Assembly: GCA_035548315.1 (NCBI GenBank)
Contig: DASZTF010000044.1
Location: forward strand, 159,615 to 223,614
Length of the DNA stretch: 64,000 nt
Reading direction: 5' to 3'
DNA from: Minisyncoccota bacterium
Lineage (GTDB): Bacteria; Patescibacteriota; Minisyncoccia; Phycocordibacterales; Phycocordibacteraceae
Shown in pieces: positions 1 through 64,000 of the stretch; position 1 is the stretch's first letter; the number at the start of each line of letters is the position of its first letter. Under the pieces are notes generated by a model. It worked only from the letters and a program-made list of their open reading frames with translations. It did not search any database and was not told the origin of the DNA. A program made the translations under genes and the position numbers.

Positions 1-59
1 CGCGCCCGAATCGCTCGGAAGCAAAGGATCAGCCATTGATTCCAGTATACGATATGCAA

Positions 60-470
60 CTAAAGCCCTTTGCAGTTACTCGCAGGTTGGTACCCCGCCG
101 CCTCCGCCGCTTCGCGCGTGGGGAACCACACTTTGTTCTCGTCCTTGATGAGCTTCACCGTGCCGCACCAGGGCAGGTAGTACTTACTGCCCGTTTTTGA
201 GGCAACGACTTCCCCACCTGCCGGAAGCGTCGTAGTGACAGGTGCCGCGGCCGCAGCGGCAGCGGTCATAAAGTCGGGGGTCGTGGTGCCGAGCTGGGTG
301 ATAGCCACCCCTCCCCCACCCTGGCTCCTGCCCTCCAAATAACCGAGGCCAAAGGCCGCCGTAGAGGCTAAAAGCACGATAGCGGCCCAGATATAGGCCG
401 GAGGGACCCGCTCCATGGCGGTCTTGCTGCGAGCTGCGAGCTCTGGTATACTCATCCTCACTAACAGCAT
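60..470 (-). CDS. Membrane-anchored or secreted small protein with a C-terminal Ada-like zinc-binding domain (Y-x-P-x-C ... N-x-x-x-F ... EA..AGY-x-P-x-x-x-C)
   Basis: N-terminal hydrophobic helix ([20 protein letters not shown]), Ala/Thr/Gly-rich linker, then the C-terminus [42 protein letters not shown], which resembles the Ada N-terminal metal-binding domain. Its start codon lies 6 nt from the divergent rpmA start, so Met19 (position 416) may be the true start. Confidence 0.5.
424..452 (+). promoter_or_regulatory. Putative sigma70-like promoter of rpmA (-35 TTGCTG, 17-bp spacer, -10 TATACT)
   Basis: TTGCTG at 424-429 and TATACT at 447-452. rpmA ATG is at 477. Confidence 0.35.
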
Positions 471-476
471 ACCACT

Positions 477-749
477 ATGGCATCAACTAAAGCCGGCGGA
501 TCAACAAAGAACCTGCGCGACTCTAATCCGAAGTACCTCGGCGTGAAAATCGCTGACGGCGGAAAGGCCGCTCCGGGTCAGATCATCGTCCGCCAGCGCG
601 GCACCAAGATCGAGGCAGGTAAGAACGTGCGCGTAGGTCGCGATCACACGCTCTACGCATCGGCTGCGGGCACGGTCACGTTCCGCGAGCGCCGCAAGAC
701 CAGCTTCGACGGCAGCGTAAAGCGCAAGAAAGTCGTCGACGTCGCGTAA
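477..749 (+). CDS. rpmA: 50S ribosomal protein L27
   Basis: [18 protein letters not shown]...IIVRQRGTK...GRDHTLYA, a typical L27 signature. Confidence 0.95.
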
Positions 750-760
750 GCACGTCAAAA

Positions 761-795
761 GAAAAACCCCGCTGAGTGCGGGGTTTTTCTTTTCA
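761..795. terminator. Rho-independent, probably bidirectional, terminator between convergent rpmA and rplI
   Basis: aaaaaccccgc-tgagt-gcggggttttt: perfect GC-rich stem flanked by A-run and T-run on both sides. Confidence 0.8.
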
Positions 796-808
796 GGCAT
801 CTGCCTAC

Positions 809-1234
809 CTACTCGGCGACGACTTCGAGGGTGAATGCACCCGAGTCATCACCAAATGAGACCGGGATCTCATGGGCGCCGATCTCTTTGATCGGGCGGT
901 CGAGGTCGATCGCGTCCTCGGGGACACCTGCCGCAGCGGCGATTTCTGCCACGGTGACGGCATCGTAGAGGTGTCCTTGCTCGTTCGCCTTCTTCTTCAC
1001 GGTCGGCTTCTCGCTCGCAAGCGCCTGGAGGCGGTCAGCGACTGCCTGGGCGCGCTTTGCGCGGTCCGCGGCGGATGCTGCGAGGCGGCCCTCAGCGACC
1101 TTGCGTGCAGCCGGGGTGGCTACTACCGCCATTTTCTTGGGGATGAGGAAGTTGAGCGCGTGCCCGTCAGCGACCTCCACGACCTCGTGGGCGCGCCCGG
1201 TATTCTTCACGTCTTTCGTGAGTACGACTTTCAT
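809..1234 (-). CDS. rplI: 50S ribosomal protein L9
   Basis: MKVVLTKDVKNTGRAHEVVEVADGHALNFLIPKKMA matches the L9 N-terminal domain; length 141 aa. Confidence 0.9.
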   Translation of the reverse strand: MKVVLTKDVKNTGRAHEVVEVADGHALNFLIPKKMAVVATPAARKVAEGRLAASAADRAKRAQAVADRLQALASEKPTVKKKANEQGHLYDAVTVAEIAAAAGVPEDAIDLDRPIKEIGAHEIPVSFGDDSGAFTLEVVAE

Positions 1235-1269
1235 ATATAGATTTGACTAAGTAGGCCTATCCTAGCGTT

Positions 1270-2565
1270 CTAGCGACCCGAGGTCAAGAACTGCACGGCG
1301 CGCTGGTATTGGGTGTCGTCGGCGCTGTCGGGAGTGATCTGTGTCGTGGAGGTAGCAAGCGTGGACTGGATGTCCGGCGTGAGGCCGCCGTCCGAGATGT
1401 TCTTGCCGCTTGGGGTGAGCCAGCGGGCCACGGTCACCTTCAGTGATCCCCCATCGATGTCGATGAGCTGCTGGACCGAACCCTTACCGAATGAGCGTGT
1501 GCCCACGAGCGTCGCCGCGTGATTATCCTGAAGCGCACCGGAAAGGATCTCCGATGCCGATGCCGAGCCCTGGTCGATGAGTACCACCACTTTCGTCCCG
1601 GTGGGAAGTCCGCCGGTGCCCGCGCTCGTATGCACATCGTTCTCGGCATTGCCTTCGTAATCTTCCGTCACGACCGTGGTGCCCTTCGGGAGGAAATGGC
1701 TTGCAATAGATACTGCCGCGTCGAGATACCCGCCCGGATTACCACGCAGATCGATGATGAGTTTGGTCGCGCCCGATTTCTCAAAGTCGGCAAACGCGGT
1801 GTCAAAAAGCTGCGCCGAATTGGCCGTGAATTCATAAAGCGCAATGGTATAGACACCAGTCGCACTGTCGTAGTGGTTATCGATTTCCGGCACCTGGATT
1901 GTGTCGCGCACCACAGGAATGGTGATTAGGCTGCCGTCACGAGCGACGACGAACGTGACGGTGGTGCCCTTGGGGCCGCGGATCGCCTGCACCGCTTCGT
2001 CGGTCGTCATGCCGTCGGTTGATTTACCATCGATAGAAGCGATCTGGTCTCCCGATTTCATGCCCGCGCGCTCAGCGGGAGTGTCCTTGAGCGGAGCGAT
2101 CACGGTGAGGATGCCATCCTTATCCACGCCGATCTCGATGCCGACGCCACTGAAATTACCGGAGATGTTATCGGCGAACACTTTTGCCTCCGCCGGTGGC
2201 ATGAATACCGTATAGGGATCGCCATACGCCGCGGTAAGGCCCTGGATAGCGCCCCAGACTTTCTCTTGGGTCGTGGGGATCGTGGTCGACGCATGCGTCT
2301 TTACGTAATTCTCGTCGAGCGCATTCCACGCCTTCCAGAAATCGGTGAGATCAGCGCTCGCGTCGGGGGTCGCGTCGAGTCCGTCGCCCAAGAGTGGGAC
2401 ATTCGCAAGTACGCTCGAACCGCTGTGTCCACCCACGAAGAGTCCGCCGACGAAAAATACGACCGCGACGAGTGCATACGTGATCGCGCTTTTCATGGAC
2501 AGCGCCGGCTGCCCGCCCTGCTCCTCGTCAAACATTGCAGTTATTCTATCACACGCGTATGGCAC
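1270..2565 (-). CDS. ctpA: Carboxyl-terminal processing protease (S41 peptidase, CtpA/Prc family)
   Basis: PDZ region (GVGIEIG...DGILTVIAPLKDTPAERAGMKSGDQI) and S41 catalytic motifs (LIIDLRGNPGGYL...GSASASEILSGALQD). Likely true start is at MKSAITYALVAVVFF (around 2498), a signal anchor. Confidence 0.9.
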   Translation of the reverse strand: MPYACDRITAMFDEEQGGQPALSMKSAITYALVAVVFFVGGLFVGGHSGSSVLANVPLLGDGLDATPDASADLTDFWKAWNALDENYVKTHASTTIPTTQEKVWGAIQGLTAAYGDPYTVFMPPAEAKVFADNISGNFSGVGIEIGVDKDGILTVIAPLKDTPAERAGMKSGDQIASIDGKSTDGMTTDEAVQAIRGPKGTTVTFVVARDGSLITIPVVRDTIQVPEIDNHYDSATGVYTIALYEFTANSAQLFDTAFADFEKSGATKLIIDLRGNPGGYLDAAVSIASHFLPKGTTVVTEDYEGNAENDVHTSAGTGGLPTGTKVVVLIDQGSASASEILSGALQDNHAATLVGTRSFGKGSVQQLIDIDGGSLKVTVARWLTPSGKNISDGGLTPDIQSTLATSTTQITPDSADDTQYQRAVQFLTSGR

Positions 2566-3509
2566 GGATGTGCGCGCGGTATACTACGAGCATGGTACTT
2601 CGTCATGTGCGCGGTGGCATCACCTGGATCGACATCGAATCGCCGGATCAGTCCGAGCTTGAGAATGTATTGCACGAATTTGACATCGATCCGCGCATCG
2701 AAGACGAAATTATTTCTCCCACGCCCTACCCGCTCTTTATCCCATTTACGGATTACGTCTACCTGGTGCTCCATTTCCCGACCGCGCTTCCTGAAGGCGG
2801 TACCAAGAATCAGGAAATGGACTTTATCGTGGGTAAGAATTTCATCATCACCGCCCGATACGAAGTCATCGACCCCATTCACAATCTCCACAAGGTATTT
2901 GAAGCCGAGGAGTTGCTCGGCATCCCGAAAAATGAGGTGAAGGCAGCCACGCTCCTCGAGCGGATTTTCCGCCGGCTCTACGGCGCGCTCGGCCAGGAAG
3001 TCGAGAGTGCGGCGCGCCAGCTCGAGCGTATCGAACGCGACATCTTTGCGGGCCGCGAGCGTGCTACCGTGCGCGCCATTTCCGAGGTCGGCCGCATGCT
3101 GCTGCGCTTTGATACCACACTCGCACGGCATGCCGAACCCCTTTCCGCATTCATCGACGAGCTTTCCGATCCGCGCTTTTTCGGCAAGAACTTCAATGAG
3201 CACGGCGCACACATCCGCGCCGAACGCGAGCACGCGGTGAACCTCATCGCCTCCTACCGCGCGGTGACTACCGAGCTCCGCGATACGAACGATTCCCTTC
3301 TCTCCACTTCCCAGAACGAAGTCATGAAGACCCTCACGGTGGTGACCTTCATCGTCTTCCCACTCTCGCTTATCGCCGCGCTCTTCCAGATGAATGTGCC
3401 GGGCGCGCCGCTCATGGACAATCCGCACGCATTCTGGATCGTCATCAGTCTCATGGTGTGTCTCTCGGGGCTCCTCGCGTGGTTCACCATTCACCGCAAG
3501 TGGCTGTAG
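2535..3509 (+). CDS. corA: CorA-family divalent cation transporter with a Q-M-N variant of the G-M-N signature
   Basis: C-terminal two-TM architecture FIVFPLSLIAALFQMNVPG...FWIVISLMVCLSGLLAWFTIHRKWL. Annotated start is TTG; ATG alternatives at 2559 and 2592. Confidence 0.8.
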   Translation: MQLFYHTRMARMCARYTTSMVLRHVRGGITWIDIESPDQSELENVLHEFDIDPRIEDEIISPTPYPLFIPFTDYVYLVLHFPTALPEGGTKNQEMDFIVGKNFIITARYEVIDPIHNLHKVFEAEELLGIPKNEVKAATLLERIFRRLYGALGQEVESAARQLERIERDIFAGRERATVRAISEVGRMLLRFDTTLARHAEPLSAFIDELSDPRFFGKNFNEHGAHIRAEREHAVNLIASYRAVTTELRDTNDSLLSTSQNEVMKTLTVVTFIVFPLSLIAALFQMNVPGAPLMDNPHAFWIVISLMVCLSGLLAWFTIHRKWL

Positions 3510-3518
3510 AATAGGGAC

Positions 3519-4961
3519 ATGTGGCCCTTCACGCATAGGCGCGAGCTCACCGACTCTGCTGCCCCCATTTTCTTTACCAATACGATGACTGGGAAGAAGG
3601 ACCTGTTCATCTCGCTTAAGCCGGGAGTGGTCTCCATGTATTCTTGCGGCCCCACTGTTTACAGCCGTGCGCACATCGGGAATATGCGCGCCTACATTTT
3701 CTCCGACACCATTGCGCGCGTGCTCATACAGGCGGGCTACCATGTGCGCCGCGTGATCAATATCACCGACGTCGGCCACCTCGTGGGTGACGGCGACCAT
3801 GGCGAAGACAAGATGGCCAAGGGCGCGCGCGAAGAGCAAAAGTCGCCCGCAGAAATCGCGAGCCACTACGCCAAGCTTTTTATCGAGGATCTTGCTGCGC
3901 TCAATGTGGACACAGATGCCATCCTCTTTCCCCGCGCGACGGAATATATAAAGGAGCAGATCGCGATGGTGAAGACGCTCGAGGAACGCGGCTTCGCCTA
4001 TCGCGCCGAGGACGGTATCTATTTTGATACCGGCAAGTTCCCCAACTACGGCCGCCTGGGTGGTGCGAACCGTGCGGAGCTCCTCCCCGGCGCGCGTATC
4101 GAGAAAATCCGTGGGAAAAAAAGCGGCACCGATTTCGTCCTCTGGCGCGATGCGAAGCCCGATGACCTCCAGCAGTGGGACTCGCCCTGGGGCCGCGGCA
4201 ACCCCGGCTGGCACATCGAGTGCTCCGCCATGATCAAGTCGGTGCTCGGCACCGAGATCGACATCCACACGGGCGGCATGGATCACATCCCCACGCACCA
4301 CAATAATGAAATCGCGCAGTCAGAAGCAGTGAATGATCGCCCGCTTGCGCGCTACTGGATTCATGAGGCGTTCCTCACCGTGGGCACGGACAAAATCTCC
4401 AAGTCGCTCCAGAACGACGTCTACATTTCTGAAATTGCGCAGAAGGGATTCGACCCGCTTGCGCTGCGGTACCTATTCCTCCAAGCGCACTACCGCACCC
4501 CGCTTTCTTTCAGCTGGGACTCACTCGCCGCCGCGCATGAATCATTGCGGCGTCTGCGCCGCATCGCGGGTGAAGTGCGCGCCGAATCGGGCGGTACCGC
4601 AGAAGACTCAGAAGAGCGTGATCGTTTTATCTCGCACGTGCGGGACGATCTCGGGACGCCCCAAGCGCTTGCCATACTTTCCACAACGCTCCGCGAAGAA
4701 GAACTCTCGCCCGGCGAGAAGTGGGGCCTCATCGAGGCCGCCGATGCCCTGCTTGGCCTGCGGCTCGCAGAAGGCAATGAAGCACCCCCTGCCCTGGCGA
4801 GCTTGCCCCAGGACATCCAGAAGCTCGTATTTGAGCGGGATATGGCCCGGAGCGGTGGGGATTTCGCCCGTGCGGACGCCCTCCGTTATGAACTCCAGGG
4901 CCGGGGATATCGTGTGGAAGACGGGCCAAACGGGACGCTACTCACGAAAGACGCACGGTGA
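3519..4961 (+). CDS. cysS: Cysteinyl-tRNA synthetase
   Basis: MYSCGPTVYSRAHIGNMRAYIFSDTIARVL, the CysRS zinc-binding region, and KISKS (KMSKS-type motif). Probable start at MTGKK (3585). Confidence 0.95.
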   Translation: MWPFTHRRELTDSAAPIFFTNTMTGKKDLFISLKPGVVSMYSCGPTVYSRAHIGNMRAYIFSDTIARVLIQAGYHVRRVINITDVGHLVGDGDHGEDKMAKGAREEQKSPAEIASHYAKLFIEDLAALNVDTDAILFPRATEYIKEQIAMVKTLEERGFAYRAEDGIYFDTGKFPNYGRLGGANRAELLPGARIEKIRGKKSGTDFVLWRDAKPDDLQQWDSPWGRGNPGWHIECSAMIKSVLGTEIDIHTGGMDHIPTHHNNEIAQSEAVNDRPLARYWIHEAFLTVGTDKISKSLQNDVYISEIAQKGFDPLALRYLFLQAHYRTPLSFSWDSLAAAHESLRRLRRIAGEVRAESGGTAEDSEERDRFISHVRDDLGTPQALAILSTTLREEELSPGEKWGLIEAADALLGLRLAEGNEAPPALASLPQDIQKLVFERDMARSGGDFARADALRYELQGRGYRVEDGPNGTLLTKDAR

Positions 4962-4970
4962 TACGATTGG

Positions 4971-6338
4971 GTGATGGCTAGCGATCCCGTCACCCGCATA
5001 CCGCCCCAGAGTCTCGAGTCTGAGCGGGCGCTCCTCGGCGCACTCCTCCTCAAGCCCGATGCGCTCCACGATGTGGCGGACACGATCCGAGCAGACTCTT
5101 TTTATGCAGAGAAGCACAGGATCATTTTCGAGACGATGCTCGAGCTCTCCAACAAGGGCGAGCCAATAGACCTGCTCACCATGGGCGTGCTGCTCGAAGG
5201 CAAGGGACTCCTCGAACGCGCGGGCACCAAGTCGTACCTCGCGGAGCTCGTGTCTGCGACGCCATCACCGGGTAACTACGCACACTACGCGGACCTGGTC
5301 TCGCGTAAGCATGTGATGCGCTCCTTGATCGACGCTGCGTATGAAATTACCGAGAATGCGTACGACGAGTCGAAAGACACGCACGAAGTGCTCGACCATG
5401 CAGAGAAATCCGTGTACGCAATCGGAAACGCTTCTGCAGTGCACAAATTTATTGCTGTGTCGGAGAAAGTAGAATCCGCCTGGGAACGCATCGAGAACCT
5501 TTCTAAAAATAAGGATGCGATCCGCGGCGTCCCGACTGGGTTCCCCGACCTCGACAACCTGCTCTCGGGCCTCCACCCGTCTGACCTCGTGATCCTCGCA
5601 GCGCGCCCGTCGGTCGGTAAGTCGTCGCTCATGCTCGACATCGCGCGCAACGCCGCAGTAAAGCACAACATCCCCGTGGGCATCTTCAGTCTGGAAATGA
5701 GCTCCGAGCAGCTCGTGGACCGTATGCTCGCCGCCGAGTCGCATGTGAACGCGTGGAAAATCCGCACCGGCGCGGTGCACGCCGAGGAGGACTTCGGCAA
5801 GATCCGCGACGCGCTCGAGACGCTTTCTAAGGCACCCATTTTCATCGACGACAAGCCGGGTAACAACATCCTCTCCATGCGCGCGGTGGCGCGCCGTTTG
5901 AAGCGCGAGCGCGGCATCGGTCTCATCATCGTGGACTACCTCCAGCTCATGGCGCCTACCAATACAAAAGCATCCGATTCCATGGTGCAGCAGGTCACAG
6001 AAATCTCGCGCTCGCTCAAACAGCTCGCGCGCGAACTCGATGTGCCGGTGCTCGCGCTCTCGCAGCTTTCGCGCGCGGTCGAGCAGCGCGGTGGCAAGCC
6101 ACGTCTCTCCGACCTGCGCGACTCGGGCTCTATCGAGCAGGACGCCGACGTGGTGATGTTCATCCACCGCGATGACAAAGTGAACGCCGAGAGCGACAAG
6201 CCGAACATCGTGGAGATCTTGGTCGAGAAGCATCGCAACGGGCCCACGGGTAAGGTCGACCTCTATTTCGATCAGAAACGCACGTCCTACCTCCCCGTCG
6301 ATAAGTCTGGCTATGGTGAGTTCGCGAACGAGTTTTAA
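4971..6338 (+). CDS. dnaB: Replicative DNA helicase DnaB
   Basis: The N-terminus matches the DnaB primase-interaction domain (ERALLGALLLKPDALHDVADTIRADSFYAEKHRIIFETM) and Walker A (GAARPSVGKSS); RecA-like core and 455 aa length. Confidence 0.95.
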   Translation: MMASDPVTRIPPQSLESERALLGALLLKPDALHDVADTIRADSFYAEKHRIIFETMLELSNKGEPIDLLTMGVLLEGKGLLERAGTKSYLAELVSATPSPGNYAHYADLVSRKHVMRSLIDAAYEITENAYDESKDTHEVLDHAEKSVYAIGNASAVHKFIAVSEKVESAWERIENLSKNKDAIRGVPTGFPDLDNLLSGLHPSDLVILAARPSVGKSSLMLDIARNAAVKHNIPVGIFSLEMSSEQLVDRMLAAESHVNAWKIRTGAVHAEEDFGKIRDALETLSKAPIFIDDKPGNNILSMRAVARRLKRERGIGLIIVDYLQLMAPTNTKASDSMVQQVTEISRSLKQLARELDVPVLALSQLSRAVEQRGGKPRLSDLRDSGSIEQDADVVMFIHRDDKVNAESDKPNIVEILVEKHRNGPTGKVDLYFDQKRTSYLPVDKSGYGEFANEF

Positions 6339-6340
6339 TC

Positions 6341-6946
6341 ATGAGGGATCAGATTGAGGAACTCTCGGCAGCGCTCGCTCGCTTCCCGGGCGTAGGTCCG
6401 CGTCAGGCGCGCCGGTTCGCGTACTACCTGCTTACCACCACGCAGGCGGAGCGCGCAAAGCTCGCAGCGCTCGTCGAGAGTATCGCCGATACGGTCCGCC
6501 AGTGCCGCGAGTGCTACCGATTTGCCGCTACCGATAAAGACGGCCGCTGCAATTACTGCGCCGATACCTCGCGCGATGATGCGCTCCTCATGATCGTGGA
6601 AAAGGACCAGGACCTCCTCGCGGTCGAGCGTGCGGGCACATACCGCGGCCGGTACTTCGTGCTCGGCGGTGTACTCACGCTCTCGGGTAAGGGCGCGATC
6701 CGTGAGAAGGAGCTTGGGAAAGCGGTCGGTATGCGGCTCGCGGCAGGGCTGAAAGAGATCGTGCTCGCACTCTCGGCCACGAGCGAGGGCGAACACACCG
6801 CTGACCGCGTGCGGGAACTCATCCTGCCCTACCGCGGTCGCGTGCAGGCCTCGACGCTCGGGCGTGGGCTCTCGACTGGAGCGGAATTGGAATACGCAGA
6901 TGCAGCAACGCTCGCGGGCGCGCTGCAGAACAGAAAGGAGACCTAA
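6341..6946 (+). CDS. recR: Recombination protein RecR
   Basis: HhH N-terminus (FPGVGPRQARRFAYYLL), C4 zinc finger (CRECYRF...CNYC), Toprim region; 201 aa. Confidence 0.95.
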   Translation: MRDQIEELSAALARFPGVGPRQARRFAYYLLTTTQAERAKLAALVESIADTVRQCRECYRFAATDKDGRCNYCADTSRDDALLMIVEKDQDLLAVERAGTYRGRYFVLGGVLTLSGKGAIREKELGKAVGMRLAAGLKEIVLALSATSEGEHTADRVRELILPYRGRVQASTLGRGLSTGAELEYADAATLAGALQNRKET

Positions 6947-6948
6947 AT

Positions 6949-7095
6949 ATGCAAAAGCGCTACCGCTCCCACGAACTCCTCACCCACTTCCGCTGTCGCT
7001 CGTGTGATAAATGGTGGACGGTCGCGACCGCACCTAAGTCTAAAAAGCAGTGGTTCTGCACGTGGTGCGGGAAGGAGGTGAAGCATAAGAAATAA
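6949..7095 (+). CDS. Small (48 aa) zinc-ribbon protein, CxxC-x17-CxxC (not in the ORF track because <60 aa)
   Basis: MQKRYRSHELLTHFRCRSCDKWWTVATAPKSKKQWFCTWCGKEVKHKK. AGGAG Shine-Dalgarno 8 nt upstream; starts 3 nt after the recR stop; followed by a hairpin. Confidence 0.45.
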   Translation: MQKRYRSHELLTHFRCRSCDKWWTVATAPKSKKQWFCTWCGKEVKHKK

Positions 7096-7102
7096 GTTGA
7101 CC

Positions 7103-7150
7103 CCGTGTGTCGTTTCCTTTTGAGGGGAAACAAACACGCGGGGCCATTCG
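7103..7150. terminator. Imperfect GC-rich hairpin between convergent genes (small ORF and membrane protein)
   Basis: ccccgtgtgtcgtttcc...ggaaacaaacacgcgggg. Confidence 0.4.
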
Positions 7151-7175
7151 CCGTTAGAGGAGGCTTCTGCGGCGA

Positions 7176-7496
7176 TTACGGGGTCGCGAGCTCCTTCCAT
7201 TTGAGCTCGACCCAGTGATTGAATGCGCGACCGGTGTGGCCGCCGTGAATCTCATCGACGGCGAAAAGCATGAAGCCGCCGAGAGCGAACGGGAAGCTGA
7301 GCGTGAGCGTGAGGCTCGCGAGCCCCATCACCATACCGGCATGAACGCCGTAGATGAATGAGAAGATCGCGAGCCCAAGCCCGATTGCGCGGTAGAGCGT
7401 CATGAGGCTCGGTTTCGGGCGTGCGCCGAGAAAGTACCCGGCGATTGCCGAAACCAGGACCGACCAGATGAGCCAGTCGTACAGAATGTGTTTCAT
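7176..7496 (-). CDS. Small membrane protein (3 predicted TM helices), unknown function
   Basis: Hydrophobic segments throughout; strong Shine-Dalgarno (aagggggaaat before ATG). Confidence 0.6.
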   Translation of the reverse strand: MKHILYDWLIWSVLVSAIAGYFLGARPKPSLMTLYRAIGLGLAIFSFIYGVHAGMVMGLASLTLTLSFPFALGGFMLFAVDEIHGGHTGRAFNHWVELKWKELATP

Positions 7497-7621
7497 ATTT
7501 CCCCCTTGCCTGGTACGCAGGCGGCTATGGCTTCCCTTACGGAAGGACCAATTTACTACCCGGTAATCATAACACTATTTAGGGGAAATTGTCAAGACCC
7601 GCCTGCGACGGGTCTGTGGGG

Positions 7622-7939
7622 TTAGGCGACCTTGTCGATGGTGACCTTTACATACGGCTGGCGGTGGCCACGGCGCTTGAGGTAGCGGCTCTTGGCCTTA
7701 TATTTGACCACCTCGAGCTTCTTGGCCTTGCCCGAGCGTACTACTGTGCCGGTGACCTTGGCGCCGGAAATAGCCGGATTTCCGACCTTGGTAGCCTTGC
7801 CATCGTCGGTGAGAAGCACGGTGTCAAACGTGACCGCGTCGCCCTCGGCGACCTCCTTAGGAAGCTTCTCGATGTAAATAGCGTCGCCCTGCTTGACGAC
7901 GAACTGCTTGCCCCCGGTCTTGATGACTGCGATATCCAT
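7622..7939 (-). CDS. rplU: 50S ribosomal protein L21
   Basis: MDIAVIKTGGKQFVVKQGDAIYIEKL...YKAKSRYLKRRGHRQPYVKVTI. Confidence 0.95.
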   Translation of the reverse strand: MDIAVIKTGGKQFVVKQGDAIYIEKLPKEVAEGDAVTFDTVLLTDDGKATKVGNPAISGAKVTGTVVRSGKAKKLEVVKYKAKSRYLKRRGHRQPYVKVTIDKVA

Positions 7940-7979
7940 AGTCCCCCCAATTTAGCGGTTTCCTGGGCAAAAAGCAAGG

Positions 7980-9161
7980 CTAGGCCTCAAGCTCGAGTTG
8001 CGGCTTATCAAGTGCAAGCGCTTCCACGCCGATCTTCTCTCCCGAGATGCGGTATACGTCTTTATCAATCTTGGCGAGTTCTTTGTGGCCGGAGTTAAAG
8101 TGCGAGACGACGGTGCCGAGCGCATTCCCCATCTTGCCGTAGAAGGTGTTCATGGAGTCGATGTGCTTCCCGAGTTCCCCCACGCGCTTCTGGATTTCTT
8201 CTGCGCGCTGTTCGATCTTGAGTGCGTTCAAGCCGAGGAGAACCGTTTGGAGGTAGGCCAAGAACGACGTCGGCGAGACGATGATGACTTTATATTTAGA
8301 AGCTGCACGCTGGAGTAGGTTCTCGTCTTCTCCGGCACCCACCTGATTGGTGAGCAGGTCGTAATAAATGCCTTCGGACGGGATGAACATAAATGCGAAG
8401 TCGAGGGTGTTCTCTTCTGGGCGAATATATTTCGCGGTTTCAGTAATGCGCAGCTTCAAATCATTCACGAAGGTCTTCTCAATAGCCGCGCGCTCGGATG
8501 GCTCGCAGTGTATGAGGCGATTGTAGTTATCGAGCGAGAACTTGGAGTCCACGGGCACGACTTTCCCATTCACGAACACGGCCGCATCCACGATTTCCCC
8601 ATTTTTAAATGGGTACTGTATCTGGTACCCGTCGGGCGGCAGCACGTTTTTGAGTGTCGTCTCAAGATAGTATTCGCCGAGGATGCCGCGCTGTTTAGGA
8701 TTTTTCAAAATATCCTGAAGGTCTTTCAGCTCTTCTGCAAAGCTTTGCGTCTGCCGACTGATCTCTTTCACACTCGTGAGCTCTTCGGTGATCTCACGCA
8801 CGAGCTTCATCGATTCAGAAGACTGCTTGTACGCACTGTCCTGCATCTCCCTGCTCGACTTCGCTACCCGATCATCGAGCGTGCGCTCAAGGTTCTGGAG
8901 CTGCTGCTGCAGGAGCAGCAGGTCACTCCCCGCTCCCGCTTTTGGGTCGCTATCCTGTTTACGCTGGCGCGAGATGAGCCACAGCCCCACGCCCTGGACC
9001 ACCACAAGCACAATGATGAGGACGCCGATTTCCGTGATCGTCATACCGTAAGTATACCTTGTAAATGAAAAGGGCCCGGCTTTATTTTCCGGTGCCCTGT
9101 TCTCCCACCATACGGCTTTACAAAGCGGCAGAAACTCTGCCATTTGTGACGACGAACGCAT
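7980..9161 (-). CDS. rmuC: DNA recombination protein RmuC
   Basis: N-terminal TM helix, coiled-coil, then conserved RmuC nuclease-like region (GILGEYYLETTLKNVLPPDGYQIQYPF...FAFMFIPSEGIYYDLL). Probable start at MTITEIG (9044). Confidence 0.85.
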   Translation of the reverse strand: MRSSSQMAEFLPLCKAVWWENRAPENKAGPFSFTRYTYGMTITEIGVLIIVLVVVQGVGLWLISRQRKQDSDPKAGAGSDLLLLQQQLQNLERTLDDRVAKSSREMQDSAYKQSSESMKLVREITEELTSVKEISRQTQSFAEELKDLQDILKNPKQRGILGEYYLETTLKNVLPPDGYQIQYPFKNGEIVDAAVFVNGKVVPVDSKFSLDNYNRLIHCEPSERAAIEKTFVNDLKLRITETAKYIRPEENTLDFAFMFIPSEGIYYDLLTNQVGAGEDENLLQRAASKYKVIIVSPTSFLAYLQTVLLGLNALKIEQRAEEIQKRVGELGKHIDSMNTFYGKMGNALGTVVSHFNSGHKELAKIDKDVYRISGEKIGVEALALDKPQLELEA

Positions 9162-9395
9162 TGCTGACGCGCAGATTCGAGGGAATTACTTCGAGTTCGA
9201 TCAGGAACGTGAACACCTCCTGCGTATCCCGCCGACGCACTGCAAGCAGCACGCGCCCGCCGATTTGGTCGATCCATGTCGGTTGTCCGACGAGGCAATA
9301 AGGAACACCTTCCTCGAGCTGGGACCATGGGTCCGTAGTAAAAGGAAGCGGCTTCAGTTTCGTGGCTGTACTCAACGCAACTTCTCCCGGTGTTG

Positions 9396-9425
9396 GTGCG
9401 GTAGTCTTTACCGCACGTGTATAAT
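9396..9425 (+). promoter_or_regulatory. Perfect 7-bp inverted repeat (gtgcggt-N7-accgcac) abutting a perfect TATAAT -10 hexamer, 62 nt upstream of yqeY
   Basis: ggtgcggtagtctttaccgcacgtgTATAATacc; candidate operator overlapping the promoter. Confidence 0.35.
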
Positions 9426-9487
9426 ACCATATTTATTAGGTATCGCAATGATTGCCTCGCGCACGGGGGTGCTATCATCAAACTCAT

Positions 9488-9940
9488 ATGGCAATTCATG
9501 AATCGATCAAAGCAGGCATCCCCGCTGCAATGCGCGCGAAGGATGAGGTGACGCTGCGCACGCTGCGCTCCCTTACGACCGCAATGACCAATGAGGTCGT
9601 CGCGAAGAAGCGCAAGCCGGATGAATTCCTCACCGACGAGGAGGCTATCACCGTACTCAAGCGTGCGAGCAATCAGCGCAAGGACTCCATCGAGCAGTTT
9701 GATAAAGCCGGTCGCGCCGACCTTTCGGAGCCCGAGAAGGCGGAACTCGTCGTAATCGAGTCCTACCTCCCCGCCATGATGAGTCGCGAGGAAATTGAAA
9801 CGGTCGTGAAAGCGAAGATCGCAGAAATGGGTGCAGACAAATCAAAAGCCGGTATGCTGATAGGCGCCGTGATGAAGGAGCTCAAGGGCACGGCAGATGG
9901 CGGCGATGTAAAGGCCGTGGTGGGTGCCCTTCTCGGATAA
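9488..9940 (+). CDS. yqeY: GatB/YqeY domain protein
   Basis: MAIHESIKAGIPAAMRAKDEVTLRTLRSL...MLIGAVMKELKGTADGGDVKAVV is a typical YqeY family protein. Confidence 0.85.
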   Translation: MAIHESIKAGIPAAMRAKDEVTLRTLRSLTTAMTNEVVAKKRKPDEFLTDEEAITVLKRASNQRKDSIEQFDKAGRADLSEPEKAELVVIESYLPAMMSREEIETVVKAKIAEMGADKSKAGMLIGAVMKELKGTADGGDVKAVVGALLG

Positions 9941-9943
9941 GGT

Positions 9944-10345
9944 ATGAGGGGTGCGGAAGGCCAGCGTAAAAGAAAAACACCCGCAGCAGAAGGAATAGAC
10001 CCCGCTGGTTTTATTCCTGAACCCAAAGAGCGCCGCGATGAGAAGGGCGAAGTCATTCCATTCATAAGTCCCGTGCGCCGAGAAATGCTACGCCAAGAAG
10101 TTCAAAAGCGCATAGACAATGGTATGGATTTTTATAGTGCATTCGACGAAGCGTTTAATCGCAGCACGTTCTGGAAACACAACCTCGACCCCGAGTTGCT
10201 CGGCGCATACGCGACGGTGATCTTCGACTCCTACGGTAAGGAATACCGCCCGCAGGACGACTGGTTCCATAAAGACATCGCGCCGTATGTCGCTGAGGAA
10301 CGCGCGGCGATGGATAGCGAATTCAAGTCCCCTAGCGAGAGGTAG
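9944..10345 (+). CDS. Hypothetical protein (lower-GC accessory region)
   Basis: 133 aa ORF with no recognisable motifs; local GC of about 52% against a genome background above 60%. Confidence 0.4.
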   Translation: MRGAEGQRKRKTPAAEGIDPAGFIPEPKERRDEKGEVIPFISPVRREMLRQEVQKRIDNGMDFYSAFDEAFNRSTFWKHNLDPELLGAYATVIFDSYGKEYRPQDDWFHKDIAPYVAEERAAMDSEFKSPSER

Positions 10346-10351
10346 GAAGTG

Positions 10352-10365
10352 TGATATAATGCGAC
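10352..10365 (+). promoter_or_regulatory. Extended -10 promoter element (TGaTATAAT)
   Basis: gtgTGaTATAATgcg, 55 nt upstream of the ATG at 10420, which has an aagggggt Shine-Dalgarno. Confidence 0.45.
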
Positions 10366-10419
10366 CGGGCGTAGGGTAATGGTGGCTAACCTTAAGCAAA
10401 ACAAGTTAAGGGGGTTACC

Positions 10420-10788
10420 ATGAGTATCGAAATTCCTGCACTGATCCTCTATCCGACGAAGTTCGGAATGGGAGAGATATTGGTGGCAGCACGCCTGCCA
10501 CCGCTTGGGGATATGCCGATCAAAGAAGTGTCCCGCAAGCTTGAGTTCTTGGTCGGCAAGTACAAGCATGAGTACAACAGGATCCCGACGTTCGATTTGG
10601 ACGTAAGCTGCCCTCGTTGCCAATTGCTGCTCCCGGGCAACACTTTCACCTGGGCGCGCGAACGAGCAAACGAGCTCTCGGTACGACTCAGAATCAGCCT
10701 TAACGTGCCCAGCATGATGTGTGCCGTGCGGGGCGACAATAATGCCGTGCGTCGGGCTCTTTTCGAAGCGCATTCGGGAGTACACTGA
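10420..10788 (+). CDS. Hypothetical protein
   Basis: 122 aa. Has its own extended -10 and strong Shine-Dalgarno. Overlapping minus-strand ORFs were judged spurious. Confidence 0.5.
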   Translation: MSIEIPALILYPTKFGMGEILVAARLPPLGDMPIKEVSRKLEFLVGKYKHEYNRIPTFDLDVSCPRCQLLLPGNTFTWARERANELSVRLRISLNVPSMMCAVRGDNNAVRRALFEAHSGVH

Positions 10789-10930
10789 CCATCGACACAC
10801 CGCACGTGTAGGAGTTGCTGCAGAATGCAGCGCTCCTCACGGGGCGGTTTTTGTTTTCCCCACCCTACTTGCGTTTTCTGTAGCATGTGCTATTCTGGAG
10901 ACGTTCTCAACCAACCAGGGGAGGCACTTC

Positions 10931-11317
10931 GTGCCAAAAAGAAAGCTCTTTGGAAAAACCAAGAACCGTTTTACAGACTCCGCGCTTGGGGAAACCCGAC
11001 CGCGCACGTTCTGGAAAACGACCGCAATCATCTTCCTCACCGGCGTGTGTATCGCGCTTGGTGTAGGGTTTGAGTCTGCAATGGAAGACATGCTCCCGAA
11101 CGTAGGCCGCTACCAGGACCTTCAGGTCCAGTACGGTCCCATCTTTCACGGAGCAATGAAAACCGAGATCGAGCGCGTGGCACGCACGATAGACCAAGAT
11201 TTGGCTATCTCGACCACCTGTCTCGTACTTCTCGGATTCTGTTTGATCTGGAACCTCGTGCTCATAACACGTCGTATCCTGATTCACGCCGCATGGCGTT
11301 CTCACGCGACTCGCTGA
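10931..11317 (+). CDS. Hypothetical membrane protein (two TM helices), GTG start
   Basis: ggggagg Shine-Dalgarno 7 nt before GTG. TM helices TTAIIFLTGVCIALGVGF and LVLLGFCLIWNLVLI. The track ORF starts earlier at 10721. Confidence 0.4.
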   Translation: MPKRKLFGKTKNRFTDSALGETRPRTFWKTTAIIFLTGVCIALGVGFESAMEDMLPNVGRYQDLQVQYGPIFHGAMKTEIERVARTIDQDLAISTTCLVLLGFCLIWNLVLITRRILIHAAWRSHATR

Positions 11318-11494
11318 TTGCGGACCCGGTCCGCAATGCTACGATTCACCATCAACTAATGGAGGTATCCATGGTACATGCTTATGTATGTCACATCACT
11401 ACCAACGTTCTTGTATGAATGAACCGCACAGTGTTGCGGACCGTTTACGTTCTACTTCATTTCCCCGCCCCTTTCTGGTATAAAAAGAGCACTT

Positions 11495-11566
11495 GGCCCT
11501 ATCGTCTAACGGTTAGGACGGAGCCTTCTCAAGGCTTAAATCGGGGTTCGATTCCCCGTAGGGTCA
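11495..11566 (+). tRNA. tRNA-Glu (anticodon CUC)
   Basis: Manual cloverleaf: acceptor GGCCCTA/TAGGGTC, D-stem GTCT/GGAC, anticodon stem GAGCC/GGCTT, loop TTCTCAA, 4-nt variable loop, T-arm CGGGG-TTCGATT-CCCCG. No encoded CCA. Confidence 0.8.
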
Positions 11567-11571
11567 CATTC

Positions 11572-11600
11572 TTGACGTCTAAGTTTAAATAATGTATAGT
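11572..11600 (+). promoter_or_regulatory. Strong sigma70-like promoter (-35 TTGACG, 17-bp spacer, -10 TATAGT) immediately downstream of tRNA-Glu
   Basis: cTTGACGtctaagtttaaataatgTATAGTtaaat; drives the 11641 ORF. Confidence 0.55.
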
Positions 11601-11640
11601 TAAATAGTCACGACTGCTGAAGAATGGTCTTTACGCGTCG

Positions 11641-12378
11641 ATGACAAGCTCCCCGATTATCCGGGACAGCTCTCACACTGGAGAAATCCACATGAGTCGT
11701 TCATCACCGACTGCAGGTCAAATTCGTAAATTCTTGGATCTCCTCGAGCAGCATGGAGTCACGAGAGAGAATTTCCAGAAACGTCTCAGCTCTGCAGCAC
11801 TCGCCGATCTTTTCAATCCCGCAGCCGACCTCGAAGACTACGAGGCATGGCGCCTCGCACTCAAGCTCGGCATCGTGATGCCGGACGTTTTCACTATCCC
11901 CGTTGACTACGGTCTCTCCCCTGCTCAAATGATCGAGCTCGGTCACTACGACGGCCCGTATGGCCACGAAGACCGCGTGTCGTTCGAGGGCAAGGGGAAG
12001 GTCGAATTCGAAGCTCGGTACTTTCACTTCGCGGAAAGAAAGCCGAACGCTGAGGTATTCGAAGCTATGGTTACCGCCGACGCGCGGAATCAATGGTCGC
12101 CGGCAGGAGTTGAGCATCTGCTTTCTTTCGGCATCAAGTATCCCCATGAGCAGCGCAAGTTCAAGGTCGTTGCACTGGCTAATCCCGTACCCGTCAGAGA
12201 AAATGAGCAGCTTGGGAGTAGCATTAGTTACTTTTCCCTCGGAATGTCAGGACCCAAGTATGATAGTGGACGTCAGAGGGTTTTCTGCTCTGAGTACTAC
12301 TCGGAAACCGGGTTCAATCTGAGGTTCTGGGAACCGAATATACGCTTTTTAGCGGTCCGGAAACCACGGGTAGCTTGA
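11641..12378 (+). CDS. Hypothetical protein (245 aa), low-GC accessory gene next to tRNA-Glu
   Basis: No recognisable domain. AT-rich flanks; preceded by a strong promoter and followed by a terminator. An internal Met (MSRSS, 11689) may be the start. Confidence 0.55.
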   Translation: MTSSPIIRDSSHTGEIHMSRSSPTAGQIRKFLDLLEQHGVTRENFQKRLSSAALADLFNPAADLEDYEAWRLALKLGIVMPDVFTIPVDYGLSPAQMIELGHYDGPYGHEDRVSFEGKGKVEFEARYFHFAERKPNAEVFEAMVTADARNQWSPAGVEHLLSFGIKYPHEQRKFKVVALANPVPVRENEQLGSSISYFSLGMSGPKYDSGRQRVFCSEYYSETGFNLRFWEPNIRFLAVRKPRVA

Positions 12379-12392
12379 GACAAACAATTCAA

Positions 12393-12435
12393 AACGGGCG
12401 CCGACAAAGAGAGTCGGTGCCCGTTCTAATTTATT
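12393..12435. terminator. Bidirectional rho-independent terminator between convergent genes
   Basis: aacgggcgccgac-aaagagag-tcggtgcccgtt followed by ctaatttatt. Confidence 0.65.
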
Positions 12436-12445
12436 GCCACGATCG

Positions 12446-12907
12446 TTACCACAATATTGTCCCCTCGTTATTTACTTGAATTGAGGTTGAGGCATCACCT
12501 TGGGACAGATCAATCTCGGCTGGAGAGGTGGTGCCGGAGAGCTGCGTGAATATGATCTCGTTTCCTGAACCGCAGGTTGGAACACCGGAAACGATGACGC
12601 TCGCGGACTTGGTTCCGTACTCTTCCTTCGCATTGCTCGCGTAGGGTGATCTGAATACTTCATATACACCGATCGCGTCATAGCAGAAACCATGCGGAAC
12701 ATTGCTGTCGTTCCCCATCGCGCGGCTGCGCGCTCGAGAAAGCAGCGCCACGATGAGATCTCGTTCTCCCGTGATGTTTGCGCGGGAGTACGGGAAGAAC
12801 GTGCTCCGTATCCCAAGACCCAGCACGATGCCTAATAGCGCGAGCGTCACGAGCACCTCAAGGAGGGTAAATCCGCTAGCGCGCATTGAGGTGCTGCGTG
12901 ATTTCAT
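12446..12907 (-). CDS. Type IV pilin/pseudopilin (prepilin-type N-terminal cleavage/methylation domain)
   Basis: MRASG|FTLLEVLVTLALLGIVLGLGI is a class III signal peptide with a G-F cleavage site, E+5, and hydrophobic helix. Confidence 0.8.
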   Translation of the reverse strand: MKSRSTSMRASGFTLLEVLVTLALLGIVLGLGIRSTFFPYSRANITGERDLIVALLSRARSRAMGNDSNVPHGFCYDAIGVYEVFRSPYASNAKEEYGTKSASVIVSGVPTCGSGNEIIFTQLSGTTSPAEIDLSQGDASTSIQVNNEGTILW

Positions 12908-13931
12908 ACATCGGCGTGATCATGGATATGGCGACGAACCCGACGATGCTTCCCATTGCGATCATGAGTGCGGGCTCGACGAGCGCCGTGATCCTCCGCG
13001 TCTGCTCTTCCACTTCCTCGGCGTAGTACGTCGCCAGGTACGCGAGGCTTTCGAGGAGCGAACCGCTCGACTCTCCTACCTGGGTCATGTGAGCCACTAG
13101 ACTTGGGAACACGTGTGGGAGCGCGCGTAGCGGTGCGCCGAGCCCGACCCCACGCTCCACAGCGTCTGCAAGTGCAGCGAGCGCCCCGCGGTGGCGCTCG
13201 CTGCGGACCGTGCTGCGTGCATGGGTCAGTGCTTCCCGGAGCGGCATACCGCTCTGGAGCAGCAGCGCGAGTATGCGCGTGAGGGTCGCGAGTGCGTAGG
13301 CATCATAGAGCGGTCCGAGTAATGGCGTGTAGTGCAGCACTGCCTCGCTCCATAGTCGTACGGTGCGTACCCGCCGCACGAGCAGCACCAGTGCGATCCC
13401 TACGCCTGCCGCCACGATGCCGGTCACGAGTCCCCACGCACGGAGGTAGTCGCTTAACGCAAGCACCAGCCTGGTAGAGAGTGGCAGCGAGACGCTGAGT
13501 CCCGCGAATACCGGCACGATTTTGGGGAATATAAACAGGACGAGTCCTCCGGTGAGCATGATAGTCGCGACGGCGATGACGGCCGGATACATAAGCGCCC
13601 CGATGATTTTATTGCGCAGCGTAGCCGCACTTGCGAGCTCGTGGGCCAGGTAGTGGAGATTGGGCGCGAGCGAGCCGCTCGCCTCCCCCACCCCGATCAC
13701 CGCAATACTAAACGCACCCACCAGTCCGGTACGCTCGAGGCTCGCGGCGAGCGTCTGCCCCGCTGCGATAGACTCTGCAGCACCTGCGATGGCCGCGCGC
13801 ACGCGGGTGCCGTGCAGCTGACTACCGAGCAGCGTGAGCGCATCGGTAAGCGGCATACCGGCTTCAAGAAGGAACGAAAGTCGCTTCATAAAGAACGCTT
13901 CTTCCCGCCCGCCGAGGCGCCGACTACTCAT
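12876..13931 (-). CDS. pilC: Type II secretion/type IV pilus platform protein (GspF/PilC family)
   Basis: Two GspF repeats, e.g. LSFLLEAGMPLTDALTLL and LALLLQSGMPLREALTHA; polytopic membrane protein. Confidence 0.85.
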   Translation of the reverse strand: MSSRRLGGREEAFFMKRLSFLLEAGMPLTDALTLLGSQLHGTRVRAAIAGAAESIAAGQTLAASLERTGLVGAFSIAVIGVGEASGSLAPNLHYLAHELASAATLRNKIIGALMYPAVIAVATIMLTGGLVLFIFPKIVPVFAGLSVSLPLSTRLVLALSDYLRAWGLVTGIVAAGVGIALVLLVRRVRTVRLWSEAVLHYTPLLGPLYDAYALATLTRILALLLQSGMPLREALTHARSTVRSERHRGALAALADAVERGVGLGAPLRALPHVFPSLVAHMTQVGESSGSLLESLAYLATYYAEEVEEQTRRITALVEPALMIAMGSIVGFVAISMITPMYEITQHLNAR

Positions 13932-15045
13932 ACGCGGCGCGGAGCACTTCCTCGTGCGTGGTGATGCCGGCGGCGACTTTCTCCCTGCCGTCCTCTGCGA
14001 GGGTGGTCATGCCTTCTTCGCGTGCGATCGCAGCCATTTCATGGGCGGGTGCTGTCCGCGCGATCGCATCGCGCATCCGGTCCCGTACGGTGAGCACTTC
14101 ATGCAGGGCGATACGACCGCAGTACCCACTGCCGTTACAGGGCTCGCATCCCGTGCCTGCGCACGCGGTGCATACCCGCCGTACGAGCCTTTGTGCGATG
14201 ACGAGCTCGACCGTGCTCGCAAGGAGGTAGGGTGCTACGCCCATATCCAGGAGGCGCGGCAGCGAAGTCACTGCGTCCGTGGTGTGCAGCGTGGAGAGCA
14301 TGAGGTGCCCGGTGAGTGCAGTATTGACCGCGATCGCGGCAGTCTCTTCGTCGCGCACTTCGCCCACCATCATGACGTCGGGGTCCTGGCGCAGGAGCGC
14401 CCGGAGCCCGTGGGCGAAGGAAAGTCCCGTACGATGGTTCACCTGGATCTGGCGGACGCTAGGAATCGCGTACTCGATGGGGTCCTCGATGGTGACGATG
14501 AGCCGCTCGGGAGCGACGAGCATCCCGATGAGCGTGTAGAGTGTGGTGGTCTTCCCCGAGCCAGTCGGCCCCGTGGCGAGCACCATGCCGCCTGGTCGCT
14601 CGATCGCGTGAGTGATCGCCGCTACGGCGACATCGCTGAATCCGAGCGAGGCAAGCGTGGGAGATTTCTGAGTACTTGTAAGAAGACGCAGCACGGCATT
14701 CTCGCCGTGATACGTGGGCACCACGGAGACTCGTACATCGATCCAGGTGCCATCGGCAAAGGTATGCCGGAACCGTCCATCTTGCGCGGCGTTGTGTTCG
14801 TCGGTACGTAGATTCGCGAGGACTTTGATGCGCGAGATTACCTCCCCATGGGTATGCGGCGGCAGTGTGTGCCGATCCAGAAGGAGTCCATCGACCCGCA
14901 CCCGCACCCGAATGCCTTCGGGGGTCGGATCGAGGTGCAGGTCAGACGCACGCAGGGCATGCGCTTCTTCGATGAGCATCGAGACGAGGGAGACGATAGA
15001 CACGCTCCGCTCGCCCTGCCGCGTGACCGGTGCGAGCGGTGGCAT
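13924..15045 (-). CDS. pilB: Type IV pilus/T2SS assembly ATPase (GspE/PilB family, short form lacking the N1 domain)
   Basis: Walker A (LVTGPTGSGKTTTLYTL), Asp and His boxes, and a C-terminal tetracysteine (CTACAGTGCEPCNGSGYC) typical of GspE/PilB rather than PilT. Confidence 0.85.
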   Translation of the reverse strand: MPPLAPVTRQGERSVSIVSLVSMLIEEAHALRASDLHLDPTPEGIRVRVRVDGLLLDRHTLPPHTHGEVISRIKVLANLRTDEHNAAQDGRFRHTFADGTWIDVRVSVVPTYHGENAVLRLLTSTQKSPTLASLGFSDVAVAAITHAIERPGGMVLATGPTGSGKTTTLYTLIGMLVAPERLIVTIEDPIEYAIPSVRQIQVNHRTGLSFAHGLRALLRQDPDVMMVGEVRDEETAAIAVNTALTGHLMLSTLHTTDAVTSLPRLLDMGVAPYLLASTVELVIAQRLVRRVCTACAGTGCEPCNGSGYCGRIALHEVLTVRDRMRDAIARTAPAHEMAAIAREEGMTTLAEDGREKVAAGITTHEEVLRAAYE

Positions 15046-15129
15046 GGGCTTCTCGTGAGCATAGCAAAACCGCCCCCAGCTTTTGGCCGAGAGCGGTTTT
15101 GTCTGTGGAGACTAGTGTCCCAGAATTGG

Positions 15130-15714
15130 TTAGCGTGCTGCCACTTCAGTCGAGGTAGCTGCCGGGATGACCCCGCCCTCTGCGACCATCTTCGCAAGCG
15201 CTGCCTGCGTCGACGGGACGTCGGAGAGCTTCATGAAGCCGACCACCTGGACCGTGACGTTGTCACAGATACCAAGGACGCGGCTCGGATTCTTGGGTAC
15301 GCCACCGCTCATAATCGTGTCGTCCTGGTCGAGGAGCACGTCCACGCGCTTGGTAAAGCGGGAGTTCATGCTGTCGCCGATGACGCGATACCCGATGAGG
15401 GGTTCGACGGCGTCGTAGCCACAATCCGCCGAGTCGGCACCCGGGGCGCGATTGATCGCGACCACGGTACCGAACGGAAGGTCATGAGCCAAGTCTACCG
15501 AGCGGGCCGCAATGACGTCGGGGTTAGAGCGGAGACCGCTCGCCGTCGTCATCGGGTCACCGTCCGTCTGGCCTACCACGGCGTTATACGAGGTAAGCGT
15601 GACGGAGTAACTCGGAAGCGCAAGCGGCACGGGGGCCGCGGGCGCAGATGCCGCATGGGCACCTGACATAATAAAAAATCCAGCCACAAGAGCTGAAGCG
15701 ATAAGTGTTGACAT
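15130..15714 (-). CDS. Secreted 3D-domain protein (YuiC/MltA-like 3D cell-wall hydrolase domain)
   Basis: Signal peptide, then LTSYNAVVGQTDGDPMTTASGLRSNPDVIAARS...LPFGTVVAIN...GYRVIGDSMNSRFTKRVDVLLD, which carries the 3D-domain Asp motifs. Confidence 0.7.
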   Translation of the reverse strand: MSTLIASALVAGFFIMSGAHAASAPAAPVPLALPSYSVTLTSYNAVVGQTDGDPMTTASGLRSNPDVIAARSVDLAHDLPFGTVVAINRAPGADSADCGYDAVEPLIGYRVIGDSMNSRFTKRVDVLLDQDDTIMSGGVPKNPSRVLGICDNVTVQVVGFMKLSDVPSTQAALAKMVAEGGVIPAATSTEVAAR

Positions 15715-15743
15715 AGCACGAAACCAATTGGCTTCGTATCACC

Positions 15744-15772
15744 ATATTAGCACATATCCTGTCAATAGTCAA
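15744..15772 (-). promoter_or_regulatory. Near-consensus sigma70 promoter for the 3D-domain gene (-35 TTGACT, 17-bp spacer, extended -10 TGcTAATAT); 18-bp imperfect palindrome in the leader
   Basis: Minus strand: TTGACTattgacaggatatgtgcTAATAT. Leader cgaaaccaattggcttcg is palindromic 8 of 9. Confidence 0.55.
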
Positions 15773-15866
15773 TGGGTCCAATTGCCCCATTTGGGAGACA
15801 GGGGTCGAGAATATGGCTTAAAATCTCGCTATTTTTGTCTTCTCCGTAAACTCATTTTGCCCATTT

Positions 15867-16970
15867 TTACCGGGCTACCCGCTTCTTATGGGCGGCTATG
15901 TTGAGGATTATGCCCACCGCAGAGAGGGCGGCAAGCAGCGCAGTGCCTCCGTGGCTCACAAATGGCAGTGGCAGGCCGGTAAGAGGCAGTACGCCGAGCA
16001 TGGCGCCTATATTCAGGAAGGCGGAAAGTACGATCATAAGGGTGAGTCCGGTGGCTATATAGGTGCCGGCCAGGTTCCCGGACTCTGAGGCGATCTTGAG
16101 GCCGCGCGCGGCGAACGCCACGAAGATCATAAGCAGGATGACTCCCCCGATGAAGCCAAACTCCTCTGCGAATACGGCAAATACGGAGTCGTCGGTGGCC
16201 TCCGGCAGGTAGTTGAATTTCTCCACGCTCTGGCCGAATCCCCTGCCCATGATGCCGCCCGACCCTATGGCGATGAGCGACTGCTGGATCTGGTAGCCTG
16301 AGGTCAGCGCATTATCTGAAGGATGCATAAAGGTCTCGATACGCTGGAGGAGGTAGGGCCGGATGAGGATCAGCGCTCCAAGCCCTATGAGGGCTATGAG
16401 CACCAGGAGCCCAATATCGCGCCACGGGGCGCCAGCCAGGAGGTACATGGCGACGCACGTGGCCGACAGGATAAGGGCAGTGGAGGTGTTGGGCTGGAGC
16501 AGGAGGAGCGCTACGGGCACTCCCACGATGACCACGAATGGCACGAGCCCCGATCGCCAATTGGAGACCCGGTTCTTAGCGTAGGCCAAGTACCCCCCGA
16601 ACATAAGGATGGTGCCAATTTTGAGGAACTCTGCCGGCTGGAAGGTAGCAAATCCGAGGTTGAGCCAGCGGGAGGCGCCATTGGTATGCACCCCGATCCC
16701 CGGCATGAACACGAGTACCGTAAGAAACAGCATGAATAGATAGAACGGGAGGGTACCCTTGGCGATCCATTTTGAAGGCATAAAGCGCAGTACGAGAAGC
16801 GCGATGAGGCCGGGGATGAGGCCGAGCACGAGCTGGGTCTCGGCGATACGCACCACCGACGCGTTCTCGCGGGCGAGGAGGCCAAGCGAGGCCGAAAAGA
16901 ATATCGCGAGACCGCCGAGTACCAATATCGCCACAATAGCGACGAACACCCGATCTCCGAGGAGCTTCAT
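15867..16970 (-). CDS. rodA: SEDS-family peptidoglycan glycosyltransferase (RodA/FtsW)
   Basis: 10-TM profile; conserved C-terminal ...FVSHGGTALLAALSAVGIILNIA. Confidence 0.9.
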   Translation of the reverse strand: MKLLGDRVFVAIVAILVLGGLAIFFSASLGLLARENASVVRIAETQLVLGLIPGLIALLVLRFMPSKWIAKGTLPFYLFMLFLTVLVFMPGIGVHTNGASRWLNLGFATFQPAEFLKIGTILMFGGYLAYAKNRVSNWRSGLVPFVVIVGVPVALLLLQPNTSTALILSATCVAMYLLAGAPWRDIGLLVLIALIGLGALILIRPYLLQRIETFMHPSDNALTSGYQIQQSLIAIGSGGIMGRGFGQSVEKFNYLPEATDDSVFAVFAEEFGFIGGVILLMIFVAFAARGLKIASESGNLAGTYIATGLTLMIVLSAFLNIGAMLGVLPLTGLPLPFVSHGGTALLAALSAVGIILNIAAHKKRVAR

Positions 16971-16974
16971 CCTC

Positions 16975-18033
16975 CTATTTTAGCAGAGCCAGGGAGAGAC
17001 CGAAGGCACCGGCGATGATGGTGATAATCCAGTAGCGCATGGTGACCTTGTAGGGCGGCCAGCCGACGGCTTCAAAATGGTGATGGATGGGAGCGACGCG
17101 GAACAGTTTGCGTTTGAGTACCACTTTCCAGAACACCTGGAGTACGCTTGAAAGCACCGTGGCCGTGAGCGGGAGTGCGAGGATGGGCAGCACGAACACC
17201 CCCACCCCATCGCCGAGCGTATCAGCAGAGAACGCGGTGACGGTGAGTGCGAGGGTGAGCGCCATAGTGCCGGTCTCTGATAAATAGAAACGCGCAGGAG
17301 GAATGTTGAACCACAGGAACGCCAGAATGGCGCCCGAGACCGCGGCCGAGAATGCGGCAAGCGCGATCTGGTCTTGCATGAATGCGATTCCGGCATATGC
17401 CATGAATACGATGCCGAACACACCGCCCGCAAGCCCGTCGATGCCGTCGATAATGCCGCCCGCGTACACAAAGAGCGCTACGAGAATGAAGAACGGTATG
17501 AAAAGCGGGCCGAGCTCAAGCGGTGTGCCGAACGGAATGCCGATCGAATCGACCGCGAGCTTTGCGTAGAACCACCACCCACAGAAACCAGAAATGGCGG
17601 CGACGATGATGAGCCGCGTGCGCAGCGGGAGCCCGCCGACCGACTGGGAGACTTCGAGCACATCGTCCACGAGGCCTACGAGTGCGCCGAGCCCGAGCGC
17701 AAAGAGCGGAAGCCAGGTCTGGCTGCGGGCGATGAAGTCAAGCGTCGAGAATGGTTCGCCGAAGAGATTGCCGAGTGTCCAGATACCGAGCGCGGTGACG
17801 AGGATCGCCACCCAGATCAAGATGCCACCCATGCGGGGCGTCGATACTTCGCGCTCTTTGTGGAGCTCGTCGAATATGGGTGTGCCACCGCCACCGATAC
17901 CCTTACCCTTCCCTGCGCGCTTCTTCCAGGCCTTGTGCTTATAGAGGTAGTGCGTGAGTATCGGTGCTGCAGCGATACCTATCGCGAAGGCGACGACCGC
18001 TGGGATGAGCACACGTGCAGCATCTACAATCAT
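16975..18033 (-). CDS. mraY: Phospho-N-acetylmuramoyl-pentapeptide transferase
   Basis: Conserved DD motif (LVGLVDDVLEV), GIDGLAGG, and PIHHHFE. Confidence 0.95.
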   Translation of the reverse strand: MIVDAARVLIPAVVAFAIGIAAAPILTHYLYKHKAWKKRAGKGKGIGGGGTPIFDELHKEREVSTPRMGGILIWVAILVTALGIWTLGNLFGEPFSTLDFIARSQTWLPLFALGLGALVGLVDDVLEVSQSVGGLPLRTRLIIVAAISGFCGWWFYAKLAVDSIGIPFGTPLELGPLFIPFFILVALFVYAGGIIDGIDGLAGGVFGIVFMAYAGIAFMQDQIALAAFSAAVSGAILAFLWFNIPPARFYLSETGTMALTLALTVTAFSADTLGDGVGVFVLPILALPLTATVLSSVLQVFWKVVLKRKLFRVAPIHHHFEAVGWPPYKVTMRYWIITIIAGAFGLSLALLK

Positions 18034-19040
18034 GAGCCGTACGGACCTTTCGTGCCCGCAAAGTGCGCAAGCGTCGCATTCACGAGTGCATTTACATCGG
18101 TGAAGCGAGCCTCCTCCGTCGACCCGAGCACTACGACCGCGATCGGGTGGTCAATACCCGCGTCAAAGACGATAGCGAGATTGCCTCCGGCGAGGTCGGT
18201 GTACCCCGTCTTTGAAAGGAGCAGGTTCGGGAAGTGTTCGACCTCGATATCGGTATTGGCAAGCGTGTGAGCCGTACCCTCAAGCGAGGTCACCGTGACC
18301 GAAGGCAGTGTGGTCGCGTGCGCGAGCCCGGGTGCCGCAGCCAAAAGCTCACCGGCGAGCCGGGCGACATCGCGGGCAGAACCATAGCCACCCGAAAGGG
18401 TACCACTTTCATCGAGACCAGTGCCGTTCACTGCGTAGGTCTGCGAAAGATGCGCAGCGGCAGCAGCATTCTTGAGCAATGTCTCGGTGTTCTGCGCCAC
18501 GTGGTTCTGCGCAGCCAGCGCGATGGCTTCTGCCGCATCATTGCTTGAAGACACGAGCGCGAATCGCGCGAGGTCCTCGAAGTTGAAGGTCTCCCCATCG
18601 GCGAGGCCGTAGTCGCCGTCCATGGCGAGCGCCGCGGGCGTGATTGTGACCGGCGTCGATGAAGAGAGTGCGGAGAGCGCCGCGTAGGTGGTGAGGAGTT
18701 TGGTGAGCGACGCGAGCGGGAGCTGTGCGTCGGCGTTGCGCTCAAAAATCGGCTGACCGGTAGAAAGGTCGAGCACGATAGCCGCCTTCCCTTGGAGCGG
18801 GATGTGCGCGAATGGATCGGGGGCGGTGGTCGTCGCCACCGCGACGGGCGCCGGCGCGGGAGCTGGCTTCGGATAGAAGAATACGAAACCGCCAAGGACG
18901 ATTACGCAGAACAGAAGGGCGAACCCTAATTCCTGGCGCTCTTTGATAGCGTCGGTCATGGTACGGAAACTAGGCATTAGATTGATCTCCGGCACTCGCC
19001 GCTGCAACGGCGTGCTCTGCCTCTTTGGAAAGCTCGGCAA
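18030..19040 (-). CDS. dacB: D-alanyl-D-alanine carboxypeptidase (S11, PBP5-type)
   Basis: SxxK (ASLTK), SxN (SSN) and KTG (SKTGYT) motifs. True start probably MTDAIKERQ (around 18959), which removes the overlap with scpB. Confidence 0.8.
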   Translation of the reverse strand: MPSFPKRQSTPLQRRVPEINLMPSFRTMTDAIKERQELGFALLFCVIVLGGFVFFYPKPAPAPAPVAVATTTAPDPFAHIPLQGKAAIVLDLSTGQPIFERNADAQLPLASLTKLLTTYAALSALSSSTPVTITPAALAMDGDYGLADGETFNFEDLARFALVSSSNDAAEAIALAAQNHVAQNTETLLKNAAAAAHLSQTYAVNGTGLDESGTLSGGYGSARDVARLAGELLAAAPGLAHATTLPSVTVTSLEGTAHTLANTDIEVEHFPNLLLSKTGYTDLAGGNLAIVFDAGIDHPIAVVVLGSTEEARFTDVNALVNATLAHFAGTKGPYGS

Positions 19041-19527
19041 AGCGCGGCAGGTCTTCTCGCTTCCCTACGCCGAGGTGCGCGAGCGCATCGGTCGTGGCGC
19101 GATAGCGGAACTTGCGCTTATCAGACGGATCTTCAATGCGCTCCACGAGTCCGCGGAGCATGAGCGAGCGCACGGTCTGCGCAGAATTAACGCCGCGGAT
19201 CCAATCGATCTCGCTGCGCGTGGCGCCGTCTTGATACAGCACCACGGCAAGTGCCTCGAGACCCGCCTTACCCAAGTCTTTACTGAGTTCTCCCTCGCGC
19301 AGTTTCTGCACGATGTCGCTCGCTTCCGGTGCGGTACGCAGTTCGAGCTCGTTCTCCGCAGCGATGAGCGCGACGCCGCTGCCGTGAAGCTTCGCTGCCA
19401 TGTCGGCAGCGAGCGTAGAGACTTCTGCTTCAGAAACGCCGAGCAGGCTGCCCAGCTTTTTCTTGGTCATCGGCTCGCCTGCGGCAAAAAGAAGCGCATG
19501 GAGTTCTGCTGCCTTTGAAAGCGCCAT
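18970..19527 (-). CDS. scpB: Segregation and condensation protein B
   Basis: Tandem winged helix: LLFAAGEPMTKKKLGSLLG...SRSLMLRGLVERI. Confidence 0.9.
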   Translation of the reverse strand: MALSKAAELHALLFAAGEPMTKKKLGSLLGVSEAEVSTLAADMAAKLHGSGVALIAAENELELRTAPEASDIVQKLREGELSKDLGKAGLEALAVVLYQDGATRSEIDWIRGVNSAQTVRSLMLRGLVERIEDPSDKRKFRYRATTDALAHLGVGKREDLPRFAELSKEAEHAVAAASAGDQSNA

Positions 19528-19587
19528 ATCACCCCATTTTACCCTGTCCAGGCCCCCAGAGCCACCCTCCCGACCTGGGGAATGCGT

Positions 19588-20328
19588 CTAGTACCGCGGT
19601 ACCGAGGAGGTTGTGTTGGTGATTTTGATGTCTGCAAAATTGGCGCCCTGGTCGGCGTCCACGTGACCCATTTTGACGAGTTCAAGGAGGGCGAGGAATG
19701 AGACGATGACTTCCACGCGCTCTTTTGCTTCCCCGGAGAATTCCTTGAATGACAGCGTGAGCGCGCGCTGCACGCGATTGAGGAGCGAGTCCATCATTTC
19801 CTCAATCGTGACGGTTGGCTTTACGCGGGCTTCCGGGAGCTCTTCTACTTTCTCCAGTGCCGCGAGTGCGGCAGCAAGCGCCTTCGCGAGCGATTCCGTG
19901 CTCATGTCGCTGCTCGGCGCGAACACAATCTCCGGCGCTTTCTCCCCCGCTGGGAGCATCACCGAGCGGCCGAATATGCGACCGAGTTCGCGCGCTGCCT
20001 CGCGCGTTTTCTCATAGAGTGCGAGCCGGCGCTGGAGATCGTCTATGCTCCCCTCCTCTTCTTCCGAAAGCTCAAGCTCCGGAATAAGTGATTTGGATTT
20101 AATAAGAAGCAGCGTGGCGGCGACCGCGATGAAGTTGGTCGCGTCTTCCATCGGGAAGTCCGCCTGGCTCTTCACGTGCTGGATGAACTCATCGGTGACC
20201 GCTGCGAGCGCGATATCACTCACCAAGAGTTTTCGCTTCTCGATCAGATCGATGAGGAGCTCGAACGGCCCTTCGTATGCCGCAGTGCGGACGGTGTAAT
20301 TAGTCTTCGGGACGGCTATATCCATCAC
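19588..20328 (-). CDS. scpA: Segregation and condensation protein A
   Basis: AYEGPFELLIDLIEKRKLLVSDIALAAVTDEF is the ScpA N-terminal signature. Confidence 0.9.
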   Translation of the reverse strand: MMDIAVPKTNYTVRTAAYEGPFELLIDLIEKRKLLVSDIALAAVTDEFIQHVKSQADFPMEDATNFIAVAATLLLIKSKSLIPELELSEEEEGSIDDLQRRLALYEKTREAARELGRIFGRSVMLPAGEKAPEIVFAPSSDMSTESLAKALAAALAALEKVEELPEARVKPTVTIEEMMDSLLNRVQRALTLSFKEFSGEAKERVEVIVSFLALLELVKMGHVDADQGANFADIKITNTTSSVPRY

Positions 20329-20342
20329 CTCTTAGTATATCG

Positions 20343-21302
20343 CTAATTACGGCTCACGCGGATGAGTCCGGAGCAGGCGACGATCTCGATGCCTTTCGCC
20401 TCGTATTTATCGAGGAGCAAGTTCATGCCGATGGAGTCCGAACTCATGTGCCCTGCGACCACGAGGTTGATGTGATGCTTCTGCGCCTCGGCACGATGCT
20501 CTTCTGAGGCGTGCATGCTGATGATCGTACCCACGCCTGCGTGCGCAAGCTTCTCGTACACGATGTGGGAGCCGTCGGTGCCGCCCGTGATCTCGAGCGG
20601 CGCGATCTTCCCGGCGCGGTTCTTCTCGCTCCCCGAGAACAGCATCGGACCCGCCTTCCCCTTGATCGCCTCTTTGTATTCCGGAATTTCGCGGAGTATG
20701 TCGAGGACGTCTCCCACCGTCTCCGCGGTCTTCTCCTTAAAAAGATTCTCGAAGAACGTGAAGACAAGGTTGTCCGTGATGGTGTGCGTCGCCATGAACG
20801 CAAGGCCGAGCAGTCGTGCAGCATCCACCGCTTGGTTGTGGTTACGCGGACTGATCTTGCGACTGATTTCCCCGATGCGGTCGCGCAGCACACCTTCGGC
20901 GATGTTCACTGGTACGCCGTACCGGACCATGTTGTCTGCCTGCATATCCATCACTTCGTGGAGGGCGGCGTAGGGCGCGCCCGAGGGATGGTGCGTGATC
21001 AAGAGGTCGATGCCAGCACCTTTTTCATTCAGCGCATTGGCAAGCAGCGCCTCGGAAGCCTCGATATCGATACCAGCGAGTACTTTATTGACCTGGAGGC
21101 CAGGATCGCCGAGCAGGATGCGGGAGTCCGCGTACGGGTGGTGCAGGTCTTCGAGATCATACTCTGCCTGCTTGGCCTTGGAAAGGCCCTCGTATTCTTT
21201 CTTCCGGCGCGCAAGGTACTTCACCACGCCGTCGCGTCCGCGGGGATCGGCGTCGATGCCGGCTTCCACCGCGAGGTCGTACATTTCTTTGAGAGTCATC
21301 AT
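20343..21302 (-). CDS. NIF3 family protein (dinuclear metal-centre protein, YqfO/YbgI-like)
   Basis: ITHHP and VVAGH motifs. Start taken as MMTLKEMYD (21302), which leaves a 4-nt gap to the aspS stop. Confidence 0.75.
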   Translation of the reverse strand: MMTLKEMYDLAVEAGIDADPRGRDGVVKYLARRKKEYEGLSKAKQAEYDLEDLHHPYADSRILLGDPGLQVNKVLAGIDIEASEALLANALNEKGAGIDLLITHHPSGAPYAALHEVMDMQADNMVRYGVPVNIAEGVLRDRIGEISRKISPRNHNQAVDAARLLGLAFMATHTITDNLVFTFFENLFKEKTAETVGDVLDILREIPEYKEAIKGKAGPMLFSGSEKNRAGKIAPLEITGGTDGSHIVYEKLAHAGVGTIISMHASEEHRAEAQKHHINLVVAGHMSSDSIGMNLLLDKYEAKGIEIVACSGLIRVSRN

Positions 21303-21306
21303 AGGC

Positions 21307-22671
21307 TTATTGTATTTCAGCTTCGACGCTACCGCCCTTCTCTTCATTCGTCGCGAGGAGTACGTCGATGCGGTTGAGGTCGCGCGGGAAGAGCGCGGCT
21401 TCTTTTACATTCGGGAGATCGAGCATCTTCATGGTGAACCGCTCAAGCCCAGTCGAGCAGCCGCCATGGGGCGGCATGCCGTATTTAAACGCCTGGAGGT
21501 AGAAGGAGAATTTGCCTGCGTCCATGCCGCGGCTCTGAATACGCTCGACCATCTCGTCGTAGTCGTGGATGCGCTGCGCGCCAGAATTGATCTCGAGTCC
21601 GCGGAACAACAGGTCGAATCCGCGCGACTCCCCAGCAGGATCGCCCATCGTGTAGAAGGCGCGTGCGGCCGTCGGGAATCTGGTGATGAACACAAAGTCC
21701 GAGTCGTGCTCCTTGCGCGCCCATTCACAAATAGCGCGCTCGTGCTCTGGAGACATGTCGTCTTCCGGCGTGACGCCGAGCGTTTTGTGCGCTTCAGCAA
21801 GCGTGAGCACGGGGAACTTCTTCCCGAGGTGTGGGACCTCGGTGCCGAAGCGCACGAACACATCTGCGTGCTTTGCCGCGACCGCGTTCACCGTATCGCG
21901 CACGACGTCTTCGAGCACGTCCATGACGTCGTGCTCATCCTTCACGAAGCCCATTTCAAAGTCCATTTGCGTGAGCTCTGAGAGGTGACGCGTCGTCGCG
22001 CTTTTCTCTGCGCGGAAGATGCGCGCGATGGTGAATGCGCGCTCCACGGCGCCGACCATGATCTGCTTGTAGAGCTGGGGCGAGGTCGCGAGGTACGCCG
22101 GTTTATCGTAGAAGTAGCCGACCTTGAATACGGCTGCGCCGCCTTCAGCATCCCCACCCACGAGCGCCGGTGCCTGGAACTCGGTAAAGCCGCGGGACGC
22201 GAGTGCAGTCCGGTACGCATTTACAATCGTGGCCTGGACCGTGAAGATGTCGCGGTCGCGCTGGCTGCGCAGCGTGTACGGGCGGTAGTCGAGGCGCGTG
22301 TCGAGGTTGAGGTCGGTGTCTTTCTCAAACGGAAGATCGCGCGCAGGAGAAATCATTTCAATACCGCGAACTTCGAGCTCGATGTCGCCGTTCTGCTTCC
22401 CTGCCTGGATATTTTTCGCCGGGCGTTCGTTTACGATGCCCTCCACTGCCACCACGTATTCGTTCTTAATTTCCTTTGCGGTCTCGAGCGCGGGTGAGCC
22501 GGGGAGCGTCACGCCCTGAACCATGCCCGAGCGATCACGGAAGTCAAAAAACACCATCTTACCCTGGTCGCGGCGGACGTCCACCCATCCCTGGATAAGG
22601 ACGGTCTTGCCAACCTTCCCCGAAAGTTCCCCAATAAGTGTGCGCTCGAGCCCTGGTTCAAAATCGTTCAT
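21307..22671 (-). CDS. aspS: Aspartyl-tRNA synthetase, archaeal/eukaryal-type class IIb (AsnRS not formally excluded)
   Basis: Anticodon-binding OB fold (LIQGWVDVRRDQGKMVFFDFRDRSG), motif 2 FRAE, motif 3 GMPPHGGCSTGLERF; 454 aa. Confidence 0.85.
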   Translation of the reverse strand: MNDFEPGLERTLIGELSGKVGKTVLIQGWVDVRRDQGKMVFFDFRDRSGMVQGVTLPGSPALETAKEIKNEYVVAVEGIVNERPAKNIQAGKQNGDIELEVRGIEMISPARDLPFEKDTDLNLDTRLDYRPYTLRSQRDRDIFTVQATIVNAYRTALASRGFTEFQAPALVGGDAEGGAAVFKVGYFYDKPAYLATSPQLYKQIMVGAVERAFTIARIFRAEKSATTRHLSELTQMDFEMGFVKDEHDVMDVLEDVVRDTVNAVAAKHADVFVRFGTEVPHLGKKFPVLTLAEAHKTLGVTPEDDMSPEHERAICEWARKEHDSDFVFITRFPTAARAFYTMGDPAGESRGFDLLFRGLEINSGAQRIHDYDEMVERIQSRGMDAGKFSFYLQAFKYGMPPHGGCSTGLERFTMKMLDLPNVKEAALFPRDLNRIDVLLATNEEKGGSVEAEIQ

Positions 22672-22681
22672 ACGTAATAAA

Positions 22682-23641
22682 TTAAGCTACTCCTACTGCC
22701 GTGCGCACCTCCTTCATCTTGGCTTCCGATACTTCGCGTGCCTTTGCGCCGCCCTTCTTAAGGACTTCCGCGACCTGTTCGTCCGTAATAGCCGCGCGCC
22801 TTTCACGCATCGGTGCGAGGTACGCGTCGAGGTCTTCAATGAGTGCTTCCTTTAAATCTTTGTACTTACCCTTCTTTTCTTCGTAGAGCGCGCCGAGTTC
22901 CTCTTCACTCTTGATGAGTTTATGAATCGCATACACATTCTCGGGGCGATCCCCGCTCGAGTCGGTGACGATGCCCATCACTGCCTTTGCAATTTCCTCA
23001 CGCGTACCAAAAAGTGGAATAGTGTTGCCGTAGCTCTTGCTCATCTTCTTACCATCGATGCCGGGCACCACCCCGACCGTGGGCAGAATTGCTTCCTTGG
23101 GTTCCTTGAAGAGCGTGGTGAATGCGTTGTTAAACTTGCTTGCCGCTTCACGCGCATACTCGATGTGCTGACGCTGGTCTTCTCCCACAGGGACGACGTC
23201 CGTATCGTAGAGCAGGATGTCTGCCGCCATGAGCATGGGGTACGTGAAGAGTCCGGCGTTTGCCTCGAGGCCTTTCGCGACTTTGTCCTTGTATGCATGG
23301 CCGAGCTCGAGGAATGAGACCGTCACGAGACAGTCGAAGATCCACGCGAGTTCCATATGCGCGGGCACGGTGGACTGCTTGAAGAGCGTCACCTCCTCCG
23401 GATCAACGCCTACGGCGAGGTAATCCTTCACTGCGCTTATCGTATTCTTGCGCAGCGATTCCGGGTCGCGCAGCGACGTGAGCGCGTGGTAGTCCACGAC
23501 CATCAGGTAGCTCTGGTAGTTCTGGTATGCGTCCACGAACGGCTTCAGCGCGCCGAAGTAGTTACCAATATGGAGATCCCCCGAGGGCTGGAGCCCCGTG
23601 AGCATGACCTGCTTCCCTGCCATAGCCCTACGATAGCACAA
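22682..23641 (-). CDS. trpS: Tryptophanyl-tRNA synthetase
   Basis: TGLQPSGDLHIGNYFGA (HIGH-type) and KMSKS; 319 aa; TyrRS is encoded separately at 24742. Confidence 0.9.
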   Translation of the reverse strand: MCYRRAMAGKQVMLTGLQPSGDLHIGNYFGALKPFVDAYQNYQSYLMVVDYHALTSLRDPESLRKNTISAVKDYLAVGVDPEEVTLFKQSTVPAHMELAWIFDCLVTVSFLELGHAYKDKVAKGLEANAGLFTYPMLMAADILLYDTDVVPVGEDQRQHIEYAREAASKFNNAFTTLFKEPKEAILPTVGVVPGIDGKKMSKSYGNTIPLFGTREEIAKAVMGIVTDSSGDRPENVYAIHKLIKSEEELGALYEEKKGKYKDLKEALIEDLDAYLAPMRERRAAITDEQVAEVLKKGGAKAREVSEAKMKEVRTAVGVA

Positions 23642-23698
23642 AAAGAAACGGCGCGGATCGGGTGGATCCGCGCACGTCTTCTGGGTTGAATGGGTCGA

Positions 23699-23938
23699 TC
23701 ACGGAAGCGCGATCTCGGTGAGGGTGACGGGGCATTCGTGCATACCCGCTTCGTCGCTGTTGTTTGACAGCGTGCGCTTTTCGCCTATCGTCATGCCGAT
23801 GAACTCACGGGTGTGGTCATTCGTCGAGACGATGTGCTCCAGCTTCTGGCCGTCGCGGCCATGCTTGTTTCCCTCATCGTGAACCGTGAGCGTGATCTTG
23901 TGACCCGGCTCAACCCGTTCAGTTTGGTTGGGTCTCAT
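23699..23938 (-). CDS. Small hypothetical protein (79 aa), weak resemblance to the DUF2945 / HVA-TUDOR family
   Basis: GHKITLTV...HTREFIGMT loosely resembles GHVTGVI...HTEDFEFMGRT of DUF2945; low confidence. Confidence 0.3.
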   Translation of the reverse strand: MRPNQTERVEPGHKITLTVHDEGNKHGRDGQKLEHIVSTNDHTREFIGMTIGEKRTLSNNSDEAGMHECPVTLTEIALP

Positions 23939-24019
23939 AAGACCATCTCCTGAAAGGTCGACGGCTACCGGGAGTGGCAGCCGTCCCGAGAGCTTACAAC
24001 TATTCAGGAATGACGCAAG

Positions 24020-24625
24020 TTACGCCGCTCCAGTGAGGACGAGGGTGGCGGCGAAGGCGTCGAAACTCGGGAACGTATTCCCGCCCGAGACCAGCTGCAC
24101 AAAGTACACCGAGTGACCCACAAGTACTGCGCGGGCGCGCAGGTAGTACGTCCCGGATTTGTAGGAATAGTCTACTGATGGATAGGTGCCATAGCGTCCG
24201 TCCTGGGTTTTGACCGCGGTAGCGTGCGCGTCGGTTGCGGATGCCGAGACGATGCTCTCGAGGAATGCACTCGCATTGCTGACGTCGGTGGCTGTGGGGA
24301 ACGTCTCCACACTGACGGCGTAGTAATCGCCGTTCACATCTTTTGCGGCATATTCTGTATAGGGCACCGCGTCGAGCGTGCTCGTCGCGGGGAATGATCC
24401 TGTCGACTCCGATGGCGTGCTCGGGAACTTGATCTCAAAGTGCTCGATCGGGGCGCGGAACACACTCCACGCAGTGACGTCGGTGCCCGGGTTCGTGGTG
24501 ACCACCTCGAGTCCGAAATACTGCCGACCGATCATGAAAATCACACCCATGATGAGCGCGAGGAGAGCTATGCCGCCTACCATGGCGAGCACTTTCGTGG
24601 GCACGCTATGCCGAGACGTCATCAT
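24020..24625 (-). CDS. Membrane-anchored hypothetical protein
   Basis: Single N-terminal TM helix (VLAMVGGIALLALIMGVIFMI) plus an extracytoplasmic domain. Confidence 0.55.
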   Translation of the reverse strand: MMTSRHSVPTKVLAMVGGIALLALIMGVIFMIGRQYFGLEVVTTNPGTDVTAWSVFRAPIEHFEIKFPSTPSESTGSFPATSTLDAVPYTEYAAKDVNGDYYAVSVETFPTATDVSNASAFLESIVSASATDAHATAVKTQDGRYGTYPSVDYSYKSGTYYLRARAVLVGHSVYFVQLVSGGNTFPSFDAFAATLVLTGAA

Positions 24626-24628
24626 TGC

Positions 24629-24713
24629 GGTGCGCCGGGGAGGATTCGAACCTCCGTAGGCCGAAGCCGACAGGTTTACAGCCTGTTGTAATTGACCACT
24701 CTACCACCGACGC
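24629..24713 (-). tRNA. tRNA-Tyr (anticodon GUA) with long variable arm, directly downstream of tyrS
   Basis: Reverse-strand cloverleaf: acceptor GCGTCGG/CCGGCGC, anticodon stem ACAGG/CCTGT, loop CTGTAAA, variable arm CGGCTTCGGCCTAC, T-arm GGAGG-TTCGAAT-CCTCC, then A and CC. Confidence 0.85.
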
Positions 24714-24741
24714 AATAGGCGGATTCTACCAAAAACCACCG

Positions 24742-25995
24742 TTATTTCAAAACGAGTACCAGGACCTCGCGCTTGCCCTTGCGCACGAGCGCCACGCCAT
24801 CGGGAAGGTCGTGCGTGAAGATCTTTTGGTCGGGATTGGGCACGGGGAATCCTGAGAGCGTAATACCCTTCTGTTCGATCAGACGGCGCGCTTCTGATTT
24901 AGAAGAGACCAGCCCGCCTGCTGCGAGCGCATCCACGAGCGGGAATCCTTGTGCCAGTTGGGATTTCGTGAGTGCGAATGAGGGTGCCTCCGCGAGTGCG
25001 ACCGCGCGCTCCATACGCGAGAGCTCGTGGAAAGGTCGTCCTCCAAACAGCGCGTCTGTCGCGGCTGCAGCTTCTGCCGCTGCCGCAGGACCGTGCACGA
25101 GCGTGGTCACCTGGCTCGCGAGCGTTTCTTGTGCTTCGCGCATACCCGGATTCTCGCGATGCTTTGCCATGAGCTCGTTGATCGCGTCCACCGACATAAA
25201 GGTGTACACCTTGAGGTATTGCTCCACATTGTCATCCGGGAGATTGATCCAGAACTGGTAGAACTGGAACGGCGAAGTCTTCTTGGGGTCGAGCCAGATG
25301 GCGTTCCCTTCCGATTTGCCGAATTTGCGACCGGTAGAATCGGTAATGAGCGGCACAGTGAGCGCGTACACCTCGTTACCGTTCTTCTTGCGAATAAGAT
25401 CGACGCCGGAGAGAATATTGGTCCACTGATCGCTCGCGCCGATCTGCAGGTCGCAGCTGTACTTGCGGTGGAGCACCAGGTAGTCGAGCGCTTGGAGAAG
25501 CGAGTAGGTGAATTCGGTGTAGGAGATGCTCTCGTTCGGGTCGTCGAGGCGCTTTTTAATCAGGTCGCGCTTGATGAGATCGTTCACGGTGAAGTGCTTC
25601 CCTATTTCGCGGAGGAAGTAGATCATCTGCGTTTTGAACAGCCACTCGGCGTTGTCCACCATGCGGAATGAAGTCCGGCCAAGCAGCGCTTTGATCTGCT
25701 TCTGCAGCGCTTTGGTATTGGCGCGCAGCGTCTTTTCGTCGATGAGCACGCGCTCGCCCTTTTCTTTAGGGTCGCCGATCATACCAGTACCGCCACCCAC
25801 GAGGAAAATGAGTTTGTGTCCTGCAGCACCGAGCCGCTTCATAAGCAGGAACGGCACGAGGTGCCCCACGTGCGCGGAGTCAGCGGTCGGGTCGATGCCG
25901 AGGTACACCGTGCGAGGGGTCGCGAGGATCGTCTCAGCCGGAGCGGATTCGTGTTCGATAAGCCCGCGTGATTTCAGTTCTTCTGCGAGGGTCAT
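24742..25995 (-). CDS. tyrS: Tyrosyl-tRNA synthetase
   Basis: HIGH region (GIDPTADSAHVGHLVP), KFGKS, and C-terminal S4-like domain. Confidence 0.95.
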   Translation of the reverse strand: MTLAEELKSRGLIEHESAPAETILATPRTVYLGIDPTADSAHVGHLVPFLLMKRLGAAGHKLIFLVGGGTGMIGDPKEKGERVLIDEKTLRANTKALQKQIKALLGRTSFRMVDNAEWLFKTQMIYFLREIGKHFTVNDLIKRDLIKKRLDDPNESISYTEFTYSLLQALDYLVLHRKYSCDLQIGASDQWTNILSGVDLIRKKNGNEVYALTVPLITDSTGRKFGKSEGNAIWLDPKKTSPFQFYQFWINLPDDNVEQYLKVYTFMSVDAINELMAKHRENPGMREAQETLASQVTTLVHGPAAAAEAAAATDALFGGRPFHELSRMERAVALAEAPSFALTKSQLAQGFPLVDALAAGGLVSSKSEARRLIEQKGITLSGFPVPNPDQKIFTHDLPDGVALVRKGKREVLVLVLK

Positions 25996-26013
25996 ATGGC
26001 GAGTATAGCAGAG

Positions 26014-26556
26014 CTAGTGGCGGCGGCTCTTACCGGTAAAAAAAAGGAATCCCGCAAGCGGCGCGATGAACCACCAGAAGAATAAGTACGCCGGGTCAAA
26101 GAATGATGCGAGTGGTTCGGGGTACGCGTAGAGTCCGCCGAGCGAGAGCGCGTGGTGCGCGAGTGCGAGCAGGAATCCCGCCGTGAGCACCGAGAGGATG
26201 AGCTGCGCCGTTGTGGAAAGATTAATGAAGTCCGATGCCGAGACCTTCCGGATGATGAGGTAGGGAATAATGACCGCAATCGCATAGAGGACGAGCGATA
26301 CGCCCGCGACATACGCGGGTGCAGTGCCCACGCCCCTCTGGATGAGATGTGCATAGGGGAACACGGAATAGAGTGCGTATCCCACATAGAGCGCCATGAC
26401 GAGCGAGACGAAGGGGCCCTTCCCCACCCGGTAGCAAAAGAGGAAGAGCACGAGTGCGAGTATGATGAGCGCGACGAAATTCCCCACCGCCGCCCACGCG
26501 GTGAGCGCACCTGAGGCAGCCGACTGCTGCACGGTCACGAGAGCATTGAGATCCAT
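26014..26556 (-). CDS. Polytopic membrane protein, unknown function
   Basis: 5-6 hydrophobic segments; no motif recognised. Confidence 0.55.
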   Translation of the reverse strand: MDLNALVTVQQSAASGALTAWAAVGNFVALIILALVLFLFCYRVGKGPFVSLVMALYVGYALYSVFPYAHLIQRGVGTAPAYVAGVSLVLYAIAVIIPYLIIRKVSASDFINLSTTAQLILSVLTAGFLLALAHHALSLGGLYAYPEPLASFFDPAYLFFWWFIAPLAGFLFFTGKSRRH

Positions 26557-26586
26557 GCTCTCAGTATAGCTCGCCCGCGCACGAGA

Positions 26587-27675
26587 CTAGAGCCCTTCGG
26601 ACTTCAGTTCCTCGATGGCTTTCTTCGCCTTGCTCGAGAGTTTCTTCGGAAGTGTAGCGGAGACGTGGATCAGGAGGTCGCCCTTTCCGCTTTCGAGCGG
26701 GACGCCCTTGCCACGTACCCGTAGGACTTCCTCGGCGCGCGTGAGTACCGGCACGGTGACTTCCACCGATTTCCCATCGATAAGCTCGATGGTGACCTTG
26801 GAGCCGAGGAGCGCATCCGTCAATTTCACTGGCAGATTCATCACGAGGTTCGCGCCTTCTTTGCGGAACACCGGATGCGCCTTCACGTGGACTTTCACAT
26901 AGAGATCGCCCGGCACACCGCCTTTTACCGCTTCTCCCTGCTGTGGGAGACGGATCATTTCGCCGTTATCGATGCCGGCAGGGATGGAGAGGTGAATTTC
27001 TTCTTCCTTCTTCATCACGCCGCGACCGGAGCAGGTCGGGCACTTTTCCTTTGGGATTTTCCCACTACCATCGCACGCGGGGCACGTGCGCACGCTGGTG
27101 ACTTGCCCGAATACAGAGTTGCGTGCTTCGTGGACTTTACCCGAGCCATTGCAGGTAGTGCAGGTGTGCATCTCGGTCCCCGGCTTTGCGCCCGAGCCCT
27201 TGCAGGTGTCGCACTCCGCGACCTTCGCGATGAGCACGTCGCGCTCGCCGCCGAGGATCGCTTCCTTGAATGACACTTCTATATCAATCGAGATATCACG
27301 CCCGCGGCGCACGCGCGAACGACCACGACCACCGCCGAAGATATCGCCGAAGCCCTCGAAGAGGTCGCCCATGTCAAACTCCACGCCGCCCTGACCGAAT
27401 CCGCCGAACTGGCTGAAGTCAAAGCCCTGGAATGGATTCCCCTGTCCGCCAGCGCCCTGCCCGCCTGGAAATGCCTGGCCGTACGTGTCGTACTCGCGCC
27501 GCTTTTTATCATCGCCGAGGATGGAGTATGCTTCCGTAATTTCCTTAAACTTGGCTTCGTCGCCCGTGCCCTTATCCGGGTGATACTTATGCGCGAGTTT
27601 GCGGAACGCTTTTTTGATATCGTCCTTGCTCGCCTTCTTGTCGACGCCCAGGATGGAGTAGTAGTCCTTCGCCAT
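26587..27675 (-). CDS. dnaJ: Chaperone DnaJ
   Basis: J-domain (YYSILGV...HPDK), G/F region, and four CxxCxGxG zinc-finger repeats. Confidence 0.95.
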   Translation of the reverse strand: MAKDYYSILGVDKKASKDDIKKAFRKLAHKYHPDKGTGDEAKFKEITEAYSILGDDKKRREYDTYGQAFPGGQGAGGQGNPFQGFDFSQFGGFGQGGVEFDMGDLFEGFGDIFGGGRGRSRVRRGRDISIDIEVSFKEAILGGERDVLIAKVAECDTCKGSGAKPGTEMHTCTTCNGSGKVHEARNSVFGQVTSVRTCPACDGSGKIPKEKCPTCSGRGVMKKEEEIHLSIPAGIDNGEMIRLPQQGEAVKGGVPGDLYVKVHVKAHPVFRKEGANLVMNLPVKLTDALLGSKVTIELIDGKSVEVTVPVLTRAEEVLRVRGKGVPLESGKGDLLIHVSATLPKKLSSKAKKAIEELKSEGL

Positions 27676-27707
27676 AGTTTCCCGATTATACGCTCCCTCG
27701 TGGTGGT

Positions 27708-27745
27708 ATGCAAAACAGCACCCGCCGAGGCGGGTGCTGTTTAAA
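27708..27745 (-). terminator. Strong intercistronic hairpin with a U-tract between dnaK and dnaJ (partial terminator/attenuator)
   Basis: aacagcacccgc-cgag-gcgggtgctgtt, a 12-bp perfect stem; on the transcribed strand it is followed by TTTTGCA. Confidence 0.6.
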
Positions 27746-27746
27746 A

Positions 27747-29633
27747 TTATTTCTCGGTTGCTTCGGCGTCGATGGGGCCAGAAGCGTCTGGGGGCGGCTG
27801 TTGGCCGGCGTCACCTCCCTGCTGGCTCTGCTGGTCTTTCATCATCGCCTCGCCGATTTTGGAGAGTGACGACGACAGCGCTTCTGTTGCAGCCTTGATC
27901 TTCTCGAGGTCGTCAGCGTCTTTTACAGCCTTGAGGTCGCTGATCTTGGTCTGCACGTCTGCCACGACTTCTGCGCCAGCCTTCTCGCCATTGTCCTTCA
28001 CCGCCTTCTCGGCAGCGTAGATCATCTGGTCTGCCATGTTGCGCGCATCCACGAGTCCCTTGCGCTTCTCGTCTTCTGCAGCGTTCGCCTCGGCGTCCTT
28101 CTGCATGCGGTCGATGTCCTCCTTGGAGAGACCCGTCGAGCCCTCGATGCGGATCGACTGCTCTTTGCCAGTAGTCTTCTCCTTGGCCTTCACGGTGAGG
28201 ATGCCGTTGCTGTCGACGTCGAACGTCACTTCCACCTGCGGCATACCGCGTGGAGCCGGTGGAATACCGTCGAGCATGAACTTGCCGAGCGACTTATTAT
28301 CCGCGCTCATCGCGCGCTCGCCCTGCGTCACGTGGATCTCTACCGACGGCTGATTATCGGCGGCAGTCGAGAATATCTGCGAGCGGCTGGTCGGGATCGC
28401 GGTGTTGCGCTCGATGAGCTTGGTCGCCACGCCGCCCATCGTTTCAATAGCGAGAGAAAGCGGAATGACATCCACGAGGAGGATATCCTTCACATCGCCC
28501 TGGAAGATGCCGGCCTGTACGGCTGCGCCGAGCGCCACGACTTCATCCGGGTTCACGGAGAGGTTCGGCTTCTTGTTGAAGTACTTCTCTACTTCCGTCT
28601 GGATGAGCGGCATGCGGGTCTGGCCGCCCACGAGGATGACTTCATTGATATCCGCGACCTTAAACGGCGATGCCTCCATCGCGCGCTTGGTAATAGCAAT
28701 AGCGCGATCGACGAACTCGCGCGAGAGCTCTTCGAGCTGTGCACGCGTCATCTTGATCAACAAGTGCTGCGGGCCTGCATCCGTGGACGTAATAAAGGGA
28801 ATATTTACTTCCGTCTCCATCGCGGTCGAGAGCTCGATCTTTGCCTTCTCGGCTGCTTCATCGAGGCGCTGGCGCGCGAGCGCGTCGCCGCGCACATCCA
28901 CACCCGACTGCTTCTTAAATTCGTCGGCGAGCCAGTTGATTATTTTCTGGTCGAGGTCCTTGCCGCCCAAGTGTGCGTCGCCATCAGTGCTTCTCACCTC
29001 AACAACATCATCTCCGACCTCAAGAATAGAGATATCGAACGTACCACCCCCGAAGTCGAACACAGCGATCTTCTCTTCCTTCTTCTTATTGAATCCGTAT
29101 GCGAGCGCTGCTGCGGTCGGCTCATTGATGATGCGCTTCACGTCGAGGCCGGCGATCTTGCCCGCGTCCTTAGTGGCATTGCGCTGTGCGTCGTTAAAGT
29201 ATGCCGGCACAGTAATCACCGCCTCCGTGATCTTCTCGCCGAGCTTAGCTTCTGCATCCGCCTTGAGCTTAGAGAGAATCATCGCCGAGACTTCTTCCGG
29301 CGAATACCACTTGTCTCCCATCTTCACCTCGATGCCGCCGTTGCTTGCTTTACGCATTTCAAACGGCACGACTTCTTTGTCCTTCTGCACCGCGGGCTCG
29401 TCGAACGAGTGTCCGATGAAGCGCTTGATCTGGTAAATCGTATTGGTCGGGTTGGTCACCGACTGGCGTTTGGCGAGAGTGCCCACGATGCGCTCGCCAT
29501 TCTTCCCGACGGCGACGATGGACGGCGTCGTGCGCTGTCCTTCAGCGTTCTCGAGCACGCGCGGCTCACCGCCTTCGACGATCGCCATCGCGGAGTTGGT
29601 GGTACCGAGGTCAATTCCAAGAATCTTTGCCAT
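27747..29633 (-). CDS. dnaK: Chaperone DnaK (Hsp70)
   Basis: [20 protein letters not shown]...; full-length Hsp70 with a C-terminal acidic tail. Confidence 0.97.
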
Positions 29634-29689
29634 AGTGAAAGTCGATTGAGTTAATAAGTTATCCTATTTTACAAAAACTGATATCTATC

Positions 29690-29775
29690 GCGCAAGTCGC
29701 TCCGCAATATGCTGCCCTCGGGAGCGCTCAGGCCGCTAGGCCAATTCAACTCCCTCGAACAGCATATTGCTACGC
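29690..29775 (-). promoter_or_regulatory. Structured grpE-dnaK intergenic element: 11-bp perfect inverted repeat enclosing nested palindromes, followed by a U-tract; low GC
   Basis: GCAATATGCTG ... (GGGAG/CTCCC, GGCC-gcta-GGCC) ... CAGCATATTGC, then CAGUUUUUGU on the mRNA. Confidence 0.4.
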
Positions 29776-30516
29776 TTATGCGAAGTGGCCGACGCGTACC
29801 TTGGCCGGCCGGATCACCCGGTCACCCTGCTTCCAGCCCTTCTCGAGTACGGCCGTGACGGTGTCATCTTTCGCCTTATCGTCCACCGCGTCCTGGCCGT
29901 ACGCCTCGTGGAGATTCGGGTCGAATGCCTCGCCCAATTCACCCACGGCTACGAGCCCAAGCGATCCAAACGCGGCCTCAAGTTGTTTAACAATAGCCTG
30001 GAAGCCCTCGGGAATATCGCCGTGCTCCTTCGCGCGCTCGATAGCGTCGTATGCGGGGAGAAGCGCCTCGACGGCCTTCGTCACACCTGCTTCCCTTGCA
30101 TTCTTTGCATCTACTTCAGAGCGCTTCAAGAGGTTTACATAATCAGCCTTGGCGCGCTGCCAACCGTCCATGTTCTCCTGCTTCTCTTTCTTCACCTGTG
30201 CGAGCTCGTCCTTGAGCTTCTTTATCCGTGTTTCGGCTGAGGCCTCAACATCTTCAACTTCGGGCTCAGTGCCCTCGTCTTCGACCCTCGCATCTATCTC
30301 AAATTCATCGCTATAGTCTCCTTTTGGCATTTCCTCAGTATGCAGAAAATCACAATCCGCGTCAAAGAGAAGAGGCCGATGCGCAGGATCCCAACGCGCA
30401 TCGGCCTCAACAGGAGGAACTCTCCACTTCCGCCCCACACCGCACGTGATTCTCTCAATCATGGTGTGATAGTGAAATGAAGCTGCATGCACTGGTACCG
30501 GACCGCCCAATGGCAA
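29776..30516 (-). CDS. grpE: Nucleotide exchange factor GrpE
   Basis: C-terminal GrpE fold (DGWQRAKADYVNLLKRSE...FDPNLHEA...GWKQGDRVIRPAKVRV). Probable start at MPKGDYSDEF (30330); the track ORF is N-terminally over-extended. Confidence 0.9.
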   Translation of the reverse strand: MPLGGPVPVHAASFHYHTMIERITCGVGRKWRVPPVEADARWDPAHRPLLFDADCDFLHTEEMPKGDYSDEFEIDARVEDEGTEPEVEDVEASAETRIKKLKDELAQVKKEKQENMDGWQRAKADYVNLLKRSEVDAKNAREAGVTKAVEALLPAYDAIERAKEHGDIPEGFQAIVKQLEAAFGSLGLVAVGELGEAFDPNLHEAYGQDAVDDKAKDDTVTAVLEKGWKQGDRVIRPAKVRVGHFA

Positions 30517-30584
30517 TCAAGCGGCTTTTCCCTCGCGCTAGCTCCTGTGAACTGAAACTTCCTAATCGGCACCCTACCACAGAA

Positions 30585-30618
30585 AAAACAAACCACCGAG
30601 AGGCGGTTTGTTTTGGCA
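30585..30618 (-). terminator. Rho-independent terminator after rpsI
   Basis: Minus strand: caaaccgcc-tctc-ggtggtttg then TTTTTTC. Confidence 0.7.
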
Positions 30619-30619
30619 T

Positions 30620-31030
30620 CTAACGCTTACTCCACTGCTTGCGCTTGCGGGCGCCGACGAGGCCCGGCTTCTTGCGTTCCTTGGCGCGCGGGTCGCGCTT
30701 CAGGAATCCAGCCTTCTTGAGGGTGGTGCGGGTGCCGCCATTCACCTCCACCGCTGCGCGGGCGATGGCCATCCGTACTGCATCAGCTTGAGCCGACTTG
30801 CCGCCGCCCTTCACCTTCGCGGATACCGCGTAGGTCTCGTTGAGCTCGGCGAGTTTGAGCGCCTCTTCAGCGACGAGCGCGCGTTCTGCCGTATGGAAGT
30901 AGTCCTTCGCCGGCATGCCGTTCACCGTCACGCTTGCCTTGCCCGCCTTCTCGAGGCGGACGCTCGCGATTGCGGTCTTACGGCGCCCTACTGCTGCGAT
31001 GTATTTGGTATCTGACATATTAATCTTCAA
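30620..31030 (-). CDS. rpsI: 30S ribosomal protein S9
   Basis: C-terminal ...LKKAGFLKRDPRAKERKKPGLVGARKRKQWSKR. Confidence 0.95.
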   Translation of the reverse strand: MKINMSDTKYIAAVGRRKTAIASVRLEKAGKASVTVNGMPAKDYFHTAERALVAEEALKLAELNETYAVSAKVKGGGKSAQADAVRMAIARAAVEVNGGTRTTLKKAGFLKRDPRAKERKKPGLVGARKRKQWSKR

Positions 31031-31373
31031 TCTTAAGACGCTTCATGCGTTCCTTGCGGAGCTTGTTGCGCGGGATCATACCGTCCACGGTCTTGCGCAG
31101 CACTTCTGCCACACCCTTCTTCTGCATGAGCTCCTTCATGCTGACCTCGCGGAGACCTCCTGGGAATCCGGTGTAGCGCGTGTAGACCTTCCCTGCGGCG
31201 CGCTTCGCGCTGATCGACATCTTGGAAGCATTCGTCACGACGACCTCGATATCGGGCACGATGTTGCGCACGAAGTCTGCCGACTTCTTGCCCTGGAGCG
31301 TCTGCGCTGCTTCAGACGCGACGCGTCCGAGCGTGCGACCTGCTGCATCGATAGTGAAAGTTTTAGTAGCCAT
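31020..31373 (-). CDS. rplM: 50S ribosomal protein L13 (short form)
   Basis: MATKTFTIDAAGRTLGRVASEAAQTLQGKK... is an L13 N-terminus; 117 aa. Confidence 0.9.
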   Translation of the reverse strand: MATKTFTIDAAGRTLGRVASEAAQTLQGKKSADFVRNIVPDIEVVVTNASKMSISAKRAAGKVYTRYTGFPGGLREVSMKELMQKKGVAEVLRKTVDGMIPRNKLRKERMKRLKIED

Positions 31374-31377
31374 AGGT

Positions 31378-31731
31378 TTAGACGAAAGCGATGTACGCGA
31401 GCTTGCGCGCGTCGTTTGCGCCGCGAGCCGTGCGCTTCACAATGCGGGTGTAGCCACCGGCGCGCTTTGCGTAGCGCGGACCAATCGCCGTGAAGAGCTT
31501 CTTCGTGGCTGCGGCGTCGTTAAGGCGCGAGGTCACTACGCGGCGATTCGCCACCGTGTCTGCCTTCGCGCGGGTCACAAGCTTCTCCACGAATGGGCGG
31601 AGCTCCTTCGCCTTTGCTTCGGTGGTCGAGATACGCTCGTGAAGAACGAGGGAACGCGCCAAGCTGCGCAGGAGTGCGTCTCGCTGTGCTTTGGTACGTC
31701 CCAGGGTCCGGCCTTTGTGATGATGGCGCAT
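31378..31731 (-). CDS. rplQ: 50S ribosomal protein L17
   Basis: MRHHHKGRTLGRTKAQRDALLRSLARSLVLHERISTTEAKAKELRPFVEKL. Confidence 0.95.
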   Translation of the reverse strand: MRHHHKGRTLGRTKAQRDALLRSLARSLVLHERISTTEAKAKELRPFVEKLVTRAKADTVANRRVVTSRLNDAAATKKLFTAIGPRYAKRAGGYTRIVKRTARGANDARKLAYIAFV

Positions 31732-31754
31732 ACGTGTTTCTCGACTCTACCCTA

Positions 31755-32708
31755 TTATTCCGCTTTAAGCGAGAGCCCGATTGATTTGAGCGCGTCTTCG
31801 ATCTCACCGACTGCTTTGTCGCCGATGCCGTCGAGCTCCTTGAGCGCCGACGCGGTTTTGCGCGTGAGGCCAGCTGCGGTCTTCACGCCCGCGTCCTCGA
31901 GTGCGCCCGCGACGCGGGTCGGGAGGCCGAGCTCGGATACCTTGGTCTTTGCAGCGTCCTTCTCTTCTGCATCGTCAGCAGCATCCATAGCTGCTGCCGG
32001 TGCGTTCGACATCATCGTCTCCTCCTGGAAGCCGACGACTGCCTTGAGCTGGTGGATCATGATCTCGATCGACTGCTCGAGCGCTTCGCGCGGGCTGAGT
32101 GCGCCGTTGGTCTCGATGAGGATGCGCAGACGGTTGAAGTCCGTGCGGTCACCGACGCGCATGTTCTCTACTTCGTAGTTCACACGGCGGATCGGCGTGA
32201 ACGTCGCATCGAGCGCGATCGTACCGATGTCCACCTTCTCTTTGGTAAGCGTCTCGCGCGGCACATAGCCCAAACCGCGCTCGATCGTAGCTTCAAGTTC
32301 AAGGGCGACCTTGCCCGAGAGATCAGCGAGATGCACCTCCGGATTCTTGATTTCCACCTGGCTCGGGAGCTTGAGGTCGGCAGCGGTGACTTCCTTCGGG
32401 CCCTTTGCGGAAAGTGTAATGGTCTGCGGCTCATCGCCGTGGAGGACGAAGTTCACGCGCTTCAAGTTAAGCAAAAGCCCCATGACGTTCTCGCGTACGC
32501 CCTCGATGGTAGCGAATTCATGCGGGACGCCGTCGATCTTGACCTGCGTAATAGCCGCGCCGGGAAGCGAGGAAAGGATAATGCGGCGGAGGCTGTTGCC
32601 GAGCGTCTGCCCGTAGCCCGGGTAGAGCGCGTCGATTTCATAAATACCCTGCATGCCCTCTTCAGAAACAACGCGAGGCTTAGACGGAAGTGTGATGTGG
32701 TATTCCAT
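31755..32708 (-). CDS. rpoA: DNA-directed RNA polymerase alpha subunit
   Basis: NTD GNSLRRIILSSLPGAAIT; CTD with helix-hairpin-helix. Confidence 0.95.
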   Translation of the reverse strand: MEYHITLPSKPRVVSEEGMQGIYEIDALYPGYGQTLGNSLRRIILSSLPGAAITQVKIDGVPHEFATIEGVRENVMGLLLNLKRVNFVLHGDEPQTITLSAKGPKEVTAADLKLPSQVEIKNPEVHLADLSGKVALELEATIERGLGYVPRETLTKEKVDIGTIALDATFTPIRRVNYEVENMRVGDRTDFNRLRILIETNGALSPREALEQSIEIMIHQLKAVVGFQEETMMSNAPAAAMDAADDAEEKDAAKTKVSELGLPTRVAGALEDAGVKTAAGLTRKTASALKELDGIGDKAVGEIEDALKSIGLSLKAE

Positions 32709-32746
32709 AACTCAATCAGTGTTACCAGTGAATAAGTAAATACGAA

Positions 32747-33358
32747 TTAACGGCTGTAGAACGAGAGCACGGCCGCGAGGTCGCCTGCCGGATCAGCAGA
32801 CGCCGAGTTCGGCATATCTGCGATACCGCCCTGCATTCCCTTGGCATCCCAGCGGAGCCAGGACGCGAGCGGGCGCTCTGCGAAGCGATCGCCGAAGCCC
32901 TCGTACATCGCGCTCGACTTGCTGCCGTCGCGCACCGCGATCGTGTCACCCGCGTGGATACGCTGCGACGGAATCGTGGTCTTCTTGCCGTTCACCATGA
33001 TGTGTCCGTGGGACACCATCTGGCGGGCTGCGCGGCGGGTCTTCGCAAGCCCGAGGCGGTACACGATCGAGTCGAGGCGAAGCTCGAGGAGGCGGTGGAG
33101 GGTCTCGGTCGGGTTGGTCCCATGCTGCGCGAGGGCTTCCTTCACGTAATTGGCAAACTGCTTCTCCGAGAGGCCGTAGGTAAGGCGCACCTTCTGCTTT
33201 TCAAGAAGCTGCTTGCCGAACTCGGACGCGCCGCGCGGGCGACCCTTCTTGTTCATCGCCTTGCGGTCTGCGGAGAGCGCAAATTTCTGCGACTGCGTCT
33301 TTTCAAAGACGGTAGGGCCGAGGCGGCGAGCGATCTTGTACTTAGGTCCAGTTTTCAT
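32747..33358 (-). CDS. rpsD: 30S ribosomal protein S4
   Basis: [14 protein letters not shown]...; S4 RNA-binding domain. Confidence 0.95.
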
Positions 33359-33376
33359 AGTAGTAAAGAGAAAAGA

Positions 33377-33811
33377 TTAGACGCGACGCGGCTTCGGCGG
33401 GCGCGGGCCGTTGTGCGGTACGGGGGTAGCGTCCTTGATCGCACGGATCTGGATACCCTTACCGGCGAAAGCGCGGAGCGCAGACTCGCGGCCAGCACCC
33501 ACGCCGCGGATGATGACCGAAGCTTCCTTAAGACCCACGATGCTGCCCTTCTCGCCGAGGAGCTCGCCCACCTTAGCGGCAGCGTACGGGGTCGATTTGC
33601 GAGCGCCGGTGAATCCGAGTGCGCCTGCCGAGCTCGACATAATGGCGTTACCCTTCTCGTCCGTGAGAACGGCCTTCGTATTATTGAAGGTAGCTTCAAT
33701 ATGAAGGATGCCACGCTCCACGCGCTTCTTAGAGGACTTTGCGAGTGCGCGCTCTTTGCGGCCCTGGTCGAGTCCCTTTCCTGACTTCTTGATGATGCGT
33801 TTCTTTCCCAT
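33377..33811 (-). CDS. rpsK: 30S ribosomal protein S11
   Basis: GILHIEATFNNTKAVLTDEKGNAIMSSSAGALGFTGARKSTPYAA. Confidence 0.95.
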   Translation of the reverse strand: MGKKRIIKKSGKGLDQGRKERALAKSSKKRVERGILHIEATFNNTKAVLTDEKGNAIMSSSAGALGFTGARKSTPYAAAKVGELLGEKGSIVGLKEASVIIRGVGAGRESALRAFAGKGIQIRAIKDATPVPHNGPRPPKPRRV

Positions 33812-33835
33812 AGGTAAATTAAGTAATGGTCAGGA

Positions 33836-34216
33836 TTATGTCTTCTCAAGCGTACGGCGACCGCTACCCATGGTCTTGCGTACGTTACCGCGGCGCGTGC
33901 GGGAGTTGGTCTTGGTGCGCTGGTTGCGTACCGGGAGACCGCGCTCGTGGCGGTTACCGCGCCAGGACTTGATGTCCTTGAGGCGCTTCACGTTCTGGCC
34001 GATCTCGCGGCGGAGATCTCCCTCGATCGTGTATGCCTCTGCGAGCGAGCGGATCTTCTGCTCTTCGTCAGGCGAGAGTTCAGAACCCTTCTTGGTGAAT
34101 GGGACGCCTGCTTCTTTCAGGATGAGCTTGGCGCGCGTGTAGCCGATGCCGTAGATGATCGGCAACGTGTACGAGAGCTGCTTGTCGTCAGGAAGGGTGA
34201 CACCGGCGATACGCAT
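33836..34216 (-). CDS. rpsM: 30S ribosomal protein S13
   Basis: MRIAGVTLPDDKQLSYTLPIIYGIGYTRAKLIL. Confidence 0.95.
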   Translation of the reverse strand: MRIAGVTLPDDKQLSYTLPIIYGIGYTRAKLILKEAGVPFTKKGSELSPDEEQKIRSLAEAYTIEGDLRREIGQNVKRLKDIKSWRGNRHERGLPVRNQRTKTNSRTRRGNVRKTMGSGRRTLEKT

Positions 34217-34241
34217 AGGGAAATTGAGTACTAAAATAAAA

Positions 34242-34358
34242 TTAACCCTGGCGAGCCTTACGACGCGGGTTCTTTTTGTTAATGCGGTACAAACGGCCTT
34301 TGCGGCGGACGATGATGTCCCCCGGCTGCTGTACCTTGATCGATGCGCGGACTTTCAT
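34242..34358 (-). CDS. rpmJ: 50S ribosomal protein L36, cysteine-less (zinc-independent) variant; not in ORF track
   Basis: Manual translation: [38 protein letters not shown], 38 aa. Canonical position between infA and rpsM. Confidence 0.8.
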
Positions 34359-34366
34359 GAGGTAAA

Positions 34367-34600
34367 TTAGAGGCGCTTCACGATGCGGGCGCGGCCGCCG
34401 TAGGGATCGGTGATAAGTTCCACCGAATCTCCCACGAGTACGCGAATGCGGTGCAACCGCATCTTCCCGGCCAGATAGCTAAGTACGAGCTCGCCATCCT
34501 CCTTCCCCTCGCCCGGTTCAAGCCGGACACGGAAAAGAGAATTAGGCAAGACCTCCTCGACGACTCCTGTCGCTGTGTTCTTCGAACCGCTATCCTCCAT
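34367..34600 (-). CDS. infA: Translation initiation factor IF-1
   Basis: [56 protein letters not shown] is an S1-like OB fold. Confidence 0.95.
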
Positions 34601-34667
34601 GTGAAGCGTTCATTATGATATCAGGCTGGCTAAAAGTCGTCAAATTGCGGGGCGAAATCCTTCCGAC

Positions 34668-35939
34668 TTAGGGGGTCTCGACGGTTACGGTGATATCACC
34701 CGGGTCAGACGGGTACGAGCCCTTCCAGAATGGGCGTAGGGTAAGTACAGCCCGTCCTACCTCCGGGAAGCCGGTCAGCACAGAAAGTGCCGAAGCGCGG
34801 GACTTCCCTGCGACCGCCCCAGCGATCTTGGTCGGGTCGACCTTCCAGACTACCGTGGCATTCCCCGAGAGCGTGAAGCTAAAGCTCGAATTAGCAGCCG
34901 GCGTGGTAGACCCCGTGCCCGCGAGTGCGAGACCCGAGACATCCTTGAGGCTAATCGGTTGGCCATTGTACTGCTGCCCCACCACCTGCGTGGCGACAAT
35001 GCGCGAGATTGCATCCGCCGGGAATATCACTGCCGTGGCCGTGGCCTGTTCCTTCACGAGTACGTTGCCACTTGTGTCTCCCGCATCAGGAAGCGGGACA
35101 TAGGTCACAAAGATGCTGCCCGGAATAAGTACGTAGCCATCCGGAACTTGTGGCGCGACTTCCCCCGTCATCTGACCCGAGAGCGTGGCCTGAAGTTTCG
35201 CGTGCTCGGCATCGTCGGTGGCCTGACCGACTGACGGGCGCGTGCCCGAGAAGCCGCCGGTGAATGCTTCGGTCGACTTAGCATAGACCTGGGTAGCCTG
35301 TGGGGTACCCGAGAGGCCAGGAAGCGTGAACGAAGACGGGCCGATGTTGTACTCCTCACCTGGGGAGTCTGCATAGACGGTAACGTTCAGGGTGCCTGGG
35401 CTGACGGCGCTGCCTGCTGGGACTGTCACGGACTGATGGATGCGGAAGATAAGGCCTGCGGAAGTCTCAAAGCGTGTGTTGTTGATAAGCGGCTGCGCCT
35501 TGGACTGGGTGTTGTAGATCGTGATCGTACCCTGCGCGGCGTCGTTTGCCGTCACGGTGCTCTCTGCCGGGACGCTTTCGGAGGCGACCTTCTGCACGGT
35601 CACCAGCTGGAATGGGATGTCGCCCGTGCTTGGGGTCGCGGTGTAGGTGCCGGTCACCGTACCGGTGTTAGTCGTCGGGAATACGTCTACTTTCGCACTG
35701 CCGAAGAGCGCGAGCGCGCCCACAGCAAGAATGACCACAATAATTGCCACGATAGCAGTACCCCAGGGGAACTTACGGCGCGGGCGGATATAGAGCGGTC
35801 GCTGCGGCGGCGGAGGCGGGAAATTTCCGGAATCCTGCTGTGGCAGCATGGGATCACCCATGGGACGGCGGCGGGAGGGCGGGACGATGTCGGTGATGGT
35901 ACGCGGCATAGGTAGTAAGTTAATAGCGAATTTCCGCAA
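34668..35939 (-). CDS. Membrane-anchored Thr/Ser/Gly-rich extracytoplasmic protein, unknown function (possibly PilN/O-like partner of the upstream ATPase)
   Basis: Pro-rich cytoplasmic N-terminus, single TM helix (AIVAIIVVILAVGALALF), and a large beta-rich ectodomain; starts 5 nt after the upstream gene. Confidence 0.55.
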   Translation of the reverse strand: MRKFAINLLPMPRTITDIVPPSRRRPMGDPMLPQQDSGNFPPPPPQRPLYIRPRRKFPWGTAIVAIIVVILAVGALALFGSAKVDVFPTTNTGTVTGTYTATPSTGDIPFQLVTVQKVASESVPAESTVTANDAAQGTITIYNTQSKAQPLINNTRFETSAGLIFRIHQSVTVPAGSAVSPGTLNVTVYADSPGEEYNIGPSSFTLPGLSGTPQATQVYAKSTEAFTGGFSGTRPSVGQATDDAEHAKLQATLSGQMTGEVAPQVPDGYVLIPGSIFVTYVPLPDAGDTSGNVLVKEQATATAVIFPADAISRIVATQVVGQQYNGQPISLKDVSGLALAGTGSTTPAANSSFSFTLSGNATVVWKVDPTKIAGAVAGKSRASALSVLTGFPEVGRAVLTLRPFWKGSYPSDPGDITVTVETP

Positions 35940-35944
35940 TTATA

Positions 35945-37084
35945 TCATGCAGTGATCTCGTCAAGCGGTTTCGCGTGGAATAGCGCGAGCATCATGAGAG
36001 TCACGTCGGCCTCCGCTTCAGGCCCCACACCCACATACGGGGAGAACTGGCCGGTCGTGACGGCAGCAATCGTGAGCGGCTCGTCGGAGAGCCAGAGCTG
36101 GCGCAGTGCCGCATCGTCGAGCGCCCGGCGCAGATACTCGCGTGCGTCATCATCCGCGACAAGAAACAGTGTACGTGGAAGCGCGTACTCACTCGAAAGC
36201 TGTCTGAGCGCGGCGGCAATGCCGTTCATCCAATCGGAGCGCGTCATGGAAGTGCCTGCCGCCGCGGCGTTCTTCACCAGGTGGATACCGTGCTCGGTGG
36301 CTATGGCATCGCTCATGCGGGGCACATGCGCGTGGGTGAGGTGCCCCACGCCAAGCGGCACTGCCGTCACCGCTGAAAGGAGTCCTTGACGCACAAGCGC
36401 TATTTCAGTAGCAGCACTTGCGACGTCAAACACAATAAACTGCCGTTCGTGCGGGTAGATATCGCGGAATACGGCGAAGGCGCACGGCGCAAATGCCGTG
36501 AAGCGGATCGTATGGGCGTGGAAGGCCTTACGGAGAGCGGTGGTGATGCCGTCGGCTACCGGGCGCGGTAGCGAGCTCCCGAGCACGACAAACTCGGCGC
36601 GGCGGACCTTTTGCCCAAAGGGGTTGCTCGACTCGTAACCGTTGAGGATCGTGGATATAACTGCCTCTGCAGCAGTTACGCGGTCGCCCTCCCCTCCCGC
36701 GCTGCGCGCCACAGACTCGCGCATGAGCGCTCGGGTGACGGTGAATGGTTCCTTCTTCTCGACACGCTCGATCCGTACCGAGCTCTCTTGCCATGGGGCC
36801 GATACCGAGACGAATGCCTCCGTAATGGAAATGTGGCCGGTCGCTCGTTTCAACACCGGGATGCCACGAGTAATGAGGAGCTCGGAAAGCTCGGTGAGCG
36901 CGCGGAGCATCGCCGCAGTAAGGTCCTCGCCCTCATGAGGGCGGATGGACGTGCGTGCAGAATAATGCAGGACTGGTTTCCCTTTTATCATAGAGACATA
37001 CGCGCCGGCGACGGAGCCAGAGCTCACATCGATCAAAAGCGCCGCTGCATCAGCAGGTTTCTTAAATAACCCCAAAAGACCCAT
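35945..37084 (-). CDS. Actin-fold (ASKHA) ATPase, FtsA/PilM-like
   Basis: N-terminal phosphate-1-like motif (ALLIDVSSGSVAGAYVSM); 379 aa; translationally coupled to the downstream membrane protein. Confidence 0.45.
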   Translation of the reverse strand: MGLLGLFKKPADAAALLIDVSSGSVAGAYVSMIKGKPVLHYSARTSIRPHEGEDLTAAMLRALTELSELLITRGIPVLKRATGHISITEAFVSVSAPWQESSVRIERVEKKEPFTVTRALMRESVARSAGGEGDRVTAAEAVISTILNGYESSNPFGQKVRRAEFVVLGSSLPRPVADGITTALRKAFHAHTIRFTAFAPCAFAVFRDIYPHERQFIVFDVASAATEIALVRQGLLSAVTAVPLGVGHLTHAHVPRMSDAIATEHGIHLVKNAAAAGTSMTRSDWMNGIAAALRQLSSEYALPRTLFLVADDDAREYLRRALDDAALRQLWLSDEPLTIAAVTTGQFSPYVGVGPEAEADVTLMMLALFHAKPLDEITA

Positions 37085-37088
37085 GCAG

Positions 37089-39065
37089 TTATTCTAGCAC
37101 TGCCTTGATACGGCGGATGCCAGCGGACGATGCTTCTTCCTTAATAATTTTGAAACGCTTGCCGCCTTCTCCCAGCTCGGAAGTGTTTTTCACATGCGGG
37201 CCGCCACAGAATTCGAGCGAGAATGATTCTGCAAATTTGGGATCTTCCTGGGTGGCGTCCTTGGGACCCATCGAGTACACCGTCACGGTGTCGCCGTATT
37301 TCACGCCGAACTCGTGCTCGGCGCCGATCTGCTCTGCTTCTGCCTTTGGCATGCTGGTGACGAATACTGGGAGCGCAGCTGCGATTTGCTCGTTCACCAT
37401 GTCTTCTGCACGCTTCAGTTCTTCAGGCGTGAGTTTGCGGTCGAATGAAAAGTCGAGGCGCACACGTTCCTGGGTGATGTTGGAGCCCCGCTGGTGGACA
37501 TCATTGCCCAGAATCTTGCGAAGCGCTGCGAGCAGGAGATGGTGCGAGGTATGGTAGCGCACAGTGACTTCTGAATGGTCCGCAAGCCCGCCCTTGAACT
37601 TGCCTTCTGCTGCGGTGCGCGACTTTGCTTGGTGCTCATCCATTTCTGAGCGGAATGCGGCTGAATCAACGCTGATCCCGCGCTCCTTTGCCAGTTCCTC
37701 AGTGATCTCAAGCGGGAATCCGTAGCTCGATGCAAGGATAAACGCATGATGGCCGCTTATCGCGCCGTGCTTCGCAGCCTTCTCAAACTCCCGCATACCC
37801 TGCGCGAGCGTGCGGCGAAATTTAGCTTCCTCAGTAGTAAGCGTATTCAAAATCTGTTCACGCTTGTCGCGGAGTTCAGAATAGGTGTCTTCATACGCAG
37901 CGATCACCTTCTCCGCGAGCTGCCAGAGGGTGTTCTCGGCCACGCCGAGCTTGTCGAGATGACGAATGGCGCGGCGGATGAGGCGGCGCAAGATGTAGCC
38001 TGCTTCGGTATTAGATGGGTGGACGTCGTCGCCCGCGATAAATACCGCCGCGCGTACGTGGTCTGCGACGATGCGGAACGATTTTACATATTCAGCATCC
38101 TTGTATGACTTCCCTGTCTGACGCTCAATTTCTTGGATGGAGGTGTAGAGCGTATCGGCGAGGAATACGTCGTCGGTGTCGTTCATCGCCATCACGAGGC
38201 GCTCGAGGCCGCCGCCGAAGTCCACATTCTTCTGGCTGAGGAACGTGAACGATCCATCCGCCTGCTTGAGGTATTCCATGAACACCGAATTCGCGATCTC
38301 CACAAAGCGGCCGCAGTCGCAGTTCGGGTGGCACTCGGGGCCATACGCCGGATCATGCGGCGTGCCGAAGTCGTAGAACATCTCGGAGTCTGGACCACCG
38401 GGCTCGCCTGCTGGCATCTTGTCGGGCGTACCGGAGCGACTCCACCAGTTCTTCGCGGCGTCGTAGGCAAAGATCCGGCCACCCTGCATGCCGACTTGGT
38501 AGCCGTTCGCCTCTGAGCCAATCACCACATCTTTCGCATCGATTCCCTTCGCGGCAAAGAGTTCCTTCCAGAGCCCAATCGATTCTTCGTCTTTAGGAAT
38601 ATTGAGCGACTCATCTCCGGCGAATACGGTGACATAAAGCTTAGCCGGATCAAGACCAAGCCCAACTTCCTTGCTCGTCATGAATTCAAACACCCACGGG
38701 AGCTGCTCTTTCTTGAAGTAGTCGCCCAAGGACCAGTTGCCGAGCATCTCAAAGAACGTGAGGTGGCGGTTGTCGCCGATGTCATCGATATCGCCGGTGC
38801 GCACCGACTTCTGCGAGTCGGCGAGCCGCACCCCAGCCGGATGGGTCTGGCCGAGAAGGTATGGCACAAGTGGCTGCATGCCGCTCGATGTGAAGAGCGT
38901 AGTCGCATCGCCCTCCGGCCTCACCGGTGCGCTTGGAATAATCGCGTGCCCGCGTTCCTTATAGAAATCCAAAAATCGCTTCCTAACCTCTGCGACCGTC
39001 ATAGGCCGAAAATAGCACGAAATCACTCGCGAGACTATAATCACAGATATGAAAAAAGGAGGCAA
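37089..39065 (-). CDS. alaS: Alanyl-tRNA synthetase, short form lacking the C-Ala domain
   Basis: AlaRS catalytic N-terminus (RFLDFYKERGHAIIPSAPVRP...LFTSSGMQP...FFEMLGNWSLGDYFK) and editing-domain HxxxH/CxxxH motifs. Probable start at MTVAEVRK (39002), giving 637 aa. Confidence 0.9.
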   Translation of the reverse strand: MPPFFISVIIVSRVISCYFRPMTVAEVRKRFLDFYKERGHAIIPSAPVRPEGDATTLFTSSGMQPLVPYLLGQTHPAGVRLADSQKSVRTGDIDDIGDNRHLTFFEMLGNWSLGDYFKKEQLPWVFEFMTSKEVGLGLDPAKLYVTVFAGDESLNIPKDEESIGLWKELFAAKGIDAKDVVIGSEANGYQVGMQGGRIFAYDAAKNWWSRSGTPDKMPAGEPGGPDSEMFYDFGTPHDPAYGPECHPNCDCGRFVEIANSVFMEYLKQADGSFTFLSQKNVDFGGGLERLVMAMNDTDDVFLADTLYTSIQEIERQTGKSYKDAEYVKSFRIVADHVRAAVFIAGDDVHPSNTEAGYILRRLIRRAIRHLDKLGVAENTLWQLAEKVIAAYEDTYSELRDKREQILNTLTTEEAKFRRTLAQGMREFEKAAKHGAISGHHAFILASSYGFPLEITEELAKERGISVDSAAFRSEMDEHQAKSRTAAEGKFKGGLADHSEVTVRYHTSHHLLLAALRKILGNDVHQRGSNITQERVRLDFSFDRKLTPEELKRAEDMVNEQIAAALPVFVTSMPKAEAEQIGAEHEFGVKYGDTVTVYSMGPKDATQEDPKFAESFSLEFCGGPHVKNTSELGEGGKRFKIIKEEASSAGIRRIKAVLE

Positions 39066-41022
39066 AAACTGGGGATTTGATACGAAGACGATGGATAAAA
39101 AGGTGCGACCGCAGGATGATTTTTATCGGTACGCGCACGGCACGTGGCTGCGGACCACCAAGATCCCCGCGACCGAGTCGCGCTGGGGTAACTTCACTAT
39201 GCTGCGCGTGGATACGGAAAAGAAGCTGCGCAAAATAGTGGAGTCGCTCAAGAAGGGCCGCTTCCCTGCTAATTCCCCTGAGCAAATGATCCGCGATTTC
39301 TATCTGTCTGGGCTCAATGAGGCTGCGCGCGAGAAGCTCGGGGTGAAGCCGCTCCTCCCGCTGCTCGCCCGCGTGGAGAAATTGAAGCATGTGAAGGATA
39401 TCACCCCGATGATCGCGGCGTTCCATCGTATGGGTATCGGCGGACTCTGGGGCGGGCTCATCGACCAGGATGCGAAAAATAGCGAGCGCTACCTGCTCTA
39501 CTTCTACCAGGACGGCATCGGCATGCCCGACCGCGACTACTACCTCAAGGACGACGCGGAATCAAAGCGCGTGAGGGAGGCGTACCTGAAGCACCTCCAT
39601 AACCTCCACATGCTCGTGGGACTCTCGAAGAAAGAGACACAAGAATCCGTGGATACAATCATGCGCGTCGAGACGGCGCTCGCGAAAGCATCTATGACTA
39701 AGGAAGATGCGCGCGATAGCGAGAAGACCTGGCACAAGCACACGATCGCGCAGCTCCAGAGGCTCGCGCCCGCTATCGATTGGGAACTCTATATGAGGAT
39801 GAGTGGTGCACCCAAAGAACGCGACGTGAACGTGATGCAGCCGGAGTACCTGCGAGCGATGAGCAAGATGCTCGAGACGGTGCCGCTTGCCGATTGGAAG
39901 GTCTACTTCCGCGCGCACGTCATCGACGACACCGCAGGCCTTCTGTCGAAGAAGTTCGTGCGCGAGCAGTTCAACTACTACGGCAAGGCGCTCGCGGGCA
40001 CGAGGAAAATGAAGCCGCTCTGGCGCCGTGCGCTTTCAGCGACTAATGGATCGCTCGGCGAGCTCCTCGGCCAGATATACGTAGAGAAGCACTTTCCTCC
40101 GGAGGCGAAGATCAAGATGAGTGCGCTCGTTGACGACCTTTTTGCTGCCTATGAGAAGCGCATCAAGTCACTCGACTGGATGAGCGAGCCCACTAAGAAG
40201 AAGGCGGTGCAGAAACTCCGGATGATGAATCGCAAGATCGGGTACCCGGATAAGTGGAAGTCGTACCGCGGACTTACTGTGCGCGCAGACGATTTCTTCG
40301 GGAACATCATGCGCTCTGCCGAGTACGAGCATAAGCGCCAGATCAAGAAGCTCGGCCGCCCTATCGACCGCGCCGAGTGGCTCATGGACCCGCAGGTGGT
40401 AAATGCCTACTGCAGCTTCAATATGAACGAGATCGTATTCCCTGCTGCCATCCTCCAGCCGCCGTTCTTCAGCCTCACGGCTGATATGGCGGTGAACTAT
40501 GGCTCGATTGGATCCGTGATCGGGCACGAGATCACGCACGGATTCGACGATCAGGGTTCCAAGTTCGACGGCAAAGGCAATATGAAGTCCTGGTGGTTGG
40601 CCGCGGATAAAAAACACTTCGATGCCAAGGCGAAACTCATCAAGCAGCAGTACGACGCCTACACGGTGGCCGACGGCGTGCATGTAAATGGCCAGCTTAC
40701 GCTCGGAGAAAACATCGCGGACTTGGGCGGCATGTCGATTGCGTTTGATGCGTACCAGGCGTACCTCGCGCGTACGGGCGAGCGCGACGAGATCGAGGGC
40801 TTCACGCCGGAGCAGCGGTTCTTCCTCGGGTTCTCGCTCTTTGACATGGAGCTCATGCGGCCAGAGGCCGCGAAGACGCGCGTGCTCACCGACCCCCACT
40901 CCCCAAGCGAGTTCCGCATCAATGGTCCCATCGTGAATAACGACGACTTCTACAAAGCATTCGGCGTGGTGAAGGGCGACAAGCTCTACCGCGATCCCAA
41001 GAAGCGCGCGCGGATCTGGTAA
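39049..41022 (+). CDS. pepO: M13-family zinc metalloendopeptidase (PepO/neprilysin-like)
   Basis: HEITH zinc-binding motif (VIGHEITHGFDDQG), and NAYCSFNMNEIVFPAAILQPPFF; no signal peptide. Confidence 0.9.
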   Translation: MKKGGKNWGFDTKTMDKKVRPQDDFYRYAHGTWLRTTKIPATESRWGNFTMLRVDTEKKLRKIVESLKKGRFPANSPEQMIRDFYLSGLNEAAREKLGVKPLLPLLARVEKLKHVKDITPMIAAFHRMGIGGLWGGLIDQDAKNSERYLLYFYQDGIGMPDRDYYLKDDAESKRVREAYLKHLHNLHMLVGLSKKETQESVDTIMRVETALAKASMTKEDARDSEKTWHKHTIAQLQRLAPAIDWELYMRMSGAPKERDVNVMQPEYLRAMSKMLETVPLADWKVYFRAHVIDDTAGLLSKKFVREQFNYYGKALAGTRKMKPLWRRALSATNGSLGELLGQIYVEKHFPPEAKIKMSALVDDLFAAYEKRIKSLDWMSEPTKKKAVQKLRMMNRKIGYPDKWKSYRGLTVRADDFFGNIMRSAEYEHKRQIKKLGRPIDRAEWLMDPQVVNAYCSFNMNEIVFPAAILQPPFFSLTADMAVNYGSIGSVIGHEITHGFDDQGSKFDGKGNMKSWWLAADKKHFDAKAKLIKQQYDAYTVADGVHVNGQLTLGENIADLGGMSIAFDAYQAYLARTGERDEIEGFTPEQRFFLGFSLFDMELMRPEAAKTRVLTDPHSPSEFRINGPIVNNDDFYKAFGVVKGDKLYRDPKKRARIW

Positions 41023-41040
41023 CTCAGCGCTCCGCTCTCC

Positions 41041-41070
41041 GAATCACCGCATTAATGCGGTGATTCTTTT
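41041..41070 (+). terminator. Rho-independent terminator of pepO
   Basis: gaatcaccgca-ttaa-tgcggtgattc followed by TTTTATA. The stem contains the 16-mer that recurs at 52856. Confidence 0.75.
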
Positions 41071-41746
41071 ATACCCAGTCAATAGACTTCCTGTTGTGCT
41101 CGGCGAGGTACTCGTTCGCGAGTTTGAAGTGATTGTTGCCGAAGAATCCATTATGCGCGGAGAGCGGTGATGGGTGCGCAGATTCGAGTATCAAATGCTT
41201 CTCCCAATCGATGTGAGTGCCCTTCTTTTTCGCGTAGTTGCCCCAAAGCATGAATACCAGATGCTCGCGCTGCTCGGACAGTGCCTTCACGGCCGCATCG
41301 GTGAATAATTCCCAGCCCTTGCCCTGATGCGAGTTCGCCGAGTGCGCGCGCACCGTGAGGGTGGCGTTTAAAAGCAGCACGCCCTGCTCTGCCCAGCGAG
41401 AAAGGTCACCGCCCTTCTTCGCTAACGCTTCGAAGGGCACGTCATATTCTTTCGCCAGCTCTTTATACATATTTTGAAGCGAAGGCGGCAATTGCACGCC
41501 ATCGTTCACCGCGAATGAAAGGCCGTTTGCTTGGCCTGGTCCGTGGTACGGATCCTGGCCCAGTATCACCACCTTCACCGTATCGAACGGCGTAAGCTCA
41601 AACGCGCGGAATATCGCCTTCGGCGGCGGATACACCTTTCCGCTCGAATATTCTTCTTTCACGAAGTCTGTCAGTTCCTTAAAGTACGGCTTCCCGAACT
41701 CTTCCTCGAGCGCCTTCTTCCAGCTGGGCTCAATTTTTACCTCCAT
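41069..41746 (-). CDS. ung: Uracil-DNA glycosylase (family 1)
   Basis: Water-activating loop GQDPYH, and HPSPLS motif. Confidence 0.9.
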   Translation of the reverse strand: MEVKIEPSWKKALEEEFGKPYFKELTDFVKEEYSSGKVYPPPKAIFRAFELTPFDTVKVVILGQDPYHGPGQANGLSFAVNDGVQLPPSLQNMYKELAKEYDVPFEALAKKGGDLSRWAEQGVLLLNATLTVRAHSANSHQGKGWELFTDAAVKALSEQREHLVFMLWGNYAKKKGTHIDWEKHLILESAHPSPLSAHNGFFGNNHFKLANEYLAEHNRKSIDWV

Positions 41747-41838
41747 GGTGAGAGTATAACTCGCGAAGACGGCGCGGCGGGAAGGGGCTGACTGCCGAGC
41801 GGCATGAGCGTACCCTTTCCGCTGCGTCGTCGAGCGAG

Positions 41839-42630
41839 CTACTTCTTAGCTTTTGCTTTCTTGGAGACGTCCTGGAAGGTCTTACCCGCTGCTTCGCGGT
41901 ACGTGCAGAAGTCGCACGGGCCGCCACCGAACGCAGTACCCATCTCGGGGATGGAGTCGCTGTCGAGCATTTCTTTGAGCCGGTACACGGTCGGTTCTAC
42001 CCATGCGTCGGAGCCGGTGTAGGGGATGAGGCAGACATCGAACTCGAGTTTCCCGTCGAATGCTTTTTCATCCGATTTGCCGTTCGCATACACAAAGTAT
42101 CCCGTTGGGTAGACGTTGTGCCCATTCTGGCGGAAGAGCCACTGATAGATTTCCATCTGGCGCTTATAAGAATCATAGAGGTCGTCTTCTGTGGAAGGTC
42201 CAACCTTTTTGCTCGTCGCTTTATAGTCCACGATGATGAGCTCGCCATCCGGCGTGACCCACACGTCGTCGATGCCGCCGCGGAGTAGCAAATTGGTCGG
42301 CTGGTGGTGGTACGCGATACCGCGCTTGAGCGCGTCGCGCCACTCGTCGAGGCGGTCGTCTTTCAATGGTACGGCGTCGAGCCCGTAGGCCTTTGCGAGC
42401 GGGTGCGGCGTGCCATCTGCGCGGTGCGCATCGAACTCGCGCTTGAAGAGCTCGTCCACGGCGTTATTGAGCGTGAACGACGGGCCCTGTGGGCGCTTCA
42501 CCCCAAACTTCATGTCGAGGTATGCGCAGCGCGGGCACTCACTAAAGAGGTCGATCTTACTGCGGCTCACGCGGTACGGCTCCGACGATGTCGGATCATA
42601 GGGTCCCCAGCCGCTTCGCCTCCCTGCCAT
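41839..42630 (-). CDS. RecB-family / Cas4-like PD-(D/E)xK nuclease with N- and C-terminal CxxC pairs (putative Fe-S or Zn site)
   Basis: Motifs IDDV, IVDYK, QMEIYQWLF (QhxxY); CPRC near the N-terminus and CDFC near the C-terminus. Start taken at MAGRRSGW (42630), 2 nt after the upstream stop. Confidence 0.55.
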   Translation of the reverse strand: MAGRRSGWGPYDPTSSEPYRVSRSKIDLFSECPRCAYLDMKFGVKRPQGPSFTLNNAVDELFKREFDAHRADGTPHPLAKAYGLDAVPLKDDRLDEWRDALKRGIAYHHQPTNLLLRGGIDDVWVTPDGELIIVDYKATSKKVGPSTEDDLYDSYKRQMEIYQWLFRQNGHNVYPTGYFVYANGKSDEKAFDGKLEFDVCLIPYTGSDAWVEPTVYRLKEMLDSDSIPEMGTAFGGGPCDFCTYREAAGKTFQDVSKKAKAKK

Positions 42631-42631
42631 G

Positions 42632-43144
42632 CTAGAGGGTGGTCGTGAAGAGCGCGACGACCCGCTCTCCGGTCTCAAAGTCCACGTAGACGCTGTCGCT
42701 CTTCGGGTCGAATGAGCCGTCACCATTATCGCGATAGAGCACCACCGCGTAGGTCATCTGCGGTACGGTCGGGCGGAGCAAATTCACGAGCACCTGACTT
42801 GCAGGTGCGGTCACGCGCGCGGCACCGAGAATATTCCCGAGCTCGCCGCTTTTAAGCTCTGCCACTGCCACCCACACGCCGGGAGTCGGCACCTCGACGG
42901 AATCGACGAGTACCGACGATCCTGCTGCCTGGTCGTGTACCGCGACGATGCCCGTCGTGGGAGTCGCTGGTGACGCCGCTGACTGCGCGGAGGAGGTGCC
43001 CGTATCTGTCTCTGACGTGCCGGCTCCCGGAAGGCGCGCTTCAAGGAACCACGCCGAGGTCACAAGCACCCCGAGCACGAATGCGCCGAGGGCAAGGAGC
43101 CAGGGGTTCATGGGCTGGTGCGTCGTTGGGGTAGGTTCAGGCAT
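42632..43144 (-). CDS. Membrane-anchored hypothetical protein (single TM plus ectodomain)
   Basis: TM helix NPWLLALGAFVLGVLVTSAWFL. Confidence 0.5.
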   Translation of the reverse strand: MPEPTPTTHQPMNPWLLALGAFVLGVLVTSAWFLEARLPGAGTSETDTGTSSAQSAASPATPTTGIVAVHDQAAGSSVLVDSVEVPTPGVWVAVAELKSGELGNILGAARVTAPASQVLVNLLRPTVPQMTYAVVLYRDNGDGSFDPKSDSVYVDFETGERVVALFTTTL

Positions 43145-44018
43145 ACGAAAATGGTTCAGTAAGGCTTTGGGTCTCCGACAGTATAGCGCCAATTCGTTCT
43201 GCAGTAATACCTGCGGCTCGGAGCGCATCCCTGCGGCCCGTCAGCATCGCGGAGGTGACGATGCCCTGGTTGATGAGGAGTCGCTTCTCCGCATGCTTGA
43301 GGCTCGTGAGAGTAGTGATCGGGTAAATGCCGGCCGCCACGATGCGGTCGTAGAGATTCCCGGTATCGGGGAAGCTCCAGCCGAGGAGTTCCACACCCGC
43401 GCACATGGCATACGCGACCGCCTGGCTTGTGAACTTCGTATTGGTGATCAAGATACCGCGGTCGATGGGACAGTTCTGGGTTTTGGGGTCGCAATTCCAG
43501 ACATCGTCAAAGCGCGCTTTCACATAGAGCGCGGTCTTGAGGTCTGTTTTATAGAAAGCGTCGTTGTGGTATTTGAGTTCGCCTGCAATGGTCTCGACTC
43601 CTTGTGCGGTGTCTCGCGTCGCGTAGAGGTCGACTTCGTGCTCGACGCACTTCCCTTTGATAATCGTGCGGCGTGACACGTTCCATCCTTCCGCTTTGAA
43701 AAGTTCCGCGATGAAGTCTTCAAACGGGTGTCCCGAAGGACCGAACTCAAGCAGTGCACGGCGCAGTGCATACCGCGCGGCCGCGGGACGCGCTTCTCTG
43801 CGCAGCATTGCAAATGCCTTGCGGTAGATTTCTGTTGAGCTTACCTCGTACCCCACCGAGTCTGTGATGGTGCGCGCGATTCGTTCAGCGGTGTGTTCCC
43901 CCGCGCCCGCACGACGCAGTGAAAGCGTGAGCTTCCCAGGGTCAAATTGCTCGACCGAGCCGTCAGCCTTCACGATAGCGGGTCCGGTGTGAGATGCGGT
44001 CGCCGCCATGTTACTCAT
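43137..44018 (-). CDS. ATP-cone domain fused to Mrr-like (PD-(D/E)xK) restriction-endonuclease domain
   Basis: ATP-cone IVKADGSVEQFDPGKLTLSLRRAGAGEHTAERIARTI (NrdR-like); nuclease core EVDLYA ... IAGELKYH (D ... ExK). Confidence 0.6.
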   Translation of the reverse strand: MSNMAATASHTGPAIVKADGSVEQFDPGKLTLSLRRAGAGEHTAERIARTITDSVGYEVSSTEIYRKAFAMLRREARPAAARYALRRALLEFGPSGHPFEDFIAELFKAEGWNVSRRTIIKGKCVEHEVDLYATRDTAQGVETIAGELKYHNDAFYKTDLKTALYVKARFDDVWNCDPKTQNCPIDRGILITNTKFTSQAVAYAMCAGVELLGWSFPDTGNLYDRIVAAGIYPITTLTSLKHAEKRLLINQGIVTSAMLTGRRDALRAAGITAERIGAILSETQSLTEPFSYA

Positions 44019-44433
44019 CGGTAGTAGAGGCGAGTGCCCCGTTCGCATACACCACGATCTCCGCGCTCTTTGAAGCCTCTACCGAAAGGCTGAACGATTT
44101 TTCATCAAGTACGGTAAGGCAGATGCCTGTATCACGCGGCGCTCTGAGATCAATGCGTATCGTGTCGGTGGACGAAGCGTCGCCGTTCTGCGTGACCGTG
44201 GACGTCGCAGTCAAGCTCGTGCAAGGCGTCGGTACCGTCGCACTGCCTTTTATCGTGTGCAGTCCCGACTTGCTGCTATAGGTGTCGCTCAGGTGAACGT
44301 CCGTGATCGTCGCGAAGGAAGGCACGCTCGGCGCAATCGCCGTGCGAGGCGACCCCGTGATATGGAGCACGAACAGCGCGAAGGCAATAACTATAACGGC
44401 AACAAATATGCCGATGCCGATCCAGAACCTCAT
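44011..44433 (-). CDS. Membrane-anchored hypothetical protein
   Basis: TM helix IGIGIFVAVIVIAFALFVL plus a Ser/Thr-rich ectodomain; its stop overlaps the downstream gene's start. Confidence 0.5.
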   Translation of the reverse strand: MRFWIGIGIFVAVIVIAFALFVLHITGSPRTAIAPSVPSFATITDVHLSDTYSSKSGLHTIKGSATVPTPCTSLTATSTVTQNGDASSTDTIRIDLRAPRDTGICLTVLDEKSFSLSVEASKSAEIVVYANGALASTTDE

Positions 44434-45494
44434 GCAGTAATGATACCACCCCCGATGAGTTGCTCGCCATCATAGAGGACGAGTGACTGACCGGAGGCAA
44501 TAGGCATCGTGAGCGGTTCGTCTGGCGTGAACTGATGCAGCGCAGCATCGAATGTCCCGCGTATACGTGTCCCGTGATAGCGATACTGTGCATCATAGGA
44601 TTTTCCCTCTTCCGGCGTGACGAGCCAGTTACATTCGCGCAGCGTAAGCACTGCGGGGATCGCGTCGGTTGTATCGATGGTGTGCGCGACCGTGAGCGTA
44701 TTGGTGCGCAGGCCCTTTGCAAGCACATACCACGGGCCGTCGGGGAGCGACACGCGCTCGCCCAGGGTGTACGCCATCGCGCCATGGTGTTCTCCGAGCA
44801 CCACACCACTCGCGTTTACTATCGGACCCGGCGCGAGACCGACTTCCTGCGCAAGGAATTGCTCGATAGAGACATTCCCGAGAAAGCAGACACCCTGGCT
44901 ATCGCGCTTCGTCGCGTTCGGGAGGTTGAATTTCTTCGCAAGTGCACGCACGGCGCTCTTCTCCATGCCGCCGAGTGGGAACAGTATCCGGGACAGCGTC
45001 TCTTTCCTGATCGCCCACAAAAAGTAACTCTGGTCTTTACTCGTATCGGTACCGCGCAAGAGCGACGGGACGTGCTGCTCTGCCGCAGTATGCCCCTCGC
45101 TGCGTATCTGCGCATAGTGACCTGTCGCAATGAAATCGGCACCGTGCGCCATTGCAAAGTCATAGAACGCACCGAACTTCACGTCCCGATTGCACATCAC
45201 GTCGGGATTGGGCGTGTTCCCCGCTGCATATTCGTGGATTAGATAGTCGATTACGGCTTTTTGATACGCTGCGCTTGCGTCGAATGTGAGAAAGGGGATC
45301 CCAAGGCGCGCGGCCACCTGCAGAGCGTCGCGACGGTCCTCTGCCCAACTACACGGCAGGCCTTCTGGGTACGCACCCTTAATGAACACCCCGGTCACTG
45401 CCGCCCCCGCGCGCTGGAGCAGCGCGGCAGTGACGGCAGAGTCGACGCCGCCGGACAGCCCCACAAAGACCCGTTTGCCCTTGACGCTTAGCAT
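44430..45494 (-). CDS. mnmA: tRNA-specific 2-thiouridylase MnmA
   Basis: PP-loop VGLSGGVDSAV; catalytic Cys region NPDVMCNRDVKFGAF. Start at MLSVKGKRVFV (45494). Confidence 0.9.
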   Translation of the reverse strand: MLSVKGKRVFVGLSGGVDSAVTAALLQRAGAAVTGVFIKGAYPEGLPCSWAEDRRDALQVAARLGIPFLTFDASAAYQKAVIDYLIHEYAAGNTPNPDVMCNRDVKFGAFYDFAMAHGADFIATGHYAQIRSEGHTAAEQHVPSLLRGTDTSKDQSYFLWAIRKETLSRILFPLGGMEKSAVRALAKKFNLPNATKRDSQGVCFLGNVSIEQFLAQEVGLAPGPIVNASGVVLGEHHGAMAYTLGERVSLPDGPWYVLAKGLRTNTLTVAHTIDTTDAIPAVLTLRECNWLVTPEEGKSYDAQYRYHGTRIRGTFDAALHQFTPDEPLTMPIASGQSLVLYDGEQLIGGGIITA

Positions 45495-45544
45495 GATGCA
45501 GTTCACTATAAGATACTGAAGGACGTACGGAAAGGAAATCGCTC

Positions 45545-45835
45545 GTGGCAGCTCTTTCACAAGAACAGCCTGCACGCACGCTCGTCGTCATCCTCTTTCG
45601 CGTTATTACGCTGCGTCGGGCAGACCTTTCGTCGGATGCGTCGCCGATGGATCTGATGCCGGGGAAGCACGAATTCTTCATCCAGGACTTTGCTGATGGT
45701 CGCACACACAAACGCTGGGTGCTCCTCACGGAAGATAAACAGTTCGGGATACCTCTGGCCGTGCTCAAGACCCACGATGAAGCAAATCGAGCAGAGACTC
45801 GTGACGCCGCAGGCCGGCTCTATGATTTCGAATAA
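45545..45835 (+). CDS. Hypothetical small protein, orientation ambiguous (alternative: minus-strand ORF 45557..45841, Cys-rich)
   Basis: Two fully overlapping ORFs with similar GC3. The plus ORF has a GTG start and ggaaa Shine-Dalgarno; the minus ORF fits the operon direction and has 6 Cys. A bidirectional hairpin at 45837-45861 is compatible with either. Confidence 0.25.
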   Translation: MAALSQEQPARTLVVILFRVITLRRADLSSDASPMDLMPGKHEFFIQDFADGRTHKRWVLLTEDKQFGIPLAVLKTHDEANRAETRDAAGRLYDFE

Positions 45836-45836
45836 T

Positions 45837-45861
45837 TCCAAACGGCGCCCCCAGGCGCCGT
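45837..45861. terminator. Perfect 10-bp GC-rich hairpin downstream of mltG (minus) and of the 45545 ORF (plus)
   Basis: aaacggcgcc-ccca-ggcgccgttt. Confidence 0.55.
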
Positions 45862-45865
45862 TTGT

Positions 45866-46882
45866 TCAATCAAGGTACTTTGCGCGGTTTGCCTTGTGCT
45901 GCGCAAAGGTGACGGCATAGTGCATCTGCCCGTCGATACCAGTGAGGTAATAGAGCGCGGTCGTCGTCGCCGGGGTAACCGCCGCAAGAATGGCATTGAG
46001 CCCAGGGTTGCCGATCGGCCCAGGCGGCAGGCCCTTATTTCTATAGGTGTTGTAGGGAGAATCGATCGCGAGGTCATCAAGCGACGGACTGAACTCCGGC
46101 TTGTCTTCGATATAGCCGAACACCGCATCGACCTGCAGCGGCATTCCCTTCTGGAGTCGGTTGTAGAGGATGCCGGCGACCATGCGCTTGTCAGTGAGCG
46201 ACTTCGCTTCGTCCTCGAGTATAGAAGCCATCACGAGATCATCGGTGAGTGGCCGGTCGAACGCATCAATTTGGGGAGAAATGCTCGCGATTTGGTCGAG
46301 GAAGTTCGCGTACATCTTCACCACCACCTCATCGGGGGTGACGTCGGGGTAAAAGAAGTAGGTGTCCGGGAACAGATATCCTTCGAGCGGGAGTGCTTCG
46401 TTCAGAAATCCGTCCGCGTCAAAGCTTGGGAAGCGCGCCTTAAGCTGTCGCGCGATCTCGCGCACGGTCTCCCCTTCCCGAATCACCACCCGCTCCGCCA
46501 CGATGCCGAAGGCGCCGTCTTGCACGCGCTCTTCCACACGGAAAAGTCCCACCGGGCGCTCGAATACGTACTTGCCCGACTTCATGCCTGCGTTTGCGCC
46601 CCTGAGGCGCGCGAGCACTTCAAACAGTAGCGGCGAGCGGATGAGTCCCTCGGCCGTAAGCTGGTCGGCCACCTCCGCGAGCGTGGCCCCTTGGGGAATA
46701 GTAATGATCTCCCCTGTCGGGAATTGGGGTGCGGGATCGAGGAGTACGAACCAGCCTGCAAGTAGCACCACGGCGAGCCCAAGCGCGCCGCATACATACA
46801 CGGCCTTGAGCCGGGTGAACTGAAATTCGAGCACCGCGAATGCGAGCATTACGAACTGCTTTACCGAAGACGGCTCGTTCAT
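45866..46882 (-). CDS. mltG: Endolytic murein transglycosylase MltG (YceG-like)
   Basis: N-terminal TM helix and YceG domain (GYLFPDTYFF ... GLPPGPIGNPG). Confidence 0.9.
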   Translation of the reverse strand: MNEPSSVKQFVMLAFAVLEFQFTRLKAVYVCGALGLAVVLLAGWFVLLDPAPQFPTGEIITIPQGATLAEVADQLTAEGLIRSPLLFEVLARLRGANAGMKSGKYVFERPVGLFRVEERVQDGAFGIVAERVVIREGETVREIARQLKARFPSFDADGFLNEALPLEGYLFPDTYFFYPDVTPDEVVVKMYANFLDQIASISPQIDAFDRPLTDDLVMASILEDEAKSLTDKRMVAGILYNRLQKGMPLQVDAVFGYIEDKPEFSPSLDDLAIDSPYNTYRNKGLPPGPIGNPGLNAILAAVTPATTTALYYLTGIDGQMHYAVTFAQHKANRAKYLD

Positions 46883-48249
46883 GTCGGGAGGTTCGAAGGC
46901 GCCTCAGTCGTCGTCGACTGGATGCGTGGGAGGTTCGGTGCTGCCACCGTCGAGCTCGGGATGTGGAAGATCGACGCGAGCTCCTCGACGCTCATGATCA
47001 TCCATGGCCCGACATATGGGTACTGGAAGTACGCGCGCCGACGCGTGAACTCAAGAAGTTCGAGCATGCGGTGCCGGCGGATCCGACCGCTCCGATCTTC
47101 CCACGGATAGCTGTTGAAAGCCTCCGACCACAACTTGAGCGGGGTGAGCGACTGGCTCGCCGTGGCCCAGGGGCGGAATATCTGCGTTACGAATGCGCCG
47201 ATGTAATCGCGCACATGGCCCTCCTCCGCGACATACACAGCGCGGATGCCCACGTCGTAGGCAAGCTTGTCGGTGTTACGACCGATGGCGGCGAGCGTCT
47301 CGGTCTGGCCCTTGGTCGGGTTCGGGAATCCTTCGCTTTCGTGCTTGTTGCCCTGCGCGTCCACGTAGGTGGTTTTTTTCACCGTGCTTGCCCGGATTTT
47401 CTCGATGAGTTCTTTGCCTTCGTCCTCCCATTTCTTACCGTTCTTGTACCCGCGCGTGTAGCGGATCATAATGTGGATCCACAGCTGCTCTTTGGGGCCG
47501 AGCGAGCCCATGAATTCAATGACGTTCGCAAGCGGATCGGTCGCCTCCTCTGGTTTAGCGACGGGGATTTTATCGAGTCCAAAGTCTGTGTAGGTTTTTA
47601 TGGGGAACGGGCTCTCGGCCTTCTTCGTGATCTCGCAGCCCCACATGGTGTAGGGTGGCTCGTTCGGGTCTATCACGCGGGTGTAGTCGACGGCCTCGAC
47701 GATCTCGACGCCCGGATACTGCGAATAGAAGTACGTCTCGATGATGTGGCGGAAGCTCTGGCGCGTCCAGACGTAAAAATGCACTCGGCCGCCGAGCGAG
47801 ACGATCTCGAATGAATACCAGGGCACGCTGCGACCCTCCCAGTACTTCTTGAAAAAGGTGCCGGTACCTGGCGTGAGGTGGATGTTCGCGAAAATGGTTT
47901 CCATCGCAAGCGGTGTCTTTTTCGTATCGCGCGGCAGGCGGATTTCAAGGAGGACGGTGGGCTGACGCAAATTCCATGCGAACACGCGGGAATCTACCCA
48001 GCGCCTCCACGCGAATCGTCCAATGAGAAATGGGATCCAGACCGGCGCGACGAAAATCAGGAAGTTGAAATCGCGGAGCATCTGCCCCGGATCCATGAGT
48101 GTGAAGATGATGAGGCATGCGACAAACGGCACCACGAGGGACCACAGGGGGAATTCCACGCTGTATTTCTCGAGCAGCGTATGCAGCCAGTGCTCGATAC
48201 GATCGAGACCGGGTAGGAGCGAACCACCACCGTGTCCGCCTGATGACAT
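46879..48249 (-). CDS. Hypothetical membrane protein (two N-terminal TM helices plus a large soluble domain)
   Basis: No recognisable domain; start at MSSGGHGG (48249). Confidence 0.55.
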   Translation of the reverse strand: MSSGGHGGGSLLPGLDRIEHWLHTLLEKYSVEFPLWSLVVPFVACLIIFTLMDPGQMLRDFNFLIFVAPVWIPFLIGRFAWRRWVDSRVFAWNLRQPTVLLEIRLPRDTKKTPLAMETIFANIHLTPGTGTFFKKYWEGRSVPWYSFEIVSLGGRVHFYVWTRQSFRHIIETYFYSQYPGVEIVEAVDYTRVIDPNEPPYTMWGCEITKKAESPFPIKTYTDFGLDKIPVAKPEEATDPLANVIEFMGSLGPKEQLWIHIMIRYTRGYKNGKKWEDEGKELIEKIRASTVKKTTYVDAQGNKHESEGFPNPTKGQTETLAAIGRNTDKLAYDVGIRAVYVAEEGHVRDYIGAFVTQIFRPWATASQSLTPLKLWSEAFNSYPWEDRSGRIRRHRMLELLEFTRRRAYFQYPYVGPWMIMSVEELASIFHIPSSTVAAPNLPRIQSTTTEAPSNLPT

Positions 48250-48317
48250 ATGCAAAAAGTATAGCATTAGGAAAACCGCGCGCCCCAGAGGGGCGCGCGG
48301 TTTTCTCAATCGAGCGC

Positions 48318-49388
48318 TTACGCAGCGCTGTACGTGCCGTCCTTCGCGCGTTTGAAGTAGCGGGTGTCATTCAGGTTCACCAAAATGGTGTTGTCCTTCA
48401 CGTAGCGGACCTTTTTCACGGCAGCCATGACTTCCTCACGGGTCATCGGTCCTTCCTTTTTCAGGATGTCGCGGATCACATCGCGGACGACGCCCGGATT
48501 GTATCCCCACTCAGCGAGTGCGTAGAGGCCGCGGCCCACGAGCACAAAGCGTGGGTCCTTGATGAGTTCGTTGTGCGTCGTCGCCACGTGAGCTTTCTTC
48601 GCGAACATGCTTGAAATAGTTTTCGCAACATCTGAGAAGTGCATCGGCTTGCCGCGCTGCTTGATCACGAGGTATGCGTAGTCGCGGATGCCTTTCGTGC
48701 GGATGGTCGGCGACGCCGCGCGACCCCACTCGGAAAGCGGATTGCTGCCGATGGTCTTGCTGAGCGAGAGCCAGCGCTTCAAGATCTCTTCGTTCTTGTA
48801 TGCATCGTTCACGCTCTTGAGCTCGTCAAGGAATTTGTCGAGCAGTTCACCCTCGGGGAGGACATCACCGTCCTCCAGTGATGCGTAGAGGGAGGACAGC
48901 GCCTCGTGCACCTTCTCTGCGGTCGCGTGGTCGACGTGCCAGCGTGCATAAAAATCATCGGTCTCGCGCTCACGGAAGAACGCCGAGCCCACCACGAGGA
49001 GGAAGCGGTAGCGGTTACGGGTCTTCTCGTCCTTAGCGAGGCCAGCGAGGAGCTCATCCTCAGGGACGATGCCGCCAAGTGACTCGATATGGCTCTGGAG
49101 GCTGGCGAAGGCCGCCTCGGCATCTTTAAATGCCTTGCCCGAACGGACCGCGTCGAGGCCAGCAGACTCGATCTGGCGCACACGCTCGCGCGTGATGCTC
49201 CAGCGCTCACCGATCTCCTCAAGCGTCTCGCGCTCGGGGGACGCGCCGAGGCCAAAGCGGTAGGTCAGGACCTCGCGGGCGCGCTCAGGTACGTCGGCGA
49301 GGAGCTTTTTGACCAGGACCACAGTGTCGATTGCCGGGCCGTTTGCGGAAGCCTTCTTCTTCGGGGTTGCCTTCATGGATTTAGCCAT
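48318..49388 (-). CDS. Sigma-70 region-4 HTH protein with a C-terminal HARE-HTH-like (RpoE/delta-N-like) domain
   Basis: LTYRFGLGASPERETLEEIGERWSITRERVRQIESAGLDAVR (sigma70 region 4); C-terminal HFSDVAKTISSMF...VLVGRGLYALAEWGY (HARE-HTH-like). Confidence 0.55.
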   Translation of the reverse strand: MAKSMKATPKKKASANGPAIDTVVLVKKLLADVPERAREVLTYRFGLGASPERETLEEIGERWSITRERVRQIESAGLDAVRSGKAFKDAEAAFASLQSHIESLGGIVPEDELLAGLAKDEKTRNRYRFLLVVGSAFFRERETDDFYARWHVDHATAEKVHEALSSLYASLEDGDVLPEGELLDKFLDELKSVNDAYKNEEILKRWLSLSKTIGSNPLSEWGRAASPTIRTKGIRDYAYLVIKQRGKPMHFSDVAKTISSMFAKKAHVATTHNELIKDPRFVLVGRGLYALAEWGYNPGVVRDVIRDILKKEGPMTREEVMAAVKKVRYVKDNTILVNLNDTRYFKRAKDGTYSAA

Positions 49389-49442
49389 ATAGTAATGTGG
49401 TGTTATTTATACCAAATGCCCGTAATTCCGTCAATAAGCCCC

Positions 49443-52400
49443 TCAACCCCCTACCAGGTTGAGTATTTTCCCGGGTACATAGACCACTCGGGCGGGGTCC
49501 TTACCCCCGAGGGCGGCCTCCACGGGGCCAAGTTTACGCGCTTCTGCGACCGCTTCTGCCTCGCCGGCATCCACCGCAAGCTGGATGTCACCGCGGCGCT
49601 TGCCGTTCACTTGCACGCCGATCGTGACGGTGTCATTCACAAGGAGCGTAGCGTCGTAGGAGGGCCACGGAGCAGCGTGGACACTGCCCTCCCCACCTGA
49701 CTTACTCCAGAGATGCTCCATAAGATGCGGCGCGAACGGTGCAGTCAAACGAATAAGGTCGGCGTAGGCATCGACCGGGATTTCCGTCAGCTCCTCGAGG
49801 TCACGCACCAAGACCATGAGTGCAGAGAGCGCGGTGTTGAATTTGAAGCGTTCTGATTCAGTAGATACCTTCGATTCTGCCCTCGCGAGCATGCGCAGCA
49901 CGTCCTCCCCAAGCACCGCAGCGCTGCGGCGTTCGTAGAGCGCGACGATGCGGTCGAGGAACTTGCGCATGGAATAGACGCCATCGAGGTTCCAGGGATA
50001 GTGACCCGGCTCGTTATAGGGGCCGATAAAGGCGAGGTACATACGCACGGCATCAGCGCCGTGTTCCTTCACGACGTCGTCCGGGTTAATCACGTTCCCC
50101 TTTGACTTAGACATCTTCGCGCCGTCGGGACCTAGGATGATGCCGCGGTTATAGCGTTCGGCGAATGGCTCATCGACCGGCACAAGCGCAAGATCGTGCA
50201 GCGCCATAGTGAAAAAGCGTGCGTAGAGCAAGTGCATCGTGGTGTGCTCGCTCCCGCCCGAGTAGCGCTCGACAGGCATCCACTTCCTGAGCATGCTTTG
50301 GTCGGAGAAGTCGTGATTATCTTTCGGATCGAGATAGCGGAGGAAGTACCAGGAGGAATCTACGAACGTATCGAGCGTGTCGTACTCCGGCGTCCAGCCT
50401 TCGCCAAAGAGTTTCGTGACGCGGTCCTTGAGTTCTTGCGAGGTCGCGAGCGGCGACGCGGCATCGCCTGTGGTGAGCGAAGTCGAACCATTCGGGGTGA
50501 AGTCCACATCGGTGGGAAGGAGCCACGGTAGGTGCTCTGCCGGGACGAGGTGCGGCTTACCTTCCGGGTCGTACACCACTGGGATCGGACAGCCCCAATA
50601 GCGCTGACGGCTCACGAGCCAATCACGGATGCGGTAGTTGGTCACGCGCTCGCCTCCTGCTGCCTTCACGATGTCCCACATCGCTTCGCGATTATCGCGG
50701 CCGCTGAATTCACCCGAGTCCATAAGTACACCGTCGCCTGTATCTGCCGCCGCCGGGCGCTCCATGCGCTCCCGTATGTATTCAATTTCTGAGTGGCGCA
50801 TTTTTTCTGCCGCAATATCGTCGAAGTCGAGCCAGAAAGCCTCGTGCTGCTGGCGTTCTTCCTCGTCAACCTCATCGCGTTCTTCATTCTCAAGATCGAA
50901 CAAAACGATCGTGTTAACGGCGATACGATTTATGCCCTTGTGAGCTGCGTAGAATTCGCTTTGTGTGTATCCAAGGGTGCGCACGTAGGTCAGGTTCTTA
51001 TAGCCCGTTTCCTCCCGTACTTCCCGCCGCGCGGCTTCTATAGCGTCTTCACCCGCATCTATGCCTCCGGTGATAAATGTCGTCCAAGGCTGCTTCTTCC
51101 ATTTGAGGCCAATGTACTTGCTTGTAGCTGGGTTCCGTACTATCACCAGCACCGCGTTCCGCTTAACGAGCTCCTTGCCCTCCTGCCACGGGTTTTCTTT
51201 ATCTATAAAATGCGGGATTACGACCGTTTTTATCGGGAGCGCGTACTTCTGCGCAAACTCAAAGTCCCGCTCGTCGTGCGCAGGTACGGCCATGACGGCA
51301 CCAGTGCCGTAGGAACCGAGCACGTAGTCGGCGACGTACACCGGAATCGCCTCGCCATTTGCGGGATTCTTAGCGAGCACCCCCTTGAGTTCAACGCCCG
51401 TCTTCTCCTTATTCTCGCTGCGTTCGCGCTCAGTCTTGCGCTTGGTCGCCTCGACGTATGCAGCCACTTCTTGCTTATTGGAAACGCTCGACAGCAGCTC
51501 GGTTACAAGTGAGTGCTCGGGCGCGAGCACCACATATGTCGCTCCGTAGAGCGTATCAGGGCGAGTCGTAAACACTTCAATCACCTTGCCACTTTCCGAG
51601 AGGAGCGCGCTCAGCACTTCCGGCTCCTGGTCGCCGTCAAAGTGCCCGTCTTGCGCCACCACACGGCGGACTGCGATGCCGCTCGCCTGCTCGATACGAT
51701 CAGCTTGCTCGCTGCTGACTGCAGGATCGTTCACATCGTGCAAGATAACGATCTCACCGACGTTCGCCTTGATGCTCCTCCAGTCGAAGTCCCATGAAAA
51801 GGTCTCCTCAAAGTTGCGCGGGTTGTCTTTAAACTCGGGATCAACAAAACCGCCAGCGAGTACCAACTTGGCAATCGGGCTCTTCAGTTGCTCCGCTACT
51901 TTCAGCGCAGTGACTGCGCCGAGGCTCCAGCCGAACAGCACCGTGTTCTCGTCGTAGTCAGCTGCTGCAAGTGCGGCGCTGACCCAGTCTTGCTCATTCG
52001 GCTTCTTGGCCTGCGGCAGTGCTGGTGTAATGACCTCTGCGCCCTGAGCCTCAAGAACCTGCTTAACCCACGGGAAGTAGCCATCGGTCGGTGAACCGCA
52101 GAATCCGTGGAGCATGACGTACTTCTTACCTGCAGCGGCGATTGGGAATCGCAACTTCGCGCCCTCCGACTTCCCGATCCAGGCGCGCTGGGCATCCTTA
52201 ATTTCCTCGCGCCAGGGGAGTGCATCGAGGTCACTGAGCAGGCGCTCCGCATACTGAGTGATCTTCATGAACCACTGGGTGAGTTTGCGCTCCTCTACTG
52301 CGGTACCGCAGCGCTCACAATGACCGTCGATCACCTGTTCGTTTGCAAGCACCGTTTTATCTTTCGGGCACCATTTCACCGCGGCCTGCTTACGCTCGGC

Positions 52401-52847
52401 GAGGCCGTGTTCGTAGAGCTTGGCGAAGAGCCACTGCGTCCAATGGTAGTACTCCGGGTCGCAGGTCACGACTTCCTTGCTCCAGTCCACTGAGGTGCCC
52501 ATGCTCTTGATCTGCTCGCGCATGCGGTCCATGTTCGCGTAGGTCCATTCGCGCGGATCGGTGCCATTCTTCATGGCGGCGTTCTCCGCCGGCAGGCCGA
52601 ATGCGTCGAACCCTATCGGGAATAGGACATTCTTCCCTTGCATGCGCTTCATGCGCGCAAAGATGTCGGTAATCGCAAATGCGTACCAGTGGCCGATGTG
52701 GAGGTCGCCGGAGGGATAGGGGAACTCGAACAGCAGGTAGTACGGATCTTTTGAAGTATCCGTGAGATCAGTGGTGTACAGGTCGAGCGCAGCCCATTTT
52801 TCTTGAGCCTGCTTCTCTATCGCCCGATGGTCATAGCGCTCTGCCAC
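49443..52847 (-). CDS. leuS: Leucyl-tRNA synthetase with two inserted accessory hydrolase modules (alpha/beta serine hydrolase and NUDIX)
   Basis: HIGH (DLHIGHWYAF), KMSKS, Zn knuckle (CERCGTAVEE), CP1 editing motifs (TTRPDT, VPAHDERDFEFA). Inserts: aa ~237-420 with HG, GWSLG (GxSxG), D, GHF; aa ~545-700 with NUDIX box GGIDAGEDAIEAARREVREETGY. Confidence 0.9.
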   Translation of the reverse strand: MAERYDHRAIEKQAQEKWAALDLYTTDLTDTSKDPYYLLFEFPYPSGDLHIGHWYAFAITDIFARMKRMQGKNVLFPIGFDAFGLPAENAAMKNGTDPREWTYANMDRMREQIKSMGTSVDWSKEVVTCDPEYYHWTQWLFAKLYEHGLAERKQAAVKWCPKDKTVLANEQVIDGHCERCGTAVEERKLTQWFMKITQYAERLLSDLDALPWREEIKDAQRAWIGKSEGAKLRFPIAAAGKKYVMLHGFCGSPTDGYFPWVKQVLEAQGAEVITPALPQAKKPNEQDWVSAALAAADYDENTVLFGWSLGAVTALKVAEQLKSPIAKLVLAGGFVDPEFKDNPRNFEETFSWDFDWRSIKANVGEIVILHDVNDPAVSSEQADRIEQASGIAVRRVVAQDGHFDGDQEPEVLSALLSESGKVIEVFTTRPDTLYGATYVVLAPEHSLVTELLSSVSNKQEVAAYVEATKRKTERERSENKEKTGVELKGVLAKNPANGEAIPVYVADYVLGSYGTGAVMAVPAHDERDFEFAQKYALPIKTVVIPHFIDKENPWQEGKELVKRNAVLVIVRNPATSKYIGLKWKKQPWTTFITGGIDAGEDAIEAARREVREETGYKNLTYVRTLGYTQSEFYAAHKGINRIAVNTIVLFDLENEERDEVDEEERQQHEAFWLDFDDIAAEKMRHSEIEYIRERMERPAAADTGDGVLMDSGEFSGRDNREAMWDIVKAAGGERVTNYRIRDWLVSRQRYWGCPIPVVYDPEGKPHLVPAEHLPWLLPTDVDFTPNGSTSLTTGDAASPLATSQELKDRVTKLFGEGWTPEYDTLDTFVDSSWYFLRYLDPKDNHDFSDQSMLRKWMPVERYSGGSEHTTMHLLYARFFTMALHDLALVPVDEPFAERYNRGIILGPDGAKMSKSKGNVINPDDVVKEHGADAVRMYLAFIGPYNEPGHYPWNLDGVYSMRKFLDRIVALYERRSAAVLGEDVLRMLARAESKVSTESERFKFNTALSALMVLVRDLEELTEIPVDAYADLIRLTAPFAPHLMEHLWSKSGGEGSVHAAPWPSYDATLLVNDTVTIGVQVNGKRRGDIQLAVDAGEAEAVAEARKLGPVEAALGGKDPARVVYVPGKILNLVGG

Positions 52848-52855
52848 AGTGGTAG

Positions 52856-52879
52856 TGAATCACCGCATTAATCACCGCA
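52856..52879. repeat. Tandem direct 12-mer (aatcaccgcatt x2), sharing a 16-mer with the pepO terminator at 41041
   Basis: gtgAATCACCGCATTAATCACCGCATTtaat fills the whole leuS-upstream intergenic space. Confidence 0.6.
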
Positions 52880-52880
52880 T

Positions 52881-53447
52881 TTAATCCCTGAAGCGCTTCC
52901 ACCCGATGTAGAGGAGCGCGACGAGGGCAATCGCCGAGATGACGAGCCGCAGCCAGTTCCCTGCTTCGTTCCAGTACATTGCAGAACCGATGATGAGTGA
53001 GAGCACGCCGCCGTAGGAGAGGCCTGAAGACACAATCGAGGAGCCGGTGAGTATGATGCCGGCCACAATCGAGATGAGGCCGAGCACGACCATGAGCGAG
53101 AACGCGTACATGTCGTACTTGGCCATTGCGGCGTCATAGACCGGCTGGCACTTTGCGTAGAAATCACAGTAGCCTGCGGGAGCATTCGGATTAGTCTTGT
53201 CTGAACCAACGGGGCCGGTCTCGGTCCAAATACCGCCCTGCGCGTCACAGCTCGGCGCATCAGCAGCATACGTGCTGTGGGCAGCAGCTGGGCAGTAGTC
53301 ATCAAACTGCGGCGCCGGGAGCACGAGCGAGCGTACGACGACGAAAAAGATGTTGAGGACCACAATGATCCCAAGCACGACGGCCCAGCGGACAAATTTA
53401 GGATGGTTGGGCTTAGAAGCGACAGGTGCGGGTGCGGTGGTTTCCAT
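52881..53447 (-). CDS. Membrane protein with Cys-containing extracytoplasmic loop, unknown function
   Basis: Start METTAPAPV (53447); TM helices at both ends. The 376-aa track ORF is an over-extension. Confidence 0.55.
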   Translation of the reverse strand: METTAPAPVASKPNHPKFVRWAVVLGIIVVLNIFFVVVRSLVLPAPQFDDYCPAAAHSTYAADAPSCDAQGGIWTETGPVGSDKTNPNAPAGYCDFYAKCQPVYDAAMAKYDMYAFSLMVVLGLISIVAGIILTGSSIVSSGLSYGGVLSLIIGSAMYWNEAGNWLRLVISAIALVALLYIGWKRFRD

Positions 53448-53575
53448 ATGCACCCATACTACACCACGCAAATGAAAAGGAAAAAGCCCACGGCACGGTG
53501 TGCGCATGAGCTTTCGTGATGCGTTCTGCATCTGTTCTTTTCCTTGGATGAAAGATCTTCCCTTGAAACACCCCA

Positions 53576-54067
53576 TTATTTTTTTGGCCCGCGCTGCAAC
53601 TCCGCTTTGAAGTCTTCGTTGCAGGCGATCAGGCGGTGAGCAATGTGATCGTCGTTCTCGTGCGGGCGTAGTTTGCCTGCCGAGACGATCGTCCGATTCC
53701 GGCGCGGTTTTGAACCCGTCCGATCGATGATCACCGCAAGCACACGGTAGTTGCCGTCGGGCTTCGCTTGACGCTGAAGCTCGATGACATAGTCCGCATC
53801 GATCAGTTTCGTGCAACGCACTGAGTCGACGCCGACGATGGCCAGGATAGACCTGACATCCTCGACATCGGGTTTGTACTTTGCATTGATGCAGATCGAC
53901 ACTGCCTGGTGCTGGTCCTTGTGGCTGCTTGTCGCAGTCGCTTGGACAGCGTCGGCACCGTCTTCGAGGCCCTGTGCATAGGATGCGCGGGCGTCGTCTT
54001 CTGTCGTACACGCGCTCGTTGCGAGGGCGGATACGATGGCCAGTGCGGCCGCCAGACGGCGACTCAC
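53576..54067 (-). CDS. Secreted/lipoprotein-like hypothetical protein
   Basis: Signal peptide MSRRLAAALAIVSALATSAC, with a possible lipobox Cys. Confidence 0.5.
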   Translation of the reverse strand: MSRRLAAALAIVSALATSACTTEDDARASYAQGLEDGADAVQATATSSHKDQHQAVSICINAKYKPDVEDVRSILAIVGVDSVRCTKLIDADYVIELQRQAKPDGNYRVLAVIIDRTGSKPRRNRTIVSAGKLRPHENDDHIAHRLIACNEDFKAELQRGPKK

Positions 54068-54408
54068 CGGTTCACCCAGCCTGACGGCTTCTTTGAAGAC
54101 GTGCGGGCGCTCGACTTCATCGACGCGAGAGCAGCGGACTGCTTCGGCGCCGGTTCAGCCGCCACCACGTGGGATCCAGTGCGGTCGAAGCTGTGCTCGA
54201 ACGCGGGAAGCACGGGCGACTTGTAGAGCGCGATGAATAGGAGGCCGAGGAATATTGCCCCGACGATCCCATGGTTCATGTGCGCATGCGCGTTTTGCAG
54301 ACCAAAGTAGTGCTGCGCCATCCAGGCCAAGAAGGACGGGGTGGAGAGCAAAACGAGGATAAGCAAAACTAACTGCACCATATTGAGGTGCACTTCATAG
54401 TTTGGCAT
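54064..54408 (-). CDS. Small membrane protein with a His-rich loop (HAHMNH)
   Basis: Two TM helices; start uncertain (MPNYEV or MVQLVLL). Confidence 0.4.
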   Translation of the reverse strand: MPNYEVHLNMVQLVLLILVLLSTPSFLAWMAQHYFGLQNAHAHMNHGIVGAIFLGLLFIALYKSPVLPAFEHSFDRTGSHVVAAEPAPKQSAALASMKSSARTSSKKPSGWVNR

Positions 54409-54485
54409 TGCGAACTCCTTTGTACACACCGCACCATCTGCGGCTTATTAATATTATCACACTATTTATATATAGTCAATAGTTG

Positions 54486-55583
54486 CTAGCTGTGGAGAAA
54501 TACCATCACATCGCCGTCTTTGACCACGTATTCCTTGCCTTCCGTACGGACCTGGCCCTTATCGCGGGCTGCAGGATAGGAGCCCGCCGAGAGGAGGTCG
54601 GCAGCTGCGACTACTTCGGCTCGGATGAACTTGTCCTTGAAATCGTTGTGGATCGCTGCGCCAGCGATGGGTGCCGTTGATCCCTTCACTACCGTCCACG
54701 CGCGCGACTCCTTGGGACCAGTGGTGAAGAACGTGATGAGGCCGAGCGTTTCGTATGCCTTCTGTATCAAATCCGTAAGGCCGTTCACCTGTACCCCGAA
54801 CTCTTGGCGGAATACCTCTTGGTCGCCTTCGGCGACATCGTTCAGCTCACGCTCGGTGTGCGCGTCCACGTGCACATAGCGGCCGCCGAGCGATTCCACG
54901 AGCTCGTATGCGCGGTTAGCACGGTCGTCTCCCATCTCGTGGATATTGTGACCGCCGGCTTTGCCGTTAAACGCGTACAGGAACGGCTTCATGGTGAGTA
55001 GATTGAGTGCCCTCACGCGCGGCAATTCTTCCGTAGTCAGATTCGCGGTGCGCGCCATCTTGCCCTGCGCGAGTGCCTCGCTAACCTTCACGAGCACGGC
55101 GTGCTCAGCAATTGCATCTTTATTCCCTGCCTTCACATCGCGCGTAAGGCGCTCGATGCGCTTCTCTACTTGCTCGCGATCAGCAAGCACGAGCTCCAAG
55201 TTAATGATTTCAATATCGCGGACGGGGTCCACATCGCCATGCACGTGCGTAATATCGGGATCGTCGAAGAAGCGAACCATTTCAAGGATCGCGTCTACTT
55301 CTCGTATGTGCGTAAGGAATTGATTGCCGAGGCCCTCGCCTTCCGATGCGCCCTTCACGAGGCCCGCGATATCGACGAATTCCACGACCGCGGGTACTAC
55401 TTTCTCGCTCGCGGAGAGCTTGGCGAGTGCGTCGAGGCGCTCATCGGGCACGGGCACAATACCGACCGAGGGGTCGATCGTGGCGAACGGATAGTTAGCC
55501 ACCAAGACCTCCTGCTTGGTGAGTGCATTAAAAAGCGTGGACTTCCCCACGTTCGGCAGCCCGACGATTCCGATCTTCAACAT
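54486..55583 (-). CDS. ychF: Ribosome-binding ATPase YchF (Obg-like GTPase family)
   Basis: G1 GIVGLPNVGKST; TGS domain at the C-terminus. Confidence 0.95.
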   Translation of the reverse strand: MLKIGIVGLPNVGKSTLFNALTKQEVLVANYPFATIDPSVGIVPVPDERLDALAKLSASEKVVPAVVEFVDIAGLVKGASEGEGLGNQFLTHIREVDAILEMVRFFDDPDITHVHGDVDPVRDIEIINLELVLADREQVEKRIERLTRDVKAGNKDAIAEHAVLVKVSEALAQGKMARTANLTTEELPRVRALNLLTMKPFLYAFNGKAGGHNIHEMGDDRANRAYELVESLGGRYVHVDAHTERELNDVAEGDQEVFRQEFGVQVNGLTDLIQKAYETLGLITFFTTGPKESRAWTVVKGSTAPIAGAAIHNDFKDKFIRAEVVAAADLLSAGSYPAARDKGQVRTEGKEYVVKDGDVMVFLHS

Positions 55584-55597
55584 AGTCTCAACCTACC

Positions 55598-56173
55598 TTA
55601 CTTTCCCTTGCGAGCAAGTTTCTCGACGACGGATACCCACTTGAGGCGGAGTTTTTCGGAAGCCTTTTCTGAGGGGCCGAAAGAGGTGATGTGGGTATGG
55701 AGGCCACCAAAGCGCAAAATAGACCAGCCGATGGAGGCTGAGAAATTGCCAAAGAGCACAGAGTCGTACAGCGGGCGGTTGCTACACAGGATGATCACAC
55801 GCGCAGTCCGACCCTTAAGCAATCGGTGCCAGCCCCACCCATTCTTGTACATGGAGAATGCAAAGTGCGGGAGGAACATGCGGTCCCACATGCCCTTAAG
55901 CTGCGCAGGCATACCACCCCACCAGTTGGGATAGACGAGCACGAAGTGTTCGCACCAGGTGAGGTTCTCCTGGACTTTCAGGAGATCGGGCTCGAGCTCC
56001 ATGCGCTCGCGGTACCCGCGGCGCAGGTTTGCATTAAACTGCATTTCACCCAGATTCATGCGACGGACCTCGTGCCCGGCCTTTCTCGCTGCGGCATCAT
56101 AAGCATCGGCAAGGCGCCGCGAAAGCGGTTCCATCGTGCTATCAGGGTGCCCAAGAAGTATGAAAATTTTCAT
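55598..56173 (-). CDS. Flavodoxin-like NAD(P)H-dependent oxidoreductase (NAD(P)H dehydrogenase (quinone) / Flavodoxin_2 family)
   Basis: MKIFILLGHPDSTMEPLSRRLADAY...FVLVYPNWWGGMPAQLKGMWDR. Confidence 0.75.
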   Translation of the reverse strand: MKIFILLGHPDSTMEPLSRRLADAYDAAARKAGHEVRRMNLGEMQFNANLRRGYRERMELEPDLLKVQENLTWCEHFVLVYPNWWGGMPAQLKGMWDRMFLPHFAFSMYKNGWGWHRLLKGRTARVIILCSNRPLYDSVLFGNFSASIGWSILRFGGLHTHITSFGPSEKASEKLRLKWVSVVEKLARKGK

Positions 56174-56703
56174 GAGTGCTGGTGCTTATGCCTCATGCTC
56201 GCACGCTCATGCAGGAGCGTCTGCACGTATCCCCAGAACCCGGCGGAGAGGAATATCGCGACGACGTACGTAAACACGAGCAGCAAATAGGACACCGTAA
56301 AGAGCGCGAAGAGGTCGAGGATGAACATCATCCACCATCCGGCGAACACCACCGATGACCCGAGCCACCACGGCCAGCTGCGGCGCGACATGAACCATGC
56401 GCCGAGCGTAATAGCGAGCGCAAGGGTGTTTTGAATCCAGAGCGGTGAGTAGACGAGCGTATCGGGAGAATTGGGGAGGAAGAACTGTACGTACACGAGG
56501 GCGAGACCGGAGAGCAGTACGGTGGTCATGCCCCACCGAAGTGCCCAGAACGCCCGGGCAAAGTATTCGTACTCTTTGCGCTCCACGCGGCCATCGGCGA
56601 TCGCCTTCGCATGCGCGAGTTCTGCATAGGTCACGCCCCCGACACCGAGCGCCGCACCGATAAGGTGGAGTGCGGCGAGCAGCGTGGCGACAGCTTCCAG
56701 CAT
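56170..56703 (-). CDS. Polytopic membrane protein, unknown function
   Basis: About 5 TM helices, Trp-rich. Confidence 0.55.
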   Translation of the reverse strand: MLEAVATLLAALHLIGAALGVGGVTYAELAHAKAIADGRVERKEYEYFARAFWALRWGMTTVLLSGLALVYVQFFLPNSPDTLVYSPLWIQNTLALAITLGAWFMSRRSWPWWLGSSVVFAGWWMMFILDLFALFTVSYLLLVFTYVVAIFLSAGFWGYVQTLLHERASMRHKHQHS

Positions 56704-56706
56704 GAC

Positions 56707-56937
56707 CTAGCGCATCGCGAGCGCCTGGAGCTCGGCGCGGTACTTCTTCATCACCTCCATCGTGGCCTTCATTTCTGTCTCTCCGCCCTTTTTGCGGCGC
56801 TCGACTTCCTCACCAATTTTCTTAAAGAGTTCGGGGTCCTTCTCGACGAGTGCGATGATCTGCTCCTGCTGAGCGGCAGGAACGTTCTTCATTTTCCACT
56901 TCATCGCCTGCTTCAAAAGGAATGACTGTACCGACAT
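56707..56937 (-). CDS. Small Lys/Glu-rich hypothetical protein
   Basis: 76 aa helical protein. Confidence 0.45.
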   Translation of the reverse strand: MSVQSFLLKQAMKWKMKNVPAAQQEQIIALVEKDPELFKKIGEEVERRKKGGETEMKATMEVMKKYRAELQALAMR

Positions 56938-56954
56938 ATGAACACTCTACCACA

Positions 56955-56984
56955 TTGAGTTCGATGCATGAACTGTGGTATAAC
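56955..56984 (+). promoter_or_regulatory. Promoter with extended -10 (TGgTATAAC) and -35-like TTGAGT (18-bp spacer)
   Basis: caTTGAGTtcgatgcatgaactgTGgTATAACgg. Confidence 0.4.
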
Positions 56985-57017
56985 GGTCTCTGCGCAGCGC
57001 CAGGACGGGAGGTATGT

Positions 57018-57191
57018 ATGAGCGGCGAGCGTATCAAGAAGATCACTCCAGTGCCAAATCCTGCACCCGGGAACAGTGTCCCGCCGGTGGCCGCCAGTCC
57101 AGTTGGCTCAAATGCCGACTCGAAGACTGCGAAGGGTCATCGCGATGATGGTGACATCCCCTTTTCCCAGGGTGGCAGCAATATGGGGTGA
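57018..57191 (+). CDS. Small Pro-rich protein (57 aa) with its own promoter, Shine-Dalgarno and terminator
   Basis: gggagg Shine-Dalgarno 5 nt before ATG; MSGERIKKITPVPNPAPGNSVPPVAASPVGS... An alternative +1-frame 42-aa Cys-containing ORF starts at 57014. Confidence 0.35.
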   Translation: MSGERIKKITPVPNPAPGNSVPPVAASPVGSNADSKTAKGHRDDGDIPFSQGGSNMG

Positions 57192-57204
57192 GGAGCGCCT
57201 GAAA

Positions 57205-57246
57205 TGTGAGAACGCCCGAGGTTCTCACATCTCGGGCGTTTTCCAT
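57205..57246. terminator. Bidirectional terminator formed by two mutually exclusive hairpins
   Basis: tgtgagaac-gcccgag-gttctcaca, or aacgcccgag-gttctcacat-ctcgggcgtt followed by TTTTCC. Confidence 0.6.
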
Positions 57247-57258
57247 TTCCGATCGATG

Positions 57259-57504
57259 CTACAACAGCACCGTTGCCTGATTGCTGGAAATTTCGGCGAC
57301 GCCGCCGTCAACTTCAATTGATTGGCGAGTACCGTCCGCTGTTTTTACGACTGCAGTACCCTTCTTGAGTTCTGAGACGAGCGGTTCGTGGTGCGCCATC
57401 ACGGTGAACACACCATCCACGCCAGGCAGCGTGACTGCCTGCGCCTCTCCGTCGAAGAGGTTCTCGCCAACTTTTGCAATTGTTAGGTGGAACGTCTTAG
57501 CCAT
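57259..57504 (-). CDS. atpC: ATP synthase epsilon subunit (short, beta-sandwich only)
   Basis: MAKTFHLTIAKVGENLFDGEAQAVTLPGVDGVFTVMAHHEPLVSEL. Confidence 0.9.
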   Translation of the reverse strand: MAKTFHLTIAKVGENLFDGEAQAVTLPGVDGVFTVMAHHEPLVSELKKGTAVVKTADGTRQSIEVDGGVAEISSNQATVLL

Positions 57505-57507
57505 GAG

Positions 57508-58899
<1,392 letters not shown>

Positions 58900-59244
58900 T
58901 TAATGTGTGCCCTGCAACGATCCTTGAATTTTCACTTTGAGGTCATCGAGCTGCCTTCTTGTTCTTTTGATGCGCTCTTCCCCGTCAGGAGTGCCAGAAA
59001 CGTATTGGTTATCCTCATTTACCTCATGTTCCCAAGCGGCAAAGAGGTTGTCGACGATGGCCGGAAAATCTTCATTCTTGAATGCTGCGTACGTTGACGT
59101 TGCGTTAATTTCAGCGAGAAATCGTGATTCCAGCGGCTCACCGATTTCGCTTTCTCGCACTAAATCAGACCAATGGTTCCATAGTCTGCCGTACTTTTTT
59201 TCGAAAGGGCTAAGCTGGTCGAACGTCTGGGTAGGCTTTTCCAT
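58900..59244 (-). CDS. Low-GC orphan gene inserted between atpG and atpD
   Basis: MEKPTQTFDQLSPFEKKYGRLWNHWSDLV...; about 47% GC against about 63% flanks; starts 8 nt after the atpG stop and ends 9 nt before atpD. Confidence 0.5.
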   Translation of the reverse strand: MEKPTQTFDQLSPFEKKYGRLWNHWSDLVRESEIGEPLESRFLAEINATSTYAAFKNEDFPAIVDNLFAAWEHEVNEDNQYVSGTPDGEERIKRTRRQLDDLKVKIQGSLQGTH

Positions 59245-59251
59245 ATATGTA

Positions 59252-60160
59252 TTACGAAGCCAGTGCTTCGCGGCCTGACACAATTTCCGACACTTCGCGC
59301 GTGATGGCGGCCTGACGGATCTTGTTGAACTTGCGGGTAAGCTCGTGCGCCACCTCCTTCGACTTGTCCGAGGCATTCTTCATCGCCACCATGCGTGCCG
59401 AGTGCTCGGAAGCCTTGGATTCGAGCAGCATGTGGTAGAGCGAGACGGCGACGAGACGCGGAATAAGTACGCCGAGCACTACCTCCGCTGACGGCTCGAC
59501 GTTATACGCCGCCGGCGCCTTTGCATCCTCGACATCACTCCACTTACCCCGCACCGGGATGATGTCGGAGACGAGTCCGCGCACGCCGTCCACGGAGAGT
59601 GGGAGCAGGCGGCGAGACGTCGGGATCTGCTCGAACGTCGACTTGAAGTTGCTGTACGCCGCGATCACTTCGTCGAATTCTCCCGCGACGAAGCCGCGCG
59701 ACAGCTCACTCGAGAGCTCTTGCATAACCGCCGGCGGCACGTCGTCGCGTTTGTTTTCAATCGCTTTTACCACGTTGTACCCGCGACGTGAGAAGAATTC
59801 ATCCGCCTTGCGGCCGTACGCATACACGCGAATCGATTCCTTCGGGCGGCCCTCGATTGCCGTGACGGCGGCCTTGAGTACGCCGGAATTGAGCGCGCCG
59901 GCAAGACCCTTATCGCTCGTGATCACGACAAGCGCGGTGTTCTTCACCGGGCGCGCCGTGGCGAGCGGATGGCGCTTGAGGTCACTCGTGCCAGAAAGGC
60001 GCGAGAGGATCTGGAGCGCAGCGCGCGCGTACGCGCGACCGGCGAGCGCGGTCTGCTGCGTCTTGCGCATCTTTACTGCCGAGACAGCCTCCATGGCCCG
60101 CGTCACCTTATTGGTGCGCAGCTTGGCTCCTATCGCGTTTTTAATGTCTTTCAGCGCCAT
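59252..60160 (-). CDS. atpG: ATP synthase gamma subunit
   Basis: MALKDIKNAIGAKLRTNKVTRAMEAVSAVKMRK. Confidence 0.95.
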   Translation of the reverse strand: MALKDIKNAIGAKLRTNKVTRAMEAVSAVKMRKTQQTALAGRAYARAALQILSRLSGTSDLKRHPLATARPVKNTALVVITSDKGLAGALNSGVLKAAVTAIEGRPKESIRVYAYGRKADEFFSRRGYNVVKAIENKRDDVPPAVMQELSSELSRGFVAGEFDEVIAAYSNFKSTFEQIPTSRRLLPLSVDGVRGLVSDIIPVRGKWSDVEDAKAPAAYNVEPSAEVVLGVLIPRLVAVSLYHMLLESKASEHSARMVAMKNASDKSKEVAHELTRKFNKIRQAAITREVSEIVSGREALAS

Positions 60161-60166
60161 GAGTGG

Positions 60167-61711
60167 TTACGCGGTCTCGACGAATCGAGCGAGTTTCTCC
60201 TTGAGGGATGCTTCCGTTGCTTCCTCGATATTCTTCGACGACTTGATCGCCTCGAGTTCAGCCTTTGCTTCGCGCATGAGGAAGTCGCGGAGCTTCTTCT
60301 CCATCGTCGAGATCTGCTCCGGTGCGAATGTGTCCATGAAGCCGTTCGTCGCCGCGAAGATCACCGCTGCCTCCATTTCAAACGGAAGCGGCTCGCCGCG
60401 ATTCTGCTTCAACATCTCTGTCATGCGACGACCAGAGTCGATCTGACGCTTGGTGTCTGCGTCGAGGTCGCTCGAGAACTGCATGAATGCTTCGAGTTCG
60501 CGGAACTGCGCGAGCTCGTTCTTGATCTTGCCCGAGACTTTCTTCATAGCCTTGGTCTGCGCTGCAGAACCCACGCGCGACACGGAGATACCCACGTTCA
60601 CCGCCGGGCGCTGGCCCTTGTTGAAGAGACTCGACTCGAGGAAGATCTGACCGTCCGTGATCGAGATCACGTTCGTCGGGATGTACGCCGAGACATCGTT
60701 GTCCTGCGTCTCGATGACCGGAAGCGCGGTGAGCGAACCACCACCCTTTTCCTTGGAGAGCTTTGCCGCACGCTCGAGGAGACGCGAGTGCAGGTAGAAC
60801 ACGTCGCCCGGGTATGCTTCGCGACCCGGTGGGCGGCGCAGGAGGAGCGACATCTGGCGGTACGCGACAGCCTGCTTCGAGAGGTCATCGTACACCACGA
60901 GCGCGTCTTTACCCTGCTCCATGAAGTGCTCGCCGATCGTTGCGCCAGCAAACGGTGCGAGGAACTGGAGCGCGGCCGGTGCAGACGCCGGGGCGGTCAC
61001 GACGACGGTGTATGCCATCGCGCCTTTCTCGGTGAGTTCTGCGACGAGCTTTGCGGTCTTCGATTCCTTCTGGCCGATCGCCACGTAGATACAAATGGGG
61101 CGCGTCGCTTCAGGCTCGGAGAGCTGATTGAGGATCGTGTCGATGGCCACCGCAGTCTTACCAGTACCGCGGTCACCAATGATGAGCTCACGCTGTCCGC
61201 GACCGATCGGGATCATGGCGTCAATAGCCTTGATACCCGTGTGGAGCGGGACGTTCACCGGAGAACGATCGATCACGCCGTACGCTTCGCGCTCGATCGG
61301 CTTCTGGTTCGTCGCGCCGGTGGGGCCCTTGCCGTCTACCGGCTCGCCGAGCGGGTTCACCACGCGACCCACGAGCGAGTCGCCGACCGGGATTGAGAGG
61401 AGGCGCTTCATACGGCGCACGAGCATGCCCTCGTACACCTTCGACGAGTCACTGAGGATCACAGCGCGGACGCCGCCCTCTTCGAGGTTGAGCACGAGGC
61501 CGTAGAGGGGCTCCGGATCCTTGAGCGCAGCTTCAAGACTGCGGTCAAAGGTCGGGTCGAACAGCACCATTTCAGTCATGACGGCCTGGTCGAGACCATC
61601 AATCTCTGCGATGCCGTCACCGGTTGCACGCACGATACCGACTTCCTCGGTACCGCCCTCGGGCTTCCACGCCGCGATCTCCCGTTCGATTTGTTTGATA
61701 ACCGACTCCAT
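60167..61711 (-). CDS. atpA: ATP synthase alpha subunit
   Basis: Walker [10 protein letters not shown]. Confidence 0.97.
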
Positions 61712-61718
61712 AAAGCTA

Positions 61719-61973
61719 TTACTTATGCACCTGGGTAATGTTCTTATACATATCGATGAGCGCGCGCTTGCCGGTCGTATCCGTCAGCATGCCGTTCTCG
61801 AGTGTACGCGAACCAGAAATAAGATCTGGATTATCCTTGGCACTCTCAGTGCGCGGCGCGAGCTTTGCATCGCGCGCGGCGGCTTCCTTGAGCTCGCGCA
61901 ACACTTGCGGCAGGAGCTTCATGCGTCCTGTCTTCTTCAAGTGCTCGAGAAACTTCGGGTAATCCTTGATCAT
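61719..61973 (-). CDS. atpH: Putative ATP synthase delta subunit, strongly truncated (84 aa)
   Basis: Assigned by position between atpF and atpA; only weak similarity to the delta C-terminus. Confidence 0.45.
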
Positions 61974-61977
61974 ATGG

Positions 61978-62424
61978 TTACGCCTTCTCCTGCATCACCC
62001 TTGCCGCGGCAAGCATCGCGAGGCGTGCGATCTCCTTCTCGCTCTCGCGAAGTGCTTTCGCCGATGCTTCCTTGGCGCGCGCCTCGGCGTCACTCTCCAC
62101 CTGCGCTGCGCGCGATTCTGCCTCGCGGATGATGCCTGCCTTCGTCTCATTCGCGCTCTGGCGCGCGGTGTCGACGATACTCGACGCCTCTGACTCAGCC
62201 GTCTTGAGGCGCATCGCAGCCTCGCTCTCCGCGGCAGAGAGCTTTTCTGCAGCTGCGTGAGCGTCCTTGACACCCTGCGCGAGCACTGCTTGGCGCTCTG
62301 ACACCATTTTCTGCACCGGCTTGTAGAGAAGCCAGGTGAGAAGGGCGACGAGCACCACAAAGTTCACGATGTACGCGAAGAGAAGGTGCCAGTCGATGCC
62401 GAAGCTTGAGATGAGTGCAGACAT
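61978..62424 (-). CDS. atpF: ATP synthase b subunit
   Basis: N-terminal TM helix (LLFAYIVNFVVLVALLTWLLY), then Ala/Glu-rich coiled coil. Confidence 0.85.
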   Translation of the reverse strand: MSALISSFGIDWHLLFAYIVNFVVLVALLTWLLYKPVQKMVSERQAVLAQGVKDAHAAAEKLSAAESEAAMRLKTAESEASSIVDTARQSANETKAGIIREAESRAAQVESDAEARAKEASAKALRESEKEIARLAMLAAARVMQEKA

Positions 62425-62535
62425 AGATAATGAAGAAATGCAGTGGAAGCGCTCCGCGGTATTAGCCCCTGCGCTCCGGGTCCCGACTGTCTTCGCAGTT
62501 ACCCCGAGTCGCTCAGTGGCCAATACCGCTCCGCG

Positions 62536-62814
<279 letters not shown>

Positions 62815-62822
62815 TCAAAGGC

Positions 62823-63680
62823 TTACGCCTCTGCGTGATGCAGCCCTTCCTCCAAGGCTTCGCTCATCGCGAGCGAGGCGTGCTCTTCAGAGTGTGCCTC
62901 GTCGTGGATCTCGATCGCGATCTTCGTGAAGAAGAGCGTGAGAAGCGCGAAGATCGCCGCCTGGATGAATCCGACGAACGTCTCGAACGCGAGGAACGGC
63001 ACCGGCAAGAAGAGCGGGACGAAGAACCCGATCACCAGAATGAGTACCTTGCCGGCAAAGACATTGCCGAAAAGACGGAACGAGTAGGAAATGAGACGAG
63101 CGAACTCAGAGACGAGCTCGATAAGACCCACGACGAACTTGATCGGCGACTGGAAATTGAGGAACTTTTTGGCATACGTGAAGAATCCCATGGTGGTGAC
63201 GCCAAAGAACTCGATCGCGAGGAAGGCGATGAGCGCGAGCGAGAATGTGAAGTTGAGGTCCGTAGCGCCCGAATAGAAGTAGCTCGTGACTTCCCCGCCC
63301 GGCGTGGCCGGGGCAATACCAACGCCCTCAGTGATCGGCAGAAGACCGAACCAATTCTGGAGGAGGACGAGCAGGAAGATGGTCATGATGACCGGGAATA
63401 TGCGCTTGGTGACCGCGTCGTTCTGGAGTGTATCGCGGGTGAATTCGTACGGATACATGACGAGTAGCTCTACAACCGACTGGAACTTCCCCGGAATGAG
63501 CTTGAGGTTGCGGCCGGCGAGCCAGGCAAAAAGCACGAGGAGTAGCGAGACGGTAATAGTCGTGACCAAGGTATTGGTCACGGGGAAAGTACCGATATGA
63601 AACAGCGCCAAAGGCGCCAGGTGTATGGATATACCCCCCTCCATGTCTACGCATTCTAGCAGAAAACTCGCTATCCACAA
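62823..63680 (-). CDS. atpB: ATP synthase a subunit
   Basis: Conserved Arg in LSFRLFGNVFAGKVL. Confidence 0.9.
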   Translation of the reverse strand: MWIASFLLECVDMEGGISIHLAPLALFHIGTFPVTNTLVTTITVSLLLVLFAWLAGRNLKLIPGKFQSVVELLVMYPYEFTRDTLQNDAVTKRIFPVIMTIFLLVLLQNWFGLLPITEGVGIAPATPGGEVTSYFYSGATDLNFTFSLALIAFLAIEFFGVTTMGFFTYAKKFLNFQSPIKFVVGLIELVSEFARLISYSFRLFGNVFAGKVLILVIGFFVPLFLPVPFLAFETFVGFIQAAIFALLTLFFTKIAIEIHDEAHSEEHASLAMSEALEEGLHHAEA

Positions 63681-63732
63681 TGCAGAATGGGCCCCGAGAC
63701 ATGCTCGGAGCCCGTTCTAATGTAGCGAGGTC

Positions 63733-64000
63733 TTACACCACCCCGCGTTTGTGCTCACCGACCACGACACGGCGGGGTTTGAACGCTCGTTTGAAGACCT
63801 CCAGGGCCTTCCGAGGCTCTGCATCCCCACACATGAAGACGTCGAACGCTGCGTATCCCTTTTCCGGCCAAGTATGGACGCTGATGTGGCTTTCCGCGAG
63901 GACCGCCACACCGCTGACTCCGCCACCGTCGTTGAAGGTGTGCAGGTGGATGTGAAGCAGGGTTGCCCCGGCTTCCTTCACGGCATCGATGAGCGCCTGC
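63733..64000 (-). CDS. speH: S-adenosylmethionine decarboxylase proenzyme (class 1A), 5' partial at window edge
   Basis: LLHIHLHTF...GVSGVAVLAESHISVHTWPE...AFDVFMCG; the N-terminus runs off the window. Confidence 0.8.
   Translation of the reverse strand, partial: QALIDAVKEAGATLLHIHLHTFNDGGGVSGVAVLAESHISVHTWPEKGYAAFDVFMCGDAEPRKALEVFKRAFKPRRVVVGEHKRGVV

Follow-up and report, generated by a model that had tools for sequence, protein, structure and literature searches.

How did four short genes come to lie on the two sides of a tRNA-Glu gene, between yqeY and a pilin-like gene, in a Minisyncoccota bacterium? The original prediction for this DNA, a window of 64 kb (the whole stretch that was analyzed), described positions 9944-12440 as an old or decayed island. 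The explanation that we favor, as a probable though far from secure one, is that a hotspot at which genes are gained, lost, and replaced surrounds the tRNA-Glu(CTC) unit across the lineage and that the stretch is what this genome carries there, assembled in at least three layers. The hotspot would be bordered by yqeY to its left and by operons for the cell envelope or pili to its right.

Composition and gene content

The lower GC and the AT-rich intergenic DNA that set the stretch apart are borne out by calculation. The GC content of 9944-12440 is 52.5% versus 58.5% across the window, which is the 4th lowest value among 1231 equal-length sliding windows and about 3.3 sd low; ORF1 to ORF4 have a GC of 53-55%, and their spacers have 36-49%. 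GC3 is 0.59, 0.66, 0.63, and 0.59 for ORF1, ORF2, ORF3, and ORF4, respectively, relative to a window mean of 0.705 (sd 0.062). Uniform composition had been named as a reason to doubt accessory status, and the outcome is divided: GC and GC3 are low, as expected for accessory DNA, and the codon-usage scores of the four ORFs are only 0.3-0.8 sd low, i.e., mildly atypical. The low-GC zone also exceeds the stretch itself, with rmuC (7980-9161) at 53% and the pilin-like gene at 54%. We take the view that the lower GC reflects accessory, fast-turnover cargo.

The features of the region are collected in Table 1. The tRNA-Glu gene was found where predicted, the extended -10 sequence TGaTATAAT (10352-10360) and the GGGGG Shine-Dalgarno site can be read in the sequence, and the TTGACG-17-TATAGT promoter and the terminator after ORF4 were both recovered by scan; the count of promoter- and terminator-type motifs in 9-13 kb shows no excess over the shuffled expectation. 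A 9-mer said to recur within two hairpins does recur, at 11318 and 11434 rather than at the positions first given, with copy 1 in a perfect 9-bp hairpin and copy 2 in a hairpin of 5 bp; one such pair per 4 kb is the chance expectation. The 9-bp hairpin, which has no T tract, may serve as a terminator for ORF3. Searches of Pfam, PHROG, PADLOC, NCBIfam, and PDB sequences with ORF1-4 gave zero matches, PADLOC thus offering no candidate for anti-phage defense, and Rfam over 9-13 kb matched tRNA-Glu only. The description of the four ORFs as lacking domains therefore stands; their description as orphans fails for ORF1, ORF3, and ORF4, which have homologs, and is replaced for ORF2 by a restriction to near-identical strains. 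The start first assigned to ORF4, 11641, gives way to 11692, with GGAG 8 nt upstream and a 228-aa protein called in both NCBI and Logan data. To the right, the pilin-like gene is followed in the core block by T2SSF, T2SSE, ftsW, and mraY.

Table 1. Features of positions 9491-12907 of the window
Feature	Position	Strand	Remark
yqeY	9491..9940	+	Left anchor of hotspot; Pfam YqeY 1.6e-38
ORF1, 133 aa	9944..10345	+	Lineage-specific; 3-nt gap after yqeY
Extended -10 promoter-like site TGTGATATAAT, 5' of ORF2	10350..10360	+	Sequence reading; putative function
ORF2, 122 aa, GGGGG Shine-Dalgarno	10420..10788	+	Strain-restricted
Terminator-like hairpin and T run, 3' of ORF2	10831..10856	+	Terminator scan
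ORF3, 128 aa, GTG start, Shine-Dalgarno GGGGAGG	10931..11317	+	Two transmembrane helices
Perfect 9-bp hairpin ATTGCGGAC-CCG-GTCCGCAAT, ORF3 stop	11317..11337	+	Sequence reading
Extended -10 site TGGTATAAA of tRNA unit	11476..11484	+	Motif recurs in relatives
tRNA-Glu(CTC)	11495..11567	+	Central anchor; ARAGORN; Rfam 61.5 bits
ORF4 cassette, 882 bp	11568..12449	+	Missing from sister strain L088
ORF4 promoter TTGACG-17-TATAGT	11572-11600	+	Promoter scan
ORF4, 228 aa, Shine-Dalgarno GGAG	11692..12378	+	Member of large unnamed Patescibacteria family
ORF4 terminator, 13-bp stem (12393-12425) and T tract	12393-12435	+	Terminator scan
Degenerate tRNA 3'-end copy, 10/17	12433..12449	+	Right edge of ORF4 cassette
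Pilin-like gene	12446..12907	-	Pfam N_methyl; opens right-hand core block

Histories of ORF1, ORF2, and ORF3

ORF1 is not island cargo but a partner of yqeY that is specific to the lineage. Its homologs (97, 67, 63, and 48% identity) each begin 2-6 nt past a gene of about 150 aa, which is a Pfam YqeY in L086, L087, and L088 and matches YqeY in size and spacing on two short contigs. A profile of the ORF1 family also matches the ORF immediately 3' of yqeY in a further relative, L015, and the position directly after yqeY is kept in all relatives that have ORF1. Within the subclade, ORF1 has probably been passed on vertically, and it is probably cotranslated with yqeY. ORF3, a small membrane protein judging from its two hydrophobic segments, is likewise old in the subclade: it has a syntenic homolog in L086 (27% identity, pairwise E value of 2e-11), and its codon changes relative to the close strains are 8 synonymous/0 nonsynonymous and 8/2. 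For ORF2, a word-indexed search of 5.8 billion proteins returned a single homolog, a 97% identical strain variant; L086 has an unrelated 87-aa ORF in its place, and the spacer 5' of ORF2 (10346-10419) is 100% conserved in the sister strains.

The closest DNA available for comparison comes from two sister contigs, L087 and L088, which are short, single-run Logan assemblies of 2.8 and 3.1 kb (SRR32489432 and SRR32489437). ORF1-3 are found in all close strains, and the block that they form is 2.3% diverged from the two sister contigs, whose yqeY genes are about 10% diverged. Relative to L088, the divergence is 9.7% in yqeY versus 2.3% over 9941-11440 (Fisher p=1e-10), and the outer flanks are more distant still, with identities of 72% for rmuC (L087), 80% for the pilin gene, and 74% for T2SSF (both L088). 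Because the block is shared while the core flanks are far more diverged, replacement by recombination is suggested, and the ORF1-3 block may have been exchanged recently; the comparison of 98% identity in the block with 72-90% in the flanks is drawn from the contigs alone, and either may be the outlier. A chimeric assembly could mimic such a mosaic; the two runs agree.

The tRNA-Glu site in relatives and the ORF4 cassette

Is this site variable elsewhere in the lineage? Across about 80 related Paceibacteria genomes or loci (CPR/Patescibacteria), rmuC and yqeY are adjacent in 78 of 80, and in most of them the gene order is preserved on the left side of yqeY and broken immediately past it. Where a relative offers enough DNA, tRNA-Glu is nearly always present downstream of yqeY, at a distance of 17-8591 bp and on either strand. 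The variable DNA between and beyond these anchors amounts to 0-8.6 kb and differs in nearly every genome; the ORFs fall into 533 clusters, and those in the gap are mostly singletons. This filler has a GC content below that of its flanks in 48 of 53 loci (p=1e-8). The usual right flank in relatives is murF-ftsI-rsmH-mraZ, and where the tRNA and murF share an orientation, the tRNA lies 41-53 bp past murF in 20 of 27 loci, with the variable DNA on the 3' side of the tRNA. The extended -10 site TGGTATAAA also precedes tRNA-Glu in L055, L028, and L088 (in L015, as the variant TGTTATAAA) and moves along with the tRNA in inverted units. In four relatives (L021, L026, L064, and L049), a large serine recombinase lies on the 3' side of the tRNA, convergent with it.

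The comparison thus sustains the proposal of accessory DNA beside the tRNA: the site is hypervariable, none of ORF2-4 was found at it in the 80 related genomes apart from the syntenic ORF3 homolog in L086, and ORF4 is present or absent between strains. Conservation in syntenic position, which had been named as the contrary outcome, applies to ORF1 and ORF3 within the subclade and weakens the proposal to that extent; no relative has a counterpart of ORF2 or ORF4 at the site, in agreement with the proposal.

ORF4 lies in a cassette that begins at the first base past tRNA-Glu. In L088, which lacks it, the 3' end of the tRNA directly abuts the pilin stop, and a cassette-free form of the window's locus would thus join the tRNA end straight onto CACAATATTG. 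The degenerate copy of the tRNA end stands in the exact register expected from that junction, and a 17-mer match as good as 10/17 occurs at only 0.3% of window positions; as a tRNA-end repeat, this copy is suggestive only. The original prediction had reported no integrase and no obvious direct repeat of the tRNA 3' end, and our results agree on both counts: no tRNA-end repeat with 3 or fewer mismatches occurs elsewhere in the 64 kb, which also contains no serine-recombinase homolog, and ORF1-4 have no integrase domain in Pfam and housekeeping neighbors on both sides, the search for tyrosine integrases having covered part of the window. Since the window offers neither a recombinase or transposase nor a clear att repeat, we infer integration here from the relatives. 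ORF4 could also have been lost by deletion in L088 instead of gained here.

ORF4 belongs to a very large family, of 5,200 cluster representatives, that is named in no database. Its relatives occur as stand-alone genes whose surroundings are unrelated, and a profile of the family found no member at this site in any related locus. A structure prediction based on a 67-sequence alignment (a 3-sequence version gave a pLDDT of 43) points to a helical part at the N terminus and a C-type-lectin-like domain at the C terminus, with weak Foldseek E values of 0.07 and above. Bacterial proteins with a C-type-lectin fold include the variable proteins of diversity-generating retroelements (Mtd and TvpA), FGE-like domains, and adhesin tips; ORF4 differs from these in having no sequence similarity to them, no signal peptide, and no template repeat in the window. 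The idea that ORF4 is itself a retroelement variable protein was dropped, given the missing template repeat and the fact that ORF4 DNA is unrepeated in the 64 kb; the annotated neighbors of ORF4 include no reverse transcriptase. A viral origin was also dropped, as IMG/VR contains no relatives of ORF4 and no viral structure gave a meaningful match.

Explanations weighed

Could the stretch still be one old island, integrated at tRNA-Glu, whose integrase and att sites have since been lost? The low GC, the adjoining tRNA, the serine-recombinase islands at the same tRNA in relatives, and the degenerate repeat would all fit, and the part of the original proposal that places variable DNA by the tRNA holds. 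However, the stretch occupies both sides of the tRNA, which differ in history; within the subclade, ORF1 is fixed after yqeY, and L086 has a syntenic ORF3; ORF4 varies between strains independently of ORF1-3; and no integrase was found. A single island is largely refuted by these independent histories of its parts, and we consider it quite improbable. Somewhat less so, though still unlikely, is a purely vertical origin, in which ordinary, fast-evolving small CPR genes owe their low GC to being short and weakly expressed among AT-rich spacers, with no transfer, and L088 simply deleted ORF4. Codon usage in the normal range, core genes (rmuC and the pilin gene) with equally low GC, the synteny of ORF1 and ORF3 in relatives, and the lack of mobility genes are consistent with this account. 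What is hard to reconcile with vertical descent is the fivefold drop in divergence confined to 9941-11440, and further against it are the absence of any counterpart of ORF2 and ORF4 at the site in any relative and a turnover of site content in every related genome.

The least credible reading is that not all of the ORFs are genuine genes and that the stretch is mostly noncoding spacer or RNA. ORF2 is where such doubt would lodge, since its codon changes relative to the strains (5 synonymous and 4 nonsynonymous) are uninformative and a 189-aa antisense ORF overlaps it. Nonetheless, diverged homologs exist for the proteins of ORF1, ORF3, and ORF4, all four ORFs show GC1>GC2<GC3 periodicity, Shine-Dalgarno sites and terminators lie on the plus strand, and Rfam matched nothing besides the tRNA.

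We therefore return to the layered hotspot as the preferred explanation. In this model, the first layer would be ORF1 as the partner of yqeY, vertical in the subclade, with ORF3 old too. The second would be the ORF1-ORF3 block, made up largely of self-contained one-gene units and recently shared among genomes with more diverged flanks. The third would be ORF4 with its own promoter and terminator, inserted exactly at the 3' end of the tRNA or else lost in the sister strain; the putative insertion point is where the recombinase-bearing islands of relatives sit, and the cassette would now be immobile, having no recombinase and a decayed repeat only.

How does such a locus compare with known systems? 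Like tRNA-linked islands, it has cargo at the 3' end of a tRNA (true of the ORF4 cassette, not of ORF1-3 on the 5' side), lower GC, presence or absence among strains, and, in relatives, a recombinase convergent with the tRNA. Unlike them, it lacks an integrase and a clear att duplication in the window, its inserted unit consists of a lone 882-bp gene cassette, and the 5' side of the tRNA has variable DNA as well. Chromosomal hotspots of horizontal gene transfer, or flexible genomic islands between conserved core genes, are an established concept, and the resemblance here extends to conserved core flanks, content that differs per genome, tRNA association, and mosaic identity pointing to recombination. 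The differences are the tiny scale (one to four short genes), the CPR host, and an inner tRNA unit that changes orientation among relatives. The feature is thus an ordinary, familiar, and well-documented form of genome plasticity and comes as no surprise; the literature on Patescibacteria islands at tRNAs yielded nothing directly relevant. Its interest is the comparative evidence that very small Patescibacteria genomes, too, keep a defined site for swapping small, self-contained genes between lineages and that ORF4, first taken as an orphan, is part of so large a family; together, hotspot and family offer a concrete place to seek strain-specific functions, e.g., host interaction.

The more unusual by-products of this work, the flipping tRNA unit and an undescribed structured element of 149 nt, both belong to the relatives and not to the window. 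The element lies right after tRNA-Glu in many relatives and includes the 3'-end sequence of the tRNA both as a copy and as its complement. Repeated tRNA 3' ends in relatives had been considered as integration scars, a notion that was dropped because most of them are the 3' end of this conserved element. We can only speculate, and give the idea very little credence, that the tRNA-Glu unit is a dedicated landing pad for cassette exchange in which the element, as RNA or folded single-stranded DNA, guides or templates recombination, the window's ORF4 cassette and degenerate 17-mer being the product after loss of the element. If true, such a landing pad would explain why cargo turns over constantly and why the tRNA unit has flipped repeatedly.

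A cassette hotspot around tRNA-Glu

The region between yqeY and the pilin-like gene (9944-12440), which carries the four small plus-strand genes ORF1 to ORF4, makes up a cassette hotspot around tRNA-Glu that is small and built in several layers; features of this kind are already known. The original prediction of one old or decayed island had the right idea about ORF4 and about the locus taken together, but the region is not one element, and ORF1 belongs with yqeY.

We compared 80 related loci (YqeY 68 to 84% identical) drawn from a YqeY scan of GTDB species genomes. rmuC adjoins yqeY in 78 of the 80, synteny to the left holds in most loci and breaks off at yqeY, and tblastn found ORF1 to ORF4 in none of the 80. 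tRNA-Glu(CTC) follows yqeY at +17 to +8591 bp, on either strand, in almost every locus that has sufficient DNA. The right flank is usually murF-ftsI-ftsL-rsmH-mraZ; two relatives, L086 and L015, share the window's order of pilus/T2SS genes and then ftsW-mraY. The filler between these anchors consists for the most part of singleton ORF clusters (recurring examples are a response regulator and genes resembling TruB and AstE/AspA), and its GC falls short of flank GC in 48 of 53 loci (mean difference, -3.3 points; p=1e-8). Among the 27 loci where tRNA and murF run in the same direction, 20 have the tRNA 41 to 53 bp behind murF, and the variable DNA is on the tRNA's 3' side; in the opposite orientation, variable DNA lies on both sides. 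Four loci have a large serine recombinase, with the Pfam domains Resolvase, Recombinase, and Zn_ribbon_recom, convergent with the tRNA 3' end. Taken together, these comparisons make the tRNA-Glu site a hotspot throughout the lineage.

Two further observations concern yqeY, whose product has a domain akin to GatB's tRNA-binding tail. The gene stays next to tRNA-Glu lineage-wide (window and related loci L003 to L082) despite the turnover between them, and this proximity may be a coincidence or may mark a functional link. Also, variation is found at a second spot, the rmuC-yqeY spacer, which ranges from 13 bp to ~3.7 kb among L003 to L082; in the window it measures 330 bp and holds an 85-aa antisense ORF predicted by one pipeline.

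The lower GC that had been predicted for the region was borne out (52.5% versus 58.5% for the window; fourth lowest among 1,231 equal-length sliding windows), with genes at 53 to 55% and spacers at 36 to 49%. The dip is real but modest: GC3 of ORF1 to ORF4 is 0.59 to 0.66 where the window averages 0.705 (sd 0.062), their synonymous codon usage is just 0.3 to 0.8 sd low, and the dip takes in rmuC, at 53%, as well as the pilin gene, at 54%. A motif scan recovered the predicted promoter at 11572-11600 and terminator at 12393-12425, and motif numbers in the region show no excess over shuffled expectation. The recurring 9-mer does occur twice, at 11318 and 11434, but a strong hairpin surrounds the first copy only.

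Features of the tRNA-Glu site in the window and in related loci
Feature	Locus	Coordinates	Strand
tRNA-Glu(CTC)	window	11495-11567	
yqeY	window	9491-9940	+
rmuC-yqeY spacer	window	9162-9490	
Pilin-like gene	window	12446-12907	-
14-nt repeat, ORF1 copy	window	10164-10177	
14-nt repeat, ORF3 copy	window	11004-11017	
15-codon ORF	window	11361-11418	+
~149-nt element	L058	10923-11071	+
~149-nt element	L049	3402-3550	-
~149-nt element	L017	16256-16404	-
~149-nt element	L095	8787-8935	+
~149-nt element	L097	4965-5113	-
~135-bp tRNA unit, clearest opposite-orientation pair	L055	12065-12197	
(same pair)	L028	13372-13504	
GIY-YIG gene directly upstream of tRNA-Glu	L088 (sister strain)	2029-2416	
GIY-YIG gene directly upstream of tRNA-Glu	L050	10863-11187	

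ORF1 to ORF3 and the sister strains

ORF1 is a yqeY partner conserved in the subclade. Its homologs (97, 67, 63, and 48% identity) each lie 2 to 6 nt behind a ~150-aa gene, identified as Pfam YqeY in L086 and in the sister-strain contigs L087 and L088 and fitting yqeY by size and spacing in two short contigs; in L015, the ORF right after yqeY is matched by the ORF1 family HMM. ORF3, with two hydrophobic helices, has a syntenic homolog in L086 (27% identity; pairwise E, 2e-11). The single relative found for ORF2 is a 97% strain variant, and L086 has an unrelated ORF at that position.

The L087 and L088 sequences come from different runs, and both align to 9486-11506 with no gaps. The window diverges from L088 by 9.7% in yqeY and by 2.3% across 9941-11440 (Fisher p=1e-10), with divergence climbing again upstream of the tRNA, and synonymous changes are ~5x rarer in ORF1 to ORF3 than in yqeY. 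Outside the block, identity to the window is 72% for rmuC (L087), 80% for the pilin gene, and 74% for a T2SSF fragment (both L088). The block between the anchors goes back to a younger common ancestor than the flanks do, which we read as recent exchange, with the caveat that the contigs are short.

Separately, the pilin-like protein is 79% identical to that of the sister strain, against 97 to 100% for the nearby ORF1 to ORF3 proteins, a contrast that fits either fast pilin diversification or replacement. ORF1 and ORF3 share an exact 14-nt repeat, GCACGTTCTGGAAA, encoding TFWK in both (chance expectation, ~0.03 such pairs per 4 kb). In the ORF3-tRNA spacer, a 15-codon ORF, MVHAYVCHITTNVLV, lies behind a strong GGAGG Shine-Dalgarno sequence; 2 of its 15 residues differ in sister strains, and it is not clearly a gene.

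The ORF4 cassette and its family

In L088, the tRNA 3' end (...GGGTCACCACAGTATCG) joins the pilin stop directly; at that junction the window has an extra 882 bp (11568-12449) comprising promoter, ORF4, and terminator. This insert ends in 17 bp, ATTGCCACGATCGTTAC, of which 10 agree with the tRNA 3' end when set in the register that the junction predicts; just 0.3% of window positions match as well as this. This suggests a decayed repeat but is not proof. Instead of the cassette, ~300 bp are inserted 5' of the tRNA in L088; they hold a GIY-YIG gene together with a duplicate of the tRNA 5' part.

ORF4 starts at 11692, not at 11641 as first proposed, and is identical to NCBI protein VHC20_02515; the exact window proteins are present in sample SRR12170511, and the window belongs to a 'Candidatus Paceibacterota' genome (CPR/Patescibacteria) assembled from a metagenome. 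All four ORFs had been called orphans without recognized domains. The latter part stands, with no match in Pfam, PHROGs, PADLOC, or NCBIfam and none in PDB by sequence, but ORF4 is not an orphan: a word-indexed search gave two relatives, and a full profile search gave 5,200 cluster representatives at E<=1e-3 (2,981 at E<=1e-10). Most members are ~200 aa, and some carry the C-terminal domain (~140 aa) in two or three copies. Those members that bear a name are called hypothetical proteins, one of them in the Patescibacteria group, and none of 67 members scored above threshold in Pfam. Relatives stand alone in unrelated contexts, one amid toxin-antitoxin-like genes. ORF4 has no signal peptide, membrane segment, template repeat, or viral relative. 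As a side observation, this family, which comprises 5,200 or more clusters at 50% identity, lacks a Pfam entry and has a conserved C-terminal motif, RFLAVRK.

A structured element and a tRNA unit of varying orientation in relatives

An undescribed structured element of ~149 nt follows tRNA-Glu (CTC or TTC) in 17 related loci and 8 metagenome contigs, on the same strand and 17 to 40 nt downstream; it is not in Rfam or viral contigs and is absent from the window. The last 15 to 16 nt of the tRNA are repeated at the element's 3' end, and their complement, split by a hairpin, lies in the element's 5' part. Compensatory changes occur in 35 of 48 base pairs (23 sequences), with a covariation score of 0.415 versus 0.16 for shuffles and 0.04 to 0.10 for slid controls. 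In L049, a 5.5-kb recombinase island separates tRNA and element.

The tRNA itself sits in a ~135-bp unit (TGGTATAAA promoter, tRNA-Glu, and terminator) that occurs in either orientation between the same flanks among L003 to L082. A rough neighbor-joining tree (RmuC plus YqeY) implies that orientation changed 14 times or more among 59 genomes, a count that recombination between lineages could inflate. No inverted repeats were seen flanking the unit. At the tRNA 5' end, L088 and L050 have a small GIY-YIG gene; in L088 it is accompanied by an interrupted duplicate of the tRNA's first 28 nt, as though a gene for a mobile endonuclease had landed there; duplications of the tRNA 5' part (25 to 28 nt) also occur in two other relatives, L043 and L007.

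Follow-up and report, generated by a model that had tools for sequence, protein, structure and literature searches.

What purpose is served by two hydrolase-like domains embedded in the editing region of a leucyl-tRNA synthetase (LeuRS)? The question is raised by an ORF at 49443..52847 on the minus strand of the 64,000-nt stretch of DNA analyzed here (the window), which starts with GTG and encodes 1134 amino acids plus a stop codon, exactly as described in the initial annotation. In that annotation, the ORF was read as a LeuRS that carries an α/β serine hydrolase and a NUDIX hydrolase in and around its editing domain. Proofreading by aminoacyl-tRNA synthetases (aaRSs) is thought to rest on a limited number of well-catalogued editing folds.

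The LeuRS core and the integrity of the ORF

The ORF scores 855.2 bits with TIGR00396 (leuS_bact; cut-off 548.4) in the NCBIfam scan, and it aligns collinearly with the Thermus thermophilus (Tt) and Escherichia coli LeuRS structures (E 5e-196). The Pfam matches are tRNA-synt_1, the editing domain of LeuRS (PF13603), NUDIX (PF00293), Ser_hydrolase (PF06821) and Anticodon_1; the first four had been anticipated. A motif scan likewise places HIGH, TTRPDT, AHDERD, KMSKS, MLHGF, GWSLG, VNDP, DGHFDG and the Nudix box where they had been reported. The N-terminal half of the catalytic (Rossmann) core (aa 1-237, 52137..52847; all features given here are on the minus strand) matches Tt LeuRS residues 2-237 and contains HIGH (aa 50-53, nt 52689-52700) and, located by motif positions and invariant columns, the Zn-knuckle region (aa 160-181, within 52137..52847). 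The core of the CP1 editing domain (aa 423-543, 51219..51581) corresponds to Tt residues 243-362 and gives 186.7 bits with PF13603, the match spanning aa 417-549; its threonine-rich motif TTRPDT (aa 427-432, nt 51552-51569) and the editing aspartate Asp525 of AHDERD (aa 523-528, nt 51264-51281) align with the equivalent Tt residues. The remainder of CP1, the second half of the catalytic core, the anticodon-binding domain (Anticodon_1) and the C-terminal tRNA-binding domain follow (aa 703-1134, 49446..50741; Tt residues 378-581 and 636-875), with KMSKS at aa 911-915 (nt 50103-50117). Thr427, Thr428, Arg429, Thr432, His524 and Asp525 are invariant across 119 homologues, as are HIGH and KMSKS.

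The leucine-specific domain before KMSKS, which most bacterial LeuRSs have but some lack, is absent: Tt residues 582-635 have no counterpart in the alignment, and a GPDG tetrapeptide (aa 906-909, nt 50121-50132) takes their place. This absence leaves the assignment to the bacterial LeuRSs unaffected, because the Mycoplasma mobile enzyme shows that the domain is dispensable. The gene sits in a housekeeping context within the window, the core is 89-95% identical to that of close relatives, and the full-length AF2 model has a pLDDT of 87.6 and a pTM of 0.76. As far as can be judged from sequence, these data show that 49443..52847 is the housekeeping LeuRS of a Paceibacteria (CPR/Patescibacteria) bacterium, with intact synthetic and CP1 editing sites.

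Since the sequence comes from a metagenome-assembled genome, and since the GC content is slightly lower over the NUDIX region (0.52-0.55 versus ~0.59), an assembly artefact, a frameshifted gene fusion or an intein-like mobile element has to be considered; the probability of any of these is negligible. The reading frame is continuous, an identical protein occurs in an independent assembly (from SRR12170511), the locus is syntenic in a close relative, and the architecture is common to many contigs of other samples. Misassembly and frameshift were rejected on these grounds, and the occurrence of both inserts in more than 25 distinct sequences of other assemblies excludes a chimeric artefact or a frameshift. 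We likewise rejected an origin from an intein or a transposon: Pfam detects no Hint or LAGLIDADG domain in the ORF, and the module junctions (FPI followed by AAAGK, and SESGK followed by VIEV) have no direct or inverted repeats. In-frame stops interrupt some metagenomic homologues (L061, L082 and L070) and at first resembled recoding or split genes; this was also rejected, as the contigs are of low quality and the interruptions are isolated TAG/TGA codons or frameshifts.

Insert 1, a YdeN/RBBP9-type serine hydrolase

Both inserts lie inside CP1, as follows from their placement in the alignment with Tt LeuRS (1h3n), and their boundaries (51582-52136 and 50742-51218) are within a few codons of those proposed initially (51588-52139 and 50748-51215). 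Insert 1 (aa 238-422, 51582..52136) is located between Tt residues 237 and 243. PF06821 matches aa 244-406 (39.2 bits versus a gathering threshold of 22, E 8.6e-10, model positions 2-157 of 172), and the earlier assignment as a YdeN/RBBP9-like α/β hydrolase is borne out by the comparison with YdeN (1uxo, E 4.8e-11) and RBBP9 (2qs9, E 1.6e-10), in which the triad residues are aligned. The motif scan identifies the oxyanion residues His247-Gly248 in MLHGF (aa 245-249, nt 52101-52115), the nucleophile Ser308 in GWSLG (aa 306-310, nt 51918-51932), the acid Asp374 in VNDP (aa 372-375, nt 51723-51734) and His402 in DGHFDG (aa 400-405, nt 51633-51650), and these align with the GHSSG, DDP and GHF motifs of RBBP9. 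The position of RBBP9 Glu108 (the amine anchor) is occupied by a proline in a gapped loop of insert 1, with acidic residues at most two positions away in all subgroups.

The family census was made by an exhaustive whole-database profile search (a word-indexed search with the isolated module gave one protein). The HG pair, the serine and the histidine are invariant in the LeuRS-embedded copies and are kept in 152-160 of 161 family modules, embedded and free; in one subgroup the acid is a glutamate instead of an aspartate. With its catalytic residues complete, insert 1 is apparently an active serine hydrolase. In Pfam it matches α/β-hydrolase families only, and no CP1, YbaK/tRNA_edit, AlaX/tRNA_SAD or DTD fold. 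If insert 1 edits, it would represent a type of editing module outside the known aaRS folds. The searchable literature yielded no aaRS editing role for PF06821, and a search on YdeN/PF06821 returned only noise.

Insert 2, a NUDIX hydrolase

Insert 2 (aa 544-702, 50742..51218) is located between Tt residues 362 and 378 and has the α/β/α sandwich fold of the NUDIX hydrolases; both inserts fold confidently in the AF2 models. PF00293 matches aa 562-691 (56 bits versus a gathering threshold of 21.1, E 5.5e-15, model positions 2-131 of 134). The textbook Nudix box noted earlier, GGIDAGEDAIEAARREVREETGY (aa 594-616, nt 51000-51068), matches every position of GX5EX7REUXEEXGU, and its key residues are kept in 115-120 of 120 homologues. 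Further conserved residues (Trp583, Trp588, His636, Lys637, Asn640, Arg641, Glu664, Trp672, His685 and Glu687) lie beyond the box and suggest a specific pocket. With respect to the substrate class, sequence profiles and fold comparison gave no decisive match: no curated NUDIX subfamily model in NCBIfam reached its cut-off, and the structural neighbours begin with the uncharacterized 2azw, followed by the Ap6A hydrolase Ndx1, the diadenosine polyphosphatase Rv2985 and DIPP/NUDT3, among others.

AraR and NrtR are also among the structural matches. Some regulators use a NUDIX domain as a ligand sensor, and CPR proteins often have lineage-specific insertions, so that both inserts could in principle be tRNA-binding or ligand-sensing surfaces, with the NUDIX domain acting as an NrtR/AraR-like nucleotide sensor and hydrolysis having been lost. 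It is very improbable that this is the case. The box is typically degenerate in NUDIX sensors, whereas both domains keep all of their catalytic residues in more than 100 sequences, despite an overall identity of only ~47% among the NUDIX modules. Insert 2 thus has a complete set of catalytic residues and is apparently an active NUDIX hydrolase, and the conservation pattern indicates that both modules are under purifying selection.

Distribution and exchange of the modules

The architecture extends to related genomes, but the two modules are distributed differently. The NUDIX insert is carried by all of the 120 closest LeuRS homologues (the best 120 matches, from Paceibacteria/Parcubacteria). 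It is also retained in the LeuRS of 42 species-representative genomes, a scan that is biased to the dominant NUDIX type because a single NUDIX module was used as query (a diverse NUDIX alignment is too variable for a pattern scan). The serine hydrolase is patchy, being present or absent as a clean indel of ~180 codons between LeuRS genes that are up to 95% identical; relative to the syntenic locus of a close relative (L001), insert 1 is a clean in-frame indel of 540 nt. Dozens of LeuRS sequences contain the hydrolase, which occupies two different sites among them. The NUDIX modules themselves differ sharply between otherwise near-identical LeuRS genes, and one NUDIX type replaces another inside clades whose cores are at least 75% identical. 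There is no correlation between core and NUDIX distances (Spearman -0.05), and the mosaics have sharp boundaries; the trees are neighbour-joining trees of the 120 best matches only, so gain, loss and recombination are not rigorously separable. The LeuRSs of relatives hold HAD, GNAT, DUF559 (endonuclease fold), second NUDIX or unidentified inserts, either at the same sites or at a third site, a loop close to the Zn knuckle, and in one of them a GNAT acetyltransferase lies beside the hydrolase. Taken together, the distribution indicates an ancestral NUDIX insert that nearly all members of this LeuRS lineage have kept, and an accessory YdeN/RBBP9-like hydrolase that has been repeatedly gained, lost or moved. 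Module insertion into LeuRS is seemingly an undescribed but widespread habit of the lineage; no paper on this architecture came up in literature searches that combined LeuRS with NUDIX, CPR or appended domains.

The patchy presence, the replacement of NUDIX types, the uncorrelated distances and the sharp boundaries resemble the pattern of conflict systems. The modules might accordingly be defence or detoxification cassettes that shield LeuRS from “Trojan horse” aminoacyl-adenylate mimics (of the agrocin-84, microcin-C or aminoacyl-sulfamoyl-adenosine types) by hydrolysis or acetylation, or that repair toxin-modified tRNA 3' ends. The GNAT domain next to the hydrolase fits this proposal, as does the existence of an NCBIfam model for GNAT-containing IleRS (NF040702), and among the known immunity enzymes against microcin C, MccF is a serine peptidase and MccE a GNAT. 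However, the NUDIX module is present in almost the whole lineage instead of sporadically, the window has no defence or toxin genes near leuS, and we know of no inhibitor or toxin for these organisms. Homologous recombination over the highly conserved flanks also explains the exchange without selection, and we consider a defence function quite improbable.

Linkage of the hydrolase to leuS

The same pattern of exchange can be read in a simpler way, in which the two CP1 loops and the loop near the Zn knuckle are merely permissive and tolerate small enzymes of general housekeeping (nucleotide sanitation, a generic esterase) that are mechanistically unconnected to leucylation or editing, the fusion providing only coexpression with an essential gene. 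The unrelated domains found at the same sites, the clean gain or loss of the hydrolase between near-identical genes and the failure of the NUDIX module to fit a subfamily agree with such a reading, and so does the occurrence of the hydrolase module in a UvrA-like protein and an M1 aminopeptidase. It is nevertheless rather unlikely in view of the hosts and neighbours of the hydrolase, and of the retention of the NUDIX module throughout the nearest homologues and the species-representative genomes. Among the 150 best matches of the whole-database profile search, LeuRS outnumbers every other host by ~60 to 1; of the other hosts, ValRS, AlaRS and the M1 aminopeptidase all handle aminoacyl groups. 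Moreover, free-standing copies lie directly upstream of leuS in all four informative loci, because of which the link between hydrolase and LeuRS looks functional. In three of these (L048, L054 and L057), the free hydrolase is 7-37 nt upstream on the same strand. In the fourth (L056), the operon consists of two hydrolases, a YbaK-like deacylase, a Ham1-like NTP pyrophosphatase and an archaeal-type LeuRS, and it reproduces from separate genes the putative set of esterase, nucleotide pyrophosphatase and LeuRS that is seen in the window.

Proposed function

The enzyme is a housekeeping LeuRS with two autonomous hydrolase domains in loops on the surface of CP1. Our preferred reading, to which we give an even chance, is that both would work as cis clean-up enzymes for LeuRS chemistry. 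The Ser308-Asp374-His402 triad would hydrolyse an α-aminoacyl (thio)ester with a free α-amine, most likely the ester at the 3' end of a mischarged tRNA(Leu) on which CP1 acts poorly; homocysteine thiolactone (made by editing aaRSs) or a non-cognate aminoacyl-adenylate are alternative substrates. Insert 1 would then probably serve as extra proofreading or as by-product detoxification. Such a specificity has parallels in the family: as an aminopeptidase, RBBP9 hydrolyses aminoacyl amides and needs a free α-amine (PMC8866121), and, according to the account of Shenoy 2020 given in PMC7730578, it activates the valyl-nucleoside ester valacyclovir. The NUDIX metal site (Glu609, Glu612 and Glu613) would cleave a nucleoside-diphosphate-X compound, the likeliest being a dinucleoside polyphosphate (Ap3A-Ap6A) formed from the aminoacyl-adenylate and a nucleotide, or else another non-canonical nucleotide; its probable role is the removal of by-products of the nucleotide-pyrophosphate kind, ApnA among them. 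Tethering to the mobile CP1 domain would keep both enzymes beside the source of the by-products. The observation made in the initial annotation is confirmed, and its interpretation is partly supported; the functions of the modules are what we infer.

A broader proposal is tentative and somewhat unlikely to hold. It states that the YdeN-like hydrolase is a hitherto unrecognized, LeuRS-dedicated and fold-distinct factor for aminoacyl-ester proofreading or by-product clearing, repeatedly recruited in trans (to bacterial- and archaeal-type LeuRS) or in cis at two sites, and that together with exchangeable cassettes for nucleotide pyrophosphatase or phosphatase activity (NUDIX, Ham1 and HAD) it makes the CP1 of CPR LeuRSs a modular quality-control platform.

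An intact NUDIX domain embedded in CP1 and the repeated recruitment of one serine hydrolase family point to unstudied accessory chemistry around leucylation, for which a second ester-hydrolysing site, the detoxification of homocysteine thiolactone and the local removal of dinucleoside polyphosphates are candidates. The protein offers ready-made constructs for testing the cis clearance of aaRS side-products, and the CP1 loops found to accept whole domains can be used in engineering. The data also document cassette-like domain exchange inside an essential gene of genome-reduced CPR bacteria, and for the YdeN/RBBP9 family, which is poorly understood, the linkage to leuS suggests a class of physiological substrates.

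Comparison with known systems

The domain order, the HIGH and KMSKS motifs, the Zn knuckle, CP1, the anticodon-binding domain and the C-terminal domain are shared with canonical bacterial LeuRSs (T. thermophilus, 1h3n/2byt; E. coli, 4aq7). In contrast to these, foreign catalytic domains of ~185 and 159 residues are added here and the leucine-specific domain is missing. In M. mobile LeuRS this domain is replaced by a GKDG linker (PMC3643597), a Gly-x-Asp-Gly tetrapeptide like the GPDG found here; the M. mobile enzyme also lacks CP1, whereas the present enzyme keeps and enlarges it.

YdeN of Bacillus subtilis (1uxo) and human RBBP9 (2qs9/7oex) have the same minimal α/β-hydrolase of ~180 residues and align with insert 1 over the full length, sharing the triad and the HG pair. 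They are, however, free-standing, have no known link to an aaRS and are only ~25-30% identical to insert 1, and Glu108 of RBBP9 is not clearly conserved. BPHL, a valacyclovirase and homocysteine thiolactonase, is a serine α/β hydrolase whose specificity is for free-amine (thio)esters of α-amino acids, one of them a by-product of aaRS editing (PMC4198189). It may be a functional analogue of insert 1 by chemistry, not by membership, as it belongs to another α/β-hydrolase family and gives a marginal local match (E ~1).

The NUDIX (di)nucleoside-polyphosphate hydrolases Ndx1 (T. thermophilus, 1vc8), Rv2985 (Mycobacterium tuberculosis, 9cxx) and DIPP/NUDT3, together with 2azw of Enterococcus faecalis, are 16-21% identical to insert 2, which differs from them in being embedded in another enzyme and in having its own conserved residues beyond the box. 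Precedents for accessory domains, hydrolytic or modifying, that act with aaRSs, fused or neighbouring, are YbaK/ProX (tRNA_edit), AlaX/tRNA_SAD, DTD and the GNAT domain of IleRS, and a YbaK-like gene shares the L056 operon with the hydrolase and LeuRS. The fold of insert 1, that of an α/β serine hydrolase, differs from the folds of these trans-editing and appended editing modules.

Domain organization of the LeuRS

The leuS ORF (49443-52847, minus strand) has the length of 1134 aa given in the initial annotation, and each motif named there is found at the position quoted for it. It starts with GTG and is uninterrupted. NCBIfam assigns the product to TIGR00396 (bacterial leucyl-tRNA synthetase) with 855 bits against a cut-off of 548. 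Pfam detects the catalytic domain of class I enzymes, the editing domain of LeuRS at aa 417-549 and an anticodon-binding domain, together with the two extra domains that had been predicted, NUDIX (aa 562-691, 56 bits) and Ser_hydrolase (PF06821, aa 244-406, 39 bits), both above their gathering thresholds. The HIGH and KMSKS motifs, T427/T428/T432 and D525 are invariant in 119 aligned homologues.

The alignment with Thermus thermophilus LeuRS (Tt, 1h3n) is collinear in four blocks (3-237 with Tt 2-237, 423-543 with Tt 243-362, 703-908 with Tt 378-581 and 910-1132 with Tt 636-875), which places both inserts within CP1 and shows that the leucine-specific domain is missing. Insert 1 (aa 238-422, site 1) is in the first beta-hairpin of CP1, immediately N-terminal to the TTRPDT strand, and insert 2 (aa 544-702, site 2) is in the CP1 surface loop between the editing Asp and the GxLxNSGxF segment. 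In place of the leucine-specific domain stands GPDG (aa 906-909; 50121-50132, minus strand), as located from this alignment and the motif positions. The AlphaFold2 model of the whole LeuRS has a mean pLDDT of 87.6 and a pTM of 0.76, with pLDDT values of 90-97 for the NUDIX module and of 61-93 for the hydrolase, where the alignment is shallow; when folded alone, the NUDIX module reaches a pLDDT of 93 and a pTM of 0.87.

Authenticity and genomic context

The window LeuRS is a real housekeeping enzyme. An identical protein is present at NCBI on a 279-kb contig of a Candidatus Paceibacterota MAG, and the same protein was assembled independently from run SRR12170511. An assembly artefact, such as the chimeric misassembly considered in the initial annotation, or an intein is excluded by the continuous ORF, the independent assembly, the Pfam scan and a repeat search at the module junctions. 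The neighbourhood of leuS consists of ordinary chromosomal housekeeping genes (MltG, YchF, ATP synthase, DnaK, DnaB, MnmA, AlaRS and Asp/AsnRS), and on L001, a syntenic JGI contig, the encoded LeuRS is 89% identical in the core.

No inserts were found by the domain scan in the other aaRSs of the window, AlaRS and an Asp/Asn-type aaRS; the insertions are therefore specific to LeuRS in this genome, at least within the window. The AlaRS (37089-39065, minus strand) is short (658 aa), stopping at the tRNA_SAD domain without a C-terminal domain, and the Asp/Asn-type enzyme (21307-22671, minus strand) has 454 aa and no inserted modules. Directly adjoining leuS on its downstream side is a gene (48318-49388, minus strand) whose 356-aa product has Sigma-70 region 4 and HARE-HTH domains; this gene is also beside leuS in L001 and in a second homologous locus, L002. 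The window has only two tRNA genes, tRNA-Glu(CTC) (11495-11567, plus strand) and tRNA-Tyr(GTA) (24629-24713, minus strand), and thus no tRNA-Leu near leuS. A 303-aa protein (43137-44048, minus strand) has an unusual pairing of an ATP-cone with an Mrr-type restriction-endonuclease catalytic domain, suggesting a nucleotide-regulated nuclease. At E 1e-3 or better, Pfam gives no match for several large ORFs (476, 586, 423 and 379 aa); the Pfam-negative large ORFs, which include 46879-48309, 2541-4301 and 34668-37084 (all minus strand), are typical of CPR genomes.

Catalytic residues of the inserted modules

All positions of the Nudix box GX5EX7REUXEEXGU are matched. G594, E609, E612 and E613 do not vary in 120 homologues, 115 of which have E600 and R608, and outside the box W583, W588, H636, K637, N640, R641, E664, W672, H685 and E687 are invariant or nearly so, in a module whose mean identity among homologues is only about 47%. 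YdeN (E 5e-11) and RBBP9 (E 1.6e-10) match the hydrolase along its whole length, and GWSLG, VNDP and GHF of the hydrolase face GHSSG, TDDP and GHF of RBBP9. The HG motif, Ser and His of the hydrolase are invariant in the LeuRS-embedded copies and kept in 152-160 of the 161 family members. Judged by these residues, both modules appear to be catalytically intact, and a non-catalytic role of the modules conflicts with this conservation of their active sites.

Distribution and probable exchange of the modules

The NUDIX insert is lineage-wide. The ortholog search finds it in all 120 best LeuRS homologues, most of which are proteins of 940-970 aa with NUDIX alone, and a scan of species-representative genomes finds 42 NUDIX-LeuRS loci. 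Those with a lineage in their record belong to Kaiser-, Taylor-, Zambryski- or Vogelbacteria, Paceibacterota or Minisyncoccia; some labels given by submitters are generic or wrong. Distances in NUDIX do not correlate with those in the core (Spearman -0.05), and one clade, in which core identity is 75% or higher, has up to five NUDIX types that are at most 40% identical. Between the homologues P0001 and P0003, the identity drops from 90-96% to 50-60% exactly over aa ~535-700, and at the DNA level from 80-90% to 48-66%. The NUDIX module thus has a history separate from that of the core, and because its identity is bimodal among close pairs, the data suggest discrete replacement and not uniformly fast drift.

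The distribution of the hydrolase is patchy. In the LeuRS-core tree (like the module tree, a simple neighbour-joining tree on a biased sample) its carriers are scattered, and every carrier has a close relative without the module; for example, P0006 has the hydrolase and P0052 lacks it, at an identity of 95% for the core and 99% for NUDIX. The window module is a clean in-frame indel of 540 nt when compared with L001. A metagenome scan, whose counts are biased because its pattern was derived from embedded copies, gives 40 confirmed hydrolase loci, of which 33 of the 35 analysed sit within LeuRS ORFs, and 9 of 29 complete hydrolase-LeuRS ORFs also have a Nudix box. The exact two-insert architecture of the window therefore recurs elsewhere.

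Other LeuRS have the hydrolase at site 1 without NUDIX, or have it close to the second Zn knuckle (query aa 759-768), a third site. Further arrangements are NUDIX and hydrolase in tandem, two hydrolases in tandem, NUDIX at site 1, and inserts without an assigned family. A HAD_2-type phosphatase module (FIFDFDGV motif) is at site 3, C-terminal to the second Zn knuckle, in loci L025 and L034 and at site 2 in protein P0068, hence at different sites in different lineages. In L020 (Candidatus Vogelbacteria MAG), a DUF559 restriction-endonuclease-fold domain (119 bits) occupies the same CP1 loop, site 1, as the serine hydrolase of the window, and the downstream editing domain looks shortened; this insert could hint at how modules become inserted. 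P0249 (1318 aa) has a GNAT acetyltransferase and the serine hydrolase in tandem at site 1 and, like P0165 (1163 aa), an extra insert of 130-150 aa with no family identified near the C-terminal/anticodon-binding region. The GNAT variant and the cassette-like turnover would agree with a defence against adenylate-mimic inhibitors, but this reading is unlikely.

Linkage of the hydrolase with leuS

An exhaustive hydrolase profile search of 1.84 billion representatives gives 4804 matches, 160 of them at E < 1e-30. Among the best 150 of the 4804, about 60 are LeuRS hosts and about 87 are free-standing proteins of ~180 aa, and ValRS, AlaRS, M1 aminopeptidase and a UvrA-like protein occur once each. 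In the module tree, free copies are interspersed among embedded ones. The non-LeuRS proteins with the same hydrolase sub-family embedded are P0178 (L051:3001-6783), P0181, P0235 and P0227, the hosts being a 1260-aa ValRS, an AlaRS with the module between its catalytic and editing domains, an M1 aminopeptidase and a UvrA-like ATPase. The genomic context was inspected for five free-standing hydrolases. Three of them are directly upstream of leuS: P0126 at a distance of 7 nt, on 11 contigs, from an insert-free LeuRS of 809 aa, P0138 at 37 nt from a LeuRS of 801 aa, and P0141 at 25 nt from a NUDIX-LeuRS of 957 aa. P0142 opens an operon (L056:4001-8549) that continues with a second YdeN-like hydrolase, a YbaK-like deacylase and a Ham1/RdgB-like NTP pyrophosphatase and includes a LeuRS of archaeal type (leuS_arch, 750 bits); HTH genes on the same contig look archaeal. 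P0136 is on a short, uninformative contig.

The fusion at two sites and the conserved adjacency to leuS argue for a functional partnership of hydrolase and LeuRS, and not for random insertion. In the strongest alternative, the modules are passengers tolerated in permissive LeuRS loops, which accounts for the range of different modules and for the UvrA-like host, but leaves unexplained the ~60:1 excess of LeuRS hosts among the best 150 of 4804 matches, the leuS adjacency and the universality of NUDIX.

Proposed function of the serine hydrolase

To our knowledge, RBBP9 is the only PF06821 enzyme that has been characterised. RBBP9 removes N-terminal residues, with a strict requirement for a free alpha-amine (PMC8866121), and is described as activating valacyclovir, in which a nucleoside analogue is esterified with valine (Shenoy 2020, via PMC7730578). 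The shared substrate feature would be an aminoacyl (thio)ester whose amine is free. The LeuRS products having this feature would be the aminoacyl-tRNA 3' end, the aminoacyl-adenylate and homocysteine thiolactone, which is generated by editing class I aaRSs. Because the feature matches these three products, the favoured possibility is that the serine hydrolase would act as an aminoacyl-ester hydrolase that supplements CP1; thiolactone detoxification would be the main alternative function.

Comparison with known systems

In the literature searched, itself an incomplete set, no LeuRS was found described whose inserts are NUDIX or alpha/beta-hydrolase domains. Databases annotate the homologues as nothing more than 'leucyl-tRNA synthetase' or 'class I tRNA ligase family protein', if not as 'alpha/beta fold hydrolase'. 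The family is known, the architecture is new and lineage-wide, and the association of the hydrolase with leuS appears to be unreported. The replacement of the leucine-specific domain is analogous to that in the LeuRS of M. mobile, which has a functional GKDG linker at the spot where the window LeuRS has GPDG (PMC3643597).
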